Source of the DNA: an uncultured Bacilli bacterium
GTDB taxonomy: Bacteria > Bacillota_I > Bacilli_A > RFN20 > CAG-826
Length of the DNA: 64,000 nt
Reading direction: 5' to 3'
Assembly: GCA_944358865.1 (NCBI GenBank)
Contig: CALVRV010000003.1
Coordinates: forward strand, 18,843-82,842
Part shown: piece by piece, positions 1 through 64,000 of the stretch
Numbering within the stretch: the stretch's first letter is position 1
Layout of the letters: each line of letters opens with the position of its first letter
Made by a program: the position numbers and the translations under genes
Notes under the pieces: model-generated
Database searches by the model: none
What the model was told of the DNA's origin: nothing
The model's input: the letters and a program-made list of their open reading frames with translations, nothing else

Positions 1-1100
1 AAGAAAGTTAATGACATACCTTTTAAAATTGTCTTTTGTGAAAAATATCTTTTAAAGGCGACAACACGTTTTCCTCTTAAATATGAATACATAGTTATAA
101 TAATTAAAAACGCAGTTGTAACTTTAATACCGCCACCAGTGGATAATGGTGCCGCACCGACAAACATTAATAAACATGATAAAATTTTACCCGCGACAGA
201 TAATGAGGCTTGATCATAATTAGCAAATCCAGCCGTTCTTAATGTCACGCTTTGAAATAATGCTTGCATAAAAGTCATTGGATTATCTTGTTTTAAACCA
301 TCTGTTAACATAAATAATCCCGCGCCACCAAAAATTAAAATTGTTGTCATAATTAAAACAATCTTTGTAAAAACCGTATATTGTTTTGGATTTTTAAATG
401 TAAACACTTCTATTACAACAACAAATGAAATACCACCACAGACAATAAGAGCCATATTTAAAATGCATAAATAATTCCAAGCCCAGTCAGGCATAAGAAG
501 CAATAAAGACCCTTCAGCAGCGGTTTCTCTAACTAATGATGTTGTGCTAAACATGTCAAAACCTGCGTTATTATAGCTTGAAATAGAATTAAAAATAGAA
601 GCCCATATAACGTCTAATGGATTTTCATATATTGTCATAAAGACAGGAATTGAAAGCAAAAACCCTGCAAATTCAAAACAAAAAGCAATTAAAATGACTC
701 TTCTTACAAATCTTGCTAATTGTCCCATTGATTCAGCACCAACAATTTGGCTTAAAGAAAAACGATCTTTAAATTGTAATTTCTTTTTAAATAAAGTGAT
801 GATGAAGGCTAAAATTGTAATAAAAGATAAGCCACCAACTTGTATACAAATAATAACAACTAATTGACCAAAAAAAGTTAAATCTCCAACAACACCATTT
901 TTAAGAGAAACAAGTCCCGTCACACAAGTGGCGCTTGTTGAAGTAAATAAAGCATCAACAAAATCTCCCCATTGGCCAGATGTCTGGGCAAATGGAGTTG
1001 TTAAGAAAAAAGCGCCTATCATAATCACTAAGAAAAATGAAATGATAGACAACAGAAACGGTGAGATATGCACTTTATTTTTAAAATCTTGAAATGTCAC
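1..1100 (-). CDS. ktrB: TrkH/KtrB-family K+ uptake membrane subunit; the C-terminus runs off the window start
   Basis: Not in the ORF track because it is open at the window edge. My minus-strand translation from GTG at 1100-1098 (GAGGT 5 nt upstream) reads MTFQDFKNKVHISPFLLSII... It has four pore-loop signatures: TSATCVTGL, SSYNNAGFD, TLRTAGFA and STGGGIKVTT. There is no stop down to position 1. Confidence 0.8.
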   Translation of the reverse strand, partial: MTFQDFKNKVHISPFLLSIISFFLVIMIGAFFLTTPFAQTSGQWGDFVDALFTSTSATCVTGLVSLKNGVVGDLTFFGQLVVIICIQVGGLSFITILAFIITLFKKKLQFKDRFSLSQIVGAESMGQLARFVRRVILIAFCFEFAGFLLSIPVFMTIYENPLDVIWASIFNSISSYNNAGFDMFSTTSLVRETAAEGSLLLLMPDWAWNYLCILNMALIVCGGISFVVVIEVFTFKNPKQYTVFTKIVLIMTTILIFGGAGLFMLTDGLKQDNPMTFMQALFQSVTLRTAGFANYDQASLSVAGKILSCLLMFVGAAPLSTGGGIKVTTAFLIIITMYSYLRGKRVVAFKRYFSQKTILKGMSLTF

Positions 1101-1227
1101 ACAATACCTCTTTCAATGTGATTATGATATATAAAAAAGTCATAAAGTGCAATGTTTTTATTTAAAATTTATAAATAAAATGTAACAATTTTTTAGTTGA
1201 TTAAATGTACATTTTTTAAATTCTGTA

Positions 1228-1256
1228 TTTACAAAATATTTACACTTTGGTATTAT
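1228..1256 (+). promoter_or_regulatory. sigma-70-type promoter for rplK-rplA, with an extended -10
   Basis: TTTACA at 1228-1233, a 17-nt spacer, TG at 1248-1249 and TATTAT at 1251-1256. About 100 nt of untranslated leader follows, which is the expected place for L1 autoregulation. I did not verify any structure there. Confidence 0.5.
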
Positions 1257-1359
1257 ATCAAAGCATATCGTGTTTCGCACGCGTGTATGCGTATGGTGGT
1301 AGGGCATTGTGATTTTACCCAATTCCCACTACACGAACATCTATAAGGAGGAAAGTCTC

Positions 1360-1770
1360 GTGAGCAAAAAAATCGCTAAAGTAGTGAAAATGGAACTCCC
1401 TGGTGGCGATGCTAAACCAGGTCCAAAACTTGCATCTGCTGGCGTTGTCATGCCTAAATTCTGTACAGATTTTAACGCTAAGACCGCTGATAGACGTGGT
1501 GAAATCGTTCCTGTTATCATCACTGCTTATGAAGACAAGACATTTAGTTTTGTCATCAAGACCTCCCCTGTTGCGGGTCTTATCTTAAAAGCAGCAGGAG
1601 TAGAAAAAGGCTCTGGCAATTCAAAAAATATTGTTGGTCACATTTCTAAAGAAGACCTAAGAAAAATTGCTGAGTACAAATTACCAGATCTTAACTGCCA
1701 TGATGTTGAAGCTGCAATGCGTATAGTCGCTGGTAGCTGCCGTAACATGGGCATTAAGGTTGATGATTAA
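1360..1770 (+). CDS. rplK: 50S ribosomal protein L11
   Basis: [29 protein letters not shown] matches the L11 N-terminus. The GTG at 1360 has AAGGAGG about 8 nt upstream. The track start at 1309 is an in-frame upstream GTG without an RBS. Confidence 0.95.
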
Positions 1771-1783
1771 GGAGGAGACAAAC

Positions 1784-2473
1784 ATGCATAGAAGTAAAAA
1801 ATATCGTGAAGTTAGTCAACTCGTTGATCATAGCAAGTTATATAGCTTACAAGAAGCTTGTGAACTTGTTAAAAAAACATCCACAACTAAATTTGATGCT
1901 TCTGTTGGTATTTCATTAAAACTTAATGTCGATATGAAACAAGCTGATCAACAAGTTCGTGGAACATTAATTTTACCTAACGGCAATGGTAAAACAAAAC
2001 GTGTCTTAGCAATCACAAACAAAGTAGAAGAAGCAACTAAAGCAGGCGCTGACTATGTTGGTGGTAAAGAGATGTTAGAAAAAATCAAAAACGAAAACTG
2101 GTTCGATTATGATGTTATCGTTGCTACACCCGATATGATGGGTGAATTAGGTAAAATGGGTCGTTTACTTGGTCCAAAAGGCTTAATGCCAAATCCAAAA
2201 ACTGGTACTGTAAGTAACGATATTGCAAAAGCTATCAGCGAAATTAAAGCTGGTAAAGTTGAATACCGTTGTGACCGTGATGGTAATATGCATATCGCTT
2301 TTGCAAAAGTCTCATTTGATGTAGACAAAATGGTTGAAAACTTACAAACTATTGTCTCAACAATTGTAAGAGTTCGCCCAGCCGCGGTCAAAGGTGTCTA
2401 TCTAAGTAATGCAGTCATCCATTCTACAATGGGTCCTGGCATTAAAATTACATTTGATGGATTAGGTAGATAA
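1784..2473 (+). CDS. rplA: 50S ribosomal protein L1
   Basis: [25 protein letters not shown] is the typical L1 N-terminus. GGAGGAG lies 6 nt upstream of the ATG at 1784. The track start at 1760 overlaps the rplK stop. Confidence 0.95.
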
Positions 2474-2615
2474 CCAAGTCTAAATAAGAGTTCAATATAC
2501 CAAAGACAGTAACGGCATATGCTTAATTATGTTACCGAGGTAGAAATATAAATTAAATTTCTCCTTAACAATGTATATTGGAACCTCAAAAAAGTTTAAA
2601 AAAGGAGGTAAAACG
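2474..2615 (+). promoter_or_regulatory. probable L10(L12)4 autoregulatory leader upstream of rplJ
   Basis: This 142-nt gap sits in the position where Firmicutes carry the L10 leader. It contains hairpins GTAAC...GTTAC (about 2509-2538) and AGAAAT...ATTTCT (about 2542-2565). No covariance model was run. Confidence 0.4.
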
Positions 2616-3101
2616 ATGAATCAAGCAACTTTAGATGCAAAAAGACAAGTAGTGGATTCTCTTGTTAGTAGATTAAACGAAGCTAAAACTACCGTGGTTT
2701 GTGAATATCGTGGTTTGACTGTCAATCAATTAGAAGATTTAAGAAAACAACTTCGTGAAACAGATTCTGCATTCGCTGTATATAAAAATTCCATGGTTGC
2801 TCGCGCTTTAAAAGAAATTGGTAAAGACGATTTAGCTGAGCTAATGACTGGACCTAATGCCGTGATTTTCTCTTCAGATGTTATCGCTGGCGCTAAAGTC
2901 GCAGCCAAATTTGCAAAAAGAAATGATAATCTCGTTTTAAAAGGCGGTTTAGTTGAAGGCCGCGTCGTTGATGCGAAAGGCATCAAAGAGATTGCAAACC
3001 TTCCAGGAAGAGAAGGTCTCATCTCAATGTTCTTATCGTGCTTACAAGCACCTGTTCGTTCATTTGCGTGTGCTGTTAAGGCCATAGCAGAAAAAAACTA
3101 A
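2616..3101 (+). CDS. rplJ: 50S ribosomal protein L10
   Basis: [20 protein letters not shown]... is preceded by AAGGAGG. The product sits between L1 and L7/L12. Confidence 0.93.
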
Positions 3102-3120
3102 GCCAAAGGAGGAAATTAAA

Positions 3121-3495
3121 ATGGCAAAATTAACAATCGAAGAAATCGTTGCTTCATTAGAAGAAATGACCGTATTAGAATTAAATGATTTAGTAAAAGC
3201 AGTTGAAGAAAAATTTGGTGTCAGCGCTGCTGCTCCTGTTGCAGTTGCTGCTGCTCCAGCTGAAGAAGAAGCTGCAAAAGGACCAACCGAAGTTTCTTTA
3301 ATCTTAAAATCTGTTGGTGCTAGTAAAGTTGGTGTTATTAAAGCAGTTCAAGCTATTACTGGTTTAGGTTTGATGGATGCTAAAAAATTAGTTGATGGCG
3401 CTCCAGCACCTATTAAAGAACACATTTCTCCAGTCGAAGCTGAAGAACACAAAAAAGCTCTCGTCGCCGCTGGTGCCGAAGTTGAAATTAAATAA
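3121..3495 (+). CDS. rplL: 50S ribosomal protein L7/L12
   Basis: Ala-rich hinge [15 protein letters not shown] followed by the C-terminal domain [15 protein letters not shown]...AAGAEVEIK. Confidence 0.97.
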
Positions 3496-3515
3496 GTTTA
3501 ATTACAATAATTTCT

Positions 3516-4145
3516 ATGTCCCATTATTTTGAAAACGATAATACATTGATATCAAAAAAACGAATTATTGATTTTCAAATAGGGAATAAGACATTACACT
3601 TTATCTCTGATAATGGTGTATTTTGTAAGAATTATATTGATGAAGGGACAAGGGTGCTTATAAACACTCTTGTCTCTTATCAAATAAAAGGCAATGTTCT
3701 TGATTTAGGCTGCGGCTATGGTGTTATTGGTTTGACACTTGCTATATTTAATGAAGCAATTAATGTCACATTGGCTGATGTTAATCAAAGAGCAATCAGT
3801 TTATGTCAAGAAAATATCGTTAACTTAAAATTAGAAAATCGTGCGAAATGTTTAATATCTAATGTTTATGAAAATATTGATGAAATATTTGATAACATTG
3901 TTATTAATCCTCCTATACGCGCGGGTAAACAAATTACTTATTCTATGTATTTAGGTGCGTATGAACACTTAAATATAAATGGAAATTTATTTATTGTAAT
4001 TAGAAAAGCTCAAGGTGCGGCAAGTGCTTTTAAATATTTAGAAAGCCTATTTGAAAGCGTTTGCATACTTGATAAACATAAAGGCTATTGGATTATCCAA
4101 GCCAAAAAATTAATAAAGGAGCCTGCTGATGTCAAAAGAAAATAA
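3516..4145 (+). CDS. class I SAM-dependent methyltransferase, YbxB/RsmC-like (MTS family)
   Basis: Motifs [13 protein letters not shown] (SAM motif I), NPPIRAGK and [10 protein letters not shown]. It occupies the same rplL-rpoB position as B. subtilis ybxB. Confidence 0.85.
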
Positions 4146-7100
4146 AATTAGAGATATAAAATCGTTACGTACTTTAAATAATGGACGTGTCGACTACAGC
4201 AAAATTTCTGGTAGTCTTCCTTTACCTAATCTTGTCGAAATTCAAACAAGATCTTATGAAGAATTTAAACAAAAAGGTCTAGATGAAGTTTTTAAAGAAA
4301 TTTTCCCAATTAGTAATTACACTGATACATTAGAAATTAGTTATGTAAATGTTGAATTAGGCGAACCAAAACATTCTTTTTTAGAATGTAAGACACGTGA
4401 TTTAAATTATTGTGTTCCAATGCATGTTTGGTTACGTTTAATCAATAAACAAATTGGTGTTATTCAAGAAACAAAAATATATATGGGTGAATTACCATTG
4501 ATGACAAATTCTGGTACATTTATCATTAATGGTGCTGAAAGAGTTATTGTCAGCCAATTAGTTCGTTCTCCTGGTGCATATATGTCAAAAACAAGAGACG
4601 AAAAATCTGGCAAAATACTTTATGAAGCAGATTTAATTCCAGGTCGTGGTACTTGGTTAGAATTTGAAAGCGATCAAAAAGATATTTTAAATGTTCGTAT
4701 CGATCGTCAAAGAAAAATGAATGTTGGTACTTTTTTAAAGGCTATTGGTCTTGAAAAAGAAAATGATATTTATAAATTATTTGGTAAGTCTCCACTTCTT
4801 GTTAATACATTAAAGAAAAATGTTGATATTTCTGAAAATGGTGAAGTTGGTGAAGAGACTTTAAGAAAATTAAATTATTCAGTTAGCCAAGCCGCTTTAG
4901 TGGATATTTTTAGAAAATTAAAACCTGGCGAACCTGTTACTCAAGAATCTATTTTAAATTTCTTAATTCAAAAATTCTTTGATGATAGAAGATATGATTT
5001 AGGTAGAGCAGGTCGCTATAAATTTAATATTAAATTAGGTGTTTATAATCGTTTAGTAAACGCTATACTTGCTGAAGATTTACAAAATAATGACGGTGAA
5101 ATTATTTTTAGAAAAGGACATAAACTTAGCGAAGCCGAAGTTGATTATTTAAAAGATTTAGAATTTTTTGAAAAATCTAGTGAATATACAAAAACCATTA
5201 AAGTTAACACTAATCTTGATACCCATTCCACTGTTAACATTGTTAAAGTATACACTAATGATAAAAAAGACAATGTTGTCAATGTTATTGGTACTGATTT
5301 AAATGAAACTTTATCAAGAGTCACTATTGCTGATATGATCGCTACTTTTTCATATTTTATGAATATCCAAGATGGTATTGGTGTTTTTGATGACATCGAC
5401 CATTTAGGCAATAGACGTGTTAGATGTGTTGGTGAATTAATTCAAAATCAATTTAGAGTGGGTTTGTCTAAAATGGCAAAATCTGTCACTCAAAAAATGT
5501 CTACAACAAATATTGATGAAGCAACACTTAAAAAATTAATTAATATTCGTCCATTAACTAGTTCCATTCGTGAATTTTTTGCACAAAGCCAATTATCACA
5601 ATTTATGGATCAAGTTAATCCTCTAGCGGAATTAACAAATAAAAGACGTCTATCTGCTTTAGGTCCTGGTGGTTTAACTCGTGATCGTGCTTCTACTGAA
5701 GTTCGTGACGTTCACTTCTCTCATTATGGACGTATTTGTCCTATTGAAACTCCAGAAGGTCAAAACATTGGTTTAATTAATAATTTAGCGACTTACGCTA
5801 AAGTTAATCCTTATGGATTTATTGAAACTCCATATCGTCGTGTTGAACATCGTGATGGAAAGGCTTTCGTCCTTGACGGTGAAGACAATACAGAATATTT
5901 AGATGCAATGTCTGAATTTGAATTAGTTATTGCTGAAGCTAATATTAATTTATCTAGCGAAGGCGAAATTTTAGATAATGAAGTTATTGCTAGATTTAAA
6001 GGCGAAAACATTATCGCTAATAAGATGGATGTTGATTATGTTGACGTTTCTCCAAAACAAATCGTCTCTATTGCTGCAGCGTGTATTCCATTCTTAGAAA
6101 ATGATGATACCACTCGTGCTTTAATGGGTGCAAACATGCAACGTCAAGCGCTTCCTTTATTAAGACCACACGCTCCATTTGTGGGAACTGGTATGGAAAA
6201 TCAAATTGCTCACGATTCTGGCTTAGCGGTTATTGCTAGCCATGATGGTGAAGTTATTTATAATGATTCATGCTGTATTAAAGTTAAAGAAGGTGATCAA
6301 GTTAGAACTTATCAACTTCAAAAATTTGAACCTTCTAACCAAGGCACTTGCATTAATCAACATTCAATTGTAAAGATTGGCGATCAAATTAAAAAAGGTC
6401 AAATTATCGCTGATGGTCCTGCTATGGAAAATGGTGATTTGGCTTTAGGTCAAAACGTTACAATTGCTTTTATGACATGGAATGGTTATAACTACGAAGA
6501 CGCAGTTATCATGTCAGAAAAATTAGTAAAAGATGATACTTATACTTCAATTCATATTGAAGAACATCAAATTGAATGCCGTGAAACTAAATTAGGTGAT
6601 GAAGAAATTACAAGAGATATTCCTAATGTTGGCGAAGAAGCTAAAACATATTTAGATGAAAGAGGCATTATTATTCCAGGCGCTGAAGTTAAAGAAGGCG
6701 ATATTTTAGTTGGTAAAGTTACTCCAAAAGGACAAACTGAACCTACACCTGAAGAAAAATTATTAATGGCTATTTTCTCTGATAAAACAAAAGAAGGAAA
6801 AGATGCTTCTTTACGTGTCCCACATGGTGGCAGCGGTATTGTTTTAGATGTTAAAGTATTTAAACGTAGTGAAGGTGCAGAACTTGCTCCTGGTGTAAAT
6901 GAAGTTGTTCGTGTTTACATCGTTCAAAAACGTAAAATTTCAGAAGGTGATAAGATGTCTGGAAGACACGGTAATAAAGGTGTTATTTCTAGAATCTTAC
7001 CTGTTGAAGATATGCCATTTTTACCTGATGGCACACCAATTGACATTATGTTAAATCCTTTAGGTGTTCCATCTCGTATGAATATTGGTCAAATATTAGA

Positions 7101-7770
7101 AGTTCATTTAGGTATGGCTCTTAAAAAACTAGGATACAAGATTGCTACACCTGTTTTTGATGGTATTACCAATGAAGAAATATTTGATTTAATGAAACAA
7201 GCTAATATGGATTTAGATGGAAAAACAGTCTTATATGATGGCCGTACTGGTGAAAGATTTGATGAAAGAATCACTGTTGGTGTCATGTATATGATTAAAT
7301 TAGTCCATATGGTTGATGATAAATTACACGCTCGTGCTACTGGTCCATATTCACTTGTCACACAACAACCTTTAGGTGGTAAAGCACAAAATGGTGGACA
7401 AAGATTTGGTGAAATGGAAGTCTGGGCTTTAGAAGCTTATGGTGCAGCGCACATTTTGCAAGAAATTCTTACTATTAAATCCGATGACCGTTATGGTAGA
7501 AGAAAGACTTATGAATGTATTATTCGTGGTCAAGAACTTCCAAAACCATCTATGCCTGAAGCATTTAGAGTCATGGTTAAAGAATTACAATCTCTTGCTC
7601 TTGATGTTCGTCTATATGATAGAAGCGGCGAACAAATTGATATGGACGCTGTTGCAAAAGAAGCAGAAAGAGCAACAAGAAAGTCTTCAGATTATTTAAA
7701 AAGACAAACAGACACTAGTGAAGTTGATACAAGCGAAGTATCACTAACAAGTGTTAGTGAAGAAAATTAA
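4129..7770 (+). CDS. rpoB: DNA-directed RNA polymerase beta subunit
   Basis: 1213 aa with [33 protein letters not shown] and SGRHGNKGV. Confidence 0.99.
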
Positions 7771-7783
7771 GGAGGGATGATTC

Positions 7784-10700
7784 ATGTTTGATGTTAACAA
7801 AGATTTAGCCGCACTTAAAGTTGGTTTAGCCTCTCCAGAAGTTATTCGTAGTTGGTCTCATGGTGAAGTAACAAGACCTGAAACTATTAATTATCGTAGT
7901 CAAAAACCTGAAATGGGTGGTCTTTATTGTGAAAAGATTTTTGGTCCTAGTAAGGATTATGAATGCCACTGTGGCAAATATAAAAAGATCCGTTATGCTG
8001 GAATTGTCTGCGAAAAATGTGGTGTTGAAGTTACTACTAAAGAAGTTAGACGTGAAAGAATGGGTCACATTGAACTTGCCTCTCCATGTAGCCATATTTG
8101 GTATTTAAAAGGTATACCAAGTCGTATTGGACTTGTTTTAGATGAATCTCCTAAACATTTAGAAGAAGTTATTTATTTTGCTGGTCATATCGTTTTAGAA
8201 ACTGGTGCTTGTACCAGATTAAAAGTTGGCGAATTTATTGATGAGAAAAATGGTCGTGATATATTCATCCCAGTTTTAAATGAAATTTTAGATAGCGATT
8301 GGGGTTTAAAAGATAAATTAGATTCAAATGACGCTCAAAGAGCTAATGAATTAATTAATAAATTATCTAATCCTAATGAAGTATTTGATTTTGAAACTAC
8401 TGCTAAATTTATTTCTAAATTTACCATTGATCCATTAACTGGTAATGGTGCTGTCTTTGGTGAAGGTGCTGAAGCAATTAAAAAATTATTGCAAAGAATT
8501 GATTTAGAAGAAGAAGCAAGAAAAATCAAAGAAAATATTAAAACTGCGACTGAACAAAATAAAATTAAATTAATTAAAAGATTAGAAGTTATCGAAGATT
8601 TTATTAAATCTAACAATAAACCTGAATGGATGATTTTAGATGTTATTCCAGTTATTCCACCAGATTTAAGACCTATGCTTCAATTAGATGGAGGTCGTTT
8701 TGCAACTTCTGATTTAAATGATTTATATAGAAGAGTTATTTCTAGAAATACTCGTCTTAAAAAATTAATTGAAATGAGCGCACCTCAAGTTATCTTGATG
8801 AATGAAAAACGTATGCTTCAAGAAGCTGTGGACGCTTTAATTGATAATGGTAGAAGAAATAAACCAGTTCAAGGTTCTGGTGGTAGACCATTAAAATCTT
8901 TATCTTCTACTTTAAAAGGTAAACAAGGTCGTTTTAGACAAAATCTATTAGGTAAACGTGTTGACTATTCTGGTCGTAGTGTTATCGCTGTTGGACCATC
9001 TTTAAAAATGTATCAATGTGGTTTACCAAGAGAAATGGCTATTCAATTATTAAGACCTTATATTGCTCATGAATTGATGTTTACAAGAAATATTGCTACA
9101 TCACATAAACAAGCTGATAAAATTATTGATCGCTACGATGATGTTGTCTTTGATATTATCGAAGAAATCATTTCTAAACATCCAGTCTTATTAAATAGAG
9201 CGCCTACTTTACATAGATTAGGTATTCAAGCTTTCCAACCAATTTTAGTTGATGGTAGAGCTATCCGTTTACACCCATTAGTCTGTACTGGATTTAACGC
9301 TGACTTTGATGGTGACCAAATGGCAGTTCACGTTCCATTATCTAAAGAAGCTCAAGAAGAAGCTATTGATTTAATGTTAGCAAGTAATAATATTTTAGGA
9401 CCTAAAGATGGAAAACCAATCGTTACTCCTTCTCAAGACATGGTCTTAGGTAATTATTATTTAACATTAGAAGAAACTAAAGAAGAATTCTTACACACTG
9501 CCTCTATTTTAAGAGATACAGGTGATGAAGAAGAAGCTTTAAAATATGAATTATATGCTGCAAGCGAAGGTAAATTATTTAAAACAGTTAATGATGTTTT
9601 AAAAGCATATAATTTAAAACAAATTCACTTACACAATCGTATTGCTATCTTAGGTAGTGCTTTATTAAAAGAAGATTTTGATGATTATATGAATTCATCA
9701 TATTTATTAACTAGTGTTGGTAAAATTATTTTCAACTTAATTTTCCCTGCTGATTTCCCATATTTAAATTTAGTTAATGACGCAAATCTTCATGGAAATA
9801 AGGAATTTTTAAAACAATTCTTTGTTCCAAAAGGTACAAATATTAAAGAAGCAATTGCTAAAATGCCTATCCATCGTCCATTTAAAAAGAAGGATTTAGG
9901 TACAATTATTAATGAAATATTTATTAGATATGGCACAAAGAAAACTTCTGCTGTTCTAGATAAATTAAAAGACCAAGGCTTTATGTATGCGACATATGCA
10001 GGTATTACTGTATCTTTAGCAGATATTCGTATTGTTGAAGGCAAAGATGAAATGATCGCTAAAGGTGATGATGCTGTTCGTAAAGTTAATGATATGTTTG
10101 ATAATGGTTTATTAACTGATCAAGAAAGACATAAACAAGTAGTTGATATTTGGAATGATGTCCTTGATGATGTTAAAGCCAAATTAACCAAACAATTTGA
10201 AGAAGATGAAAGAAATCCATTGTTTATGATGTCAGATAGTGGCGCTCGTGGTAACATCTCAAACTTCGTCCAATTAGCGGGTATGAGAGGACTTATGGGT
10301 AACACATCTGGTGAAACAATCGAATTACCTGTCAAATCTTGTTTCCGTGAAGGTATGAGCGTTGCAGAATTCTTTATTGCAACTCACGGTGCAAGAAAAG
10401 GTGGTGCAGATACTGCTTTAAAAACTGCTGACTCTGGTTATTTAACTAGACGTTTAGTTGACGTTAGCCATGATGTCATTGTTAGAGAAGAAGATTGTCA
10501 CACTGATCATGGTTTTGAAGTATCTGAAATCATTGATAGCGCTAGAAACGCTGTTATTGTTAAATTATATGATCGTTTAGTTGGACGTTATGCTCTAAAC
10601 GATATAATTAATCCTCAAACAGGAGAAATTATTGTTAAAGGCAACACTATGATTGATGAGGAGCATGCTGAACAAATCGTTGATGCTGGTATTACTCATG

Positions 10701-11746
10701 TTATGATTCGTAGTTTATTTGGCTGCGAAACAAAAGATGGTGTCTGTGCTCACTGTTATGGTAGAAATTTGGCTACTGGTGAAAAAGTTGAAGTTGGTGA
10801 AGCAGTTGGTGTTATGGCTGCACAATCAATTGGTGAACCTGGTACTCAATTAACGATGAGAACATTCCATACTGGCGGTGTTGCTGGTAGCGATATTACT
10901 CAAGGTTTACCAAGAGTCCAAGAATTATTTGAAGCTCGTCGACCAAAAGGTGAAGCCACAATTTCTAAGATTTCTGGTAAAGTTATCGATATTAGTGAAG
11001 AAAATGGTCGTTATAAAGTTATTGTTCAAAATGACCTTGAATCACAAGAATATCTCACCAATTATGGCGCTAGATTAAGAGTCAAAAAAGGTGATATGGT
11101 TAAAAATGGTGGCAAGATTACTGAAGGTGCTATTTCACCAAAAGAATTACTCGCTTGCAGTGATCCTACTACTGTTGAAAAATATATCTTAAAAGAAGTT
11201 CAAAAAGTTTATTCTTTACAAGGTATTTCTATTTCTGATAAACATATTGAAGTTATTATTCGCCAAATGTTATCAAAAGGCTATGTTGCGGATGCTGGTG
11301 ATACCGATTTATTAAGTGGTGTTAATGCCGATATTAAAGATATTACTGCCGCAAATAAACAAGCCTTTAAAGAAGGTAAAAATCCTGCTGTATTCTATCC
11401 AATAATCTTTGGTATTAGAAAGATTGCTCTAGAAAGCGAATCCTTCTTATCTGCTGCAAGTTTCCAAGAAACAACACGTATTCTTACTGACGCCGCTATT
11501 AAAGGTAAACTCGACCCATTACATGGTCTTAAAGAAAATGTCATTACAGGTAAATTAATTCCTGCTGGTCGTGGTTTATTAAGCGATGAAGAAGAATATG
11601 AAATTTTAAAAGATTTCACTGTTGAAGATGCTATGGCTAAAGTTAAAGACCAATACATTGAAGCACACGATCGCGCTATTCAAGAAATGGAAAATAAATT
11701 AGCCTTAAAAGAACAACAAGAATCTTCATATTTTGAAAACAAATAA
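7784..11746 (+). CDS. rpoC: DNA-directed RNA polymerase beta-prime subunit
   Basis: 1320 aa with the zinc motif [23 protein letters not shown], the catalytic [12 protein letters not shown] and [15 protein letters not shown]. Confidence 0.99.
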
Positions 11747-11779
11747 TAAATTAATCAATTTATTCAATCAAAATTAAAT

Positions 11780-11811
11780 GGCGTTAAAAAATCGGTTTTA
11801 ACGCCTTTTTT
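11780..11811 (+). terminator. rho-independent terminator after rpoC
   Basis: GGCGTTAAAA (11780-11789) pairs with TTTTAACGCC (11796-11805), followed by a T-run. Confidence 0.85.
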
Positions 11812-12248
11812 ATTTGAATATATTTTTAGATAAAAAATGAGATGTGATGCTAAAAATTATTAAATAAATATTAAATTTAACAAGATAAAAACATCTTAAA
11901 TTCAACATTTTTCAAAAAAATATAAATTATTTGTGATTTTTAAACGTTTTAAATAAGGCAATATTTAATTAAAAACTATTTTTATAAAATATTTTAAGCA
12001 TATAAACATATTGATAAGAAGAATTTTTAGTAATGTTTTAAATAATGATTCCTTTATTATTTAATCTTTCATAATTGAAAATAAATATGATTCAATATAT
12101 GATTTATCAAATCAAAATAATAAAATTTTATCTAATCAACTATATATATTTATAGCATCATTTTTATAAAATTAATGATTTGATAAATAATTTCAATTTG
12201 ATATGATAAAACAATAAAAATATATGACTAGTAGTAACAAAAATATAA

Positions 12249-12340
12249 TGATTTGATAAATTATGATTTGATAAATGAATTTATAAAATGAGTTGATAAA
12301 TGATTTCATAAATGATACGATAAAAATGAGGTGATAAACT
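12249..12340 (+). repeat. seven contiguous degenerate 12-15 nt direct repeats, consensus GAttTGATAAAT, ending at the start codon
   Basis: The units are tgatttgataaat / tatgatttgataaat / gaatttataaaat / gagttgataaat / gatttcataaat / gatacgataaaaat / gaggtgataaact, followed by the ATG at 12341. There are extra copies at 12175-12188 and 12203-12211, and an inverted copy at 12100-12113. Confidence 0.8.
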
Positions 12341-13696
12341 ATGGCAAATTTATTAAAAGAAAGTAAAATAATTGAACTTAAAAAAAGTCTTGATGAACTT
12401 CCTTTCGCACTTATTAGTGTTGGAGCGATATTAAATGCATCTAATTCTTGCTTGCTTTATTTTGGTATAGATCATGATGGTAAGGTGTATGGAGTTAAAA
12501 CTAATAAAGATACTTTAGACTCTATTAAAAAAGAAATTGATGAACATATCTTTCCTCGACTTGATTATGAAATATCTTTAGAAAAACTTGAAAGAAAAGA
12601 AGTTATTAAAATAAAAGCTAATGGCAATAAAAGGCCTTACAGTGTTTTTAAAAAATATTATATTCGCGACAATAATAACGATAGATATATGTCAATTAAT
12701 CAATTAAAAGAAATAATTTTAAAAAATAGCAATATTTATAAAAATCCAAATGAATTTTCTTTTGATTATAAATTAAATCAAATTGATGAAAAAAAGCTTA
12801 TTAACTTTATTGAAAAAATTAATATTAAAAATAATTTTGATTTTTCATATAAGGGCATGGAAGATTGTTTATCAAAATTAGGTTTAATTCATAATAGCCT
12901 TTTATCAAGAAGTGCTTTGTTTTTGTTTTCAAATAAAAATGATTTAGCCACTAACTTAAACTTATATAAAAACGATGATAAATCACAATTAATTATTTCT
13001 AGACAAATTAGGGGTGACATTTTTACTTTAATTGATAACGCTTTCGAATTTATTAAAGAAAATATTAAATATCTCGATTCAAATAAATCGATTCCAGAAA
13101 TACCATTTCAAGTATTAAAAGAAATATTATTGAATATGTATATGCATCAAGATTATGATTTATCTTTTGAAAATCAAATTGATATTACTCCTAGTTATAT
13201 TACTTTTTCTAATCCTGGTAATATTATAAAAGGACTTTCACCTTTAGATTTTGCTTTAGGAATTGAAGAAAGTCATTTTAATAATCCTTTAATTGCGCTT
13301 ATGTTATATTTAAATCAAGATATCACTATGTTTGGACAAGGTTTTAAAACGGTTTTTGATATCTCTGATAAAGAAGGAATTAAATATCAATTCATGAATA
13401 AAGATAATAACTTTATTTTTGAATTTAGCAGAAAATCGCATTTAAATAAAATCTTAGTTAAAGAAAAAAATAAAGATAAGCCTATAAAAGAGACAATTGA
13501 GATTAGCCTTTCAGATATTGATAAAAAAGTGTTTGATTTAATAAAAACAAAGGAGGGTTTAAGAAAGGAAGATATAGCTAAAAAAACAAATAAATCTCTT
13601 ATTACGATTCAAAGATCAATTAAAAAACTTATTGATAATCATTATATTAAGCGTGTTGGAAGCAATAAAACAGGGTATTGGGTTGCAATTAAGTAA
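12341..13696 (+). CDS. AlbA_2 (Schlafen-like) / HATPase_c_4 / C-terminal winged-HTH protein (COG2865-type, function unknown)
   Basis: N-terminus ESKIIELKKSL...LYFGIDHDGKVYGVK is the AlbA_2 pattern. The middle LKEILLNMYMHQDYD...ITFSNPGNI is the HATPase_c_4 pattern. The C-terminus LITIQRSIKKLIDNHYIKRVGSNKTGYWV looks like a wHTH. The RBS is GAGGTGA. Confidence 0.7.
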   Translation: MANLLKESKIIELKKSLDELPFALISVGAILNASNSCLLYFGIDHDGKVYGVKTNKDTLDSIKKEIDEHIFPRLDYEISLEKLERKEVIKIKANGNKRPYSVFKKYYIRDNNNDRYMSINQLKEIILKNSNIYKNPNEFSFDYKLNQIDEKKLINFIEKINIKNNFDFSYKGMEDCLSKLGLIHNSLLSRSALFLFSNKNDLATNLNLYKNDDKSQLIISRQIRGDIFTLIDNAFEFIKENIKYLDSNKSIPEIPFQVLKEILLNMYMHQDYDLSFENQIDITPSYITFSNPGNIIKGLSPLDFALGIEESHFNNPLIALMLYLNQDITMFGQGFKTVFDISDKEGIKYQFMNKDNNFIFEFSRKSHLNKILVKEKNKDKPIKETIEISLSDIDKKVFDLIKTKEGLRKEDIAKKTNKSLITIQRSIKKLIDNHYIKRVGSNKTGYWVAIK

Positions 13697-13893
13697 TTTT
13701 GTAAGTTTTTAATTAAAAAAATCAATTTTTGCAAAGAAATAATTACAATTTGCCAAAATTTTAAAATGTAATATTGCTTTAATCTTTATATTATATTTCT
13801 CTTTTATTTGACAATAAATTTTAAATGTTTTAATATTTTTGCATTAATTATCTCTTCATATAATGAAGAAATGATTACAAAGGAGGTAAGTTT

Positions 13894-15459
13894 ATGAAAA
13901 AGAGAAACGTTATCGTGCTTGGTTTATTTGCAGTCACAGCGTTGGCCTTAACTGCATGTCAACCTTCATCAGATAATTATTTCCGCCTTGATGGAGCAAG
14001 TGCTAACTCGGATTTTAACACTTTACGCACATTTTCTGTTTATGATTGTGAAGCCAATCAAATGGGTGAAGCTCGTGTGTTAGTTGTCCCAGTTGAATTT
14101 ACTAATTATAGTGCGGATGATTTACCATTAGGTAGAGAAGGAACTTTAGACGCTTATGAGTCTTTACTTTTTGGTGATCCTAGTGAAGATGATTCTATTA
14201 TGTGGGAATCTCTTGCGTCATTTTATGACAAATCCAGTTATGGAAAAATGAAAATCACTGGTGAAATTGTTAATTGGTGGAATGTTGGTAAGACCACAAA
14301 ACAATTTAATCCTGATGATTCAAACACTAATGTTCAAAATCTTGTTGCAGAGATTAATGAATATTATCGTTTTGGTGAAGGAAGTAAAACCATTGATGTC
14401 AACGAATTTGACGCAAATAATGATGGTTATATTGATTTAACTTTCCTTATTTATTCTTGTCCACAAAGAACCGATGGAAGTGAAGAAGTTTTCTGGGCCT
14501 ATACAACTCAATTTGGTCAAGTAAATCCAGATTTAACTACTGCTTCAATTTCTCGTTATATTTGGGTCTCACATGACTTCATGTTTGAAGGTGGCTTCTA
14601 TGATGATAATGGCAATTTCCATGATTGGACAGCAGCTCAAAAAGCTGATGGCACTGCTACATTAGATGCTCATACATTTATCCATGAAGCTGGTCATGGT
14701 TTTGGTTTAGCCGATTATTATTCTTATGATTATAATGGTGATTCCCCAGTTGGCGGTCCTGATATGATGGATAATAACGTCGGTGATAATAATGCTTATA
14801 GTAAAGCATTAATGGGATGGATTTCACCTTATGTTGTTACTGGTAATTCTACAATCACATTAAATAGTTTTGAATTAACTGGCGACGCTGTTATTGTTCC
14901 TATTCACGCTCTTGCACAAGAAGAAGGGTTTGAAGAAGATTTCTCTATATTAGATGAATATCTTATTGTTCAATTTGATACACCTGATGGACTTGCTGTC
15001 ATGGATGGTGAACATCAATATGCTGGTGGTTATCCATTATTCTATAATGAACCTGGTGTTAGAATTTTCCATGTCGATAGCAGAATTGGAATTTTTGCAA
15101 ATGATGGTACTTTCCAACAATATGCTTCCGAACCATATTTAGGTGATGCTTATCTTGATGCTTATTATATTGACTTTGCTCATGATAATACCTTATCTCG
15201 TACAGTCAATGAATATCGTTTAATTCAACTTATTACACCTGAAAATGGTGGCACTGCTAATTTAAAAACAGTAGGTTCAAATCCAAACGAATTCTTATGG
15301 AAAGAAGGTCAAGTTTTAAATAACTGGGACATGCATAAAAGAGATATTTCTGAAGGTTCATTTGGTGAATACAATCATAAATTAGGCTATCGCATTAGTA
15401 TTGATAGCATTGACGAAGAAGCAAAAACTTGCACAATTTCATTTACAGTTGTTGAATAA
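13894..15459 (+). CDS. M6 (immune inhibitor A-like) zinc metalloprotease lipoprotein
   Basis: Lipobox LALTAC. ARVLVVPVEFTN is an M6-domain start. HEAGHGFGLADYY (HExxH at 14683-14697) resembles the M6 signature HExGHxLGLPDxY. Confidence 0.6.
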   Translation: MKKRNVIVLGLFAVTALALTACQPSSDNYFRLDGASANSDFNTLRTFSVYDCEANQMGEARVLVVPVEFTNYSADDLPLGREGTLDAYESLLFGDPSEDDSIMWESLASFYDKSSYGKMKITGEIVNWWNVGKTTKQFNPDDSNTNVQNLVAEINEYYRFGEGSKTIDVNEFDANNDGYIDLTFLIYSCPQRTDGSEEVFWAYTTQFGQVNPDLTTASISRYIWVSHDFMFEGGFYDDNGNFHDWTAAQKADGTATLDAHTFIHEAGHGFGLADYYSYDYNGDSPVGGPDMMDNNVGDNNAYSKALMGWISPYVVTGNSTITLNSFELTGDAVIVPIHALAQEEGFEEDFSILDEYLIVQFDTPDGLAVMDGEHQYAGGYPLFYNEPGVRIFHVDSRIGIFANDGTFQQYASEPYLGDAYLDAYYIDFAHDNTLSRTVNEYRLIQLITPENGGTANLKTVGSNPNEFLWKEGQVLNNWDMHKRDISEGSFGEYNHKLGYRISIDSIDEEAKTCTISFTVVE

Positions 15460-15509
15460 AATAACTTAAATTTGCAGACTTTTAAATTAGTTTTGTAAGA
15501 AAAAATAAT

Positions 15510-15540
15510 AAATATGGTCACTTGTGTGGCCATATTTTTA
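15510..15540 (+). terminator. rho-independent terminator
   Basis: AAATATGGTCAC pairs with GTGGCCATATTT (one G-T wobble) around loop TTGT, followed by a T-run. Confidence 0.75.
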
Positions 15541-15574
15541 TTTATATTTTAATAAAAATTGTTAATATATATTC

Positions 15575-17152
15575 ATGAATAAAAAAATCTTCTCATTTAT
15601 CTTTTTTCTTGTTTCGATACTTACATTGACTGGGTGTCAAAATTCCATATTAGAATTTATAATGTTTTCAAACTATCAAGAAGTTATTCAAACAAAAATA
15701 AGTAGAGATGAAGATAATTATTATTCTTTTAAAGAATATTCATCTTTATATCTTGAATATAGTGATCCTACTTCTCAATTAAATGAAATAAAAACTTTAT
15801 CTAGTCTTGTTGCGTCAACAAATAATGGAAAAACTTATAAAACAATCGACTCTATTGGCGAAGTTAATATTTTAGTAATTCCTATTTCTTTTTCTAATTC
15901 TAATAAAAATAATTTAGATGAAAAAAAGATTTATATACAAAATGCTTTTTTTGGCGAATCTAGTAAAAATCTTAACGAATCCCTATCATCTTTTTATAAT
16001 AAGAGTAGTTATGGCAATTTAATAATTAAAGGAAAAGTAAGCGATTTTTATCATTTAGATATGAGTGCTGAAAACTTACAAAATTGTTATTCTAGTGCGT
16101 TAAATGCGTCTAGATATGTTTTAAATCAAGCTTTGAATTGGTATAAATCTTCTTATGATGATATCAATATGTTTGATAATGATGAAGATGGGTATATAGA
16201 TTTAATTTATTTAATTTATGACCACCCATATTCTTATGATCGTAATTCTTTATTTTGGGCATACACTGATAGAATAAACGCTAAAGAGAGTATTGTAGGA
16301 GAAACTATAAATACTTGTGAACCTTACGCTAGTACATATATTTGGCTATCTTATGATTTTATAAATTCAAATAATAACACTATCAGCGATTCTCATGTCG
16401 TAAATCATGAATTTGGACATGCATTAGGATTAGATGATTATTATAATGATTCTATATATCAACCTCTTGGTTATTCTGATATTATGGATTGCAATTTAGG
16501 TGATCATAATCCTTATAGTAAAATGACTTTAGATTGGATTACTCCTATAGTAGTAAGAGATAAAGGCAAAATTACAATTAAAACATTTCAAACTTCTGGT
16601 GAATGTATATTGATACCAATAGGAGACTATAATGATACAATCTTTGATGAATTTTTATTATTAGAATACTATTCTCCAACTCATTTAAATTATAAAGATA
16701 CCTTATTACAATACCAATATGTCGCAGGTAATAATATAGAATATATATCATTATTTAATCAGTATGGTCTTAAAGTATATCATGTTGACGCTCGACTTGC
16801 TTATGTTAAAAATAAAAATTTAAATAACAATATTGCTATTGTTGATAGTGATAACGCTCATGATTTAATGGAAAAATATAAAAGCGACTGCGCTAGTGAA
16901 GATATTCCTTTTACTTATTGTTTAGATTATGCTTTTACAAACGAAAATTTAAATCACCCATTTATTTCTTTATTAAGCGCTTCCGATCAAATTGATTTTA
17001 AGTCAGGCGATAAAATTACGAATGATGTTTTATTTCAAAAAGACGATTCATTTAATAAAGATGATTTTATATCTTATAAAGGGGAAAATTTAAATTTCAG
17101 TTTTACAGTAGAGAATTTAAATAGCGTAGAAGCCACGATTAATTTTTATTAG
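15575..17152 (+). CDS. second M6-like zinc metalloprotease lipoprotein (divergent, more AT-rich paralogue)
   Basis: Lipobox LTLTGC. VNILVIPISFSN and HEFGHALGLDDYY (HExxH at 16406-16420). The domain order matches 13894-15459. There is no SD; TAATAT lies 6 nt upstream of the ATG. Confidence 0.6.
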   Translation: MNKKIFSFIFFLVSILTLTGCQNSILEFIMFSNYQEVIQTKISRDEDNYYSFKEYSSLYLEYSDPTSQLNEIKTLSSLVASTNNGKTYKTIDSIGEVNILVIPISFSNSNKNNLDEKKIYIQNAFFGESSKNLNESLSSFYNKSSYGNLIIKGKVSDFYHLDMSAENLQNCYSSALNASRYVLNQALNWYKSSYDDINMFDNDEDGYIDLIYLIYDHPYSYDRNSLFWAYTDRINAKESIVGETINTCEPYASTYIWLSYDFINSNNNTISDSHVVNHEFGHALGLDDYYNDSIYQPLGYSDIMDCNLGDHNPYSKMTLDWITPIVVRDKGKITIKTFQTSGECILIPIGDYNDTIFDEFLLLEYYSPTHLNYKDTLLQYQYVAGNNIEYISLFNQYGLKVYHVDARLAYVKNKNLNNNIAIVDSDNAHDLMEKYKSDCASEDIPFTYCLDYAFTNENLNHPFISLLSASDQIDFKSGDKITNDVLFQKDDSFNKDDFISYKGENLNFSFTVENLNSVEATINFY

Positions 17153-17205
17153 TTTTTTAAAAAATATTATATTAATATAAAATCAAGAGGTACAAAATTA
17201 AAAAA

Positions 17206-17772
17206 ATGAAAAAGATTTTATTATTAATCGCTTTAATAACTCTTAGTGCTTGTGATGTTACAACCTATTCAAGTACCAGCGGATTTACTTCATCGAGTGA
17301 TTCTACTACTTCTAATCAAATTGATTATAAGAATAATTTTATTATTGAAGGCATACATTCATGCATTGATTTACATTATGTTTTTTATGGTCAATATTTT
17401 ACTTATGATAACAATCCATATTTTGTAGGCGGACCAGAATATTACACATTAAACCTAGAAGAAATTGATATAACTGAATATGAATCTTTAAAAGACGATC
17501 AATATATTAGTCGCTTATCTTATGATGATTCATATTTTAAAATGGTATTTCGTTCTCATGAGCCTGGTACAGAAAATTATGGTGAAATGAATCTAGGAAC
17601 TTTTCAATATAAATATTCTACAATAGATGGAAATAATATTAGATTTGATAGTGACCTAGATAATATTTTAGATATAGTTATTAATGGTAGTAGTGTATAT
17701 TATTGTTTAACATATTATTTTGATTTAGAAATGCCTGATTTTTACGCTTATTTAGTTTTTAAAGTTGCTTAG
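17206..17772 (+). CDS. small lipoprotein of unknown function
   Basis: Signal peptide plus lipobox LITLSAC, followed by a Ser/Thr-rich stretch. I recognise no catalytic motif. Confidence 0.6.
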   Translation: MKKILLLIALITLSACDVTTYSSTSGFTSSSDSTTSNQIDYKNNFIIEGIHSCIDLHYVFYGQYFTYDNNPYFVGGPEYYTLNLEEIDITEYESLKDDQYISRLSYDDSYFKMVFRSHEPGTENYGEMNLGTFQYKYSTIDGNNIRFDSDLDNILDIVINGSSVYYCLTYYFDLEMPDFYAYLVFKVA

Positions 17773-17817
17773 TATTTTGTCTTTTATCAATTATTTATAA
17801 AAATAAATAAAAAATTG

Positions 17818-17846
17818 TTGCTTTTTAAAATACCTTTATATATATT
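17818..17846 (+). promoter_or_regulatory. candidate promoter of the str operon
   Basis: TTGCTT (17818-17823), a 17-nt spacer, then TATATT (17841-17846). The AT-rich context makes alternative registers possible. Confidence 0.4.
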
Positions 17847-17950
17847 ATAGAAGCGCCTGAAAATCATAGGCAAATAACCGAAAGGTTGTTTTTTAAAGGA
17901 AATCTTGAAACGCTTGGAAGCGTTGTTAGATGATGATGAAAGGAGAAAAT

Positions 17951-18370
17951 ATGCCGACAATTAATCAATTAGTTCGTCAAGGTAGAACCCAATCAGTCAA
18001 AAAATCCAAATCACCTGCTCTTGGTAAAAGATGGAATACTTTAAAAAGTAAATCCACAAACCAAAATGCATCACAAAAACGTGGTGTTTGCACTCGTGTT
18101 GGAACAATGACTCCTAAAAAACCAAACTCTGCTTTACGTAAATACGCTCGTGTTCGTTTATCTAATGGATATGAAGTCACTGCATATATTGGTGGTGAAG
18201 GGCACAATTTACAAGAGCACTCAACAGTTATGATTCGTGGGGGCCGTGTTAAAGACTTACCTGGTGTTCGTTATCATATCATCCGTGGTACATTAGACTG
18301 CGCTGGTATCGAAGCTCGTCGCCAAGGCCGTAGTCAATATGGCACTAAAAAACCAAAAGGTAACGAATAA
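17951..18370 (+). CDS. rpsL: 30S ribosomal protein S12
   Basis: [12 protein letters not shown]...[25 protein letters not shown] lies upstream of the ATG at 17951. The track start at 17930 is an upstream in-frame ATG. Confidence 0.97.
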
Positions 18371-18446
18371 TTTAATAATTAAAAGAGAAAATAAGAATTA
18401 GGATATAAGATTATCCAACGCAACAAATAGTATAGGAGGAAAAAAT

Positions 18447-18917
18447 ATGCCACGTAAGGGAGGAGTAGTAAGAAGAGATGTCTTACCAGATCCAATTTAT
18501 AATTCTAAATTGGTGACTCGTTTAATTAATAAAATTATGCTCGATGGTAAAAAAGGCACTGCAGAAAAAATTCTATACACTGCCTTTAATAAAGTCGAAG
18601 CAAAAACTGGCAAACCTGCCATGGATGTTTTTGCAACAGCTATGAACAATATCATGCCAGAAGTTGAATTAAAATTACGTCGTATTGGTGCTGGTAACTA
18701 TCAAGTACCAATCGAAGTTAATCCAGATCGTAAAGTTACATTAGGTTTAAGATGGTTAGTTAATTATTCTCGTTTAAGAGGCGAAAAATCTATGGAAGAT
18801 CGTCTTGCTGGCGAAATTATTGATGCCGCTAATGGGACTGGCGCATCTGTTAAGAAAAAAGAAGATACACATCGTATGGCAGAAGCTAATAAAGCTTATG
18901 CACATTATCGTTGGTAA
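18447..18917 (+). CDS. rpsG: 30S ribosomal protein S7
   Basis: [36 protein letters not shown] is the canonical S7 N-terminus. Confidence 0.97.
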
Positions 18918-18929
18918 TAGGTGGTTGAT

Positions 18930-21008
18930 ATGGCACGTGAATACGATTTAGCACATACAAGAAATATCGGTATCATGGCTCACATTGATGCTGGTAAAAC
19001 CACTTGTACTGAAAGAATTTTGTTCTTTACCCATAAAATCCATAAAATTGGTGAAACCCATGAAGGTAGCGCCACAATGGACTGGATGGTACAAGAGCAA
19101 GAAAGAGGTATTACTATTACCTCAGCAGCAACAACTGCTTTTTGGAAAGGTAATAGAATCAATATCATTGACACTCCAGGGCACGTCGACTTTACTGTTG
19201 AAGTTGAAAGATCGTTACGTGTTTTAGATGGTGCTGTCACTGTTTTAGATGGTAAAAATGGTGTTGAGCCACAAACAGAGACTGTTTGGAGACAAGGATC
19301 AAAATATGGTGTACCAAGAATTGTCTTTGTTAACAAATTAGACGCTATTGGTGCTGATTTTGAAATGAGTGTTAATTCATTACATGATCGTCTTGCCGCT
19401 AATGCTTGTGCTGTTCAATATCCATTAGGCATCGAATCAACATTAAAAGGTTGTATTGACCTTGTTACTATGAAAGCTTATGAATATGGTAGCGATGTTA
19501 ATGAGCCACCACATGAAATTGCTATTCCTAGTGAATATGTTGATAAAGCTAACGAACTTCATCAAAAATTATTAGAAGCAATCGCAGCTTTTGATGATGA
19601 CATTATGATGAAAGTTTTAGAAGGCGAAGAATTAACTGTTGAAGAAATTAAATCAACAATTAGAAAAGCAGTTTTAACTGGCGAATTCTTCCCAGTTTTC
19701 TGTGGATCTGCTTATAAAAATAAAAATATTCAATTATTGTTAGATGGTATTATTGATTATTTACCATCTCCACTTGATATTACACCTGCAAAAGGCGAAG
19801 ATAAAAATGGCAACGAGGTTTCTTGCGTTCCAGATGATAACGCTCCTTTAGCCTCTTTAGCCTTTAAAATTGCAACCGATCCATTTATTGGACGTCTTGC
19901 CTATGTTAGAGTTTATTCTGGTATATTAAAAAGTGGATCATATGTTTATAACTCCACAAAAGGTGTTAAAGAACGTATTGGTCGTGTCGTTTTAATGCAC
20001 GCTAATCATAGAGAAGAAGTTGATGCTTTACATGCTGGTGATATCGGTGCTGTTGTCGGCCTTAAAAATACAACTACTGGTGATACATTATGTGATCCAG
20101 ATAATATTGTTATTTTAGAAAAAATGGAATTCCCTGAACCAGTTATTGAAGAAGCAGTGGAACCAAAAACTAAAGCAGACCAAGAAAAAATGACTGTCGC
20201 TTTATTAAAATTAGCTGAAGAAGACCCAACATTTAAAGTACATACAAATTCTGAAACCGGTCAAACTATTATCGCTGGTGTTGGTGAATTACATCTTGAT
20301 GTATTAGTAGACCGTTTAAGAAGAGAGTTCAATGTCCAAGTTAATGTTGGTGCTCCACAAGTTGGATACCGTGAAACAATTAAAAAGACCGCTGAATGTG
20401 AAGGTAAATACATTAGACAATCTGGTGGTCGTGGTCAATATGGTCACGTTTGGATTAGATTTGAACCTAACCCAGGCAAAGGATTTGAATTTGTTGACGC
20501 GATTGTTGGCGGTACTGTTCCAAAAGAATACATTAAACCTACTAAAGATGGTTTAGAAGATTCTTTAAATAGAGGTCTTATCGCTGGTTATCCAGTAATG
20601 GATATTAAGGCTACATTATTTGATGGTAGCTACCACGATGTTGACTCTAGTGAAGCAGCATTTAAAATCGCTGCCTCTATGGCTTTAAAAGAAGCTGCAA
20701 AAAAATGTTCTCCAGTTCTATTAGAACCCATCATGGCATTAGAAATTACTGTTCCAGAACAATATTATGGTGATGTTGTTGGTGATATCGCAAGAAGAAG
20801 AGGTACAGTAATGGGCGAAAATCAAAGAGGAAACGCTAAGATTATTGATGCCCAAGTTCCTTTAGCGGAAATGTTTGGATATGTTACTGACCTTCGTTCT
20901 ATGACCCAAGGTCGTGGTAACTATACAATGCAATTTGACCACTATGGAGAATGCCCAAGATTTGTTTCTGAAGAAATTATTAAAAAATCAGGAATGAATA
21001 ATAGATAA
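18930..21008 (+). CDS. fusA: elongation factor G
   Basis: [25 protein letters not shown]..., DTPGHVDF and NKLD. The ATG at 18930 follows AGGTGG. The track start at 18921 is an upstream GTG. Confidence 0.98.
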
Positions 21009-21094
21009 ATACCTTAAGGTATTGACTAAAAAATTAAGTTTGCTATACTTATTTCGTTAGTGTTTTGACGAAACTAAATTAAGGAGGAATCAAA

Positions 21095-22279
21095 ATGGCA
21101 AAAGAAAAATTTGATAGATCCAAAGTTCACGTGAATATTGGTACTATCGGACACGTTGATCACGGTAAAACTACATTAACTGCTGCGATCACAAAAGTTC
21201 TCGCCAAACAAGGCGGAGCTAAAGAAATGGCTTATGATCAAATCGATAAGGCTCCTGAAGAGAAGGCTCGTGGTATCACGATTAATACAGCTCACATCGA
21301 ATATCAAACAGCTAAACGTCACTATGCCCACGTTGACTGCCCAGGGCACGCTGACTATGTTAAAAATATGATTACCGGTGCAGCACAAATGGATGGTGCA
21401 ATCTTAGTTGTTGCTGCTACTGATGGCGTCATGCCACAAACAAGAGAACACATCTTACTTGCTCGTCAAGTCGGTGTTCCTTACATTGTTGTATTCTTAA
21501 ACAAAACTGACTTAGTTGATGACCCAGAATTAATCGACTTAGTTGAAATGGATGTCCGTGATTTATTAAATAAATACGGATTCCCAGGTGATGAAGTTCC
21601 TGTCATTAAAGGTTCTGCACGTAAAGCCTTAGATGGTGATCCAGAAGCTGAAAAATCTATCCTTGAATTAATGGATGCTGTTGATAGCTACATTCCTGAT
21701 CCAGTCCATGATTTAGACAAACCTTTCTTACTCGCTATCGAAGACGTCATGACTATTTCTGGTCGTGGTACTGTCGTTACTGGCCGTGTTGAAAGAGGTA
21801 GTGCTAAATTAGGTGATGAAGTTGAAATCGTTGGTATTCGTCCAACTCAAAAATCTGTCATTACCGGTCTTGAATCTTTCCGTAAAATTCTTGACAGTGC
21901 TCAAGCTGGTGATAACGTTGGTGTCTTATTACGTGGTATTAACCGTGATCAAGTCGAACGTGGTCAAGTCTTAGCAAAACCTGGTACTGTTACTCCACAT
22001 ACCAAATTCAAAGCAAACGTCTACGTTTTAACAAAAGAAGAAGGTGGCCGTCACACTGCATTCTTAAGCAATTATCGTCCACAATTCTATTTCAGAACTA
22101 CTGACGTTACTGGTGTCATTACTCTTCCAGCTGATGTGAAGATGGTTATGCCAGGCGATAACGTTGAATTAACTGTTGAATTAATTCACCCAATCGCTAT
22201 TGAAAAAGGTACTAAATTCTCCATCCGTGAAGGTGGTAGAACCGTTGGTGCTGGTACTGTTAACGAAATCTTAAAATAA
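21095..22279 (+). CDS. tuf: elongation factor Tu
   Basis: [41 protein letters not shown] and NKTD. Confidence 0.99.
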
Positions 22280-22307
22280 GAAATTAATTAACAAAATTAA
22301 AAATAAT

Positions 22308-22333
22308 AGAGCCGTTTTGACGGCTCTTTTTTA
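22308..22333 (+). terminator. rho-independent terminator after tuf
   Basis: AGAGCCGT (22308-22315) pairs with ACGGCTCT (22320-22327), followed by TTTTTT. Confidence 0.85.
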
Positions 22334-22337
22334 TTAT

Positions 22338-22366
22338 TTGCAAAAAGATTTTTTTATATATATTAT
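22338..22366 (+). promoter_or_regulatory. promoter abutting the radical-SAM gene; predicts a leaderless mRNA
   Basis: TTGCAA (22338-22343), a 17-nt spacer, TATTAT (22361-22366), then 6 nt and the ATG at 22373. There is no Shine-Dalgarno sequence. Confidence 0.5.
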
Positions 22367-22372
22367 TAAAAT

Positions 22373-23734
22373 ATGCCTATAAAATCATTTTTAGTTAATG
22401 AAAAAAACATATTTATCAACAATTTTAATGGTATGTTTTCTTACGATTTATATTTTTTAAAAGAATACGAAGGATATCAAATTCTAGCACCTAATACGTA
22501 TAGTAGAACTTTATATAAATGCATTAATATTTGTATACAAATATCTAATAATTGCAATATGAATTGTTTATATTGCTTTGCAAGTAAAAATAACGATGCT
22601 ATTTTAAGCAATCGTGAGATTAAAAAATACTTAGATTATATGTTTGATTATTTTGTGGAGGCTGATAAATTTTTTATAGATTTGAGCGGAAGTGGTGAAC
22701 CATTACTTAATATGAACACTATAAAATTTATCTCAAATTATGCCAAAAATAAAAGTAATGAAATAAAAAAAGAAATAATTGTTAATTTTGTTTCTAATGG
22801 TCTTTTATTAAACAAGAGGTATGTAGATTTTTTGCAATCTAATTCTATTTTATTTGGTGTTAGTATAGATGGAAACAAATTAAATCACGATTATTTTCGA
22901 AAAAGCAAAAATATAAATACGTTTGATTTAATTATAAAAAATATTGAAAATATAGAGAATCGAGAGTATATAGGATGCGCTGTTACTATAACTAATAGAG
23001 TATTTGATCTTGTTGAATCTCTAATTTTTTTAAAAATGTATTTTAAAACAATAAGTTATAAACCTGTACGATCCAAACAATATGGACTCGATGATATTTC
23101 TCTCAAACAATGGCAAAACGAATATTCTAAATTATGTATATTTTTAAAAAAAGAATTATCTAATAATGATACTAGTTCCATTAAGTGTATTTTAAATGGG
23201 GATGATTTCTTTGGTAAATTCCTGCTCAGATGTATTTTAAAGCTCAAAGCATTAAATAGATGTGATGCCGGTATGGGAAGGTTTTCTTTGAGCAATGATA
23301 AAAACATATATGGTTGCCCTGCATTGAGTTCTAATATAGAAGCTAAGATAGGCAATTTAGATAATGGATTAGACTCGAGTATTTTAAAAGAGATATTTAG
23401 TAATTCAATTAAAAAGTCAAATAAATGCTTAGATTGTTATTTTAAGTTTCAATGTGGTGGAGAATGTTTGATCGAACTTCAAGAAAACGACAATCAGCCA
23501 AATGAAATAATGTGCCAATTTAAACAAATGCTAATATTATTGGCTATGGATTTATCGCTATACTTAGAAAACCTTTATGATAAAAAAATTTATGAAGAAA
23601 TTTATATATTTTGTATTGAAAAAAGAAATAGATACAAGAAAAACAAAGACCTATATTTATATTTACAGAAAAACCCAAAACTATCTTTTATTGATGGCAA
23701 AGCAGAATTTGATAAGGAAAATAAAAAATATTGA
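22373..23734 (+). CDS. radical SAM enzyme with a C-terminal SPASM domain (peptide/protein-modifying maturase type)
   Basis: CNMNCLYC (CxxxCxxC, 22553-22576) and the SAM-binding-like SGSGEPLL. SPASM cysteines: CDAG...IYGC, then CLDCYFKFQCGGEC (Cx2Cx5Cx3C, 23426-23466), then a trailing EIMC. Confidence 0.8.
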   Translation: MPIKSFLVNEKNIFINNFNGMFSYDLYFLKEYEGYQILAPNTYSRTLYKCINICIQISNNCNMNCLYCFASKNNDAILSNREIKKYLDYMFDYFVEADKFFIDLSGSGEPLLNMNTIKFISNYAKNKSNEIKKEIIVNFVSNGLLLNKRYVDFLQSNSILFGVSIDGNKLNHDYFRKSKNINTFDLIIKNIENIENREYIGCAVTITNRVFDLVESLIFLKMYFKTISYKPVRSKQYGLDDISLKQWQNEYSKLCIFLKKELSNNDTSSIKCILNGDDFFGKFLLRCILKLKALNRCDAGMGRFSLSNDKNIYGCPALSSNIEAKIGNLDNGLDSSILKEIFSNSIKKSNKCLDCYFKFQCGGECLIELQENDNQPNEIMCQFKQMLILLAMDLSLYLENLYDKKIYEEIYIFCIEKRNRYKKNKDLYLYLQKNPKLSFIDGKAEFDKENKKY

Positions 23735-23805
23735 TTTGAATGTTATTGACTTCTTTGAAACTGTGTGCTTAAATTAAAATATAATCTACAAACAGAGAGG
23801 TTTAT

Positions 23806-25134
23806 ATGAAAATATTAAAACAAGTTTCAAAATTAAGTATTTTATGTTCACTGCCAATTTTTATTGTACAAAATAATGTATATTCAAAAAGTAGAGTTTT
23901 GCAAAATAAATTAAATTCTGTTAAACCAGCATTGTCTATTTATGATCAATTGGGAAAATTGAACGAAACCAATTTACAGTTGTCATTAAATGCAATTAAT
24001 GATATTGTCAAAAACAAAATTACAAAATACACAACATATAAGCAATATTATCCTGTTAAGAACTCTATATTAAAAGATTTTGACGGAAACGTTTTTGTTT
24101 TAGTAGAGTTTTACCCAACCGGATATGGCATTTATAATGTTTCTAATGGTGATATTGTAGAATTATCAAGTTCTGCAAATAGCCCGTATTATTCGTTAAA
24201 TAACCACAATAATTTATATTATGTTCCTATGGCCGGGTACTATAAAAAAGTTAACAATTCTTATGTAGATATTTTAACTAATCAATCTATTAGTTCGTTA
24301 TTTGTTGACGAACTAAAATCTTTATCGAACAATTTGCAAATGAATGCAATAAAATATATTAATTCCAGTAATGTGAAGATGGTTCTGGAAGGATTATCGA
24401 CTAATTCAATCAATACATATGTCACAAATTCTGCAAATTTGGATGTTGACATTAATGATTTATATCAAAGCGCTGATGTTGAAGTACCTTATTCTTGGTA
24501 TTTTAAACTAAATCACTCATCTTATCCGGAAAACATCACTGGAACTTGTGGATATACTGCATTATCTCTAATTTTAGGTTATACAGAAATTTTTCTAAGT
24601 AAAGGCTATTTTAGCACAGAAGAAGTTTCTAATTATATTATTCCCTATGAAGGAAATTATGCTACCGGCGTTCCAACAATTACCGATGGACTTTTAAATG
24701 AATTTGGCGAAAATCTTGGGGGAAGCGTACCTAGTGACTTAACTGCCGCTACGAATTTATTTATGCAGGGCAAAAATAAAGAATATGAAATATATGAACA
24801 TGTATGGAGATTTTCAAATATAACCGACCCAATTAAAGATGGAGTGCCCGCTGCTTACTTTGGAAACTATTCTGATACCATTTTAGAAACTAATGATCAT
24901 GTTACCGTAGTATATGGTTATGATAATGATGGCATGTTATTGCTTCATACTGGATGGTATGTCGAAGAAGGCGACATATTAAACAACACAAATATAAAAA
25001 TATCTAGATTAGGATTTTTTAAAGAAGGTGGAGTATTTGCATTATATAATAAAAGCGCGCATCAACATAATAACTATTTTCACATCGGGCCTATAATGAA
25101 GATGTGCGGATGTGGAGTACTTGTAGAATGTTAA
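23806..25134 (+). CDS. secreted papain-fold cysteine protease-like protein (streptopain C10 / staphopain C47-like) with an N-terminal pro/inhibitor-like region
   Basis: N-terminal signal/anchor. YSWYF..SSYPENITGTCGYTALSLILGY resembles the C10 catalytic Cys region (W.Q.PYN...TGCVATA). NDHVTVVYGYDNDGMLLLHTGWY resembles the His region (GHAFVIDG...HVNWGW). DGNVFVLVEFYPTGYGIY resembles an I69-type prodomain. The protein ends in a Cys-rich tail, MCGCGVLVEC. RBS GAGAGG. Confidence 0.5.
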   Translation: MKILKQVSKLSILCSLPIFIVQNNVYSKSRVLQNKLNSVKPALSIYDQLGKLNETNLQLSLNAINDIVKNKITKYTTYKQYYPVKNSILKDFDGNVFVLVEFYPTGYGIYNVSNGDIVELSSSANSPYYSLNNHNNLYYVPMAGYYKKVNNSYVDILTNQSISSLFVDELKSLSNNLQMNAIKYINSSNVKMVLEGLSTNSINTYVTNSANLDVDINDLYQSADVEVPYSWYFKLNHSSYPENITGTCGYTALSLILGYTEIFLSKGYFSTEEVSNYIIPYEGNYATGVPTITDGLLNEFGENLGGSVPSDLTAATNLFMQGKNKEYEIYEHVWRFSNITDPIKDGVPAAYFGNYSDTILETNDHVTVVYGYDNDGMLLLHTGWYVEEGDILNNTNIKISRLGFFKEGGVFALYNKSAHQHNNYFHIGPIMKMCGCGVLVEC

Positions 25135-25147
25135 TTTGGAGTTTCAT

Positions 25148-25393
25148 ATGAAAAACGAAAAGAAATTTAAAACACTTTTTATCATAACTCTTATATCTTT
25201 TTGTGGTTTGATGTTATGCCTTTCTTTTCTTATTACATATTTTGTCGTTAGAAGTATTAATAACAGTTGGACATGGCTACCTTGTGATGTTAGTAATTCT
25301 AAAGATAAAATTATGATTAGAAATGACACTAATAATTCTAGTTATAAATTATTACAATATCATACAGAAGAGGATAATAATTATGTCAAGTAA
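25148..25393 (+). CDS. 81-aa single-pass membrane protein, unknown function
   Basis: GGAG lies 7 nt upstream of the ATG at 25148. MKNEKKFKTLFIITLISFCGLMLCLSFLITYFVV is a TM segment, followed by a polar tail of about 45 aa (SWTWLPCDV...). Confidence 0.55.
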   Translation: MKNEKKFKTLFIITLISFCGLMLCLSFLITYFVVRSINNSWTWLPCDVSNSKDKIMIRNDTNNSSYKLLQYHTEEDNNYVK

Positions 25394-25505
25394 AACAAAG
25401 CAAATTTTATTATGGACATTATATGTAATTTTAATTTTAGGTCTTGTTGTCCTTGGCTTCTTTTTAGCAACTTTTTGTTGTTTAGGACTTGCGAATTATT
25501 GTTAG
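25383..25505 (+). CDS. 40-aa hydrophobic peptide with a Cys-rich C-terminus
   Basis: MSSKTKQILLWTLYVILILGLVVLGFFLATFCCLGLANYC. Its ATG overlaps the stop of the preceding ORF, suggesting translational coupling. The track lists a longer 60-aa version starting at 25323. Confidence 0.45.
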   Translation: MSSKTKQILLWTLYVILILGLVVLGFFLATFCCLGLANYC

Positions 25506-25514
25506 GATTAAATT

Positions 25515-25646
25515 ATGAAAAATTTAACTAAAAAAGAAAAAATATTTGTTATTACATCTATTACAATAATTACATTATTTATTATCACTTTGATAATGTC
25601 TTTAGTATTCATACTTATTGATATTTATTTAATTCTTATATTATAA
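25515..25646 (+). CDS. 43-aa hydrophobic peptide (not in the ORF track)
   Basis: My translation: MKNLTKKEKIFVITSITIITLFIITLIMSLVFILIDIYLILIL, ending in TAA at 25644-25646. AGGA lies 7 nt upstream. Confidence 0.4.
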   Translation: MKNLTKKEKIFVITSITIITLFIITLIMSLVFILIDIYLILIL

Positions 25647-25666
25647 ATATAAATTATTGATTTTAG

Positions 25667-25675
25667 TGGTATAAT
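25667..25675 (+). promoter_or_regulatory. extended -10 element (TGgTATAAT) upstream of the ZIP transporter gene
   Basis: TGGTATAAT at 25667-25675 with a weak -35. It is followed by the hairpin AGTCTTT-AAAA-AAAGACT in the short 5' UTR. Confidence 0.45.
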
Positions 25676-25707
25676 AATTAAGTCTTTAAAAAAAGACTAG
25701 ATTTATT

Positions 25708-26544
25708 ATGAGTGCAACATTATATGTCGTTATTGGATTTCTAATTATATTTCTTGGGACTACTTTAGGAAGTGCTTTAGTTTTCTTTTTTAAAACTAGT
25801 ATTTCTTCAAAATTAAACACCATATTTTTAGGTTTTGCTGCTGGTGTTATGATTGCTGCAGCAATATTTTCTTTAATTATTCCTTCTTTAGAACAAGGAA
25901 ATAGTTATTTTTCTAGTGTATTAAATTCATCTAGTGATGATCCTTTAGTTATATTTTTAGGTGTTTTACCTGCGATTGGTGGGATTGTTATTGGTGGTTT
26001 ATTTTTATTAGCCTTAGACCATATTATTCCTCATATTCATAAAAATGGAGAAGAAGAAGGAATTAAATCTAGACTTAATAAAGAAATTAAATTTTTTCTT
26101 GCTGTTACAATTCATAATATACCAGAAGGATTAACTGTTGGTTTTGCATTTGGTTCTGCTTGGGCTAGTGTTAGTAGTAATGGTAGTAGTGTATTAATCG
26201 GTCCTTTAGCGGTCGCAATTGGGATGGCTATTCAAAATTTCCCTGAAGGTGCGACTGTAGCGTTACCATTTGCTAATGCTTTAAATAGCAAAACAAAGGG
26301 ATTTTTATTAGGAAGTGCCTCTGGTATTGTTGAACCTATTGCAGCGATTATTGGATTTTTCTTATCCTTTGCTTTAATTGGTGCACAGCCATGGTTTTTA
26401 GCATTTGGTGCAGGCGCGATGATGTATGTTGTTATAGAAGATTTAATTCCTGATGCAATGGCAAATAATAAGCCCCATTTGGCTACGTGGTCTGCAATAA
26501 TAGGATTTATTATTATGATGGCCTTAGATGTATGTTTAGGATAA
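25708..26544 (+). CDS. ZIP-family divalent metal (zinc) transporter
   Basis: Polytopic membrane protein with HNIPEGLTVGFAFG and QNFPEGATVALP, which are ZupT/ZIP signature helices. Confidence 0.75.
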   Translation: MSATLYVVIGFLIIFLGTTLGSALVFFFKTSISSKLNTIFLGFAAGVMIAAAIFSLIIPSLEQGNSYFSSVLNSSSDDPLVIFLGVLPAIGGIVIGGLFLLALDHIIPHIHKNGEEEGIKSRLNKEIKFFLAVTIHNIPEGLTVGFAFGSAWASVSSNGSSVLIGPLAVAIGMAIQNFPEGATVALPFANALNSKTKGFLLGSASGIVEPIAAIIGFFLSFALIGAQPWFLAFGAGAMMYVVIEDLIPDAMANNKPHLATWSAIIGFIIMMALDVCLG

Positions 26545-26547
26545 TAT

Positions 26548-27645
26548 ATGGAAAATATTGATACAAATGAACAATTATATTTAGATATTAATCCTATTAG
26601 TAAAGGGCGTAGGATGCTTGTTTTTCTCGGTGATTTTTTTATTAATTTTATTTTGTCGATGTTTATATTTAATATTATTGTCTTACCGATTGGCCAAGTC
26701 TCAAGCCAATATGAAGAAAAAATGGAACAAATTAATATTGCTCAAGAAAAACGCGATGATATTTTATATGATAATGATTTGTTGTTTTATGAAACTGAAA
26801 GTGAAAAGTATTCTTTTAATTTAAATTTAAATTATACTTTTGAATTATATTTAAAATATTATGTTTTTGAAGATGAAAATTTAATAAAATATGAAGTTTT
26901 TGCAACATATTTTAGTGAAATTTGCAATAATAATGAACTATATATAAATTTATATAAGGATATAAATAGTAACTATAATTTTTTTGATATTAGCGATAAT
27001 AGTGTTAAATTAAAACAACAATACAAAGACCAGCTTGCTATATATTTTGACACGAAAGATGAATTAGATGAGGCGGGGAAAAATAACTTTCAAACACTTC
27101 TAGATAATGTTTTCTTATTCCTTTATAGCGAGATGCTTCTTGATATGGAAAATAATAATACTTTAAATTACAATGCATACCAAGGAATTGTTGATGAAGT
27201 TAATCAATATTATGATATTTTATTAATTGTTTGTTGTTATGTATCTTTTATAATATCAAGTTTAATTTGTTTTATTGTCGTCCCATTAATTAGTAAAACC
27301 GGAAAAACTATTACCATGATGACAATGCATATTGAAAGAGTAGGTATGAACACATTGTTTATTTTAAAAAGAGGTGAACGAGCACTTCACAGTGTTTATC
27401 ATATTGTTTTTAATTTAGCTTTTATTATGTTTTTACCTTGCTTTGTTGTATCTTTTAATTACTTATTTTCTTTAGGCGGATTTTTTATTATTTCTTCTAT
27501 TTCTATGGTTTTGATTTTAGCGTCATTTGTATTTATTTTAGTTAATAGTTATAATCGAAGTCTAATAGACTTTATTAGCCAATCTGTGTTAATATCAAGT
27601 GATGATTTTGATAATTTAGCAAGAATGAAAGGACAATTAAAGTAG
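26548..27645 (+). CDS. RDD-like polytopic membrane protein with a large central loop
   Basis: KGRRMLVFLGDFFINFIL is an RDD-type N-terminal helix. SKTGKTITMMTMHIERVGMN is the second RDD half. They are separated by an Asn/Tyr-rich segment of about 190 aa. Confidence 0.4.
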   Translation: MENIDTNEQLYLDINPISKGRRMLVFLGDFFINFILSMFIFNIIVLPIGQVSSQYEEKMEQINIAQEKRDDILYDNDLLFYETESEKYSFNLNLNYTFELYLKYYVFEDENLIKYEVFATYFSEICNNNELYINLYKDINSNYNFFDISDNSVKLKQQYKDQLAIYFDTKDELDEAGKNNFQTLLDNVFLFLYSEMLLDMENNNTLNYNAYQGIVDEVNQYYDILLIVCCYVSFIISSLICFIVVPLISKTGKTITMMTMHIERVGMNTLFILKRGERALHSVYHIVFNLAFIMFLPCFVVSFNYLFSLGGFFIISSISMVLILASFVFILVNSYNRSLIDFISQSVLISSDDFDNLARMKGQLK

Positions 27646-28715
27646 TGATTGAAAAAGTAGAAGAAAAAACATATATTACTTACCAATATGCCAGGTTTTA
27701 TAAAAGAGTGTTGGCTAATGTAATTGATTTTCTTTTCTTTTTATTATGTTTTGGTGTCTTATTTATTTCAATACGCGCGATTGTTAATAATTCAAGTCAA
27801 GGAAGAAGTGTTAGCGAACAATTAAGAACTATTCGTCTTGACAGCGGCCTTTATGTTGAAGTAGCATCTAGAGATAATGTTTTAATGGATGTTATTGCTT
27901 ATAATAATGAATTTGATCCTGCTGCATCTCAAAAAAGAAATAATGCGATTAGGGCAATTGAAAATTTTCTTACATATTGTGATGAATTATTTAATAATCC
28001 AGAAAGTGAATATTATAATCCTAGTAATTATGATGTTGTTTATAATTCATATTTAGATTATTTTTTAAATGAAGATTTACTTTACACAAATAGTAGTAAT
28101 ATTTCTGCTCCATATTTTGATTTAAATAATGTTGATGAAAATGGTTTTGCTATTGAAAGTGAAGCAGCTTTTGAATTAGGCGCTAAATACATAGATTTTT
28201 ATGAAAACTGTTATTCTCCATATATAAATGAAGTATTACAAGGATATCTTATTACTATTATTCCTAATTATTATGATTTAACTAAATTTTCTAGTGATAT
28301 GTTATTTTATGTTGAATTACCAATAAGTTATTGTTTATCAGGAATATTAATATATTTTATACCAACCTTAATTTTTAAAAGAGGAAGAAAGACATTTGGA
28401 AAGGCCATATATAAAATTGGCTTAATAAATAAAAACATGGTTAATCCTTCTTTTAAGATTAGTTTAGCTAGATTTTGTATATTTTATTTTTTAGAACTAT
28501 TACTCGCACCTTTTACTTTTTTAATTCCATTTATTATTTCTTTTACTTTAATGGTGTTTTCTAAAAAAAGACAAGGGTTTTGCGACTATATGTTAAATCT
28601 TTGCGAAGTTGACACTACAAGTATAAAAATATTTTATGATATACGTGATGCTAAAATTAATATGATTGATAAACCAACAAAAGATATTAATTTTAAGCAA
28701 AGAGACAATTTATAA
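27645..28715 (+). CDS. RDD-family membrane protein (paralogous architecture)
   Basis: YARFYKRVLANVIDFLFFLLCFG and KRGRKTFGKAIYKIGLINKN flank a loop of about 180 aa. The GTG start overlaps the upstream TAG by 1 nt. Confidence 0.45.
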   Translation: MIEKVEEKTYITYQYARFYKRVLANVIDFLFFLLCFGVLFISIRAIVNNSSQGRSVSEQLRTIRLDSGLYVEVASRDNVLMDVIAYNNEFDPAASQKRNNAIRAIENFLTYCDELFNNPESEYYNPSNYDVVYNSYLDYFLNEDLLYTNSSNISAPYFDLNNVDENGFAIESEAAFELGAKYIDFYENCYSPYINEVLQGYLITIIPNYYDLTKFSSDMLFYVELPISYCLSGILIYFIPTLIFKRGRKTFGKAIYKIGLINKNMVNPSFKISLARFCIFYFLELLLAPFTFLIPFIISFTLMVFSKKRQGFCDYMLNLCEVDTTSIKIFYDIRDAKINMIDKPTKDINFKQRDNL

Positions 28716-28741
28716 TTTGTTAGAAAATAAGAGGATATTTT

Positions 28742-30637
28742 ATGAAGAATTCAAAACATTTTTTAAAAACACTATTAATATTACCTTTTTTATTATTAAG
28801 TGGTTGTTCATTAATTAAAGATATTAATAGCAGCACTAGTAGCACTACAAGTATGGATTTTTCAATTACAATTAATAATGGTGAAGAAGTTGATTTAATT
28901 ATTGGTGAAACTTTACAATTAGACATTAATTATCAACCTATCGAAAGTTATGAATTAATGTTTACTTCTTCTGATGAAAATGTTGCTAGTGTTTCTGATC
29001 AAGGATTAATAACTGCTAATAATGTTGGCCAAGCAACCATAACCGTAACATATAATAACAATAGCGATTCTATTATTGTTAATGTATTAGAAGATGAATC
29101 GTTTATTAAAATAACTAATAATGAAAATCCATTAAATGTAACACTTTTTGATAGTGCAATTATTTCATATATCACTAGCGATGATATTGAAAATGTTAAC
29201 GCCATATCAAGTAATGAATCAATTGTAAGTATTGTTTCTATTTATGATGATTTTGTCGAAATATCCGCTGAAAATGTTGGAAGTGCAATTATTACTATTT
29301 ATGCTGATGCATTTATTTTTGATGAAATAACTATAAATGTTTATCAAAATAATGACGGATATATAGAAATTTCTTTAGATCAATCTTCAATTATGGTTAA
29401 TGAAAACATTCTTATAAATGTTGATATTGATCCTATTGAATATCAAAATAACATTGTTTTTAATATTTTAAAAGGTAATGATTTAATAACATTAGAAGGA
29501 AATAGGATTACCGCTAATAAATCTGGAGAAGTTCAAATACAAGCTTCGTGTCATGATTTAGTGAGCAACATTTTAACATTGACAATATATGATTTTAAAA
29601 TCGAATTGACTAATTCTGTCATTGAATTAAACGACCATGAAAGATTAAGAATAATTAATTATGATGGTAGTAGAAACAACCTTCATGGTGAAGCTTTAGA
29701 TAATAGTATCATTTCTTTTGGACTTTCTCCAGTTGGTGATATTTTTGTTAATGGAGATAATGTTGGTAAAACATCATTTTACTTATATGATGATAATGGT
29801 TTATTTAGCAATACAATTGATGTTGAAGTTATAAGTGGTGATCCTTATGCTGGGATAAGTATGGAAGAATTTTATTCTTCTTATACTAGATCTGATTCAT
29901 ATATTGATTCTAAATATCGCACTCAACATAATTTCATGTCAGGAGATATCGTTACACCTGATGATGTACCTACTGTAGCAAGCAATCAACCAACTAGTAA
30001 TGGTTTATTAATTCATAATAGTGATAAAAATTATTCTAGTGACGGAAATACTTATACAGTTGAAGATAAAAATGGCAATAAAGCTTTTGATATTTATTAT
30101 GGTGGTGCTTATATTACCTTAGAAGAAGTAGCAGCATATATTTACGCTTTTGGAGATATACCTGTTAATTATATTGAAGATAATGAAGGCTACCCATCAT
30201 CATCACCATGGGGTGAATATCTAAGATTAAATCATAGTCAATTTTATGGTTGGTCTGACTCTTATGAGCCTGAATTACCAAATATCACTGGATGTGGTGG
30301 CAATTTAGTTTATTACGAACTTGATATTGGCACAACTGGCACTGATACTGGTCCACAATTTCCTAATCGTATTTATAATGATGGTTATAGAATTACTAGA
30401 GGTGCGGCTAGAATTGTCTATTCTAAATATTATCGTGGCAGTGGCCTTACTGTTAACGATGAAGATAGATATGTATTTTATACTTATAATCATTACAATG
30501 ATTTCCAAGAATATCTAAATTATAAAAATGGTTGGGGTTATATTTTTGGTAATATTACTGCTGGTAATGATCAAGATGAATATAATCGCAATAATCCACC
30601 TACACCATATATAGAAGTTGTTAGACAAGAATTATAA
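28742..30637 (+). CDS. surface lipoprotein with Big_2-type Ig repeats and a C-terminal barnase/binase-like (microbial RNase N1/T1 superfamily) domain
   Basis: Lipobox LLLSGC. The pattern NVASVSDQGLITANNVGQATITVTY recurs and is Big_2-like. The C-terminus aligns with barnase as I remember it: LEEVAAYIYAFGDIPVNYI, YYELDIG, GYRITRGAARIVYS and YTYNHYNDFQEY. Confidence 0.65.
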   Translation: MKNSKHFLKTLLILPFLLLSGCSLIKDINSSTSSTTSMDFSITINNGEEVDLIIGETLQLDINYQPIESYELMFTSSDENVASVSDQGLITANNVGQATITVTYNNNSDSIIVNVLEDESFIKITNNENPLNVTLFDSAIISYITSDDIENVNAISSNESIVSIVSIYDDFVEISAENVGSAIITIYADAFIFDEITINVYQNNDGYIEISLDQSSIMVNENILINVDIDPIEYQNNIVFNILKGNDLITLEGNRITANKSGEVQIQASCHDLVSNILTLTIYDFKIELTNSVIELNDHERLRIINYDGSRNNLHGEALDNSIISFGLSPVGDIFVNGDNVGKTSFYLYDDNGLFSNTIDVEVISGDPYAGISMEEFYSSYTRSDSYIDSKYRTQHNFMSGDIVTPDDVPTVASNQPTSNGLLIHNSDKNYSSDGNTYTVEDKNGNKAFDIYYGGAYITLEEVAAYIYAFGDIPVNYIEDNEGYPSSSPWGEYLRLNHSQFYGWSDSYEPELPNITGCGGNLVYYELDIGTTGTDTGPQFPNRIYNDGYRITRGAARIVYSKYYRGSGLTVNDEDRYVFYTYNHYNDFQEYLNYKNGWGYIFGNITAGNDQDEYNRNNPPTPYIEVVRQEL

Positions 30638-30931
30638 AAGTGTTGATTATTTCCTATTCAAATAAAAATTTATTTAATCTTTGACTTATTTTGTTTTTGA
30701 TTTATTATCAGAGAAAAATATTGAGTTTTTACCTGGTTTTTTATTTAATTTGCAACAAAAATAAGTCAATTTCACTTCTATAAATGTATCTTTACTTAAC
30801 ATTTTTATTACCTATTGTCAACTGGAAAAATTTTAAACTCTATTTTAAAAAAATAGTTTGCATAACTATGTAATGTGATTTAAAATTTAAATGCAATTAA
30901 TATGAGTATTAATAATTTCTGGAGATCTTCT

Positions 30932-32974
30932 ATGAGTAAAAAAATGATATTTGGCGCCCTAATGTCTTTATTAGGTGTTGCTAGTTTTGCTACGGCAAGT
31001 TTTTCTTTATCAAATAATGTAAAAGATGTTAAACAACCCGCTGTTAAACTTGCTGAAGAAGTTGATCCAACTTATGACGCTTCAGATTTTGCTGATGCTC
31101 AAGAATTGACAACCAGAGATTTAAAAATTTCCATTACTAAATCCGCTGTTACTAGTAAGACTCAATCATACGACGTTAATTTTTCTAGCCAAGTTGAAAC
31201 TTGGACAAATCGTCATAGATTAATTTGGGTCATAATTAATGATGATAATTTTACATCTGCAAACGATTACCCTGCATTAGAAGGTGAAGAAGAAAAAAAT
31301 ATGCCTCATTTTACTGGAGCGGTATATGGTATAGATGACTCTGATGATGGCGATATATACATTCCTCGCTATATGAGTTATACGACAAGATTTACAATCG
31401 ATGTTTCTTCAATAAATGGTGGTGTATTATCAGACGATGCTCTAGAAACGACTAAAAATATCTATATTCATAGTGAAATAGATACAATTGGCGAAGATGC
31501 TTTTTCTAATTTTGCTGATTCTAGTCAAGTTCACATTTATTGCGAAGCAAGTGAAAGACCTGATGGCTGGTCTGAAAATTGGACTGATGTACCTGAAGAA
31601 AATATTACCTGGGGATATGAATTTACCGACAAAATTTATACTGATATCGATCGTAATGTCAGTGGAACATCTCAGCCTTATGGTACTGGAAAAAACTTTT
31701 TCTTAGGTTTTAAAGATGAAACAAAAGGTATTAATTTACCTCTTGTCATTAAATATGATTCTAAAAATACAAGCACTGGTGAAATTACAACTAATTATGA
31801 AGAACTTCCAATAGTCCCTGTCAACGCTTCTTTAGCGGGTACCTCTCGTTATGAAGGTGTTGGAAGTAATGTTGCTATGACATCATATTCTAAAAATATT
31901 GATATTGAATTAGAACCAAACGAAGAGATATTAGATGACACTATATCCTTTTATAATATATATCCTGTTGAAATAGTGACTAGCGAGACTAGTTCGGTTC
32001 CAGTTTTTGTTCCTAAAGAAGACGAACCTTACTGGGGCGATTGTTCTATTAACTATGTAAAAAAAGAAAATATTAATGAATATATCACTTATGATTTTGA
32101 ATTAAGCTCATCTTTTAGTGGATATACCTCTTTACAATTACGTGTTAATAAAGTTAATGGAATTTATGAACAAGTAAAAGGTGACTTATACGAAACAAAT
32201 TATAATGATATTGCTAGCGGAAGAGTTACGATTAGATATCGTTTTACTGCTTTAAATAATGCTCAATATAGAATTATTTATGAAGATAATGGTGAATTGG
32301 TAGAAAGTATTGTTAATATCAATACTCCTATTCCTAGATTTATCTTAGAATCTCAAACAGATAACAACGTCTCATTTTTAATTGAAAATAGCACTATTGG
32401 TGAAAACTTTGACGCTAGTAAAGTTAAATATCTATCATTATTAGGTTTAAATGTTACTTTAGATTTGTTTACTGAATCTGGAACAATCTTAGTTAAATCA
32501 TCAACAACTACAAGATTTGGCGAAATACCTTTATTTGATACGATAACTGCTGATGGTGTTTTAAATTATTATGATGGAGATGCGGTTTTGATTTGGACGT
32601 CCATTGCATTTGTTTGTGTTTATGTTATCGGGGCAATTATTTTATATTTCTACTTAAGAAATAAATTCAAAAACGATGAATTTAGAAGAATGAAACCTAA
32701 AAAATATCTAAAAAGTGCAATTATTTTAGGTTGTGGATTATTAACAGCGATATTAGCTATTATATTTATCTTCTTTAGAAGTGTTCCATTTAACAACGCT
32801 ATTGTTGTGTTTAATCCATTAGATATATACGTAATCATCTTTACAATTGTCTCTGTTTTCTTTGCTGGATATTATATTCGTTTACTAGTCCATACAGTTA
32901 AAACCAGCAAAGAAAGAAAACGTATTTTAAAATTAAAATTGGATGAAACGTCAGATGATGACGGTACTAAATAA
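30932..32974 (+). CDS. large membrane-anchored surface protein, unknown function (one BspA-type LRR-like unit; C-terminal multi-TM anchor)
   Basis: GGAG precedes the ATG at 30932. N-terminal signal [61 protein letters not shown] is LRR_5-like. Three or four hydrophobic helices lie in the last ~130 aa. Confidence 0.5.
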
Positions 32975-32991
32975 ATATTAAGGAGAAAATT

Positions 32992-34917
32992 ATGGAAATT
33001 AGAATTAAAGATTTGACTAAAATCTTCCCAGGTGATCCAAAGAAAAATATCCGCGATACTATTGCTGTTAAAGATTTGGATTTTGTTGTTCCTGATGGTC
33101 AATTAGTTGGTCTACTTGGTCCTAGTGGATGTGGTAAATCTACTACACTTTATATGATTAGTGGTTTACAAAATCCTACCAGTGGTGAAGTTTGGTTTGG
33201 TGATCAAGAGGTTACTAATCTTTCTCCTGAAAAAAGAGGTATTGGTTTAGTTTTCCAAAACTATGCTTTATATCCTCATATGACTATTTATAAAAATATT
33301 GAGTTTCCTTTGACTAACCTAAAAGTTGAGGTTCCTTTAGTGGAATTCTATAGTTATAAATATGTTAGTGAATACGATCTTAAAAAAGATGATAAATCAT
33401 ATTTTATTATGAGATCTATTCGCTCTTTAATGATGAAAGCTGGTTTAGGACCTTTACAATATCGTATTAAATTAAATAAAAACAAAGAAAATAATCACTT
33501 AACCATTAATATCGAATTAAATAAAGTTAACAAAGACGCAAATGAGATGGTTAAAGCACAATTCCCAGAAATATTAAAAACTGAATTAACTCTAGTTGAA
33601 GAAAAACAAGTTAGTCAACCATTATATGATTCTTCATTTAGAGCGACAGTTAAAAATATTAGCGATAAAGCATGCATTTCATTAACATTTAAAGGTAATT
33701 TAACTAAAAAATTTGATGTCAGCACGATTGATGATACGATAAATGCTGCTAAAAATGTTATTAAAAATAATAAATTTGGTCGTATTGAAGGTGTTTTAAT
33801 TACACGTACTCAAAGTGGTGGCTATGAATTAATGGCTATGTTAAATAATCTTTATTTCTCTCGTTTAGATGAATGTGTTAAAGCATTAAGTGAAATTTAT
33901 GATTTTGCTGGTGTTAATACATTTGTTACTGATATGCGTGATAAAGAATTAGAAAAAACTATTAAAAATGATTTAAAATTAGAAAAAATTACTTATTCAG
34001 ATTTTAAATTATATTTTGATAAGAAAAATATTAAAGTCTATTTTAAATTGGTAAAAGCTAGCCAAGAAGACGCTAAACGTGTTTTAGAAGGTCTAGCGGA
34101 AAAATTACATTTTGAAGACCAAGAATTAAATTCTAGTTTAGCTATCTCACATCGTAAATTAACAAAAGAAGAAAGAAGATCAATTGTTATTGCAACCGCA
34201 AAACTTGTTCAAGTTGATGAATATTTGCAAAGAAAACCTTCTCAATTATCTGGTGGTCAGCAACAACGTGTCGCTATTGCTAGAGCCTTAGTTAAAAAGC
34301 CAAAAGTCTTATTATTAGACGAACCATTATCTAACTTAGATGCACGTTTAAGACTTCAAACTAGAGAAGAAATTAGAAGAATTCAAAAAGAAACAGGAAT
34401 TACAACTGTATTTGTTACTCATGACCAAGAAGAAGCGATGTCTATTTCTGATAAAATAGTTGTTATGAAACTTGGTGAAATGCAACAAATTGATGCACCT
34501 CAAGAAGTTTATAATTCACCTGCTAATTTATTTGTCGCACAATTCCTTGGTACTCCTCCAATCAATGTCTTTAAAGGAAAAATTAAAGATAATAAAGTAT
34601 ACATTGGGGAAGATGTTATTTATTCTTTAGAAGAAAAATCAAAAGATCGCAATGTTTATGTTGCAATTAGACCTGAAGGATTCTCTATGGCAACTAAAAA
34701 AGACAAAGAAGTATTAACTGCTAAATTAAGCATGATACAAGTTTTAGGTAGAGATATTTCTATTGTTGCAACAAATCCAAATTGCACTAAAGAAAGCTTT
34801 AAAGTAATTATTTCTAGCGAAGATAGAAGCGATGATGAAGATTTAACATTCAAAGTTAAACCTAATAAGATGTTCTTATTTGACGGTGAATCTGAAGAAA
34901 GAATTTATATTAAATAA
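32992..34917 (+). CDS. ABC transporter ATP-binding protein, UgpC/MalK type, with an insertion of about 275 aa in the helical subdomain
   Basis: Walker [10 protein letters not shown] and Q-loop [40 protein letters not shown] and VTHDQEEAM then appear only after an intervening segment of about 275 aa. The C-terminal regulatory domain is MalK-like. Confidence 0.85.
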
Positions 34918-34931
34918 ATTTGGTGAAAGTT

Positions 34932-36002
34932 ATGTTTAATTTTAAGAAAAAACAACAACTAGAAAGCGTAGAAGTAAGTGGTCAAGTTGCAGCTTTACCA
35001 CCAGAATCTATGTATGATGAAAAAGATAACGTCGTTGTTAGACTAGTTTCACATCGCAAAAATAAAAAACCTTATCAAATTACTGGTATTGAAGACGTTT
35101 CTGCAAAAAATAACTGGAAAGCATGGCTATATTTAGGACCTGTTATCGTTTTAATTGCCGTTTTCCTTATTTATCCTTTGATCAATACCATTTTCATTGC
35201 TTTTACAGAAAATTATCAATATGCATCAGGAACATTTGATGGTTTTACAATTAATAATTTTGGTGTTATTTTGGGCTTAACACCTACATCAACTGGAGCA
35301 TTTGAATCTAATTTTACTAGATACGCTATTCCAAATACCTTTATTATTGTTTTCGTTACTGTTCCTTGTTCTACCGCTTTAGCGCTTATTATTTCTGTTG
35401 CTCTAAATTCTATTAAGTGGTTCCAAAAAGTTTTACAAACAATATTCTTTTTACCATATGTCACTAACGCTATTGCTATTGGTATGGTGTTTAGTGTTAT
35501 TTTTGATAAAAATGGTATTATTAACTACTTATTTAATTCTGATATTACTTGGATTTATGGTGCTGATCCTAAAATAGCTATGATTCCACTTTGTATTTAT
35601 ATTGTTTGGTCTTCTATACCATTTAAGATTTTAGTTTTCTTAAGTGGCTTACAAGGCATTGACAAGCAATATTATCAAGCTGCACAAATTGATTCATGTA
35701 GTAAGGCTAAAACATTATGGAAAATTACTGTTCCATTATTATCACCACAAATACTTTATATTTTAGTTACATCATTTATTGGTGCATTTAAAGAATATAC
35801 TTCTGTTGTTGGTTTATTTGATGGACCTGGTACAATGGGCACAAATGGTGATCCAAATATGGAAACAATCGTTTTCTATATTTATGAAAGATTATCGCAG
35901 CAAACATCTCTTGCCGCTGCTGCAGCTGTATTCTTATTTGTCATTATCTTATTATTTACTTTACTACAATTTATTGTCTCTAAATCGAGAGTGCATTATT
36001 AG
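34932..36002 (+). CDS. ABC transporter permease (UgpA/MalF-like)
   Basis: Six-TM protein with an EAA-like loop: QAAQIDSCSKAKTLWKITVPLLSP. GGTGA precedes the ATG at 34932. The track start at 34920 is a TTG. Confidence 0.85.
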   Translation: MFNFKKKQQLESVEVSGQVAALPPESMYDEKDNVVVRLVSHRKNKKPYQITGIEDVSAKNNWKAWLYLGPVIVLIAVFLIYPLINTIFIAFTENYQYASGTFDGFTINNFGVILGLTPTSTGAFESNFTRYAIPNTFIIVFVTVPCSTALALIISVALNSIKWFQKVLQTIFFLPYVTNAIAIGMVFSVIFDKNGIINYLFNSDITWIYGADPKIAMIPLCIYIVWSSIPFKILVFLSGLQGIDKQYYQAAQIDSCSKAKTLWKITVPLLSPQILYILVTSFIGAFKEYTSVVGLFDGPGTMGTNGDPNMETIVFYIYERLSQQTSLAAAAAVFLFVIILLFTLLQFIVSKSRVHY

Positions 36003-36019
36003 GGAAGGAGGGTTTTGTT

Positions 36020-37021
36020 ATGTTAGAAAATGTTAAAAAATTATTTAAAGTCAAATCAAAAGAAATAGAAAATCCTTATCCTGAATTTAAGCTTGAAACT
36101 GATAATATTGTTTTATCAATTGAAGAGGCTGGACGCACTGTCGATTCTATTAAAAGACAGGAAATGGTTACAAAAATTATTTCAACAATATTTGTCTATA
36201 TATTTATTGTTGCTTTGGCTTTAGCATTTGTTTTCCCGTTTTATTGGATGGTTATTACATCTTTAAAACAAAGAACTGAAATTATTGCGACCGAACAAAC
36301 GTTTTTCCCAACAATTGTCATGTGGTCAAACTATGTTTATGTTTTCCAAGTATTTGATTTTGGAACATTTATGTTTAACACAATTGTTGTTGCGATATTC
36401 TCCACAATCGGAACGTTATTAACAACTATTTTTGCCGCTTTTGCATTCGCAAGATTAAAGTTCAAAGGTCGCGAATCATTATTTATGGTCTTTTTAATGA
36501 CTATGATGATTCCTGGCGAAATGATGGTTATTTCTAACTACGTCACGGTTGCTTCGTTTGGATGGGTTGGTGAAGGCCAAACATTAATTGAAGCTTATCT
36601 TTGTATGATTGTTCCATTTTGGATCAGTGTATTCTACATTTATTTGTTAAGACAAAACTTCAAACAAATACCTAATGAACTATATCTTGCTGCTAAAGTA
36701 GATGGAAAATCTGATTGGTCATTCCTTTGGAGAGTTATGGTTCCATTAGCAATGCCTACATTAATTTCTATTACCATTTTAAAATTTATGGGGACTTGGA
36801 ATTCTTATGTGTGGCCAAACTTAGTTACACAGGAAGATTCATTTAAACTCATAAGTAATGGTTTAAGAGATTCAACCTTCGTTGACGCTGATAGTGGCCA
36901 AACTGAATATGGTTATCAAACTGCAGCGACAATGTTAGTTACTGTTCCATTATTCTTATTATTCATCTTCTTTAGAAAATACATCATGCGTGGTGTAGGA
37001 AGAGCGGGTATTAAAGGATAA
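36020..37021 (+). CDS. ABC transporter permease (UgpE/MalG-like)
   Basis: EAA loop LAAKVDGKSDWSFLWRVMVPLAMP. Strong RBS GGAAGGAGGG. Confidence 0.85.
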   Translation: MLENVKKLFKVKSKEIENPYPEFKLETDNIVLSIEEAGRTVDSIKRQEMVTKIISTIFVYIFIVALALAFVFPFYWMVITSLKQRTEIIATEQTFFPTIVMWSNYVYVFQVFDFGTFMFNTIVVAIFSTIGTLLTTIFAAFAFARLKFKGRESLFMVFLMTMMIPGEMMVISNYVTVASFGWVGEGQTLIEAYLCMIVPFWISVFYIYLLRQNFKQIPNELYLAAKVDGKSDWSFLWRVMVPLAMPTLISITILKFMGTWNSYVWPNLVTQEDSFKLISNGLRDSTFVDADSGQTEYGYQTAATMLVTVPLFLLFIFFRKYIMRGVGRAGIKG

Positions 37022-37071
37022 TATACTTAGTCTATAATTAAACTAGACATAGAAACCTTAAGGAGGAAATT

Positions 37072-38634
37072 ATGAAAAAAAGTCGTTTATTATTAGCGTT
37101 ACCAGTAGCGATGGCAGTATTATTAAGCGCATGTGCTCCATCTACTACAACTACAACATCTGGAACAAGTGAAGATCCTACTACAACTACTACTAGTGAA
37201 CCAGATCCTACTACAACAGATCCTACCACAACTACTACTGAACCTGGTCCAAGCGGTGATCATTTCATTAACGAAGCTACAACTATCACATTCTGGTCAA
37301 CATTTAATGATTCTTATCAAACAGTTATTCAAAATGTTGCTGCAGCATTTAAAGAAATTGAACCTAATGTTACTGTTAATATCGTAAAACAAAGTGGTTC
37401 ATATGATGACATTGCAGATTTAGTCATTCAAGGTTTTGCTGTTAATAATTATCCTGATATGGTTGTTTCTTATCCAGACCATGTTGCTAATTACATTAAC
37501 TATAACAAAGCTCTTGATGTTGAACCATATATGACAAATTCTAATTATGGTTGGAGCGATGAAGATTTTGATGATATCTTACCTAACTTCTTAGAAGAAG
37601 GTGAATCTTATTCTATTCCTGGTGTCTATTCATTACCATTTGCTAAATCTACTGAAGCAATGTTTTATAATGAAGATGTTTTAGTCGGATTAAATTTAGC
37701 TTCTATTGATCCAACTATTAATAACGGATTACCATTAACTCATGATTATTTAAATAATTTAACCTGGGAAGAACTTTTTAATAAATTATGCCCAGCTATT
37801 TTAAGATACAACACTGAAGTAAAACAAATTTTATTAGAAACCGAAGCTCACCATGCCGTATTTGGTTATGATAGTGATGATAACTTATTCATTACCTTAG
37901 CCCAACAATACGGATACGATTATACAGCTTTAGATCAAAATACCGGTTATGCTGAAGTTTTATTTAATAACGATGGTATGAAAGGATTAATGAAAAAATT
38001 TAATTCTTATTATCATGATGGTTATTTAATTACCAAAGGTACTTCTGAAGGTGGATATACCAACTCCTTCTTTACAAAACGCAATACCTTATTCTCTGTT
38101 GGCTCAACAGGTGGATATAAATATCAAGCTGATGGCGCTGACTTCAATGTTAGTGTTGCTAATATTCCTCATGCTGAAGGAAAAGAAAGATATGTCATTA
38201 ACCAAGGTCCTTCTATTTCTATTTTAAAAAGCACTGCAAGTGATGCTAATAACAGAGCACTTGCAAGCTGGTTATTCTATAAATTCTTAACAAACACTAC
38301 CAATTCTACATATTGGGCAACCGAAACTGGTTATATGCCTGTTAGATATTCTGTTTATGAAACTGAAGCTTTTATGGATTACGCTAACACTGATGGCAAA
38401 CCTCAAATGTCAACCGAATTATTAGGTGCTAAAACTGCTAGATTCTCTCAAGTTGTTTCTTCTTCTGATGAATTATTCTTCTCACCAGTATTTAAGGGAA
38501 GTAGTGAAGCAAGACAACAAGTTGGTTCTATTATGACTCAATCCTTATTACAACCTGAAGCAGATTTCACTGATACATGGTTAAATGGTATTTTTGAAAA
38601 AGCAGTTAACGAAACTTTATTAGCAATGTCTTAA
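37072..38634 (+). CDS. ABC substrate-binding lipoprotein (SBP family 1) with a Thr/Pro-rich stalk
   Basis: Lipobox LLSAC, then STTTTTSGTSEDPTTTTTSEPDPTTTDPTTTTTEPGP, then ITFWSTFNDSYQ..., a typical SBP_bac_1 start. Confidence 0.75.
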   Translation: MKKSRLLLALPVAMAVLLSACAPSTTTTTSGTSEDPTTTTTSEPDPTTTDPTTTTTEPGPSGDHFINEATTITFWSTFNDSYQTVIQNVAAAFKEIEPNVTVNIVKQSGSYDDIADLVIQGFAVNNYPDMVVSYPDHVANYINYNKALDVEPYMTNSNYGWSDEDFDDILPNFLEEGESYSIPGVYSLPFAKSTEAMFYNEDVLVGLNLASIDPTINNGLPLTHDYLNNLTWEELFNKLCPAILRYNTEVKQILLETEAHHAVFGYDSDDNLFITLAQQYGYDYTALDQNTGYAEVLFNNDGMKGLMKKFNSYYHDGYLITKGTSEGGYTNSFFTKRNTLFSVGSTGGYKYQADGADFNVSVANIPHAEGKERYVINQGPSISILKSTASDANNRALASWLFYKFLTNTTNSTYWATETGYMPVRYSVYETEAFMDYANTDGKPQMSTELLGAKTARFSQVVSSSDELFFSPVFKGSSEARQQVGSIMTQSLLQPEADFTDTWLNGIFEKAVNETLLAMS

Positions 38635-38707
38635 TACCTATATTATTTATTAATACCTATTTATAAACTTCATTTTATTTAAAAATTACACCACAAGGAG
38701 GTAATTT

Positions 38708-40231
38708 ATGAAAAAACTATCTTTGATTGGTGTTGGAGCACTTGTCGTAGCGCTAGGTCTTGTAGCTTGCGAGCCTAGCGTTACTACAACGACAAGTGGC
38801 ACTAACACAGATCCTACAACAACTACAAGTCAAGAACCAGCCAAAAATGTTACGATTACTTTCTGGCATACTTTTGGTCAATCAATTGTTGAAACACTTA
38901 CTGAAAAAATTCAAGAATTTCATGACCTTGTTTTAGAAAACGAAAACGTAAATGTTACAGTTGAATTATCATATTCTGGTTCATATGATGATATTTTAAC
39001 CAAAATTAACAATGGTTTCTCTGCTGGTAATATTCCTACTATCGCAGTTGCTTATCCTGACCATGTTGCAGATTATTTATCTAGAGAAACTTATGATGGT
39101 CAATATGTTGTTAATTTAGAGCCTTATATTAACAATGAAGAATATGGTTTTAATACTCAACCATACCTTGGTGATGAAGAAGGCTTAGATGATTTTATTG
39201 AATCTTATTATCAAGAAGGTACTTCCTATGCAAAAGAAGGTGTCTTCTCCTTGCCATTAATGAAATCAAGCGAAGTTATGTTTTATAATGAAAACATTAT
39301 TTCTCTTGCTTTAACCGGTAATTCAAATTTCCAAGGATATAAACCTACTCCAGATTTTATTCCTAGTGAAACAAATATTAGAAATTATATGGAAAATCTT
39401 ACTTGGGATGAATTTATGAATTTCTGTCAATTCATTAATGATAATAAATCTTATTTTGCTAACACTATTGAATATCCTGCATATTATGATAGTGATGGTA
39501 ACTTATTTATTACTAAAATGTATCAAAATGATATTCCTTATGCTTCTGTTGATGAAAATGGCAGAGGTGTCATTGAATTTGAAAGTGGCACAGCAAGAAC
39601 TCAAGCTGAACAATTAATTGCAGATCTTAATGCTGAACACGAAGCAGGATTATTTACCACAAAAGGTGTTGAAGGCACATATGGTAGTAATAACTTTACC
39701 GAAGTAAAATCAGTTTTCTCAATTGGTTCTTCTGGCGGCACTGGCTATACTGTTCCCACCAGCGGCACATTTAATGTTCGTGCCGTTAAAGTTCCATATG
39801 ATAATGACAATCCTATCTATGTTTCCCAAGGCCCAACATTATGTATTATGAACAATCCAAGATACAGTGAAGAAGAAAATTCTTTAAGACAAGAATATGC
39901 TTGGAGATTTATTAAATATTTAACTAACGCTGAAGTTAATGTTGAATTATGTATTCGTGGAAGTAATGGATATGTTCCAGTTAGACATTCTGCTTATGAA
40001 AGTGAAGATTTTACCTCTTTCTTATTAGGTGGAGATATTTATGCTGAAACCGCATCTGTTATTTTAGACGATATTAATAACGAATTTATTGTTAGTCCTG
40101 TTTTTAAAGGTTCTGCAGAACTTAGAGAACAAGGTGGCAGTATTATTACTAGTGTTTTCACTGATCAAAAAACAAATATTACCCAAGCTTTTGACGATGC
40201 AATTAACGAAACAAAGATTGCAATGTCTTAA
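38708..40231 (+). CDS. second ABC substrate-binding lipoprotein (paralogue)
   Basis: Lipobox LGLVAC, a Thr-rich stalk, then ITFWHTFGQS.... The shared C-terminal motif SPVFKGS and the ending ...NETxxAMS match 37072-38634. Confidence 0.75.
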   Translation: MKKLSLIGVGALVVALGLVACEPSVTTTTSGTNTDPTTTTSQEPAKNVTITFWHTFGQSIVETLTEKIQEFHDLVLENENVNVTVELSYSGSYDDILTKINNGFSAGNIPTIAVAYPDHVADYLSRETYDGQYVVNLEPYINNEEYGFNTQPYLGDEEGLDDFIESYYQEGTSYAKEGVFSLPLMKSSEVMFYNENIISLALTGNSNFQGYKPTPDFIPSETNIRNYMENLTWDEFMNFCQFINDNKSYFANTIEYPAYYDSDGNLFITKMYQNDIPYASVDENGRGVIEFESGTARTQAEQLIADLNAEHEAGLFTTKGVEGTYGSNNFTEVKSVFSIGSSGGTGYTVPTSGTFNVRAVKVPYDNDNPIYVSQGPTLCIMNNPRYSEEENSLRQEYAWRFIKYLTNAEVNVELCIRGSNGYVPVRHSAYESEDFTSFLLGGDIYAETASVILDDINNEFIVSPVFKGSAELREQGGSIITSVFTDQKTNITQAFDDAINETKIAMS

Positions 40232-40246
40232 TAATAGGAGGTAACT

Positions 40247-41761
40247 ATGACAAAATTTAAATCATTATCTTTATTATTAGGTGTTGGTGTTCTTGCTGTT
40301 TCTTTAGCTAGTTGTACTCCAGAAACTACAACTACAACTACAACAACTACAGAAGAGCCACCTACAACAACAACTACTACTAGTGAAGATTCTTTACCAG
40401 AATGGGTTGATTATGTTCATTCTGGAGAAGTCCAATTAACTTTAGATTATGAAGGACATGACTTTTATCAAGATGGTATTGGTCAAATGACTTTACAATA
40501 TGAAGGTCAATGTATTGATGGAGACACTGTCCACTTTACACCATTAGTAACTACAACTAGTAGCGAAAGAATTAAATCTAGATTCTATGGTGTCGATACA
40601 CCTGAGTCAACTGGACAAATTCAAATGTGGGGTAAAGAAGCTAGCGATTTCACTCATGAAAAAGTTTGGAACGCTGCTCAAAATGGAACAATTGTTTTAT
40701 CAAGTCCATATAATGATTATCATAAACCAGAAACTGATTCTACTGGTGAAAGATATGTTACTTTAGTTTGGATTAATGAAACAAAGAAAAACGCTCCAAA
40801 AGAAGAATTAGTGTTATTAAATCTTTGGCTCGTTCAAGAAGGATATTCTACCGCTAAAAACGTTACTGATTTCCCAGAAATGGCAACAGTATTTGTTCAA
40901 GCTGAAACTCAAGCTATTGCATATAAATTACATATGCATAGTGATGAGATTTCACCTTCATGGCCACCCGATGATTATAAAGTAGTTTCTTTATTAGATC
41001 TTAAAAAATCTCTTGAACAAACTTTGGAAGATCCTAATTATGATAATCCATATGATAATGTAAGAATTATCTTTACTGGAACAGTCGCAGGTTATGCAAA
41101 TAACATTTTATATTTAGTGCAACATTTTAGTGAAGAAGAGGGTGCGCGTTACCCGGGTGGTGAATATGCTGGTATCAACATATTCTGTGGTATGAGCCAA
41201 ATTCCTAGCAAATATAGTGTTAGAAACACATATTTAGAAATTCATGGTACAGCTACTTTAAGTAATTTTGGCTTCCAAATTAGTGACGTCCAAGGAAGAT
41301 TCCCAAATTCTGTTTCTTATTCTGAACACGATGCAAAAATTTTAAGAACAGCTGAAGAAAATGCTGAAACTGAAGATTCATTACATGTCTTTGAATATAC
41401 AGCAGAAGAATTAAATGATGTCGTCAATGCGACCGATTTACAAACAAAATATGAATGTCTAAATGCTTATGTTCAAGTGACTGAACCTTTAACTGTTCAA
41501 GATGTTTATGTTGCTGCTAGTGATGAAATAACTCTTTATTTATCTGGGTGTGACTTTGATGCTTATGTAACATTTATGTATGCTGGTGATCCAAATAATT
41601 CATACCAATATTGGGTTAAAGAAGCAGATTGGATTGGAAAACGTTTACTCATCAGTGGGCTTTATGTCTACCATGATTCAATGTCAGGAAGAAGATCTTG
41701 GCAAATCAACCCATGTTCTCCTAGCGATGTTGTTTGGGTTGATGCACCTAGTGCTGAATAA
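40247..41761 (+). CDS. staphylococcal (micrococcal) nuclease-domain surface lipoprotein with an OB-fold-like C-terminal region
   Basis: Lipobox SLASC and a TTTTTTTTT stalk. SNase motifs are IDGDTVHF, RFYGVDTPES, GKEASDF, DSTGERYVTLVW and LVQEGYS. Confidence 0.8.
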   Translation: MTKFKSLSLLLGVGVLAVSLASCTPETTTTTTTTTEEPPTTTTTTSEDSLPEWVDYVHSGEVQLTLDYEGHDFYQDGIGQMTLQYEGQCIDGDTVHFTPLVTTTSSERIKSRFYGVDTPESTGQIQMWGKEASDFTHEKVWNAAQNGTIVLSSPYNDYHKPETDSTGERYVTLVWINETKKNAPKEELVLLNLWLVQEGYSTAKNVTDFPEMATVFVQAETQAIAYKLHMHSDEISPSWPPDDYKVVSLLDLKKSLEQTLEDPNYDNPYDNVRIIFTGTVAGYANNILYLVQHFSEEEGARYPGGEYAGINIFCGMSQIPSKYSVRNTYLEIHGTATLSNFGFQISDVQGRFPNSVSYSEHDAKILRTAEENAETEDSLHVFEYTAEELNDVVNATDLQTKYECLNAYVQVTEPLTVQDVYVAASDEITLYLSGCDFDAYVTFMYAGDPNNSYQYWVKEADWIGKRLLISGLYVYHDSMSGRRSWQINPCSPSDVVWVDAPSAE

Positions 41762-41783
41762 TCTACATTAGGAGGTAATTGTT

Positions 41784-42263
41784 ATGTTATATTGTTCTAA
41801 CTGTGGTAAAAGAATTGATGAAAAGAAAATCGAAGCAAAAAACAATTCTTTAATTATGCAAAATGATGTTATAAACGAAAATACTAAAGTCGTTTATATT
41901 TGTCCTCGTTGCGAGCATCATATTCACCGCGATTTAGAAGAAATAGAAATTAAGCAATTATCTCGCGCAGCACATGCTGAAATACAAAGAAGTAATAACT
42001 TTTTTGCTTCTGGTATGGGCAATGTTTGTATTGGCGCTATTGCACTAGTTTTAGCTGTCATATTCTATTATTTATCTTGTGATTTAAACAACCAAATGAA
42101 ATTAGATATGTCAAGCGCGGAATTTTATGTGTTTTTAGTGCTTACCATTGTTGGTGGTTTGTTATTAGTAGCGGGTGTTGTTTTAGCCTTGGTTGGTTTA
42201 ATAAAAAAGGCTAGATACAATAATCTGCTTAAGGATATAAATAATAAGACTTTTATCCAATAA
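41784..42263 (+). CDS. zinc-ribbon membrane protein, unknown function
   Basis: CSNCGKRI...CPRCEHHIH is a four-Cys ribbon, followed by two hydrophobic helices. RBS AGGAGG. Confidence 0.6.
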   Translation: MLYCSNCGKRIDEKKIEAKNNSLIMQNDVINENTKVVYICPRCEHHIHRDLEEIEIKQLSRAAHAEIQRSNNFFASGMGNVCIGAIALVLAVIFYYLSCDLNNQMKLDMSSAEFYVFLVLTIVGGLLLVAGVVLALVGLIKKARYNNLLKDINNKTFIQ

Positions 42264-42331
42264 TCTAATAAGAAAGTCTACTTCAAATTCATTTATAGAT
42301 GAATATTGCGATGAATATATAGGAGGAAATT

Positions 42332-45208
42332 ATGAAACTAAAATTATTACCAATCGCATTACTTGCTGTTGTTGGTTTTACTTTAGCAGGTTGTACTCCA
42401 GAAGCTAGCTCGACAAGCCAGCCAACTGTGACGACAACTACAACTGAAGAACCCCCATCAACAACAACAACCACTACAGATCCAGGTCCAAGTGTGACCA
42501 AATTTGAAATTAGTAACAAGACTGATTTAACTGCTGAATGGCATGTTGAAGATGCTGATAGACTAATTAGATTTGACATTGAACCTGCTGCTAATCCACA
42601 AGTTTTAATTAATAATGGTGAATTAGTCATTACATCTAGCAATACTGGTGTCGTTAGTGTTCTTTCTGCAAACTTACACGCCGTAGCAGCTGGACAAGCT
42701 ACTATTACCGCTACATATGCAGGTTTAACCGACACTGTTGAAATTACTGTTTTAGAAAAAGTTGTTTCTCCTGCAATGAAAATTGCTGCTTTACGTGATG
42801 CTATTACAGCTGGAGAAATCGTAAAAGAAGATGAAGTAGTCGTTAATGGTGTTATTACTGCTTATTTTGAAAGCCCAGATCATACATATGCTGGTGCCTT
42901 TATTCAAGATGGCGCTGATGCTATTTCTCTTTATGCTGGTAGCATTTCAAAAGATTTTGAAGCACTAGGTTTAAAACTTGGTGATATAGTTAGAGTTGAA
43001 GGTGCGCTAGATATTTATAATGGTCTAGAACAAATTAAACCTACCGCAATTACTCTTGTCGAAGATGATACTTTACAAAAACCTCAAATTCTTGAAGTTA
43101 CTGATTTTAGCAAATTTAACGCTACCGATTTAGCTCAACAATCTGGTCGTTTAATTAAAGTTACTAACGTTCCATATATTGGTTTAGCTGATAAAAACGA
43201 AATTAGTATTGATGATACTAGTGGTAACCATTACACTGTTAATTTTGGTACTGCAGAACACACAATTCCATATTATGTAAATTATCATGCTGGTAAAAAT
43301 GCTAGAAATAATATTGCTGGTATTTTAAAAGCCTTAGAAGCTGGTGACACTGTTGATTTATATGGTGTTATTGGCTGGTATAATTCACCACAAATCTCTC
43401 CAGTTTATATGATTGGAAGAGATGCTGGTGATTGTATCGTTCCTACTACAGCATTAGATACTCCAACCGCTGTTAGTATCGATACCACTGATCCAGTTTA
43501 TATTGACGTTAATACTGAATTCAGCGCTACTGTTACTCCAAGTGGTGCTAATCAAGCTGTTTTATGGTCCGTTGATGACGCTACCGTTGCTGAAGTTGAT
43601 CAATATACAGGTATTGTCAAAGGATTAAAAGAAGGTACTGTTAATTTAACTGCTACTTCTCGTGTAAATAGTAGTGTTAAAGTTAGCAAAGCTTTAACTG
43701 TTACTGCTGAACCAGTTGACCCAGATGCACCTATAATGATGGAAACTCCAGTCGCTGGACAATATATTGCTGGTATGTTAAATACAACCAATAATACTAC
43801 ATATTACATGATTGGTGGTTTAACTGATCCAAATAATGCTTATTATGCTACAAGCACTAATCCAAACGAAGCTATGTATGTTACGTTAGCCGCCTCTGGT
43901 GATGGCTGGACAATGCAATTAGCAAACGGAAAATATATTGCTGTTGAAGACGGCACAAACTATAACAATCCAATTGAATCTGATACTCCATTTGTTTGGA
44001 CTTGGAATAGTGAATATCATACATTTACCGCTATCGTTGACTCTACAAGAGAAAACGATGATGGTTCTTTACAATATCCTGATGGTAGAGAAATTTTCTT
44101 AGGCACCTATGGAACTTTTGGTACTATTGGTGTTTGTGATGAATATCGTTTTGAAGATGGAAATTACCCATTACATTTATATTCTTACACTATCGTTGAT
44201 GAACCAGTCGACCCAGATGCACCAGTTGTCATGGAAACTCCTGTCGCTGGACAATATATTGGTGGAATGACCGCAAATGATGGTGCTAATTATTATGCTA
44301 ATGGCGAGACCACTGGCAATTACAATAACTATTTAGATACAGATACAAATCCAAATAATGCTATGTATATTTCCTTAGCCGCTTCTGGTGAAGGTTGGAC
44401 ATTACAATTTGCAAGTGGAAAATATATTGGTATCGGAGATGGCGATTCTAATAATAATATCGTTTTACTTGACGAAGCCTTTGTTTGGACTTGGAATAGT
44501 GAATATCAAACATTTACCGCTACTGTAACATCAACTGCAACTGATAAAGATACAGGTGAAACTTTATATCCTGATGGTAGAGAAGTTTATATGGGAACAT
44601 ACAAAACATTTACAACCATTAGTAGAAGCGATACTTCCTTTATGGGTGAAGATGGACAATGTTATTTCCATTTATACACCTATACTATCGTTGATGAACC
44701 AACTCCAGAACCAACCCCGAGCGAATTAATGGCAACATTAGATTTTAGTGCAGTTGAATATGTAAAAGATGAATTAACAGAAAAATTAACAGTAGAAGCA
44801 TTACAAACGATTTTAAATTCAGGTTTAACAGTTGTTGATGGTAAAACATTAACTGTTACTGTTTCATCGACTGACAATATTTATGCTGGAAACGGCACCG
44901 GCGGATATATTGAAAATCAAGGTGGATTTTTAAAAGCAGGAACCAGCAGTAAAAATGGCTCTATAGTACTAAATTTGAGCAGCGAAATTGTTCGTGTTGA
45001 AATTGATTGTGTAAAATGGAATGATAAGTCTTCTGATGAAGTTACTGTAAATGGCGTAACTTTAGATGCTCCTGCATATGAAAACGAAACATTTGGAACA
45101 TTAGGTTTTGATTTTAGCGCAACAACACAATTAGAAATCACAACCGCTAAACGTTGCTTCATTAAAGCTATTAGAGTTTATTGCGCAACCACTACTGTTA
45201 GTGAATAA
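42332..45208 (+). CDS. 958-aa surface lipoprotein: Thr-rich stalk, Big_2 domains, OB-fold-like modules and two 164-aa tandem repeats
   Basis: Lipobox FTLAGC. Big_2-like AAGQATITATYAGLTDTVEITV and KEGTVNLTATSRV. The OB-like segment VVVNGVITAYFES...GDIVRVEGALDIYNGLEQIKP resembles the modules in extracellular nucleases such as YhcR. Confidence 0.65.
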   Translation: MKLKLLPIALLAVVGFTLAGCTPEASSTSQPTVTTTTTEEPPSTTTTTTDPGPSVTKFEISNKTDLTAEWHVEDADRLIRFDIEPAANPQVLINNGELVITSSNTGVVSVLSANLHAVAAGQATITATYAGLTDTVEITVLEKVVSPAMKIAALRDAITAGEIVKEDEVVVNGVITAYFESPDHTYAGAFIQDGADAISLYAGSISKDFEALGLKLGDIVRVEGALDIYNGLEQIKPTAITLVEDDTLQKPQILEVTDFSKFNATDLAQQSGRLIKVTNVPYIGLADKNEISIDDTSGNHYTVNFGTAEHTIPYYVNYHAGKNARNNIAGILKALEAGDTVDLYGVIGWYNSPQISPVYMIGRDAGDCIVPTTALDTPTAVSIDTTDPVYIDVNTEFSATVTPSGANQAVLWSVDDATVAEVDQYTGIVKGLKEGTVNLTATSRVNSSVKVSKALTVTAEPVDPDAPIMMETPVAGQYIAGMLNTTNNTTYYMIGGLTDPNNAYYATSTNPNEAMYVTLAASGDGWTMQLANGKYIAVEDGTNYNNPIESDTPFVWTWNSEYHTFTAIVDSTRENDDGSLQYPDGREIFLGTYGTFGTIGVCDEYRFEDGNYPLHLYSYTIVDEPVDPDAPVVMETPVAGQYIGGMTANDGANYYANGETTGNYNNYLDTDTNPNNAMYISLAASGEGWTLQFASGKYIGIGDGDSNNNIVLLDEAFVWTWNSEYQTFTATVTSTATDKDTGETLYPDGREVYMGTYKTFTTISRSDTSFMGEDGQCYFHLYTYTIVDEPTPEPTPSELMATLDFSAVEYVKDELTEKLTVEALQTILNSGLTVVDGKTLTVTVSSTDNIYAGNGTGGYIENQGGFLKAGTSSKNGSIVLNLSSEIVRVEIDCVKWNDKSSDEVTVNGVTLDAPAYENETFGTLGFDFSATTQLEITTAKRCFIKAIRVYCATTTVSE
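43709..44695 (+). repeat. in-frame tandem duplication, 2 x ~492 bp, inside the 958-aa lipoprotein
   Basis: Unit 1 begins gaaccagttgacccagatgcacc at 43709 and unit 2 begins gaaccagtcgacccagatgcacc at 44201. At the protein level EPVDPDAPxxMETPVAGQYIxGM...FVWTWNSEYxTFTA...YPDGRExxxGTY...HLYxYTIVDEP occurs twice. Confidence 0.85.
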
Positions 45209-45230
45209 TTAAATTTTAAAACTCTTTCTT

Positions 45231-45262
45231 AGTAAGGCTGGCTTACGTCAGCCTTACTTTTT
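45231..45262 (+). terminator. rho-independent terminator ending the long lipoprotein/ABC operon
   Basis: AGTAAGGCTG pairs with CAGCCTTACT around an 8-nt loop, followed by TTTT. Confidence 0.85.
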
Positions 45263-45318
45263 ATAAAAGACATATTTTAATTGTAATAATTTAAAAAATA
45301 TTTTAAGATATTGAGGCT

Positions 45319-45394
45319 GGACCGTTAGCTCAGCTGGCAGAGCAACTGACTCTTAATCAGTGGGTCATAGGTTCGATTCCTATACGGTTCACCA
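45319..45394 (+). tRNA. tRNA-Lys (anticodon CTT)
   Basis: Hand-folded cloverleaf. Acceptor GGACCGT/ACGGTTC, D arm GCTC/GAGC, anticodon arm ACTGA-CTCTTAA-TCAGT, T arm ATAGG-TTCGATT-CCTAT, and an encoded CCA. Confidence 0.9.
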
Positions 45395-45410
45395 ATTTTT
45401 AATATATTTA

Positions 45411-45436
45411 ATCACTGAATGCTCAGTGATTTTTTA
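45411..45436 (+). terminator. rho-independent terminator after tRNA-Lys
   Basis: ATCACTGA-ATGC-TCAGTGAT followed by TTTTT. Confidence 0.8.
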
Positions 45437-45540
45437 TAAAAAAGTCTATTTTTGCAGTGTTTTTTATAAGAAATAACGTATATGTCTTTCTTAGAATTTT
45501 TGTTCTTTTTTTATCGAGTTTTTAATTATATAATTAAAAT

Positions 45541-45984
45541 ATGAAAACACCAAACATAACTACATTAAAAAAATATTTTTCTTCTTTAAAAAAGATGAAA
45601 AGAAAATATGTTACTAGTGAATTGCTTTCAAAAGAAGTTGGAGTGTATCCTGATATTATTAATGAAACATTTTCTTATTTTGATCCAATGGTAAATCTTG
45701 ATTATCAATATAATTTAATGGATCTTTTTGACCAACTAGAAAATCTAATCAATGATCTAAGTAAAGAAAGCGAAAATAAACCCCATAAAAAATTAGTAAC
45801 AAAAAAGCAATTAGAACAATATTCATCAATAAATGATTTTGTTTATCAAAAAATGTCTATTGGTGGATTAATTGATAGAAGTGCATATCTAACTGATACT
45901 GATTTAAGAACTTTAAAAAGGTTAATAAATCAAGAACAATTAGCAAGAAAAAATACTTTAAAGAAAAATAAGAAAAAAAGATAA
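45541..45984 (+). CDS. Rex-N-terminal-like winged-helix DNA-binding protein lacking the NADH-binding Rossmann domain
   Basis: LKKYFSSLKKMKRKYVTSELLSKEVGVYPDIINETFSYFDPMVNLDYQYNLMDLF parallels the Rex segment RLPLYYRFL...[40 protein letters not shown], recalled from memory. There is no GxGxxG motif. The C-terminus is coiled and Lys-rich. Confidence 0.5.
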   Translation: MKTPNITTLKKYFSSLKKMKRKYVTSELLSKEVGVYPDIINETFSYFDPMVNLDYQYNLMDLFDQLENLINDLSKESENKPHKKLVTKKQLEQYSSINDFVYQKMSIGGLIDRSAYLTDTDLRTLKRLINQEQLARKNTLKKNKKKR

Positions 45985-46003
45985 TTTTTTATACTTTTTC
46001 TTT

Positions 46004-46022
46004 TTAGTATAGTATATACTAA
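46004..46022. promoter_or_regulatory. perfect 8-bp inverted repeat (TTAGTATA-gta-TATACTAA) in the PFOR promoter region; candidate operator
   Basis: Read directly from the sequence. It lies about 35 nt upstream of the PFOR start and overlaps -10-like TATACT/TATAGT hexamers. Confidence 0.4.
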
Positions 46023-46055
46023 TTAATGGTCGAAATTGATTTTTTGGAGGATTTT

Positions 46056-49000
46056 ATGGAAATTAAAAAGAACTTTCTCGCCGTTGATGGAAATACCGCT
46101 GCTGCATTAGAATCTTATAATTATGCTGAAGTAGCAGGTATTTATCCTATTACACCATCATCTCCAATGGCGGAATTAGTCGATGTTTATGCTTCCCAAG
46201 GTCGTTTAAATTTCTTTGGAAGCGTCGTCAAAGTTGTTGAAATGCAATCAGAAGGTGGTGCTTCTGGTGCAGTTCATGGTGCTTTACAAGGTGGTGCTTT
46301 AGCAACTACATATACAGCAAGCCAAGGCTTGTTATTAATGATTCCAAATATTTATAAATGGGTTGGCGAAGAACTTCCAGTTGTCGTTCATGTTTCTGCA
46401 CGTTCTTTAGCTACTAGAGCTTTATCAATTTTTGGTGATCATCAAGACATTTACGCAGTTAGACAAACTGGCGCAGTTATGATTTGTTCACATTCTGTTC
46501 AAGAAATTGCTGATTTAGCTAATGTTGCTCACTTGGTCGCTATTGATGGTGAAGTACCTGTTATTCATTTCTTTGATGGATTTAGAACTTCTCATGAAAT
46601 TCAAAATGTTGAATTTATTGATGATAATGAATGGAAGAAATTACTTCCAATGGATAAAGTAGAGAAATTTAGATCAAGAGCTTTAAATCCACACACTCAT
46701 CCTGTCACTCGTGGTGGTGCTGAAAATGATGATATTTATTTCCAAGGAAGAGAAGCACAAAATCAACATTATGAAAAAGCTGTTGATGTCGCATGCAAAT
46801 ATTTTGATGCTGCGAGCAAATTAACTGGTAGACACTACGCCCCATTTACTTATTATGGTAGTAAAAATGCTAAATATGTTATTGTTGCAATGGGTAGTGT
46901 TACTGAAACTATTTTAGAAGTTATTGATGAATTAAAAGATCCTAATTTAGGATTAATTAAAGTTCATTTATATCGTCCTTTCTCAATGAAACATTTCTTA
47001 GATGTTTTACCACATAGCGTTAAAAGAATTGCTGTTTTAGACCGCACTAAAGAAATTGGCGCTAGTGGAGAACCATTATATCTAGATGTTGTTTCTGTCT
47101 TAAATAGAGCAGGTTTAGGTAATATTGAAGTATTTGGTGGAAGATATGGTTTATCTAGCAAAGATACTCAACCAAAAGATATGAAAGCGGTTTTTGATTT
47201 TATTCAAAGTGAAAAACCATGGCATAATTTCACAGTTGGTATTAATGATGATGTTACTCATCTATCTATTCCTGTTGATGAACATTTCCATGTTAAAGCC
47301 GATTATACATCTTGCTTATTTTATGGTTTAGGTAGTGATGGCACTGTCAGTGCTAATAAATCTTCAATTAAAATTATTAGCGAAGCCACCCATCAATACG
47401 CTCAAGCTTATTTTGCATATGATTCAAGAAAAGCTGGTGGTGTTACCCGTAGCCATTTAAGATTTGGTAAATCACCAATTCATTCAACATATTATGTTAG
47501 CAACGCTGACTTTATTAGTTGTAGTTTAGATACTTATATCTTTAAATTCGATATGTTAAAGAATTTAAAAGAAGGTGGAACATTCTTATTAAATACTGAT
47601 ATGGATGATGAAACCTTAATTAAATCTATGCCAAATAGAATGAAATATTATCTTGCTAAAAAACATGCAAGAATGTTTGTTATTGATGCAAATAAAATTG
47701 CTAGTGAAATTGGTATGGGAAGACATACTAACACTACATTACAAGCAAGTTTCTTCTATTTAAATCAAAACATTATGCCTTACGAAAAAGCTCAAGATTT
47801 AATGAAAGTATATGCTAAAAAATCTTACGCTAAAAAAGGTGAAGATGTTGTCAATATGAACTATAAAGCTATTGATGCTGGTGCTGAAGGATTAAGAGAA
47901 ATCAAAGTTGATCCAGCATGGATAGAATTAAAACCTGTCATGGATAAAAAATTAACTGGTGATGAATATTTTGATTCTTATGTCTCTTTAATTGGTGACT
48001 TAGATGGTGATAATATCCCAGTTAGTAAATTTAAAGAATTTGAATTAGAAGATGGCACGATGGAAAACAATATTACATTTAAAGAAAAACGTAGTATTGC
48101 TGATAAAGTTCCATTATGGCACAAAGAAGATTGTATTCAATGTAATCAATGTGCATTTGTTTGCCCACACGCCACTATTAGACCTTTCTTATTAGATGAA
48201 AAAGAATTAGAAAACGCTCCTGAAATCGTTAAAAATGATGTTAGAGACGCAATCGGTGGTCCAAGTGTTAAAGGTCTTAAATTTAGAATTCAAGTTTCTA
48301 CACAAAACTGTGTCGGATGTGGTCTTTGTGTTATTGAATGTATGGGTAATAAAATACCTGGTAAGAAAGCTCTTGAACTTGTTGAAGCTAAATCTCAATT
48401 TGCTCAAGAAGAAGGCGCTGATTATTTATTCAAACACGTCACTTATAAATCTGATAAATTCCCATTAACAACCGCTAAAGGTGTTGGATTCTTAATGCCT
48501 TATATGGAAGTAAGTGGTGCTTGTGCTGGCTGTGGTGAAACCCCATATTATCGTTTAGTTAGCCAATTATTTGGTAAAGATATGCTCGTTGCTAATGCAA
48601 CTGGTTGTTCATCTATTTATTCTGGCTCCACTCCATTAACTCCATTCTGCACTGATAAAGATGGAAATGGTATTGCCTGGGCTAACTCTTTATTTGAAGA
48701 TAACGCTGAATTTGGTTATGGTATGAGAGTCGCTACCGATCATAAATTACATAAAATTGCTACTATTTTAGAAACAGCAAAATCATCTGATGATGTAAGC
48801 GACGAATTAAAACAAACCATTGATTCATATTTAGCAAATATTAAAAATAGAGATGTTGTTAGACCAATTGTTAAACAACTAGTAAAATTAGTCAAAGAAA
48901 GTAAAAATGAGGCTGTTAAAGAAGTCTTATTATACGAAAGAGATCTTATTGATAAATCTGTTTGGATTGTTGGTGGTGATGGATGGTCTTATGATATTGG

Positions 49001-49601
49001 TTATGGCGGCTTAGATCACGTTATCGCTAACGAAGAAGATGTTAATATCTTAGTGTTAGATACTGAAGTCTATTCTAATACTGGTGGACAATCTTCAAAA
49101 TCAAGTCAAACTGGTTCAATTGCTAAATTTACCGCCAGCGGTAAAACTACTGCTAAAAAGAATCTTGCCTTAATGGCTATGACTTATGGTCATGTTTATG
49201 TCGCCCAAATTTCTTTAGGCGCTAATCCAATCGCAGCCATTAAAGCATTAAAAGAAGCTGAATCTTATAATGGACCATCATTAATTATTTGTTATGCACC
49301 ATGTGCTAACCATGGTATTAAAGGTGGCCTTGCTAATTCAATGAAAGTTGAACGTGCAGCAGTGGAATGTGGTTATTTTACAACCTTTAGATATGATCCA
49401 CGTCTTGCTTTAGAAGGTAAATCTCCATTAACATTAGATTGTAAAGAACCTGACTTTACTAAATTTAATGACTTTGTTATGGGTGAAACTAGATTCTCTC
49501 AATTACCAAGAGTTAATCCTGCTCACGCTCAAGAACTTTTAGAAAAATCTCAAAAATACGCTCAAATGCGTTGGGAAAGAATCAAAAAGTTTGGTTTATA
49601 A
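46056..49601 (+). CDS. nifJ: pyruvate:ferredoxin (flavodoxin) oxidoreductase
   Basis: About 1180 aa. AVDGNTAAALESYNYAEVAGIYPITPSSPMAE, two ferredoxin motifs CIQCNQCAFVCPH and CVGCGLCVIEC, and the TPP domain GGDGWSYDIGYGGLDH. GGAGG precedes the ATG at 46056. Confidence 0.97.
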   Translation: MEIKKNFLAVDGNTAAALESYNYAEVAGIYPITPSSPMAELVDVYASQGRLNFFGSVVKVVEMQSEGGASGAVHGALQGGALATTYTASQGLLLMIPNIYKWVGEELPVVVHVSARSLATRALSIFGDHQDIYAVRQTGAVMICSHSVQEIADLANVAHLVAIDGEVPVIHFFDGFRTSHEIQNVEFIDDNEWKKLLPMDKVEKFRSRALNPHTHPVTRGGAENDDIYFQGREAQNQHYEKAVDVACKYFDAASKLTGRHYAPFTYYGSKNAKYVIVAMGSVTETILEVIDELKDPNLGLIKVHLYRPFSMKHFLDVLPHSVKRIAVLDRTKEIGASGEPLYLDVVSVLNRAGLGNIEVFGGRYGLSSKDTQPKDMKAVFDFIQSEKPWHNFTVGINDDVTHLSIPVDEHFHVKADYTSCLFYGLGSDGTVSANKSSIKIISEATHQYAQAYFAYDSRKAGGVTRSHLRFGKSPIHSTYYVSNADFISCSLDTYIFKFDMLKNLKEGGTFLLNTDMDDETLIKSMPNRMKYYLAKKHARMFVIDANKIASEIGMGRHTNTTLQASFFYLNQNIMPYEKAQDLMKVYAKKSYAKKGEDVVNMNYKAIDAGAEGLREIKVDPAWIELKPVMDKKLTGDEYFDSYVSLIGDLDGDNIPVSKFKEFELEDGTMENNITFKEKRSIADKVPLWHKEDCIQCNQCAFVCPHATIRPFLLDEKELENAPEIVKNDVRDAIGGPSVKGLKFRIQVSTQNCVGCGLCVIECMGNKIPGKKALELVEAKSQFAQEEGADYLFKHVTYKSDKFPLTTAKGVGFLMPYMEVSGACAGCGETPYYRLVSQLFGKDMLVANATGCSSIYSGSTPLTPFCTDKDGNGIAWANSLFEDNAEFGYGMRVATDHKLHKIATILETAKSSDDVSDELKQTIDSYLANIKNRDVVRPIVKQLVKLVKESKNEAVKEVLLYERDLIDKSVWIVGGDGWSYDIGYGGLDHVIANEEDVNILVLDTEVYSNTGGQSSKSSQTGSIAKFTASGKTTAKKNLALMAMTYGHVYVAQISLGANPIAAIKALKEAESYNGPSLIICYAPCANHGIKGGLANSMKVERAAVECGYFTTFRYDPRLALEGKSPLTLDCKEPDFTKFNDFVMGETRFSQLPRVNPAHAQELLEKSQKYAQMRWERIKKFGL

Positions 49602-49620
49602 TATTAACGATTATTAATTT

Positions 49621-49654
49621 ACAATACGGTGGCGTTAACCACCGTATTGTTTTT
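49621..49654 (+). terminator. rho-independent terminator after PFOR
   Basis: ACAATACGGTGG pairs with CCACCGTATTGT, followed by TTTT. The next gene's RBS starts only a few nt later, so there is no room for a separate promoter. That gene probably depends on read-through. Confidence 0.75.
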
Positions 49655-49665
49655 ATGGAGGTTAT

Positions 49666-50163
49666 ATGTCAAAACTTATTGTTTTAAGTGGTGTACCAGG
49701 TTCTGGGAAATCTTATTTTTCAAAATTATTAAAAAAGATTAAACAAAAACATGTATATATTATTTCTAGTGATGAATTAAGAAGTCTTGTTTTAAATAAT
49801 CAGCAAGATTTATCTATGGATGATTTGATCTGGCAACTTTTTTATGAACTTCCAAAAGTGTATAGCAAAGATAAAGAAAGTTATGTTATTTTAGATGCTT
49901 GTCATGCGACAAGAAAAATAAGATTTGAAAATATAAAACCACTGACAAACTTTTTTGATGAAGTATCTTTAGTTATGTTTAAATTAGATAAAGATGTTGT
50001 CTTTAATCAAAATATTGAAAGAGATTTTCCTGTTAGTAATAAAGTATTAGAAAATTTTTATAATTACTTTGAAGATATTGGTGAAGAAGATAAGAAATTA
50101 TATAAACATATTTATGTCATTAAAGATAATAATTCTTTAGCAACACTAATTGATAGAATTTAA
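49666..50163 (+). CDS. P-loop kinase-like ATP-binding protein (AAA_33-type)
   Basis: Walker A LSGVPGSGKSYF and a small size of 165 aa. The substrate is unknown. Confidence 0.5.
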   Translation: MSKLIVLSGVPGSGKSYFSKLLKKIKQKHVYIISSDELRSLVLNNQQDLSMDDLIWQLFYELPKVYSKDKESYVILDACHATRKIRFENIKPLTNFFDEVSLVMFKLDKDVVFNQNIERDFPVSNKVLENFYNYFEDIGEEDKKLYKHIYVIKDNNSLATLIDRI

Positions 50164-50484
50164 TAAAATAATTAACTTTTGCAATTATTAATTAAAGAAA
50201 TGCATAATTTTTAAATATTTTATAAATCTAATGAATTAGGATTAATTAAAAAATCTAATAAACTAATTCTTAAAAATCCTTCTGATGTGTAATAATATTT
50301 TCCTTCGTTTTTTACGATAATAATTTTTTAAAAGAATTAGGAATATTTCTTATTGATTGATATTCTTTTTCTTTTTTTAAATTATCATTTATTTCATACG
50401 CGACTTGAATATAATATCAATATTCTCGTCGAAAAATATTTCCAAACTGAACTTATTTTCGATTTTGATTAATATTTTTACATT

Positions 50485-50522
50485 AAAAAACCTTTTCTTG
50501 AGTATATATGTCAAAGAAAAGG
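50485..50522 (-). terminator. rho-independent terminator downstream of tRNA-Pro (minus strand)
   Basis: On the minus strand: CCTTTTCTTTG...CAAGAAAAGG followed by TTTTTT. Confidence 0.65.
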
Positions 50523-50535
50523 GAAGTCTTTAAAA

Positions 50536-50612
50536 TGGTCGGAACGATGAGATTCGAACTCATGACCCCTACCACCCCAAGGTAGTGCACTACCAAGCTG
50601 TGCTACGTCCCG
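50536..50612 (-). tRNA. tRNA-Pro (anticodon GGG)
   Basis: Hand-folded. Acceptor CGGGACG/CGTTCCG, with the C1-G72 pair typical of bacterial tRNA-Pro. Anticodon arm CTACC-TTGGGGT-GGTAG with G37. T arm ATGAG-TTCGAAT-CTCAT. CCA is encoded. Confidence 0.85.
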
Positions 50613-50706
50613 AGCAAAATTAATTATAGCAATTAATATTTTTGAGGCAAGTATTTAATGCCTTTTACTAGATTACTCTAGTAATTTATGCTAGAATTTC
50701 AAAAGT

Positions 50707-53559
50707 ATGAATGAAGTTAAGTATATAAAAGTTCGTGGTGCTAGAGAAAACAATTTAAAAAACGTTAATGTTGATATTCCTAAAGACTCTTTAGTGGTGT
50801 TTTCTGGATTATCTGGAAGTGGGAAAACTACTTTAGCTTTTGATACTATTTTTGCTGAAGGACAAAGAAGATATGTTGAATCTTTATCTAGTTATGCCCG
50901 TCAATTTTTAGGCAACTTAGAAAAACCTGATGTTGATTCTATTGAAGGATTATCACCTTCAATCGCTATTGATCAGAAAGGAAGCAGTCATAATCCAAGA
51001 AGTACAGTAGGGACAGTGACCGAAATATATGATTATTTAAGATTACTTTTTGCAAGAATTGGTGTTCCATATTGTCCTATTCATAATGAACCAATTATTT
51101 CTTTTGCGCCTGCTAAAATGGTGGATATTATTTTAAATTATCCTTTAGGAAGTAAAATACAAATCTTGTCTCCAATTGTAAGGCAAGAAAAAGGGACGCA
51201 TAAAGAAACTATTGCTATGTTAAAACAAAATGGTTTTCAAAGATTACGTGTTGATGGACAATTTTGTTTGATTGAAGAAATAAATGAATTAGAAAAAAAC
51301 AAAAAACATAATATTGATATTGTTATAGATCGTATTGTTAATAAAGAAGATTCTGATTTAAGGTCAAGAGTGTTTGATGCAGTTGAACTAGCCCTAGATT
51401 ATTCGCATGGATATTTGACTATATATAGTGATGAAAAAGAACAATTATTAAGTCAACATCATACATGTAAATATTGTGGTTTTTCTATACCTAAATTAGA
51501 ACCTAGATTATTTTCTTTTAATTCACCAAGTGGTTGTTGCCCTGATTGTAAAGGATTAGGTATTAAAAGAGAGGCAGATGAATCTTTATTAATTCCTCAT
51601 CCTGAATTATCAATAAAAGAGGGCTGTATTGAATATTATAAATGGACTGTCGGCACTAAAAATCTTGAATGGCAAGAATTTGAACTTCTTTGTAATCTTT
51701 ATAATATACCTTTAGATAAACCATATGATGAAATGACTCCTAGACAAAAAGATATTATTTTATACGGAAGCAAAGAGCCAATAAAATACACTCTTAAATC
51801 TTCATCAGGTAATACAAATAATCGTTTCCAATATATTGAGGGAGTCAAAACTAAAGTTGAACGTCTATATAATGAAACAACAAGTGAATTTATGCGTGAA
51901 TATTATGAAAAATTTATGCGCGATAGAATTTGCACAACTTGTCATGGAGCAAGATTAAATAAAGAAGCATTATGCGTTAAAATTGATAATAAAAATATTT
52001 ATGATGTTTGTTTATTATCTATTCGTCAACTCCATGATTGGATAATTTCTTTAAATGATAAATTAGATGAAGATAAAAAAACAATTGCAAATCTTGTCAT
52101 TAGAGAAGTTGAATCAAGAACAGATTTTTTATGTGAAGTTGGATTAGATTATTTAAATCTAGCGCGTATGTCAATGACTTTGTCTGGTGGTGAATCCCAA
52201 CGTATTCGACTAGCAACACAAATTGGTTCTAAATTAAGTGGTGTCTTATATGTTTTAGATGAACCTTCTATTGGATTACATCAAAAAGATGATATTAAAT
52301 TAATTAACGCTTTAAAAAAGATGCGTGATTTAGGTAATACTTTAATTGTTGTCGAACACGATGAAGAAACAATAAAAAACGCTGATTATATTGTTGATGT
52401 TGGTCCAAAAGCCGGCACTCATGGTGGTGAAATTGTCGCATGTGGGACGCTTAATGACATTATAAATAATAAAAATTCAATTACTGGCCAATATTTAAGT
52501 GGTGAAAAATATATTCCGATTCCTTTAAAAAGAAGAAAAGGTAATGGAAAATTTTTATCAATTAAAGGGGCTAGATGTAATAATTTAAAAAATATAAATG
52601 TCGATATTCCTTTAGGTATGTTTGTTACAGTGACAGGAGTGTCAGGATCTGGTAAATCTTCTCTTGTCAATCAAACTTTGTACTTATATTTAAAAGAAAT
52701 ATTAAGTGGAACAAAACAATTAGATGTAGGATTAGTTAAATCTATATCAGGAGTTAAATTTATTGATAAAGTTATTAATGTAAGTCAAGAGCCAATTGGT
52801 AGAACACCAAGAAGTAATCCTGCGACATATACAAAAGTGTTTGATGATATACGTGAAGTTTTTGCAAATACTTCACTTGCTAAAGCTAAAGGTTACGATA
52901 AAGGAAGATTTTCATTTAATGTTGTCGGTGGTAGATGTGAACATTGTCAAGGTGCAGGTGTGACACGTATTCCTATGAATTTTTTACCTGATGTCTATGT
53001 TAAATGTAGTGAATGTGATGGTAAAAGATATAATGATGAAACTTTACAAATAACTTATAAGGGTAAAAATATATATGAAGTTTTAGAAATGACTATTGAA
53101 GATGCCTTAGATTTTTTTAAAAACACTCCTTCAATTAAAAAACGTTTACAAACTTTATATGATGTCGGTTTAGGATATATGAAACTTGGTCAAAGTGCGA
53201 CCACTATGAGTGGTGGTGAAGCTCAAAGAGTTAAATTAGCTTATGAACTACAAAAACGTCCAACTGGTAAAACTCTTTATATTTTAGATGAACCCACTAC
53301 CGGTCTTCATAGCGATGATGTTGCAAGACTTATTAAAGTATTAAATAGTATTGTTGATCATGGAGATACCGTATTAGTAATTGAACATAATTTAGATATA
53401 ATCAAAGTAAGTGACTACATCATTGATTTAGGTCCTGATGGCGGTGATAATGGTGGAGAAGTTATTGCAAAAGGGACTCCAGAAGAAGTAAGTGAAAATA
53501 AAAAATCCTATACAGGTCAATTTTTAAAAGATATATTAATAAATGGAAAATATAAATAA
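50707..53559 (+). CDS. uvrA: excinuclease ABC subunit A
   Basis: 950 aa. IKVRGARENNLKNVNVDIP, two Walker A motifs (GLSGSGKTT and GVSGSGKSS), zinc-finger CxxC pairs and two LSGGE signatures. Confidence 0.98.
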   Translation: MNEVKYIKVRGARENNLKNVNVDIPKDSLVVFSGLSGSGKTTLAFDTIFAEGQRRYVESLSSYARQFLGNLEKPDVDSIEGLSPSIAIDQKGSSHNPRSTVGTVTEIYDYLRLLFARIGVPYCPIHNEPIISFAPAKMVDIILNYPLGSKIQILSPIVRQEKGTHKETIAMLKQNGFQRLRVDGQFCLIEEINELEKNKKHNIDIVIDRIVNKEDSDLRSRVFDAVELALDYSHGYLTIYSDEKEQLLSQHHTCKYCGFSIPKLEPRLFSFNSPSGCCPDCKGLGIKREADESLLIPHPELSIKEGCIEYYKWTVGTKNLEWQEFELLCNLYNIPLDKPYDEMTPRQKDIILYGSKEPIKYTLKSSSGNTNNRFQYIEGVKTKVERLYNETTSEFMREYYEKFMRDRICTTCHGARLNKEALCVKIDNKNIYDVCLLSIRQLHDWIISLNDKLDEDKKTIANLVIREVESRTDFLCEVGLDYLNLARMSMTLSGGESQRIRLATQIGSKLSGVLYVLDEPSIGLHQKDDIKLINALKKMRDLGNTLIVVEHDEETIKNADYIVDVGPKAGTHGGEIVACGTLNDIINNKNSITGQYLSGEKYIPIPLKRRKGNGKFLSIKGARCNNLKNINVDIPLGMFVTVTGVSGSGKSSLVNQTLYLYLKEILSGTKQLDVGLVKSISGVKFIDKVINVSQEPIGRTPRSNPATYTKVFDDIREVFANTSLAKAKGYDKGRFSFNVVGGRCEHCQGAGVTRIPMNFLPDVYVKCSECDGKRYNDETLQITYKGKNIYEVLEMTIEDALDFFKNTPSIKKRLQTLYDVGLGYMKLGQSATTMSGGEAQRVKLAYELQKRPTGKTLYILDEPTTGLHSDDVARLIKVLNSIVDHGDTVLVIEHNLDIIKVSDYIIDLGPDGGDNGGEVIAKGTPEEVSENKKSYTGQFLKDILINGKYK

Positions 53560-53570
53560 AAGGAGTCATT

Positions 53571-55142
53571 ATGGTTATTGGAATTGTATTAATGGTTGTG
53601 TTTGCCTTAGCCCTAGTTATAAGCGTAACACTTTTGTCTTTAAGAATTAGAAAACTAGCGATTAGCAAAGTTTTAGAAGCATATAATTTTAAAAAAGAAC
53701 TAACTTTTGCACTAAGTTGTATTGGAATTGCAGGTATTTCATTTATGCTATTCTTTGTTGGAGTAGTTATATATAATGCCTGGATTATGACTGGATTTGA
53801 ATGGTTTGCTATTATATTTGGCGGATTTTTTACTCCTGTTTTTATTATTACTTTATTTTGTATTTTTAGATTACATTATTGGCAAAAATTATTACCTAAA
53901 AAATTAGATACAATTTTATATTGGATAATGATATCTTGCATACCATTAATTGTCTTATTTATTTGGTTATTTTCTGAAGGAATGGCAATGCATTTAATTT
54001 ATCCATTACCTAACGGTTTAAGATTTGATCCTTTTGGTCTTGTCAGCATTCAAACAGGCCATCCAAATATTGCTTGGTACGCTTTATGTATTTTAAGTGG
54101 CGCGATATATGTTTATTTTATTTGCGATCATTTTATGTTTCAAAAATATGGTAAGCATGGTCTTGTTGAATCTACTTTCTTTATTGCTTTTCCTGCTGGA
54201 ATTATTGGCGCTAGAATTGCTTATGTTATTGGGAACTGGAATGTTGAATTTGCAGGAAGAGAATGGTGGAAGCCTTTTGCTATTTGGGAAGGTGGATTAA
54301 CTATTTTAGGTGGTGCGATAGTGGGCATTATTGTTGGATGTTTATGGTTTAAGTGGAGACATAAAGATTTATCTTTAGGCGAATCTATTAATATAATTGT
54401 TCCAACAATATTAATTGCTCAAGCTGTTGGTCGCTGGGGTAATTTCTTTAATTGTGAAGTCCATGGTTTTCAAGCTAGTGAACAATATTTTATGTGGTTA
54501 CCAACATTTATAAGAGAACAAGCTAAATATTCATCTGAATCTGGTATGGCAGATCCTGGTAATATTTTTGTTCCTTTATTTTTAATTGAGGGCATTGTTA
54601 ATATCTTAGGATATTATGTTTTAGCTTTTGTTTTTGGACGAGGATTAAAAAAATATGTTAAACCATATGATTTAGCATTTGGCTATGTGACTTGGTATGG
54701 TTTAACTCGTACCTTTATGGAACCATTAAGAGACCCTGCTTATAATATGGGAAGTGATGGTGGATGGTCTTGGTATTGGTCAATTGTTTTTATTGGAGTT
54801 GGTTTATTAGCGATTATTGTCAATCATATCATTTGGCATTTTGTTAATGAAAAGAAAGAAAAAAATATTGTTATTACTAGTGAAAACAAAAAAGACTATC
54901 TAAAAAAATCTTATCTTGCTTTAGCAATTACTAGTGTCGTCTCTTTAGCGTTTTTTATCAGCGGAATGTGTTTGTTTTTTATCTATGATATGCCAAGTGA
55001 TATCGAATCAGTTATTGCTCTAGTGCCACATAATTTTGGTGTGATATTCTTAGTTATTGGCTCTTTTACACTTCCAAGTATTGCCTTACCAATCATATGT
55101 TTAATAAAAGGATATAAAATAAAAGAAACAAATAATGCTTGA
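53571..55142 (+). CDS. lgt: prolipoprotein diacylglyceryl transferase with N- and C-terminal membrane extensions
   Basis: Core motifs AWYALCILSG, GARIAYVIGNW, WEGGLTILGG and GRWGNFFNCEVHG. The length is 523 aa against the roughly 270-290 aa I recall for typical Lgt. It ends in a TGA stop. Confidence 0.85.
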   Translation: MVIGIVLMVVFALALVISVTLLSLRIRKLAISKVLEAYNFKKELTFALSCIGIAGISFMLFFVGVVIYNAWIMTGFEWFAIIFGGFFTPVFIITLFCIFRLHYWQKLLPKKLDTILYWIMISCIPLIVLFIWLFSEGMAMHLIYPLPNGLRFDPFGLVSIQTGHPNIAWYALCILSGAIYVYFICDHFMFQKYGKHGLVESTFFIAFPAGIIGARIAYVIGNWNVEFAGREWWKPFAIWEGGLTILGGAIVGIIVGCLWFKWRHKDLSLGESINIIVPTILIAQAVGRWGNFFNCEVHGFQASEQYFMWLPTFIREQAKYSSESGMADPGNIFVPLFLIEGIVNILGYYVLAFVFGRGLKKYVKPYDLAFGYVTWYGLTRTFMEPLRDPAYNMGSDGGWSWYWSIVFIGVGLLAIIVNHIIWHFVNEKKEKNIVITSENKKDYLKKSYLALAITSVVSLAFFISGMCLFFIYDMPSDIESVIALVPHNFGVIFLVIGSFTLPSIALPIICLIKGYKIKETNNA

Positions 55143-55175
55143 CCTAGAGTTAACAATATAGTTTTAAATTAAGAT

Positions 55176-56102
55176 ATGGAAAAAGAAATTATTAATAAAC
55201 AAGTTGCAGTTATAGGTGCAGGTCCTGGTGGGATTACATGTGCGGTAGATTTAAAAAAAGAAAATATTGATTTTGTTTTAATCGATGGAGGCACTCCTGG
55301 GGGAAAAGTTAATATTTGTCCAAGAATTGATAATTACCCACGTCATCCAAAAATACCTGGACCAGATTTAGCAATGGTATTTTTTCAAAAACTATTAGAC
55401 AATAATATTTCTATATTTGGTGAATATGTTATTTCACTAACTAAAAAAGATAATAAATTTTATGTTGAATGTGATTCAACAATATTTATTTGTGATGTAG
55501 TTGTTATAGCTTCTGGGACGCAAGAAAAGAAATTAGGTTTAGATAATGAAGATAAATTGTTCGCCCATGGTTTATCTTATTGCGCTTTATGTGATGGCCA
55601 TTTCTTTAAAGGACAAGATGTAGCAATTATCGGTGGAGGTAACGCTGCACTTAAAGAAGCAATTTATTTAAGTGATTTAGTAAAAAAACTTTATGTCGTG
55701 CATAGAAGAAATCAATTTAGAGGAATGAATAATCTTGTTGAAGAATTAAAAAATAAAGATAATGTTGAACTTGTTACACCCTATGTTCCAATTAAAATAT
55801 TAGGCGATGATCATGTTGAAGGATTAGTTATTCAAAATAGAGAAACAAATAAAGAAAAAACATTAAATATTCAAGGATTATTCCCACTTATTGGGCAAAA
55901 TCCTAATACGACATTTATTCATATTGATGGTGTATTAGATGATTATAAGAATATCCCTGTTGATAAAAATATGATGTCTACTTCTTGTAAAGGTTTATTT
56001 GCTTGTGGAGATGTCTTACCAAGAGTAATTAAACAAATATATTTAAGTGAATTTGATGGGCACCAAGTTGTTAAAGGTATTAATAATTATTTAAAAAAAT
56101 AA
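55176..56102 (+). CDS. trxB: thioredoxin-disulfide reductase
   Basis: VIGAGPGG, redox-active CALCDG, GGGNAALKEA and FACGDV. Confidence 0.85.
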   Translation: MEKEIINKQVAVIGAGPGGITCAVDLKKENIDFVLIDGGTPGGKVNICPRIDNYPRHPKIPGPDLAMVFFQKLLDNNISIFGEYVISLTKKDNKFYVECDSTIFICDVVVIASGTQEKKLGLDNEDKLFAHGLSYCALCDGHFFKGQDVAIIGGGNAALKEAIYLSDLVKKLYVVHRRNQFRGMNNLVEELKNKDNVELVTPYVPIKILGDDHVEGLVIQNRETNKEKTLNIQGLFPLIGQNPNTTFIHIDGVLDDYKNIPVDKNMMSTSCKGLFACGDVLPRVIKQIYLSEFDGHQVVKGINNYLKK

Positions 56103-56149
56103 ATCCCTTTCTTATTTAATTAATAGTTTTGCAATATTATAATATCTTT

Positions 56150-57004
56150 ATGGCAGAATTATATATTTTAACTGGTCCAAGTGGAAGCGGTAGAACTTCT
56201 GCGCAATATATCTTTGAAGAAAGAGGATATTTTGTTATTGAAAATATTTTACCTAGTGGTGTAAAAGATATATTAAAAGATATTCTGACTAATAAAACAT
56301 ATGATAAATGTGTTTTAATTTCTACGCCTATTTATGCTTTAAAAATATATCAAATAGCAAAAGAAATTTTATCAAATACAAATTTTAAAATAAAAACTAT
56401 TGTTTTAGATTGTGATAACGACACACTATATAAGAGATTTAAATTAACAAGACACGTTCATCCTTTAACAATTTTAAAAAATATAACTTTAAGTGAAGCT
56501 ATTAAATTAGATAAAACCTATGTAAACGAATTAATTGAATATTTTGATTATTATTTTGATACTTCTAGTTTTGATGTAAACCAATTAAGAAAATCATTAC
56601 TAAATATTATCGATAATCGTTTTGAAGATGATATTGTTTTAATAAACTTTATTTCATTTGGACATAAATTTAAAATTCCATCAGATGTTGATTTGGTTTT
56701 AGATACACGTGTTTTACCTAATCCTTATTGGGATGAAAATCTTCGCAAATACAATGGATTAGATAAACAAATCGCCGATTATTTTAAAAAATATCCTATT
56801 GTTGAAAAAGTAATAAACGATATGATTACTTACCTTGATTCTTATTTAGATTTAGTGCAAAAAGACGCAAGAGGAAATTATACGATTGGAATTTGTTGTT
56901 CGGGTGGAAAACATAGAAGCGTTTATGTTGCAGATCGTCTAGCAAAACATTATAAAAATAAATACAATGTGATGTGTTTTCATCGTGATATGGATAAAGA
57001 ATAA
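56150..57004 (+). CDS. rapZ: RNase adapter / nucleotide-binding protein RapZ (YvcJ)
   Basis: LTGPSGSGRTSA near the N-terminus, LPNPYW, and CCSGGKHRSV at the C-terminus. TATAAT (56138-56143) lies 6 nt upstream of the ATG and there is no SD. Confidence 0.85.
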   Translation: MAELYILTGPSGSGRTSAQYIFEERGYFVIENILPSGVKDILKDILTNKTYDKCVLISTPIYALKIYQIAKEILSNTNFKIKTIVLDCDNDTLYKRFKLTRHVHPLTILKNITLSEAIKLDKTYVNELIEYFDYYFDTSSFDVNQLRKSLLNIIDNRFEDDIVLINFISFGHKFKIPSDVDLVLDTRVLPNPYWDENLRKYNGLDKQIADYFKKYPIVEKVINDMITYLDSYLDLVQKDARGNYTIGICCSGGKHRSVYVADRLAKHYKNKYNVMCFHRDMDKE

Positions 57005-57005
57005 T

Positions 57006-57962
57006 ATGGCAAAAGTAAGACATTCTTTTACAAGTAAAGTTAAAGAAGAATTATCTTTAATTAGTGAGATTTCTAAAGAAAGAAAAATTGCTATTTTAAG
57101 TGGATATGTTCGAGTTAATGGACATTTTAATATCTTAAATAATGATGATTTAATTACTTTACAAACAGAAAACGCTAAAGTGGCAAAATATATATATCAA
57201 TTATTTAAAGAAATTTTTTCTAGTAAAATCCATTTTTATTATGTTAAAAATAAAAAATTAAATAAGACCACATCATATAAAATGGTTATTAAAGATGATA
57301 TAGATCATATTTTAAATACTTTAGGTATATCATTTATTGAAAACAAAATATCAAGAGAAGTAGTGTTTAATGATGACACAATCGCAGGATATTTATGCGG
57401 TGTATTTTTAGCTTGTGGCTCTATAAATTCACCAAATATTAGCAAATACCACCTCGAATTTTGTGTTAATGATGAAGATTTCGCTAATCGAATTAGCAAA
57501 TTATTTTTAAGATACAAAGCCACAAATTTTGAAACAAAAATAATTAAAAGAAGAAAACAATATGTCGTATATATTAAAAAATCTGATAAGATTGGTGAAT
57601 TTCTTATTATGATTGGTGCAATAAACTCTTGTATGGAATTTGAAAATATTCGTATCGATAGAGATTTTATTAACAGTGCGAATCGTTTAAATAATTTAGA
57701 TACCGCTAACATGGTTAAAACTACAAATGTTGCAAAAAAACAAATTGAATGGATAAAAATTATTGATAAAAACTTAGGGATAAATAATATTTCTAATGTT
57801 AAAATTAGATTAATATGTCAAACTAGATTAGAAAATGAGACATATTCTTTAAGCGATATCGCTAATGTGTTATCTAATATTCTTAATACAAAAGTAAGTA
57901 AATCTAATATCGCACATTTATTTAAAAAAATAGAAGAGATGGCCTTAAAATATGAAGGATGA
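57006..57962 (+). CDS. whiA: DNA-binding protein WhiA
   Basis: SFTSKVKEELS N-terminus, a LAGLIDADG-like core (GYLCGVFLACGSINSP) and a C-terminal HTH. It starts 2 nt after the rapZ stop. Confidence 0.8.
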   Translation: MAKVRHSFTSKVKEELSLISEISKERKIAILSGYVRVNGHFNILNNDDLITLQTENAKVAKYIYQLFKEIFSSKIHFYYVKNKKLNKTTSYKMVIKDDIDHILNTLGISFIENKISREVVFNDDTIAGYLCGVFLACGSINSPNISKYHLEFCVNDEDFANRISKLFLRYKATNFETKIIKRRKQYVVYIKKSDKIGEFLIMIGAINSCMEFENIRIDRDFINSANRLNNLDTANMVKTTNVAKKQIEWIKIIDKNLGINNISNVKIRLICQTRLENETYSLSDIANVLSNILNTKVSKSNIAHLFKKIEEMALKYEG

Positions 57963-58206
57963 TTTAACTTTTATATTTGCAAGAAATTTAAAAATTAAAA
58001 GAAGACAAGCTCGTCTTACTTTAGAAGAACTTTCTTTTAAAAGTGGAGTAGGCAGGAATTATTTAAGCGAGTTAGAATTAGGGAAAAGAAATCCAACATT
58101 AAAAATAATTGAAAAAATAGCTTTAGCTTTAGAATGCAAACCACACGAATTATTAATGGAAAATCCCTATATTTATTACAAATTTGAAGAAAACAACGCA
58201 AAATAG
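57952..58206 (+). CDS. XRE-family helix-turn-helix transcriptional regulator
   Basis: LKIKRRQARLTLEELSFKSGVGRNYLSELELGKRNPTLKIIEKIALAL is an HTH_3 pattern. It overlaps the whiA 3' end by 11 nt. Confidence 0.8.
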   Translation: MKDDLTFIFARNLKIKRRQARLTLEELSFKSGVGRNYLSELELGKRNPTLKIIEKIALALECKPHELLMENPYIYYKFEENNAK

Positions 58207-58217
58207 GGGTATTTATT

Positions 58218-58907
58218 ATGAAAAAGAATGTATTAATTAAATATTTATTAATTTGTTTAAGCGGATTTTGTGCTGGAATATTTATTGGTTTAGGTGGCTT
58301 TGCTAATATTGTTGGCCTTAGCAATAATTTAAAGTTTATCGGTGCATTATTATTTTCAATTGGGTTATTTCTTGTTTGTGGTTTATCGTGCCATCTTTAT
58401 ACTGGACAAATTGGTTTTGTTGTTAAAAATTTTCATAAATTTATTTGGCTAGATTTAATATTAATGCTAGTGTTTAATTTACTAGGTGCGTATGTTTTAG
58501 GTGTAATTTTAAAATTAACGATTCAATCTAATGAATCCATTCTTTTAACCATAGATAACATTGTAAATGCTAGAATAGGTAATATCTCATCTAATTGGCA
58601 TATATCTTTAATCTTATCTTTTACATGTGGAGTATTTGTTTTTCTAGCAGTGTATTTTTATAAATTGTTTGATAATTATTTTGCTAAAATCTTTTCTTTA
58701 ATTTTTTGTGTTACTGTATTTGTTTTTATAGGAGCAGAACACTGTATCGCGAATATGTTTTATTTTGCTATCGCTAATAATGTTGATACATTAAGTTGTT
58801 TTTATAATTTATTAATTACAATTATTGGTAATTCAATAGGCGCTTTAGCAACATATTTTGCTATCCAAGGAATTTTAAAAATTAAAACAATAAGCGAAAA
58901 TAAATAA
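58218..58907 (+). CDS. formate/nitrite transporter (FNT) family-like membrane protein
   Basis: A six-TM-like profile, with LSCHLYTGQIG (FNT L-F-T-G-like) and GAEHCIANMFYF (FNT H-x-x-A-N-M motif). Confidence 0.5.
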   Translation: MKKNVLIKYLLICLSGFCAGIFIGLGGFANIVGLSNNLKFIGALLFSIGLFLVCGLSCHLYTGQIGFVVKNFHKFIWLDLILMLVFNLLGAYVLGVILKLTIQSNESILLTIDNIVNARIGNISSNWHISLILSFTCGVFVFLAVYFYKLFDNYFAKIFSLIFCVTVFVFIGAEHCIANMFYFAIANNVDTLSCFYNLLITIIGNSIGALATYFAIQGILKIKTISENK

Positions 58908-59044
58908 AATATTTTGCAAAATTTAGATATTTTTCTTTAAAAAATAAAACCATTTTTGTTGATTGTTTTTATCTATATAAAACGCTTGAAAATATTTTAC
59001 AATATAGTAAACTATATTTGCAGTGAAAAAAGGAGGACATTTAA

Positions 59045-60082
59045 ATGTCAAAAATTAAAATTGCAATTAATGGCTTTGGCCGTATTGGACGTCTTGCGTT
59101 TAGACGTGCCGTAGAAACTGGCGACTTTGAAGTTGTCGCAATTAACGATTTAGTAGACGCAAAAACTTTAGCGTATTTATTAAAATATGACACCGCTCAA
59201 AGAAGCTGGCGTAAAGATGACATCTCCTATGATGTTGACGCTAACGCTATCGTTTTTGAAGGACGTAAAATTCCTGTCTTAGGACAAAAAGATCCACATG
59301 AATTAAAATGGGGTGACTATGGTGTTGATATCGTCTTAGAATGTACTGGTAGATTCAAAGGCAAAAAAGATGCTCAAGTCCATATTGATAATGGTGCAAA
59401 AGCTGTCATTATCAGTGCTCCATCTGATAAAGAAACTCCAACATTTGTCTATGGCGTTAATACCGATAAATTAACAAAAGATATGACAGTTATTTCTGGT
59501 GCAAGCTGTACTACCAACTGTTTAGCCCCAGTTATGCGTGTTTTAGTTGATAAATTTGGCGTTAAAGGTGGCTATATGACTACTGTTCACGCTTACACTA
59601 ACGATCAAACAACACTTGACCTTGCTAAAGGTAATTTACGTAGAGGCCGTGCTGCTGCTGCTAACATTGTTCCAACCACTACTGGTGCTGCAAAAGCTAT
59701 CAATTTAGTTATTCCTGAATTAGAAGGAAAAATGAGAGGTGGAGCAGTCCGTGTTCCAGTTGTTGATGGTTCATTAGTTGACTTATCTTTAGTGTTAGAT
59801 AAAGAAGTTACTGCTGAAGAAATTAATGCCGCTATGAAAGAAGCAAGCCAAACCACTTTAAAAGGTGTCTTAGGCTATACTGAAGATGAAGTTGTTTCAA
59901 GTGATATCATTGGTTCTACCGAAGGTAGCATTTTTGATGCCACTCAAACAATGGTCTTTACCACACCAGAAGGCTTACAATTAGTTAAAGTTGTTTCTTG
60001 GTATGATAATGAATATTCCTATACTTGCCAATATGTCCGTTTAGCTCATGAAATGGGACGTGTCTTAGGCATTATTAAATAA
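59045..60082 (+). CDS. gap: glyceraldehyde-3-phosphate dehydrogenase
   Basis: INGFGRIGRLAFR, the catalytic SGASCTTNCLAP and WYDNEYSY. Confidence 0.98.
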   Translation: MSKIKIAINGFGRIGRLAFRRAVETGDFEVVAINDLVDAKTLAYLLKYDTAQRSWRKDDISYDVDANAIVFEGRKIPVLGQKDPHELKWGDYGVDIVLECTGRFKGKKDAQVHIDNGAKAVIISAPSDKETPTFVYGVNTDKLTKDMTVISGASCTTNCLAPVMRVLVDKFGVKGGYMTTVHAYTNDQTTLDLAKGNLRRGRAAAANIVPTTTGAAKAINLVIPELEGKMRGGAVRVPVVDGSLVDLSLVLDKEVTAEEINAAMKEASQTTLKGVLGYTEDEVVSSDIIGSTEGSIFDATQTMVFTTPEGLQLVKVVSWYDNEYSYTCQYVRLAHEMGRVLGIIK

Positions 60083-60102
60083 TCAATTAAATAAATATTT
60101 AT

Positions 60103-60128
60103 AGTGCCCTGTAAAAGGGCACTTTTTA
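60103..60128 (+). terminator. hairpin plus T-run between gap and pgk; a partial terminator or processing/stability element
   Basis: AGTGCCCT-GTAAA-AGGGCACT followed by TTTTT, immediately upstream of the pgk RBS. Confidence 0.6.
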
Positions 60129-60151
60129 TTAATTTAAAGGAGGTTAATAAA

Positions 60152-61366
60152 ATGTTAACTGTTAAAGATTTAAATAATATTGAAGGTAAAGTTATTGTCG
60201 TAAGAGTAGACTTTAATGTTCCTCATAAAAATAATGTTATTAATGATGACAACCGTGTTGTCAGCGCTCTTCCTACAATTAAGGAATTAATTAGTAAAAA
60301 AGCTCGTGTTGTTTTAATGTCTCATCTTGGTAAAGTCAAACATAAAGAAACACCAGAAGTCATCGAACAACAAAAAAAGAAAAACGATATGGCAATTGTT
60401 GTCCCTTGCTTAAGTGGATTACTTGGCCAAGAAGTATTATTCTGTCCTGACACTCATGGTGAAAAACTTCATCAAATGGTTAAAGAATTAAAAGATGGTC
60501 AAGTTTTATTAATGCAAAATACTCGTTATGAAAAAGGCGAAGAAAAAAATGATACTGAATTAGCAAAAGATTGGGCATCATTTGCTGATGGATATGTTAT
60601 GGACGCTTTTGGAAGTGCTCATAGAGCTCACGCTTCTACTTATGGTATTCCTTCTATTTTAAAAGAAGAAGGCAAACCAGTTGCAGTTGGCTATCTTGTT
60701 GAAAAAGAAGTTAGTAATTTAACTAGATGTGTTGATGTTAAAAAAGAAGATAGACCATATGTTGCTATTTTAGGTGGTTTAAAAGTTTCTGATAAAATTA
60801 AAGTTATTGAATCATTACTTAAAAAATGCGACAAAATCTTAATTGGTGGCGCCATGGCCTATACATTTAGCAAAGCTTTAGGACATAGTATTGGTACTTC
60901 TCCTTGTGAAGATGATCAACTTGAATATGCAAGAAGATGCTATGAAGAAGCAAAAGGTAGAATCGTTTTACCAGTCGATAGTAAATGCAGCGATGCTTTT
61001 GAAAACTGGACAAGTGTGATTACTACTTTAGATTGCAATATTCCTGAAGGTATGGAAGGTATGGACATTGGTCCAAAAACAATTGAATTATTCACAAATG
61101 AAATTAAAAAAGCCAAAATGGTATTCTGGAATGGTCCTATGGGCGTTTTTGAACAAAGCGAATTTACCAAAGGAACAATTGCTGTTTGTGAAGCAATTGC
61201 CTCATTAAAAGATGCCTTTACTGTTTGTGGTGGTGGTGATAGTGCTTCTGCTGTTAAACAATTTGGTTATAAAGATAAATTTAGCCACGTCTCTACTGGT
61301 GGCGGTGCCTCATTAGAAATGATTGAAAATGATGGACATTTGCCAGGCATTGATATTTTAAAATAG
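60152..61366 (+). CDS. pgk: phosphoglycerate kinase
   Basis: VRVDFNVP, MSHLGK and GGGDSASAV. AGGAGG precedes the ATG at 60152. The track start at 60104 runs through the hairpin. Confidence 0.97.
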   Translation: MLTVKDLNNIEGKVIVVRVDFNVPHKNNVINDDNRVVSALPTIKELISKKARVVLMSHLGKVKHKETPEVIEQQKKKNDMAIVVPCLSGLLGQEVLFCPDTHGEKLHQMVKELKDGQVLLMQNTRYEKGEEKNDTELAKDWASFADGYVMDAFGSAHRAHASTYGIPSILKEEGKPVAVGYLVEKEVSNLTRCVDVKKEDRPYVAILGGLKVSDKIKVIESLLKKCDKILIGGAMAYTFSKALGHSIGTSPCEDDQLEYARRCYEEAKGRIVLPVDSKCSDAFENWTSVITTLDCNIPEGMEGMDIGPKTIELFTNEIKKAKMVFWNGPMGVFEQSEFTKGTIAVCEAIASLKDAFTVCGGGDSASAVKQFGYKDKFSHVSTGGGASLEMIENDGHLPGIDILK

Positions 61367-61374
61367 GTGTTTTT

Positions 61375-62130
61375 ATGCGTAAAAAATTATTGATGGGAAA
61401 TTGGAAAATGAACAAGACTTTATCTGAAGCCTTGTCATTTGCTAAACAAACCGATGAAATTATTGCTCTTGCAGTAAAACACAATATTGATTTAGGTATT
61501 GCACCTACTTATCTTTGCTTAAAAGATGTTAAAGAAAACGTTAATGAAAATTTAATTGTTTCAAGCCAAAATGTTCATTTTGAAGATCATGGTGCTTTTA
61601 CTGGCGAAATATCAATTCCAATGTTAAAAGATATCAATATCGATTGGTCTATTATCGGACATAGTGAAAGAAGAACTTACGATAATGAAACCGATGAAAA
61701 ATGTAATAAAAAAATTATTGCATTAATTCAAAATAATATGACGCCTATTTATTGTGTCGGAGAAACTTTAACACAATTTGAAAATGGTGATACTAAAAAA
61801 GTTATTGATACACAAATTAGAAATGGCCTAGCTAATCTTAGTAGTGAACAAGTTAAAAACCTTGTTATTGCTTATGAGCCAGTTTGGTCAATTGGAACTG
61901 GTAAAAACGCTAGTAAAGAAATCGCACAAGATATTTGCAAATTCATACGCGATATCTTATTAGATATGTTTGGTGAAGTAAGCCAAGATATTCGTATTTT
62001 ATATGGTGGTAGTGTTAAACCAGAAAATATTAAACAATATCTATCTTGCCCTGATGTTGATGGTGCTTTAGTTGGCGGTGCTTCATTAAATATTGATTCT
62101 TATAAACAACTATTAATTAATATTATTTAA
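61375..62130 (+). CDS. tpiA: triose-phosphate isomerase
   Basis: GNWKMN, IGHSERR, AYEPVWSIGTG and GGASL. Confidence 0.97.
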   Translation: MRKKLLMGNWKMNKTLSEALSFAKQTDEIIALAVKHNIDLGIAPTYLCLKDVKENVNENLIVSSQNVHFEDHGAFTGEISIPMLKDINIDWSIIGHSERRTYDNETDEKCNKKIIALIQNNMTPIYCVGETLTQFENGDTKKVIDTQIRNGLANLSSEQVKNLVIAYEPVWSIGTGKNASKEIAQDICKFIRDILLDMFGEVSQDIRILYGGSVKPENIKQYLSCPDVDGALVGGASLNIDSYKQLLINII

Positions 62131-62134
62131 AATT

Positions 62135-62926
62135 ATGGATAACAATTCTCAACCAACAGTCTTTATTAACAATCCTAATGACAATGATGAAGAAAAAATT
62201 ATTGCTGAACAAGGAAAGAAAATTTCTACCCAAACATTAAATTTAGGTAAAGTTTTCTTATACATGGTAATAGGAATTTTTCTTACTGCCATTACATCAG
62301 TTTTGGTAAGCGGATTAATTAATTACTATATGCCAATTAGTGATACAGCAGGAATTATTTTGCTTGTTTTAATGATTGTTTGTTCTATTTCAACTTTGAT
62401 TTGTTCATTTTTGGCTGGAGCGTTAACTTTAAGAAGCAAGCCAAAATCTTTTTCTGTCGCTATTCCTTTTGGTATTTATTCAATATCGATAGGATATTTG
62501 CTTGGATTAATTGGACTTTCTCTTCCTTGGCAAATATTTGCTACAACATTTGGTGTCACTATTATTATTTTTGCTATTCTTGCTCTAATTGGATTATTAG
62601 TAAAATCAAATCTTAATCCATTACTATATGTCTCTTTGACATTGTTAGGTGGTGCAGGCTTACTAGCGTTAATTAACTTTATATTATTTATATTTATGCC
62701 AGAATTAGTAACGCCTTTATATTGGATTGTTTCATTTGTTATTTTTGGTGCGTTAATGTTATCGACAATTTGGGATGTTTGGTCAATTAAAAAAATATCA
62801 CAAGGATATGAATTAACAAGAAACATGTCACTTTATTGCGCTTTCCGTTTATATTGTGATTTTGTCGCTTTGTTTATTCGTCTATTATATTTTGTTATAT
62901 TAATTTATGCTTCAAACAGAGATTAA
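62135..62926 (+). CDS. BAX inhibitor-1/YccA-family membrane protein
   Basis: Seven-TM profile, GKVFLYMVIGIFLTA near the start and LYCDFVALFIRLL near the end, which are typical of the Bax1-I family. Confidence 0.6.
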   Translation: MDNNSQPTVFINNPNDNDEEKIIAEQGKKISTQTLNLGKVFLYMVIGIFLTAITSVLVSGLINYYMPISDTAGIILLVLMIVCSISTLICSFLAGALTLRSKPKSFSVAIPFGIYSISIGYLLGLIGLSLPWQIFATTFGVTIIIFAILALIGLLVKSNLNPLLYVSLTLLGGAGLLALINFILFIFMPELVTPLYWIVSFVIFGALMLSTIWDVWSIKKISQGYELTRNMSLYCAFRLYCDFVALFIRLLYFVILIYASNRD

Positions 62927-62960
62927 ACCTTAGATTAATTATTAATTAATATAATTATAA

Positions 62961-62996
62961 AGTCATCCAAAAATGGGTGACTTTTTCTTTTTTAAG
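62961..62996 (+). terminator. rho-independent terminator
   Basis: AGTCATCC pairs with GGGTGACT (one G-T wobble), followed by TTTTCTTTTTT. Confidence 0.75.
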
Positions 62997-63058
62997 TCCA
63001 TAATTTATCTTATATATATAAATATATAAAAGAAATTTAAAAAAAGTTTAAAAAAATC

Positions 63059-63087
63059 TAGACAGATAATTGTCATTGTGATATCTT
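63059..63087 (+). promoter_or_regulatory. rRNA promoter P1
   Basis: A-rich UP-like tract aaaaaagtttaaaaaaa, then TAGACA, 17 nt and TGaTATCTT. Confidence 0.5.
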
Positions 63088-63153
63088 ATTAAAAGCCGCA
63101 TGAAAAAGGCTAAAAACAATTTAATTAAAAATTAAAAAAAGTTAAAAAAATTG

Positions 63154-63183
63154 TTGACACGGAATTTAATGCGGTGATATCAT
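63154..63183 (+). promoter_or_regulatory. rRNA promoter P2
   Basis: A-rich tract aaaaaagttaaaaaaa, then TTGACA, 18 nt and TGaTATCAT. The layout is the same as P1. Confidence 0.65.
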
Positions 63184-63243
63184 ATACAAGCACGCACCGA
63201 GAGGTGGCTTAAAGAAAAAGCCTTAAAAGCGTGACAGATTAAT

Positions 63244-63256
63244 CTTTGAAAACTAG
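63244..63256 (+). promoter_or_regulatory. boxA-like rRNA antitermination element in the 16S leader
   Basis: CTTTGAAAACTAG matches the Firmicute rrn leader boxA core (TTCTTTGAAAACTA) as I remember it. Confidence 0.55.
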
Positions 63257-63341
63257 ACAGATGTACAAATAACAAACGTCAATTCTTGCAACTATAAGTT
63301 GCATTTTTAAAACCAGATAATAATGAATCAAGATACAAACT

Positions 63342-64000
<659 letters not shown>

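Follow-up and report, generated by a model that had tools for sequence, protein, structure and literature searches.

Radical SAM enzymes that carry a SPASM domain act on a range of substrates. CteB, the SCIFF maturases and PapB form the thioethers of ranthipeptides and sactipeptides, and the usual substrates of such CteB/PapB-type enzymes are Cys-rich peptides. QhpD forms Cys thioethers in a protein subunit that is still in the cytoplasm, ahead of its export, and anSME, which works without an RRE (the leader-binding domain), likewise acts before export, on a Cys within a full-length exported protein. MftC, whose chemistry is centered on the C-terminal residue of the substrate, depends on the RRE protein MftB and on a small peptide with Val-Tyr at its end. 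In enzymes of the CteB type, with a three-Cys auxiliary cluster I (AuxI) and a four-Cys auxiliary cluster II (AuxII), the substrate Cys or SeCys binds AuxI (PMC10177961).

Gene Content of the Cassette

How does the locus described here compare with these systems? The window—the whole 64,000-nucleotide stretch of DNA from an uncultured Bacilli bacterium that was analyzed—contains a cassette behind tuf with five open reading frames (ORFs), all of which exist with the lengths given in a first-pass annotation made from the sequence alone. The features are:

22279: stop of tuf, upstream of the cassette
22308–22333, + strand: intrinsic terminator of tuf (stem 22308–22327, 8 bp with 5 GC pairs, then a T-run)
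22338–22366, + strand: sigma-70-like promoter, TTGCAA-17-TATTAT (consensus match only)
22373–23734, + strand: cytoplasmic radical SAM (rSAM)/SPASM enzyme, 453 aa (PF04055, profile, fold)
23806–25134, + strand: exported pro-cysteine-peptidase, 442 aa (NF045837, AF2/Foldseek, alignments)
25129–25131, + strand: codon of C-terminal Cys442, tail ...GVLVEC-COOH, the proposed modification site
25148–25393, + strand: single-pass membrane protein, 81 aa (homology to the post-cargo genes of relatives)
25383–25505, + strand: hydrophobic peptide, 40 aa, ending FCCLGLANYC
25515–25646, + strand: hydrophobic peptide, 43 aa, with a charged N-terminus (MKNLTKKEK)

The Radical SAM Enzyme

The 453-aa protein matches PF04055 (E = 1.7e-12), and about 60 residues precede its CxxxCxxC motif (C61, C65 and C68, the ligands of the radical SAM cluster). 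The seven cysteines of the SPASM motif, first reported as complete for this protein (C297, C315, C352, C355, C361, C365 and C381), are invariant in an alignment of 20 homologues and coincide with the auxiliary-cluster ligands of CteB: C297, C315 and C365 are equivalent to the AuxI ligands—three cysteines, as in CteB—and C352, C355, C361 and C381 to those of AuxII. By both sequence and predicted fold, the closest relative is the thioether-forming maturase CteB (5wgg), reached by a profile search with E = 1e-51 over CteB residues 92–449 and by Foldseek from the AF2 model (pLDDT 90.6) with TM 0.70–0.75. The second-best structural match is anSME (TM about 0.6–0.75), which is also a significant relative by sequence (E = 1e-16). 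The nearest families and structures—CteB, PapB, the SCIFF maturase and QhpD—are thioether formers, and a Cys thiol is likely to be the reactive group.

The enzyme nevertheless differs from each of these relatives. Its best NCBIfam matches, PapB (152 bits, cutoff 340) and the SCIFF maturase (123 bits, cutoff 425), fall far under the cutoffs, as do QhpD (TIGR03906, 82 vs. 453), anSME (TIGR03942, 74.6 vs. 349) and the MftC family (45 vs. 265), so that no curated family fits by NCBIfam cutoffs. In contrast to the CteB, PapB and SCIFF enzymes it has no N-terminal RRE in the profile alignment or the AF2 model, since the alignment to CteB begins only at CteB residue 92–98; the short N-terminus (50 aa) forms a beta-hairpin and one short helix. 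A further difference is an additional, family-specific helical C-terminal extension of about 70 aa (378–449) that bears the invariant C414. This eighth invariant Cys might occupy the AuxI site that is left open, and the analogy with CteB would then be weaker.

The Secreted Peptidase

The 442-aa ORF encodes an exported pro-cysteine-peptidase of the C10/C47 (interpain/staphopain) type, much as the resemblance of its product to streptopain and staphopain had suggested at first reading. The product scores 70.8 bits against NF045837 (“putative cysteine peptidase,” cutoff 45), with no match to the Pfam C10 and C47 models. An N-terminal hydrophobic signal/anchor (about residues 1–30) is followed by a PepSY-like prodomain (about 80–155), a papain-fold catalytic domain in which C248 (codon 24547–24549) and H365 (24898–24900) are invariant in alignments, and a zinc-ribbon-like tail (H419-x-H421...C434-x-C436-G). 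The best fold match of its AF2 model (pLDDT 80) is prointerpain A (C10; 3bb7, E = 7.6e-4), followed by staphopain (C47; 1y4h/1pxv) in the staphopain–staphostatin complex, and the profile comparison with interpain A gave E = 0.016. No other product of the window's 45 ORFs with 100 aa or more ends in Cys. The C-tail of the peptidase is modeled as a confidently folded beta-ribbon (pLDDT 86–94), and on this model Cys442 could, once the protein is exported, be structural or bind metal.

In gene order, the locus recalls the staphopain–staphostatin and streptopain (SpeB)–Spi operons, where a secreted papain-fold pro-peptidase of C10/C47 type precedes a small dedicated partner gene. Those operons, however, contain no rSAM and no C-terminal Cys tag, and their partner is a cytoplasmic lipocalin-like inhibitor, whereas the partner here is a membrane protein or lipoprotein and the peptidase lacks a Pfam C10/C47 match.

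Association with Cys-Ended Secreted Proteins

How general is the pairing of this enzyme with a secreted protein that ends in Cys? We used related loci (n = 148) holding 99 rSAM clusters; searches with the rSAM profile gave 63 genome loci and 80 metagenome loci. Cargos were called automatically as complete ORFs of at least 100 aa on the same strand, with Cys as last residue, at most three genes from the rSAM gene. Such cargos were found in 65 of the 99 clusters and in six more on inspection; 24 clusters lie on contigs with too little flanking DNA to judge. A Cys-ended neighbor is thereby present in about 71 of 75 assessable clusters, compared with 8 of 366 (2.2%) more distant ORFs (P = 1e-67, which overstates independence because the loci share phylogeny; the number of cargo families, about 20, is the sounder measure). 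The rSAM and peptidase genes form a conserved syntenic pair across genomes, and the contingency allowed for in the first-pass annotation, that they are never syntenic elsewhere, therefore falls away. Gaps flanking the rSAM gene are short (median 66–80 nt), and no small-ORF family is common to the rSAM loci.

The 100 cargos fall into about 20 BLAST-unrelated families, including C10/C39-like Cys peptidases, subtilases, a trypsin-like peptidase, MACPF, DUF6973 and unknowns. The presumed substrates are full-length Sec-exported proteins of 250–760 aa and many folds, with signal-peptide-like N-termini in 75 of 88 non-redundant cargos (~85%). The terminal Cys is the one feature that all these families have in common beside the rSAM family, and no other residue or motif is common to them. 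Hosts are mostly wall-less or Mollicutes-like Bacillota, but the system is also found in walled lineages (Erysipelotrichaceae and Christensenella-like MAGs). The exceptions are a Cys-ended peptidase without an rSAM on a 7-kb contig (L154), two loci in which Cys is the penultimate residue (L111 and L145), a disrupted locus (L032) and a pseudogenized rSAM (L067).

The cargos end in a tail motif, hydrophobic-[P/S]-[S/T]-Cys-COOH, that goes with the clade of the rSAM and not with the fold of the cargo. Cys peptidases end in LM[EST]C in the window clade and in [PS]S/A-C in the Izemoplasma/Acholeplasma clade, C39-like cargos end in WPSC with one rSAM clade and in x[RK]C with another, and at one locus (L064) a single rSAM is flanked by two cargos, a trypsin-like one with the ending NWPTC and a C39-like one with the ending TWPTC. 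The tails have no conserved acceptor residue, which is compatible with Calpha-type sactionine links and no demonstration of them. A natural control is provided by L068, a syntenic locus of a near-identical relative (tuf–terminator–peptidase–72 aa–40 aa–43 aa–ZIP) that lacks the rSAM and whose peptidase ends ...VGW. Peptidase homologues with no rSAM nearby also end in LQY (L069) and VLS (L070), with HxH..CxCG retained; sixteen distinct homologues that end in Cys, plus L152, are accompanied by an rSAM. Between near-identical genomes, the rSAM and the tail Cys are present or absent together.

A short C-terminal tag on unrelated secreted proteins, a dedicated enzyme nearby and covariation of tag with enzyme clade are also properties of the LPXTG/sortase, PEP-CTERM/exosortase and GlyGly-CTERM/rhombosortase systems. 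Their tags, however, include a transmembrane helix and are cut outside the cytoplasm by membrane transpeptidases or proteases, whereas here a cytoplasmic radical SAM protein is paired with a tag of three to four residues that has Cys-COOH at its end. With QhpD–QhpC–QhpE, the system has in common a SPASM enzyme acting, presumably, on a protein before export; it differs in having no dehydrogenase subunits and in cargos that are unrelated to QhpC, with ordinary signal peptides and a terminal Cys instead of internal Cys...Asp/Glu pairs. One cargo type, of about 560 aa and ending V-I-P-S-C, has a separate QhpE/mycosin-like S8 peptidase.

Small Membrane Proteins

Behind every cargo in the rSAM loci lies the gene of a lipoprotein or small membrane protein, and these partners are very diverse; 66 of them form 38 families, with no Pfam matches or detectable similarity among them. 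The 81-aa ORF is a shortened homologue of the lipoprotein-like post-cargo gene in relatives, which encodes 224 aa including a GISAC lipobox in L001 and 72 aa including ISSC in L068; the N-terminal 26 aa of the 81-aa protein show 62% identity in BLASTP (E = 8e-8). By analogy, we propose that it is a cargo-specific partner—inhibitor, immunity protein or anchor. The 40-aa ORF, translationally coupled through an 11-nt overlap with the end of the 81-aa ORF, is kept in L001 and L068 (58% identical to the latter copy), but its cysteines are not: the homologue in L001, where the rSAM is present, has none, and that in L068, where it is absent, ends ...NYC. This does not support the 40-aa peptide as a substrate. 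The 43-aa peptide is kept irrespective of the rSAM (42 aa in L001; 43 aa and 67% identical in L068).

What the Enzyme May Do

On comparative genomic evidence we favor, with a probability of about 0.58, reading the cassette as a three-part exoprotein module: the rSAM would modify the C-terminal Cys tail of the adjacent exoprotein before export, and the small proteins would be cargo-specific partners. The enzyme would be a cytoplasmic CteB-like maturase that has lost its RRE, and its substrate the tail of the neighboring gene's product, here the Sec-exported pro-peptidase ending ...LVEC-COOH; no small Cys-rich precursor of the kind used by CteB, PapB and the SCIFF maturases accompanies it. The C-terminus of a Sec substrate leaves the cytoplasm last, so the enzyme could reach the tail, still free and unfolded, ahead of export or in its course. 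Recognition would be through the short tag hydrophobic-[P/S/M]-[S/T/E]-Cys-COOH, and the terminal thiolate would take part in the reaction, probably bound at the open iron site of AuxI as in CteB, PapB and Tte1186. From these similarities we infer a radical-derived product in which the Cys is most likely crosslinked to a nearby residue by a thioether (sactionine/ranthionine-type). The 81-aa protein, and here also the 40- and 43-aa peptides, would be membrane partners rather than substrates, most plausibly—by pure analogy with staphostatin—a tethered inhibitor or immunity factor of the peptidase. The pattern points to an undescribed chemical finishing of the tails of exported proteins and makes a small peptide antibiotic improbable. 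The gene combination, which the first-pass annotation had not recognized as a described RiPP class, corresponds to none of the curated families, and we found no prior description in the literature.

Might the enzyme act on the terminal Cys with a different chemistry or purpose, without an intramolecular thioether? This seems rather unlikely, although strict conservation is limited to the last residue. The options are oxidative decarboxylation of that residue, as by MftC on the C-terminal Tyr of MftA; anSME-like conversion of Cys to formylglycine or dehydroalanine; and covalent linkage of the C-terminus, either to the partner lipoprotein or to a lipid, which, if true, would give wall-less bacteria a new way of anchoring proteins in the membrane or of sorting them. 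Attachment suits the lipobox-like tag ([LVI]-[PS]-[ST]-C), the membrane or lipoprotein partner always encoded beside the cargo and the mainly wall-less hosts, but the system also occurs in walled lineages, Sec export would have to tolerate a lipid attached to the C-terminus in the cytoplasm, and we know of no SPASM enzyme that performs intermolecular crosslinking or lipidation. The structural match to anSME, which modifies whole proteins without an RRE, and the weak match to MftC speak for the other options; yet both similarities (75 and 45 bits) are much weaker than those to the thioether formers, which are closest in sequence and fold. In anSME, by comparison, the target is an active-site Cys and not a C-terminal one. 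We give still less weight to a real rSAM–cargo link in which another residue of cargo or partner is modified and the terminal Cys serves a disulfide to the partner after export, metal binding by the HxH..CxC ribbon or redox control. The folded tail of the window peptidase, with four invariant metal-type ligands beside the terminal Cys, and the Cys retained without a nearby rSAM in L154 agree with it. Against it, the two residues preceding the Cys covary with rSAM clade across unrelated folds that have no other motif in common, where the rSAM is lost the Cys is lost as well but HxH..CxCG is kept, and the partners are too diverse for a common substrate.

The first-pass annotation had leaned toward a RiPP-like cluster, with the rSAM crosslinking a small peptide such as the 40-mer and the papain-fold enzyme as leader or maturation protease. 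The preference of CteB/PapB-type enzymes for Cys-rich peptides, the three cysteines of the 40-mer near its C-terminus, one of them terminal, and the conservation of the small ORFs with their Shine-Dalgarno sequences in L001 and L068 fit this scheme, which we now consider very improbable. The 40-mer cysteines do not follow the rSAM, the enzyme has no RRE, and the 40- and 43-mers are almost wholly hydrophobic membrane helices, unlike leader–core precursors, and are limited to this sub-lineage, whereas the rSAM–cargo pair occurs in about 100 clusters. The peptidase represents one type among about 20 interchangeable families of secreted cargo, some of them non-proteases such as MACPF, and is more likely a substrate than a processing enzyme because what these families have in common is the C-terminal Cys. 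Of the substrates first suggested, the protease C-tail is thus retained and the small peptides are disfavored. That the rSAM is anSME or another housekeeping SPASM enzyme with a distant target, in a coincidental neighborhood, is scarcely credible: anSME is a significant relative by sequence and fold, and a PF00884 protein lies upstream in one locus (L004), but the anSME score is far below cutoff, the neighborhood association is far beyond chance and the rSAM gene comes and goes with the tail Cys. No sulfatase was noted near the rSAM in the window or, apart from the PF00884 protein of L004, in the inspected related loci, and the C/S-x-P-x-R motif is missing too; we read the L004 protein as LtaS-like from its N-terminal membrane segments.

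Boundaries and Expression Signals

The cassette region is a real variable island. Between L068 and the window, flanking proteins are 96–99% identical and cassette proteins just 51–67%, with the rSAM missing; the upstream boundary is the tuf terminator, and DNA similarity stops at ~22345. The cassette had been called more AT-rich than its neighbors, and it is so relative to fusA/tuf (GC 0.21–0.33 vs. 0.35–0.41), but downstream GC (0.21–0.28) is the genome background and equals that of the cassette; composition alone is therefore no mark of insertion. Promoter-like sites in this region are no more frequent than in shuffled sequence. Shine-Dalgarno-like sequences precede the 442-, 81-, 40- and 43-aa ORFs but not the rSAM gene, whose mRNA may be leaderless because it lacks this signal and the −10 element ends 7 nt before its ATG.

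Organization of the Cassette

How is the cassette behind tuf laid out? Its five ORFs, all on one strand, are present behind the tuf terminator exactly as the first-pass annotation gave them:

18921-21008, fusA
21095-22279, tuf
22308-22327 plus T-run, intrinsic terminator after tuf
22373-23734, same strand as the other four cassette ORFs, rSAM (radical SAM/SPASM protein, 453 aa)
23806-25134, same strand, 442-aa protein
25148-25393, same strand, 81-aa single-pass membrane protein
25383-25505, same strand, 40-aa peptide, its ATG 11 nt inside the preceding 81-aa ORF
25515-25646, same strand, 43-aa peptide
25708-26544, ZIP transporter gene after the cassette (PF02535)

The window DNA is low in GC and uses the standard genetic code. 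The AT-richness of the cassette had been taken as a mark of insertion, a reading that does not survive comparison with the flanks: GC is 0.21–0.33 in the cassette, 0.35–0.41 in fusA and tuf, and 0.21–0.28 in the next 5 kb downstream, so that the cassette equals its downstream background and composition picks out a GC-rich tuf, not a foreign cassette. Judging by its start region, the rSAM mRNA may be leaderless, because the ATG (22373) lacks a Shine-Dalgarno sequence and lies 7 nt past a -10-like TATTAT (window 22361-22375). Shine-Dalgarno sequences of the GGAG/AGGA type precede all four ORFs downstream of it.

A Radical SAM/SPASM Enzyme outside the Curated Families

To which enzyme class does rSAM belong? 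The radical SAM superfamily is recognized by CxxxCxxC, which ligates the SAM-binding 4Fe-4S cluster, and by a core that forms a partial TIM barrel; rSAM scores 48.2 bits against PF04055 (cutoff 29.5), carries C61-x3-C65-x2-C68, and its AF2 model matches radical SAM structures in Foldseek. The SPASM motif of two auxiliary 4Fe-4S clusters (C-x9-17-G-x4-C ... C-x2-C-x5-C-x3-C ... C) is present as C297, C315, C352, C355, C361, C365, and C381, all invariant in 20 homologues. Because the Pfam SPASM model PF13186 gave no match at E ≤ 0.1, SPASM membership rests on this motif and on alignment with CteB, the SCIFF maturase (structure 5wgg). Pairwise alignment with CteB places the cluster ligands: C297, C315, and C365 fall on the three-Cys auxiliary cluster AuxI and C352, C355, C361, and C381 on AuxII. 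PF04055, the invariant cysteines, and the CteB alignment thus uphold the original call of a radical SAM enzyme with a seven-cysteine SPASM motif.

The closest fold is also that of CteB, the best match to the AF2 model (pLDDT 90.6; TM 0.70–0.75), followed by anSME, the anaerobic sulfatase maturase. A 20-homologue rSAM profile matches CteB at E 1e-51, only over CteB residues 92-449, the alignment starting at residue 92-98 on the CteB side. Since the model has nothing but a beta-hairpin and a short helix ahead of the barrel, rSAM is without an RRE, the leader-binding domain. Behind the SPASM domain comes a helical extension (378-449) that is specific to the family and contains the invariant C414.

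Is the enzyme, then, a member of a known maturase family? The top curated scores go to PapB (152.2 bits) and the SCIFF maturase (123 bits), then to other peptide maturases. PapB-family ranthipeptide maturases (NF047865) score at or above a cutoff of 340 and are co-encoded with a peptide bearing CX3D/E repeats; rSAM scores below that cutoff, and the window and related loci yielded no peptide of this kind. SCIFF maturases (TIGR03974, CteB/Tte1186) combine a score of at least 425 with an N-terminal RRE and an adjacent ~45-aa precursor with six Cys, and no SCIFF precursor ORF lies at the window rSAM. For anSME (TIGR03942), defined by a cutoff of 349.45 and a sulfatase partner with a C/S-x-P-x-R motif, rSAM scores 74.6 bits, and no sulfatase is found among the ORFs adjoining it in the window. 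For QhpD (TIGR03906), which goes with a qhpABC dehydrogenase operon, it scores 82.3 bits against a cutoff of 453; qhp genes were not found, and a QhpE-like S8 protease occurs in only some related loci. Because every curated cutoff fails, rSAM belongs to none of QhpD, anSME, CteB, and PapB, and in NCBIfam (June 2026) it reaches the cutoff of no model.

Cysteine-Terminated Secreted Proteins Adjoin rSAM across Loci

What do the neighbors of this enzyme have in common? The database contains 268 rSAM homologues, and the rSAM profile yielded 63 loci in species-representative genomes and 80 in metagenomes. Acholeplasmataceae, Izemoplasmatales, Anaeroplasma, Erysipelotrichaceae, "Bacilli" gut MAGs, and Christensenella-like MAGs make up most of the hosts, which are named for the genome loci. 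The window peptidase (the 442-aa protein) has a homologue in only about one quarter of the loci, and the others carry a different 250-760-aa protein. The common denominator is a signal peptide and Cys as the last residue.

This synteny was quantified over 99 rSAM clusters at 90% identity, counting Cys-ended ORFs on the same strand and within three genes. Such an ORF is present in 65 clusters, and 24 cannot be judged because their contigs are too short. The other ten were counted as lacking one: in six of these a Cys-ended ORF had been masked in ORF picking, two have a penultimate Cys, one has an IS-like disruption, and one is an rSAM pseudogene. Among ORFs further from rSAM the background is 8/366, and in the window a single ORF of the 45 with at least 100 aa—the peptidase—ends in Cys. 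The 100 adjoining secreted proteins, here called cargos, fall into ~20 BLAST-unrelated families, including C10/C39-like Cys peptidases, subtilases, a trypsin-like peptidase, MACPF, and DUF6973, and many have no Pfam match. Their tails (59 distinct) favor L/V/W/I at -4, P/S at -3, and S/T at -2, with C at -1.

The gene directly after the cargo, the partner, nearly always encodes a lipoprotein (with lipobox) or a membrane protein with 1-7 transmembrane segments, and often overlaps the cargo stop. The triad of an rSAM of this clade, an adjacent same-strand signal-peptide protein ending in Cys-COOH, and, immediately behind this protein, a small membrane protein or lipoprotein, is complete in the window and recurs in about 71 of the 75 assessable clusters.

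Two loci (L013 10963-12564; L031 1672-3270) carry MACPF (perforin-like) secreted Cys-ended proteins beside the same rSAM family, flanked by large proteins that, to judge from their N-termini, resemble ATPase-permease fusions of the ABC transporter type, which suggests that at least some cargos are pore-forming toxins with transporter-type self-protection. Decay of the rSAM-cargo system is seen at L032 (8396-10329), where rSAM is followed by apparent IS/transposon genes (201 aa, 430 aa) and no cargo, and at L067 (6860-8314), where rSAM is in four fragments.

Natural Controls and Covariation of the Tail

Does the terminal Cys come and go with the enzyme? A near-identical relative, L068, shares the window locus (tuf end 97%, ZIP 96%, next two proteins 99% identical), and in it the peptidase follows the tuf terminator with no intervening rSAM. 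The L068 peptidase ends ...CPCGVLVGW, against ...CGCGVLVEC in the window. At the DNA level, the two lose homology over rSAM and over the initial 147 nt of the peptidase gene. Peptidase homologues ending LQY (L069) or VLS (L070) likewise have no rSAM nearby, and rSAM accompanies sixteen distinct Cys-ended homologues, plus L152. One counterexample, L154, has a Cys-ended peptidase and no rSAM on its 7-kb contig. At L069 (4835-7766) and L154 (2517-5828), a sub-branch of the same peptidase family is preceded by a sigma-70-family protein (PF04542/PF08281), which we take to be ECF-type, and by a 186-196-aa, possibly anti-sigma-like protein, not by rSAM; L069 ends in LQY and L154 in Cys.

The tag association extends to the residues before the terminal Cys. 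Read on a neighbor-joining tree of rSAM representatives, these track the rSAM clade and not the cargo fold, with clade-specific tails LM[EST]C, WP[STE]C, x[RK]C, VLTLC, and [PS][SGA]C; this final tail is spread over at least ten cargo families. At L064 (5746-10330), unrelated trypsin-like (386 aa) and C39-like (473 aa) cargos flank one rSAM, and both end WPTC.

Could the terminal Cys be a by-product of start/stop overlap between cargo and partner? We reject this reading, because many pairs have no overlap and the real partner starts downstream. Where the terminal Cys follows a codon ending in A, the string A-TGT-TAA makes an out-of-frame ATG that gives partners spurious "ML..." N-terminal extensions in mechanical ORF calls at many loci (e.g., L001 9720-9726, L028, L048, L065).

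The Window Cargo Is a Putative Papain-Fold Peptidase

The 442-aa protein is a putative cysteine peptidase of NF045837 ("Mplas_Cys_pep"; 70.8 bits vs. cutoff 45, residues 223-425), and the putative catalytic Cys248 (CGY) and His365 are invariant in its alignments. It had been described as a secreted streptopain/staphopain-like protease, and this description stands at the level of fold but not of family. Peptidases of C10 (streptopain/interpain) and C47 (staphopain) are recognized by a papain fold with a Cys-His dyad, a family HMM or structure match, and an N-terminal prodomain. Pfam C10, C47, and I69 gave no match at E ≤ 0.1, and the profile of the window peptidase matched interpain A at E 0.016. 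The AF2 model (pLDDT 80) matched prointerpain A, the C10 zymogen, in Foldseek (E 7.6e-4, prob 0.97, TM only 0.28–0.37) and staphopain more weakly (E 0.1–0.3). These model-based matches point to fold-level kinship with C10/C47, not family membership. Peptidase_C39_2 (PF13529) scores 19.3 bits against a cutoff of 24, and some homologues have a precomputed match to it. The N-terminal domain resembles PepSY-like periplasmic proteins, suggesting a prodomain.

Which Molecule Does rSAM Act On?

Several candidate targets other than the terminal Cys were weighed. The peptidase carries an H-x-H...C-x-C-G ribbon, probably a zinc-type site, close to its end. The ribbon is invariant in L068, L069, and L070, which lack both rSAM and a terminal Cys, as well as in Cys-ended homologues with rSAM, and it is missing from the Cys-ended peptidases of other clades (SPSSC, TSASC tails). 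Because it is kept with or without rSAM, it is a feature of the peptidase and not tied to the enzyme, and we reject it as the rSAM target. We also looked for a third component common to the loci among the partners. The 66 partners fall into 38 families and change with the cargo; hhalign of the four largest families gave nothing above 50% probability and Pfam gave no match. The window partner, the 81-aa protein, is a shortened homologue of a 224-aa lipoprotein-like protein at the related locus L001 and of the 72-aa protein of L068.

The small peptides become candidates if the cassette is read as a RiPP-like module, with the 40-aa peptide (ending FCCLGLANYC) as a possible substrate. Both peptides are probably real, because their sequences are conserved in L001 and L068. 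They remain where rSAM is absent, belonging with the peptidase and not with rSAM, and the L001 40-mer has no Cys. The cysteines of the 40-mer do not track the enzyme, and we reject the peptide as its substrate. The 40-mer itself ends in Cys in the window (...ANYC, 25383-25505) and L068 (...VNYC, 1820-1942) and in ...TFYY in L001, a likeness to the cargo tag that we judge to be probably coincidental. More generally, a RiPP cluster has a short leader-core precursor, recognized by an RRE or equivalent and conserved beside the maturase. Here there is no RRE and no small-ORF family common to the 148 loci, and the median gaps flanking rSAM are 66-80 nt; there is therefore no room or need for a peptide precursor, and the RiPP-like reading is not supported.

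A Proposed Radical-Based Tagging System

How might enzyme, tail, and partner work together? We assign a probability of about 0.4 to the following reading: the loci encode an undescribed tagging system of anaerobic, mostly wall-less Bacillota/Mycoplasmatota, in which a 3-4-residue Cys-COOH tag marks diverse Sec-exported hydrolases and pore-formers, rSAM alters the last residue (by crosslink, decarboxylation, or tether) as a maturation or sorting signal, and each cargo has its own immunity or inhibitor membrane protein. A prior description of an rSAM system with Cys-terminated secreted proteins was not found in literature searches or NCBIfam (June 2026).

Enzyme class, cluster ligands, fold, synteny, and tag association are established by the comparisons above, and the mechanism is inferred from there. 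rSAM, working in the cytoplasm, would act on the C-terminal tail of a Sec substrate in its unfolded state. The terminal Cys thiolate would be used, probably at AuxI and, by analogy with the closest relatives, a thioether to a nearby carbon would form. For each cargo, the partner could serve as its own membrane-tethered inhibitor, immunity factor, or anchor; staphopain-staphostatin and toxin-immunity pairs are precedents. In PapB and Tte1186, the crosslinking Cys, when replaced by SeCys, binds an auxiliary cluster, and the AuxI site is open (PMC10177961). Other tail chemistry is conceivable: MftC-like decarboxylation, anSME-like formylglycine formation, or, as the more novel reading, covalent tethering to lipid or partner.

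Such tagging would resemble sortase and exosortase tags in logic but be radical-based. As with other C-terminal sorting tags, there would be one dedicated reader, but here the tag is minimal and the reader a radical enzyme. The system would also work like the protein-directed SPASM maturases QhpD and anSME and the thioether synthases CteB and PapB, to none of which it belongs. Apart from a few special proteins (sulfatases, QhpC), the known targets of radical SAM/SPASM maturases are mainly small peptides (RiPPs). If the tagging reading is true, one SPASM clade has adapted to reading a minimal tag at the C-terminus of entire secreted enzymes and toxins, and SPASM substrate scope widens to ordinary exoproteins. 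A terminal Cys beside rSAM would then be a one-residue marker for part of the secretome of uncultured Mollicutes-like bacteria from gut and sediment, and tag and enzyme a compact, portable pair for protein engineering. The 453-aa enzyme with a C-terminal peptide is a directly testable case, the prediction being sharp and cheap to test.

A Hypervariable Island and Other Features of the Window

The stretch from tuf to ZIP forms a hypervariable island. In a comparison of the window (22346-25650) with L068 (168-2090), flanking proteins are 96-99% identical and cassette proteins 51-67% (peptidase 65%, 81/72-aa protein 51%, 40-mer 58%, 43-mer 67%), the conserved flanks being ZIP, a 365-aa protein, an RDD protein, and the tuf end. 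This variability is consistent with secreted effectors that undergo diversifying selection or allelic exchange, and it suggests a role in competition or host interaction.

A 631-aa lipoprotein (28742-30637; LLSGC lipobox, Big_2 domain), 74% identical to its L068 copy while its neighbors are 99%, could represent another variable protein of the surface or toxin-like kind. Its C-terminal region weakly matches the ribonuclease family PF00545 (E 0.0035), and another stretch weakly matches a BLB8/JUQZ-1 bacteriocin-type family. Tandem paralogous membrane proteins with C-terminal RDD-family domains (26548-27645 and 27645-28715; PF06271 E 0.008 and 8.9e-12, respectively) overlap stop to start and are both 99% conserved in L068. 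A run of paralogous lipoproteins of 520, 507, 504, and 958 aa (37072-45208), with long poly-Thr/Pro linkers right behind the lipobox, look like substrate-binding lipoproteins with stalk linkers; apparent transport genes, read from N-terminal sequences only, lie upstream (32992-37021). A ribosomal protein L10 leader (RF00557) is found at 2482-2572, upstream of the rplJ region, and the window ends (63340-64000) in the 5' 656 nt of a 16S rRNA gene, usable for placing the organism.

Follow-up and report, generated by a model that had tools for sequence, protein, structure and literature searches.

The locus described here occupies positions 28742-45208 of the window (the whole stretch of DNA that was analyzed, 64 kb in length), and the sequence-only reading had placed its genes correctly, as all ORFs were confirmed at the positions below. 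The features of the locus and its immediate flanks are as follows.

27645..28715, + strand: RDD-family membrane protein (PF06271, E 8.9e-12)
28742..30637, + strand: Big_2 lipoprotein with a predicted C-terminal barnase-like RNase domain of 270 aa (lipobox LSGC)
30638..30931, + strand: AT-rich non-coding spacer with sigma-70-like hexamers and a GGAG ribosome-binding site
30932..32974, + strand: predicted 680-aa surface protein with an LRR ectodomain and three transmembrane (TM) helices, the conserved first gene
32992..34917, + strand: UgpC/MalK-type ABC ATPase of 641 aa (ABC_tran split in two stretches)
34920..36002, + strand: ABC permease, UgpA/MalF-like (BPD_transp_1 E 2.3e-21; UgpA/MalF models)
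36020..37021, + strand: ABC permease, UgpE/MalG-like (BPD_transp_1 E 1.3e-16; UgpE E 3e-28)
37072..38634, + strand: binding lipoprotein SBP1 with a Thr/Pro-rich stalk (SBP_bac_8 E 3.4e-25)
38708..40231, + strand: binding lipoprotein SBP2 (SBP_bac_8 E 4e-18)
40247..41761, + strand: staphylococcal-nuclease-type (SNase) lipoprotein with two extra C-terminal beta-rich domains (PF00565; lipobox LASC)
41784..42263, + strand: small membrane protein with an N-terminal CxxC...CPxC zinc ribbon and two TM helices
42332..45208, + strand: large modular lipoprotein of 958 aa (lipobox LAGC; Big_2 E 5.4e-10)
45231..45258, + strand: intrinsic terminator (stem and T-run), the predicted end of the operon

Downstream of the RNase-like gene (28742-30637), positions 30932-45208 hold a block of nine co-directional genes; ten had been counted earlier, in a list that itself sums to nine. 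The intergenic gaps in the block are 14, 17, 17, 50, 73, 15, 22 and 68 nt, and the terminator at 45231-45258 has a 12-bp stem with six GC pairs and a T-run, confirming the gaps of 14-73 nt and the strong terminator at 45231 that had been noticed before. A tRNA-Lys gene follows at 45319, downstream of the terminator. The counts of internal promoters and terminators in the block equaled those in shuffled sequences, with only the terminator at 45231 exceeding them. In the spacer, promoter-like hexamers (TTGACT-16-TATTAT) are present at 30681-30708 and GGAG is located 7 nt 5' of the ATG at 30932, and a search of 30638-30931 for a riboswitch or structured leader found none, with Rfam E values of 3 or higher and a folding z-score of 0.30. 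The first gene had been described as encoding a 690-aa membrane protein; the gene stands, but the likely start is at 30932, not at the ATG at 30902, giving 680 aa. Judging from the gaps, the single terminator and the gene order kept among relatives, 30932-45208 is most likely a co-transcribed nine-gene operon. Lipoboxes (LSGC, LSAC, LVAC, LASC and LAGC), read from the translations, are carried by the five proposed lipoproteins, and an Lgt gene is present within the 64-kb window. The domain searches suggested by the sequence-only reading recovered ABC_tran, SBP_bac_8/SBP_bac_1, PF00565 and Big_2, but PF00545 stayed below its cut-off.

The block was compared with the best 80 of at least 519 matches in species genomes, which belong to uncultured relatives from the gut and rumen. 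In every sufficiently long locus of this set (66-79 of the best 80 of at least 519), the order was identical, running from the membrane protein through the ATPase, the two permeases, the two binding proteins and the SNase to the Zn-ribbon protein. Median gaps were 11-48 nt, and SNase identity went down to ~40% among the syntenic loci. The gene for the large lipoprotein, which is variable, came next after the Zn-ribbon gene in ~66 of them. Such conservation of the block is far beyond chance. Among the same best 80 of at least 519, the RDD gene was directly 5' of the membrane-protein gene in 43 loci, at a median gap of 92 nt, and just 3' of the large lipoprotein gene in nine others; it can be regarded as a conserved neighbor of the module. 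Judging from the names of related MAGs, the host, whose contig belongs to ENA assembly ERZ24773521, appears to be an uncultured genome-reduced member of the Bacilli, in or near the GTDB order RFN20, which is a neighbor order to Mycoplasmatales. Highly reduced genomes have been reported for relatives of this lineage, and peptidoglycan is predicted to be absent in the RFN20 family CAG-288. Placement of the named relatives in the order RF39 was ruled out, as Ca. Enterosoma is placed in RFN20, family CAG-288.

The RNase-like lipoprotein 5' of the block matched Big_2 with an E value of 3.4e-9 and PF00545 with an E value of 3.5e-3 (18.3 bits, below the Pfam cut-off of 24). The family of its C-domain comprises 295 representatives; PF00545 was found at sub-threshold level in 6 of 25 members (best E 2e-4), and a PDB sequence search with the RNase domain gave no match, whether the query was one sequence or a profile. 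An hhalign comparison of a 25-member C-domain alignment with barnase gave a probability of 85.7% and an E value of 5.5e-6 over the full 110 aa of barnase, and the E, R, R and H that are invariant in the 25 sequences correspond in this alignment to the catalytic E73, R83, R87 and H102 of barnase. A D is likewise invariant in the family. Because of the hhalign result and these invariant residues, the C-domain is predicted to be a genuine RNase-type domain, so that the earlier barnase-like call holds, though the PF00545 score is below the cut-off. Compared with barnase/binase, the domain has two core insertions of ~12-17 aa and an extra N-terminal segment of ~100 aa, and it is fused, in a lipid-anchored protein, to Ig-like domains. 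The gene had also been taken as an addition to the transport module. However, an RNase domain was present within 10 kb in one and absent from 79 of the best 80 of at least 519 related loci, the RDD gene precedes the block in 43 of them, and 294 non-coding nt separate the RNase gene from the block. For these reasons, we consider the RNase lipoprotein to be a lineage-specific neighbor outside the conserved operon. No barstar-like gene was found beside it in the 265-nt gap.

As in the SNase-importer operons of Mollicutes, the block encodes a single ATPase of the UgpC/MalK type together with two permeases of the UgpA/E type. In the ATPase, an insertion of ~267 aa (~aa 114-385) separates the Q-loop region from the signature motif, and positions 97-355 of the UgpC model correspond to aa 381-638. 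Across the best 80 of at least 519 loci, the ATPase was ~636 aa long in 65-70, with a near-invariant core and a poorly conserved insertion, and the UgpE/MalG-like permease had a median identity of 75%. Family searches with the insertion gave no match. For the UgpA/MalF-like permease, the gene caller set the start at 34932, giving 356 aa. The CUT1 architecture is shared with the UgpB-UgpAEC systems of E. coli and M. tuberculosis, and, for the ATPase and permeases, the top-scoring NCBIfam models belong to Ugp. All scores, however, fell far short of the equivalog cut-offs for Ugp (349 vs 432 for the ATPase and 34 vs 411 for UgpB), and the locus differs from the Ugp system in the ATPase insertion and in an operon context that includes a nuclease and an OB-fold protein.

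With regard to the binding lipoproteins, SBP2 is an old paralogue of SBP1 (36% identical), and an SBP1-like gene was followed by an SBP2-like gene in ~72 of the best 80 of at least 519 loci. The AF2 model of SBP1 (pLDDT 96.2) showed a type II periplasmic-binding-protein fold that is closest to the dinucleotide-binding protein (DnBP) and UgpB, the best Foldseek match being DnBP (7C0V; E 7e-23, TM 0.8), followed by UgpB (E 6.8e-22). A phmmer search of SBP1 against the PDB found the DnBP of T. thermophilus (E 1.6e-13), the PDB sequence matches of SBP2 were variants of DnBP only, and the SBP family profile matched DnBP with an E value of 8.4e-20 and UgpB with one of 3.6e-17, with sugar-binding proteins being 5-15 orders of magnitude worse than this group. 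Thus, the closest solved relative of both SBPs, in sequence and in fold, is the T. thermophilus DnBP, the only dinucleotide-binding protein of a transporter known to have a solved structure. This protein, which belongs to an ABC transporter, is said to have been described by Chandravanshi and colleagues in FEBS J in 2021, as 7C0F together with mutants. The entry titles in the fold search confirmed the identity of 7C0F as DnBP; searching the literature with the PDB codes found nothing. The window proteins differ from DnBP in being lipoproteins with Thr-rich stalks and ~65 aa longer, at ~19% identity, and we know of no nuclease in the Thermus dinucleotide-transporter locus. Partial matches to the NCBIfam model lipo_P68 were also obtained for SBP1 and SBP2 (E 4.9e-11 and 3.5e-7; 42 and 29 bits vs a cut-off of 200); these are the single sequence link behind a putative homology to the mycoplasma lipoproteins P80/P81/MslA.

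The residues mutated in DnBP (Y56, F79, N81, S127, Y224, T240, Y246 and Q274) have as equivalents Y111, Y134, D136, S193, Y329, S345, Y351 and Q378 in SBP1. Both paralogues carry the same set, Y, Y, D, S, Y, S, Y and Q, in which, relative to DnBP, five residues are unchanged and three conservatively replaced (overall identity 19%), and six of the eight are invariant in all 62 of 62 family members. The Tyr, the acidic residue or Asn, and the Ser of this site may, however, be common to the whole UgpB/DnBP cluster. Taken together, the sequence and model comparisons suggest that the ligand of the SBPs is most likely short nucleotide fragments and possibly dinucleotides. We agree with the sequence-only reading that the substrate of the importer has been undefined, and the present comparisons would narrow it to the ligands of the UgpB/DnBP cluster.

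The gene for the SNase-type lipoprotein starts 15 nt after that for SBP2. Its SNase domain scored 31 bits against PF00565 (cut-off 21), and the equivalents of the catalytic and Ca-site residues (D93, R112, D117, T118, E120 and R169) are the same in each of 63 sequences. The AF2 model (pLDDT 93.6) reproduced the SNase fold with TM values of 0.80-0.88. For the C-terminal 265 aa, no family or PDB sequence match was found, and, because the match list of the fold search with the full nuclease model was filled by SNase variants, the C-terminal domains are left without a fold assignment. At 504 aa, the protein is longer than the mycoplasma nucleases (285-390 aa), and its two extra beta-rich domains, as modeled, are new here. 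A point against the capture of its products by DnBP-like proteins is that SNase leaves 3'-phosphates, whereas UpG, the ligand in the DnBP crystal, is without a 3'-phosphate.

The 958-aa lipoprotein is composed of a Big_2 domain, an OB-fold, a second Big_2 domain, two repeats of ~150 aa and a C-terminal domain. The OB-fold (PF01336, aa 188-241) was sub-threshold in this protein (E 2.8e-4) and clear in 11 of 50 homologues (best E 9.6e-13), so that both of the domains previously assigned to this protein were found. Across the best 80 of at least 519 loci, the median query coverage was 0.16, mostly at aa 60-200, and only the N-terminal part is common to different species; family searches with the repeats and the C-terminal domain gave no match. 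An identity as an ExeM/NucH endonuclease was rejected, as the match, of 19 bits (cut-off 300), was confined to the OB-fold part of the model, positions 1-108 out of its 546, and no endonuclease/exonuclease/phosphatase catalytic domain was found in the protein or the 50 homologues. From its domain content, the 958-aa lipoprotein is likely a nucleic-acid capture protein.

Two further membrane proteins are encoded in the block. The 680-aa protein consists of a signal/anchor sequence, an ectodomain containing BspA-type LRRs and three C-terminal TM helices, with NDEFRR and a terminal DDGT as conserved motifs on the cytoplasmic side, and was the first in the block in 66 of the best 80 of at least 519 loci, with a median identity of 29%. 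A homologue search with this protein gave four matches only, because the family evolves fast; the family profile derived from the loci had a cell-surface LRR protein (4gt6, E 1.3e-16) as its single PDB match, and LRR_5 was detected in three members. The Zn-ribbon gene was 3' of the SNase gene in 79 of the best 80 of at least 519 loci (median identity 44%), and the two cysteine pairs of its product, like a juxtamembrane motif, are conserved at 90% or more, with weak matches to zinc-ribbon Pfam families. The conservation of these two proteins in the operon is new here, and they are probably accessory subunits of the system.

The locus can be viewed, by analogy, as an expanded relative of the mycoplasma operon for a binding lipoprotein, an SNase and a sugar-type ABC importer. 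This is represented by the putative nucleotide transporter operon of M. agalactiae, MAG_5030 (P80)-MAG_5040 (SNase)-MAG_5050..5070, and by its counterparts in M. bovis (MBOVPG45_0311..0307, annotated as an oligosaccharide transporter), M. pneumoniae (MPN133-136), M. hyopneumoniae (the mhp379 locus) and, according to PMC4045577, M. gallisepticum (MslA-MGA_0676-ABC); the mycoplasma operon is co-transcribed. In common are an SNase-type surface lipoprotein beside a UgpC/A/E-like ABC importer, an SBP-like surface lipoprotein in the operon, an oversized ATPase (2103 nt for the M. bovis gene and 641 aa here) and a wall-less or wall-poor, genome-reduced host related to Bacilli. The earlier proposal of a surface nuclease with a CUT1-type importer of the mycoplasma kind in a genome-reduced, mycoplasma-related lineage is thus supported. 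The window differs in its standard genetic code, in its order of ATPase, permeases, binding proteins and nuclease, and in three added conserved genes, those for the LRR/3-TM protein, the Zn-ribbon/2-TM protein and the OB-fold lipoprotein. The binding protein is also duplicated in the window. The sequence-only reading had counted two dedicated binding proteins as additions; however, the mycoplasma operons already begin with an SBP-like lipoprotein (P80/P81/MslA), and what is new relative to them is the old duplication of the binding lipoprotein, not its presence. Nor is a bind-cut-import pathway a fresh idea, as it was proposed in 2013-2014 for M. agalactiae and for M. gallisepticum/M. bovis (for MslA, as cited in PMC4045577).

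We propose, with a probability of roughly 60%, that the products of the nine-gene operon digest extracellular DNA or RNA on the cell surface and take up the resulting small fragments. The five lipid-anchored proteins would stand at the cell surface on Thr/Pro-rich stalks, where extracellular DNA or RNA may be held by the large OB-fold/Ig-like lipoprotein together with the nuclease's two additional beta domains and would be cut by the SNase domain to mono-, di- and short oligonucleotides. The small phosphodiester products could then be captured by the two paralogous lipoproteins of the UgpB/DnBP cluster and handed to the CUT1-type importer formed by the two permeases and the enlarged UgpC-like ATPase, with the barnase-like lipoprotein adding RNA digestion in this lineage only.

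The affinity of the importer genes to Ugp allows another explanation, namely, that glycerol-3-phosphate or glycerophosphodiesters are imported for lipid or phosphate supply under lipid auxotrophy, and that the nuclease and OB-fold lipoprotein are co-located through phosphate scavenging. The ATPase and permeases do match the UgpC, UgpA and UgpE models best, UgpB is nearly as close to the SBPs as DnBP both by profile and by Foldseek, being their second-closest structure, and fatty-acid synthesis is reported to be absent in the related uncultured order RF39. We nevertheless regard this as unlikely, since both SBPs are nearer to DnBP by sequence, which is the only match of SBP2, since F79, Y224, Y246 and Q274 of DnBP all have conserved counterparts, and since the nuclease gene is inside the transporter operon, flanked by the SBP genes and that of a conserved membrane protein, in ~79 species among the best 80 of at least 519 matches. 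It is more doubtful still that the system is an ordinary CUT1 importer of oligosaccharides, co-transcribed by chance with a nuclease of unrelated function, such as the clearance of biofilm or extracellular DNA. Homologues of the SBPs are annotated at the source as "multiple sugar transport system substrate-binding protein", proteins that bind sugars are found further down among the fold matches, and the M. bovis version carries an oligosaccharide annotation; against these stand the far poorer family-profile matches to sugar-binding proteins, the finding of no glycoside hydrolase in the block by domain searches, and a nuclease linkage kept from the host lineage to the mycoplasmas. A competence-like DNA-uptake or cell-contact machine, in which DNA or a partner cell is bound through the OB-fold and LRR proteins and the nuclease prepares incoming DNA for recombination rather than nutrition, is very improbable: the LRR adhesin-like ectodomain and the OB-fold lipoprotein are there, and the mycoplasma nucleoside-binding lipoprotein P48 controls conjugative-element uptake, but P48 belongs to another binding-protein family, CUT1 importers carry small solutes, and domain searches of the block gave no gene of the ComEC, ComEA or pilus type.

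Returning to the surface digestion and import of nucleic acid, a more specific form of it may tentatively be put forward: the operon could be a dedicated importer of dinucleotides or short oligonucleotides, the limit products of SNase, with two DnBP paralogues and two new accessory membrane subunits (LRR 3-TM and zinc-ribbon 2-TM), and ancestral to the mycoplasma operon. If true, this would be the first definition of the substrate of the nuclease-linked ABC transporter of mycoplasmas, whose surface nucleases have been studied as factors in virulence and nutrition, with the cargo of the adjoining transporter never identified. The locus presents the mycoplasma-type module in a fuller form, as seen in the best 80 of at least 519 matches in species genomes, and the nearest solved structure offers a ligand hypothesis, dinucleotide-type phosphodiesters. 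Furthermore, the two conserved membrane proteins and the ATPase insertion may characterize this class of transporters in general. The proposed pathway, if true, would explain how wall-less, genome-reduced gut bacteria feed on the extracellular nucleic acid that is abundant in their habitat.

Every ORF claimed by the sequence-only reading was found in the window; it had counted ten co-directional genes after the barnase-like lipoprotein gene, and we found nine, to which its own list also sums. The preferred start of the first is 30932, with GGAG 7 nt upstream, and gene callers gave 680 aa for its product on the identical public contig. The intergenic gaps within the block are 14-73 nt, and the features lie in the window as follows:

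27645-28715, plus strand: RDD-family membrane protein gene (RDD gene)
28742-30637, plus strand: RNase-like lipoprotein gene
30932-45208, plus strand: the block, a nine-gene putative operon
33331-34146, plus strand: ATPase insertion (aa 114-385), ~267 aa in the helical subdomain
37072-38634, plus strand: substrate-binding lipoprotein SBP1
38708-40231, plus strand: substrate-binding lipoprotein SBP2
40247-41761, plus strand: SNase lipoprotein (the nuclease)
45231-45258: terminator, 12-bp stem and T-run, with tRNA-Lys coming next

Other promoter-like or terminator-like matches were no commoner than in shuffled sequence. The domain assignments of the sequence-only reading were borne out by Pfam/NCBIfam, with a UgpC/MalK-type ATPase, two UgpA/UgpE-type permeases, two SBP_bac_8 proteins, Big_2 domains in both large lipoproteins and an SNase domain scoring above the gathering score. 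A classical lipobox followed by Thr/Pro-rich stretches was read directly from the translations of five proteins, and the same window has an Lgt gene (53571-55142), the product of which is unusually long (523 aa), with the LGT domain at aa 160-416 only. Long Thr/Pro-rich stretches (e.g. TTTTT...PTTTT) stand directly after the lipobox Cys of SBP1, SBP2, the nuclease and the large lipoprotein (37072-45208) and may be flexible or glycosylated stalks.

A pattern scan, run on one genome for each GTDB species, brought up at least 519 nuclease relatives; ORFs were called in the loci of the best 80, and each ORF was assigned to the best-matching window protein. In every locus long enough to tell (66-79), the genes followed one order: membrane protein, ATPase, two permeases, SBP1-like, SBP2-like, SNase and Zn-ribbon protein. 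The median gaps between block genes are 11-48 nt, and the median identity to the window protein is lowest for the membrane protein (29%) and highest for the second permease (75%). The large lipoprotein comes next in ~66 loci, in which the common part is N-terminal only (aa 60-200 of the window protein), and it is the modular, fast-changing component of the block. One SBP1-like and then one SBP2-like gene is retained at each locus, indicating that the duplication is older than the divergence of these species. In some relatives (loci L008 and L035), paralogues of the ATPase, permease and binding-protein genes form a second set directly downstream of the block. At 45541-49601 of the window, the gene for a 1191-aa pyruvate:ferredoxin oxidoreductase is immediately preceded by that for a 147-aa protein whose N-terminus resembles the Rex winged helix (E 7e-8, well under the cut-off), and this pair was found again downstream of the block in ~9-16 related loci.

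The best 80 relatives all come from uncultured gut/rumen "Bacilli bacterium"-type MAGs, among them Clostridium sp. CAG:288, Ca. Enterosoma, Ca. Onthovivens and Ca. Alectryobacillus. Ca. Enterosoma belongs to order RFN20, family CAG-288 in GTDB (PMC8035907), and the neighboring uncultured order RF39 is described as strongly genome-reduced, with numerous auxotrophies (PMC6784871). The names that the related MAGs bear lead us to infer an RFN20-like host lineage. The window has a G+C of ~30% and reading frames that fit the standard bacterial code, and it contains rpoB/rpoC, EF-G and EF-Tu genes, an L10 leader and the beginning of a 16S rRNA gene. Metagenome contigs encode the identical nuclease protein, the longest (83 kb, ENA assembly ERZ24773521) having the same gene order. 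All called protein genes of the window are on the plus strand, and tRNA-Pro(GGG) at 50536-50612 is on the minus strand. The stretch at 12001-17772, between rpoC and the ribosomal-protein/EF-G genes, is very low in GC (22% at 12001-14000) and could be an island inserted there. Its products are a protein combining Schlafen AlbA_2, HATPase_c_4 and wHTH, one resembling M6 peptidases and two without family.

The conserved unit is the nine-gene block, and the RNase-like gene, presented from the sequence alone as a component of the module, lies outside it. Because the block order, and not this gene, recurs across the 80 loci, the gene is a lineage-specific neighbor. A barnase-like C-terminal domain was encoded within 10 kb of the block in one other locus only (L064), by the gene for an 876-aa protein (L064:16492-19122) located after the large lipoprotein, and this different position indicates that an RNase lipoprotein was recruited beside the module at least twice. 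The spacer between the RNase-like gene and the block is 294 nt, non-coding and AT-rich, with no match in an Rfam search and a folding energy that is not unusual. The RDD gene, which in the window lies upstream of the RNase-like gene as the last of three close-packed genes (25708-28715, after those for a ZIP zinc transporter and a 365-aa protein without family), adjoins the block on one side or the other in 52 of the 80 species, immediately preceding the membrane-protein gene in 43 loci and following the large lipoprotein in 9. The last 270 aa of the RNase-like lipoprotein represent a family with 295 representatives, for which PF00545, as proposed earlier, was the sole recurring match but was below cut-off every time. 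By hhalign, a 25-member family alignment matched barnase with 85.7% probability (E 5.5e-6), and the invariant E, R, R and H aligned with barnase E73, R83, R87 and H102, with two insertions. No barstar-like ORF was found beside the gene.

In the nuclease, SNase D21, R35, D40, T41, E43 and R87 correspond to D93, R112, D117, T118, E120 and R169, all invariant in 63 sequences. When superposed on SNase structures, its predicted structure (pLDDT 93.6) reached a TM of 0.80-0.88, and it has two more beta-rich domains within the C-terminal 265 aa, a region without match to any family or solved-structure sequence. The end products of SNase are 3'-mononucleotides and dinucleotides, the latter fitting a dinucleotide-type binding protein.

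The SBP1 model (pLDDT 96.2) had the Thermus thermophilus dinucleotide-binding protein, 7C0F and its mutants, as top fold matches (E 7e-23, TM 0.8), with E. coli and M. tuberculosis UgpB close behind. By sequence, the T. thermophilus protein ranked first for SBP1 (1.6e-13 vs 2e-8 for UgpB), was the sole match of SBP2 and was first for the profile of the 62-member SBP family (8.4e-20 vs 3.6e-17 for UgpB). Eight mutated residues of this protein, taken from PDB titles and positioned by comparing the mutant sequences in alignments (Y56, F79, N81, S127, Y224, T240, Y246 and Q274), correspond in order to SBP1 Y111, Y134, D136, S193, Y329, S345, Y351 and Q378, being identical in five cases and conservative in three, although the overall identity is 19%. 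SBP2 shows the same eight residues, six of which do not vary among the 62 family members. These results place SBP1 and SBP2 in the UgpB/dinucleotide-binding cluster, the ligands of which are phosphodiesters or phosphomonoesters, and they lean modestly towards the dinucleotide binder over UgpB. UgpB may share part of the conserved site (Tyr, Ser and an Asn or acidic residue), so that glycerophosphodiesters are also possible ligands. A Ugp-like importer of glycerophosphodiesters or glycerol-3-phosphate, to which the UgpB fold matches could also point, is rather unlikely, the sequence rankings being on the side of the dinucleotide binder. The uptake of dinucleotides specifically is itself less likely than not; the crystal ligand UpG of the T. 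thermophilus protein is without terminal phosphate, counter to the 3'-phosphate products of SNase.

The ABC_tran domain of the ATPase is split by the ~267-aa insertion (Pfam/NCBIfam), which is a stable feature because the length of ~636 aa is conserved; the insertion length is kept in ~65 species, with a poorly conserved sequence beside a near-invariant ATPase core and without Pfam or NCBIfam match. A profile of 39 homologues of the 680-aa membrane protein matched BspA-type LRR cell-surface proteins (4gt6, E 1.3e-16); the conserved portion is its C-terminal third, in which inspection showed three hydrophobic helices and conservation of an NDEFRR loop and of the ...DDGT end. In the small Zn-ribbon protein, the CxxC...CPxC cysteines are conserved and are accompanied by two hydrophobic helices. 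PF01336 OB-fold nucleic-acid-binding domains were detected in 11 of 50 large-lipoprotein homologues (best E 9.6e-13) and, below threshold, at aa 188-241 of the window protein (E 2.8e-4); its weak ExeM/NucH match is confined to the OB part, and a nuclease domain was not found in it.

In M. agalactiae, the gene for P80 (MAG_5030), an SBP-like lipoprotein, adjoins that for the SNase MAG_5040 and the three genes of a sugar-type ABC importer. These genes are co-transcribed, their arrangement is kept in the M. hominis group, and the study proposed that the transporter is supplied by the nuclease, P80 serving as binding protein (PMC3585158). The M. bovis homologues 0311-0307, with an ATPase gene of 2103 nt, were named a putative nucleotide transporter operon, and reviews restate this view. 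The model of the sequence-only reading is therefore an existing hypothesis, and its statement that the locus adds binding proteins is wrong, P80 being already part of the mycoplasma operon. The block differs from the mycoplasma operons in its gene order, in having a binding protein that was duplicated long ago and a nuclease of greater length, and in three further conserved genes. Partial matches to NCBIfam P68, which score far under its cut-off, give no more than a hint that SBP1 and SBP2 are homologous to P80/MslA.

Taken together, the best-supported reading, with a probability of about 0.6, is that nucleic acid would be caught at the surface by the OB-fold lipoprotein and the extra nuclease domains and cleaved by the SNase domain, and that small phosphodiester products would enter via SBP1, SBP2 and the CUT1 importer. 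An ordinary oligosaccharide importer with an unrelated nuclease would share the CUT1 architecture and is improbable, the SNase gene keeping its place in the constant order. A DNA-uptake or cell-contact device, which the OB-fold and BspA-type matches might bring to mind, is highly improbable. The locus described from sequence was thus confirmed, as nine genes with the RNase gene outside, and its interpretation as capture, cleavage and uptake was partly supported. The proposed capture-cleavage-uptake module is of value for its broad presence across uncultured mycoplasma relatives, for its two conserved, probably accessory membrane proteins and the ATPase insertion, and for a hypothesis, open to testing, on the ligand of this class of transporters.
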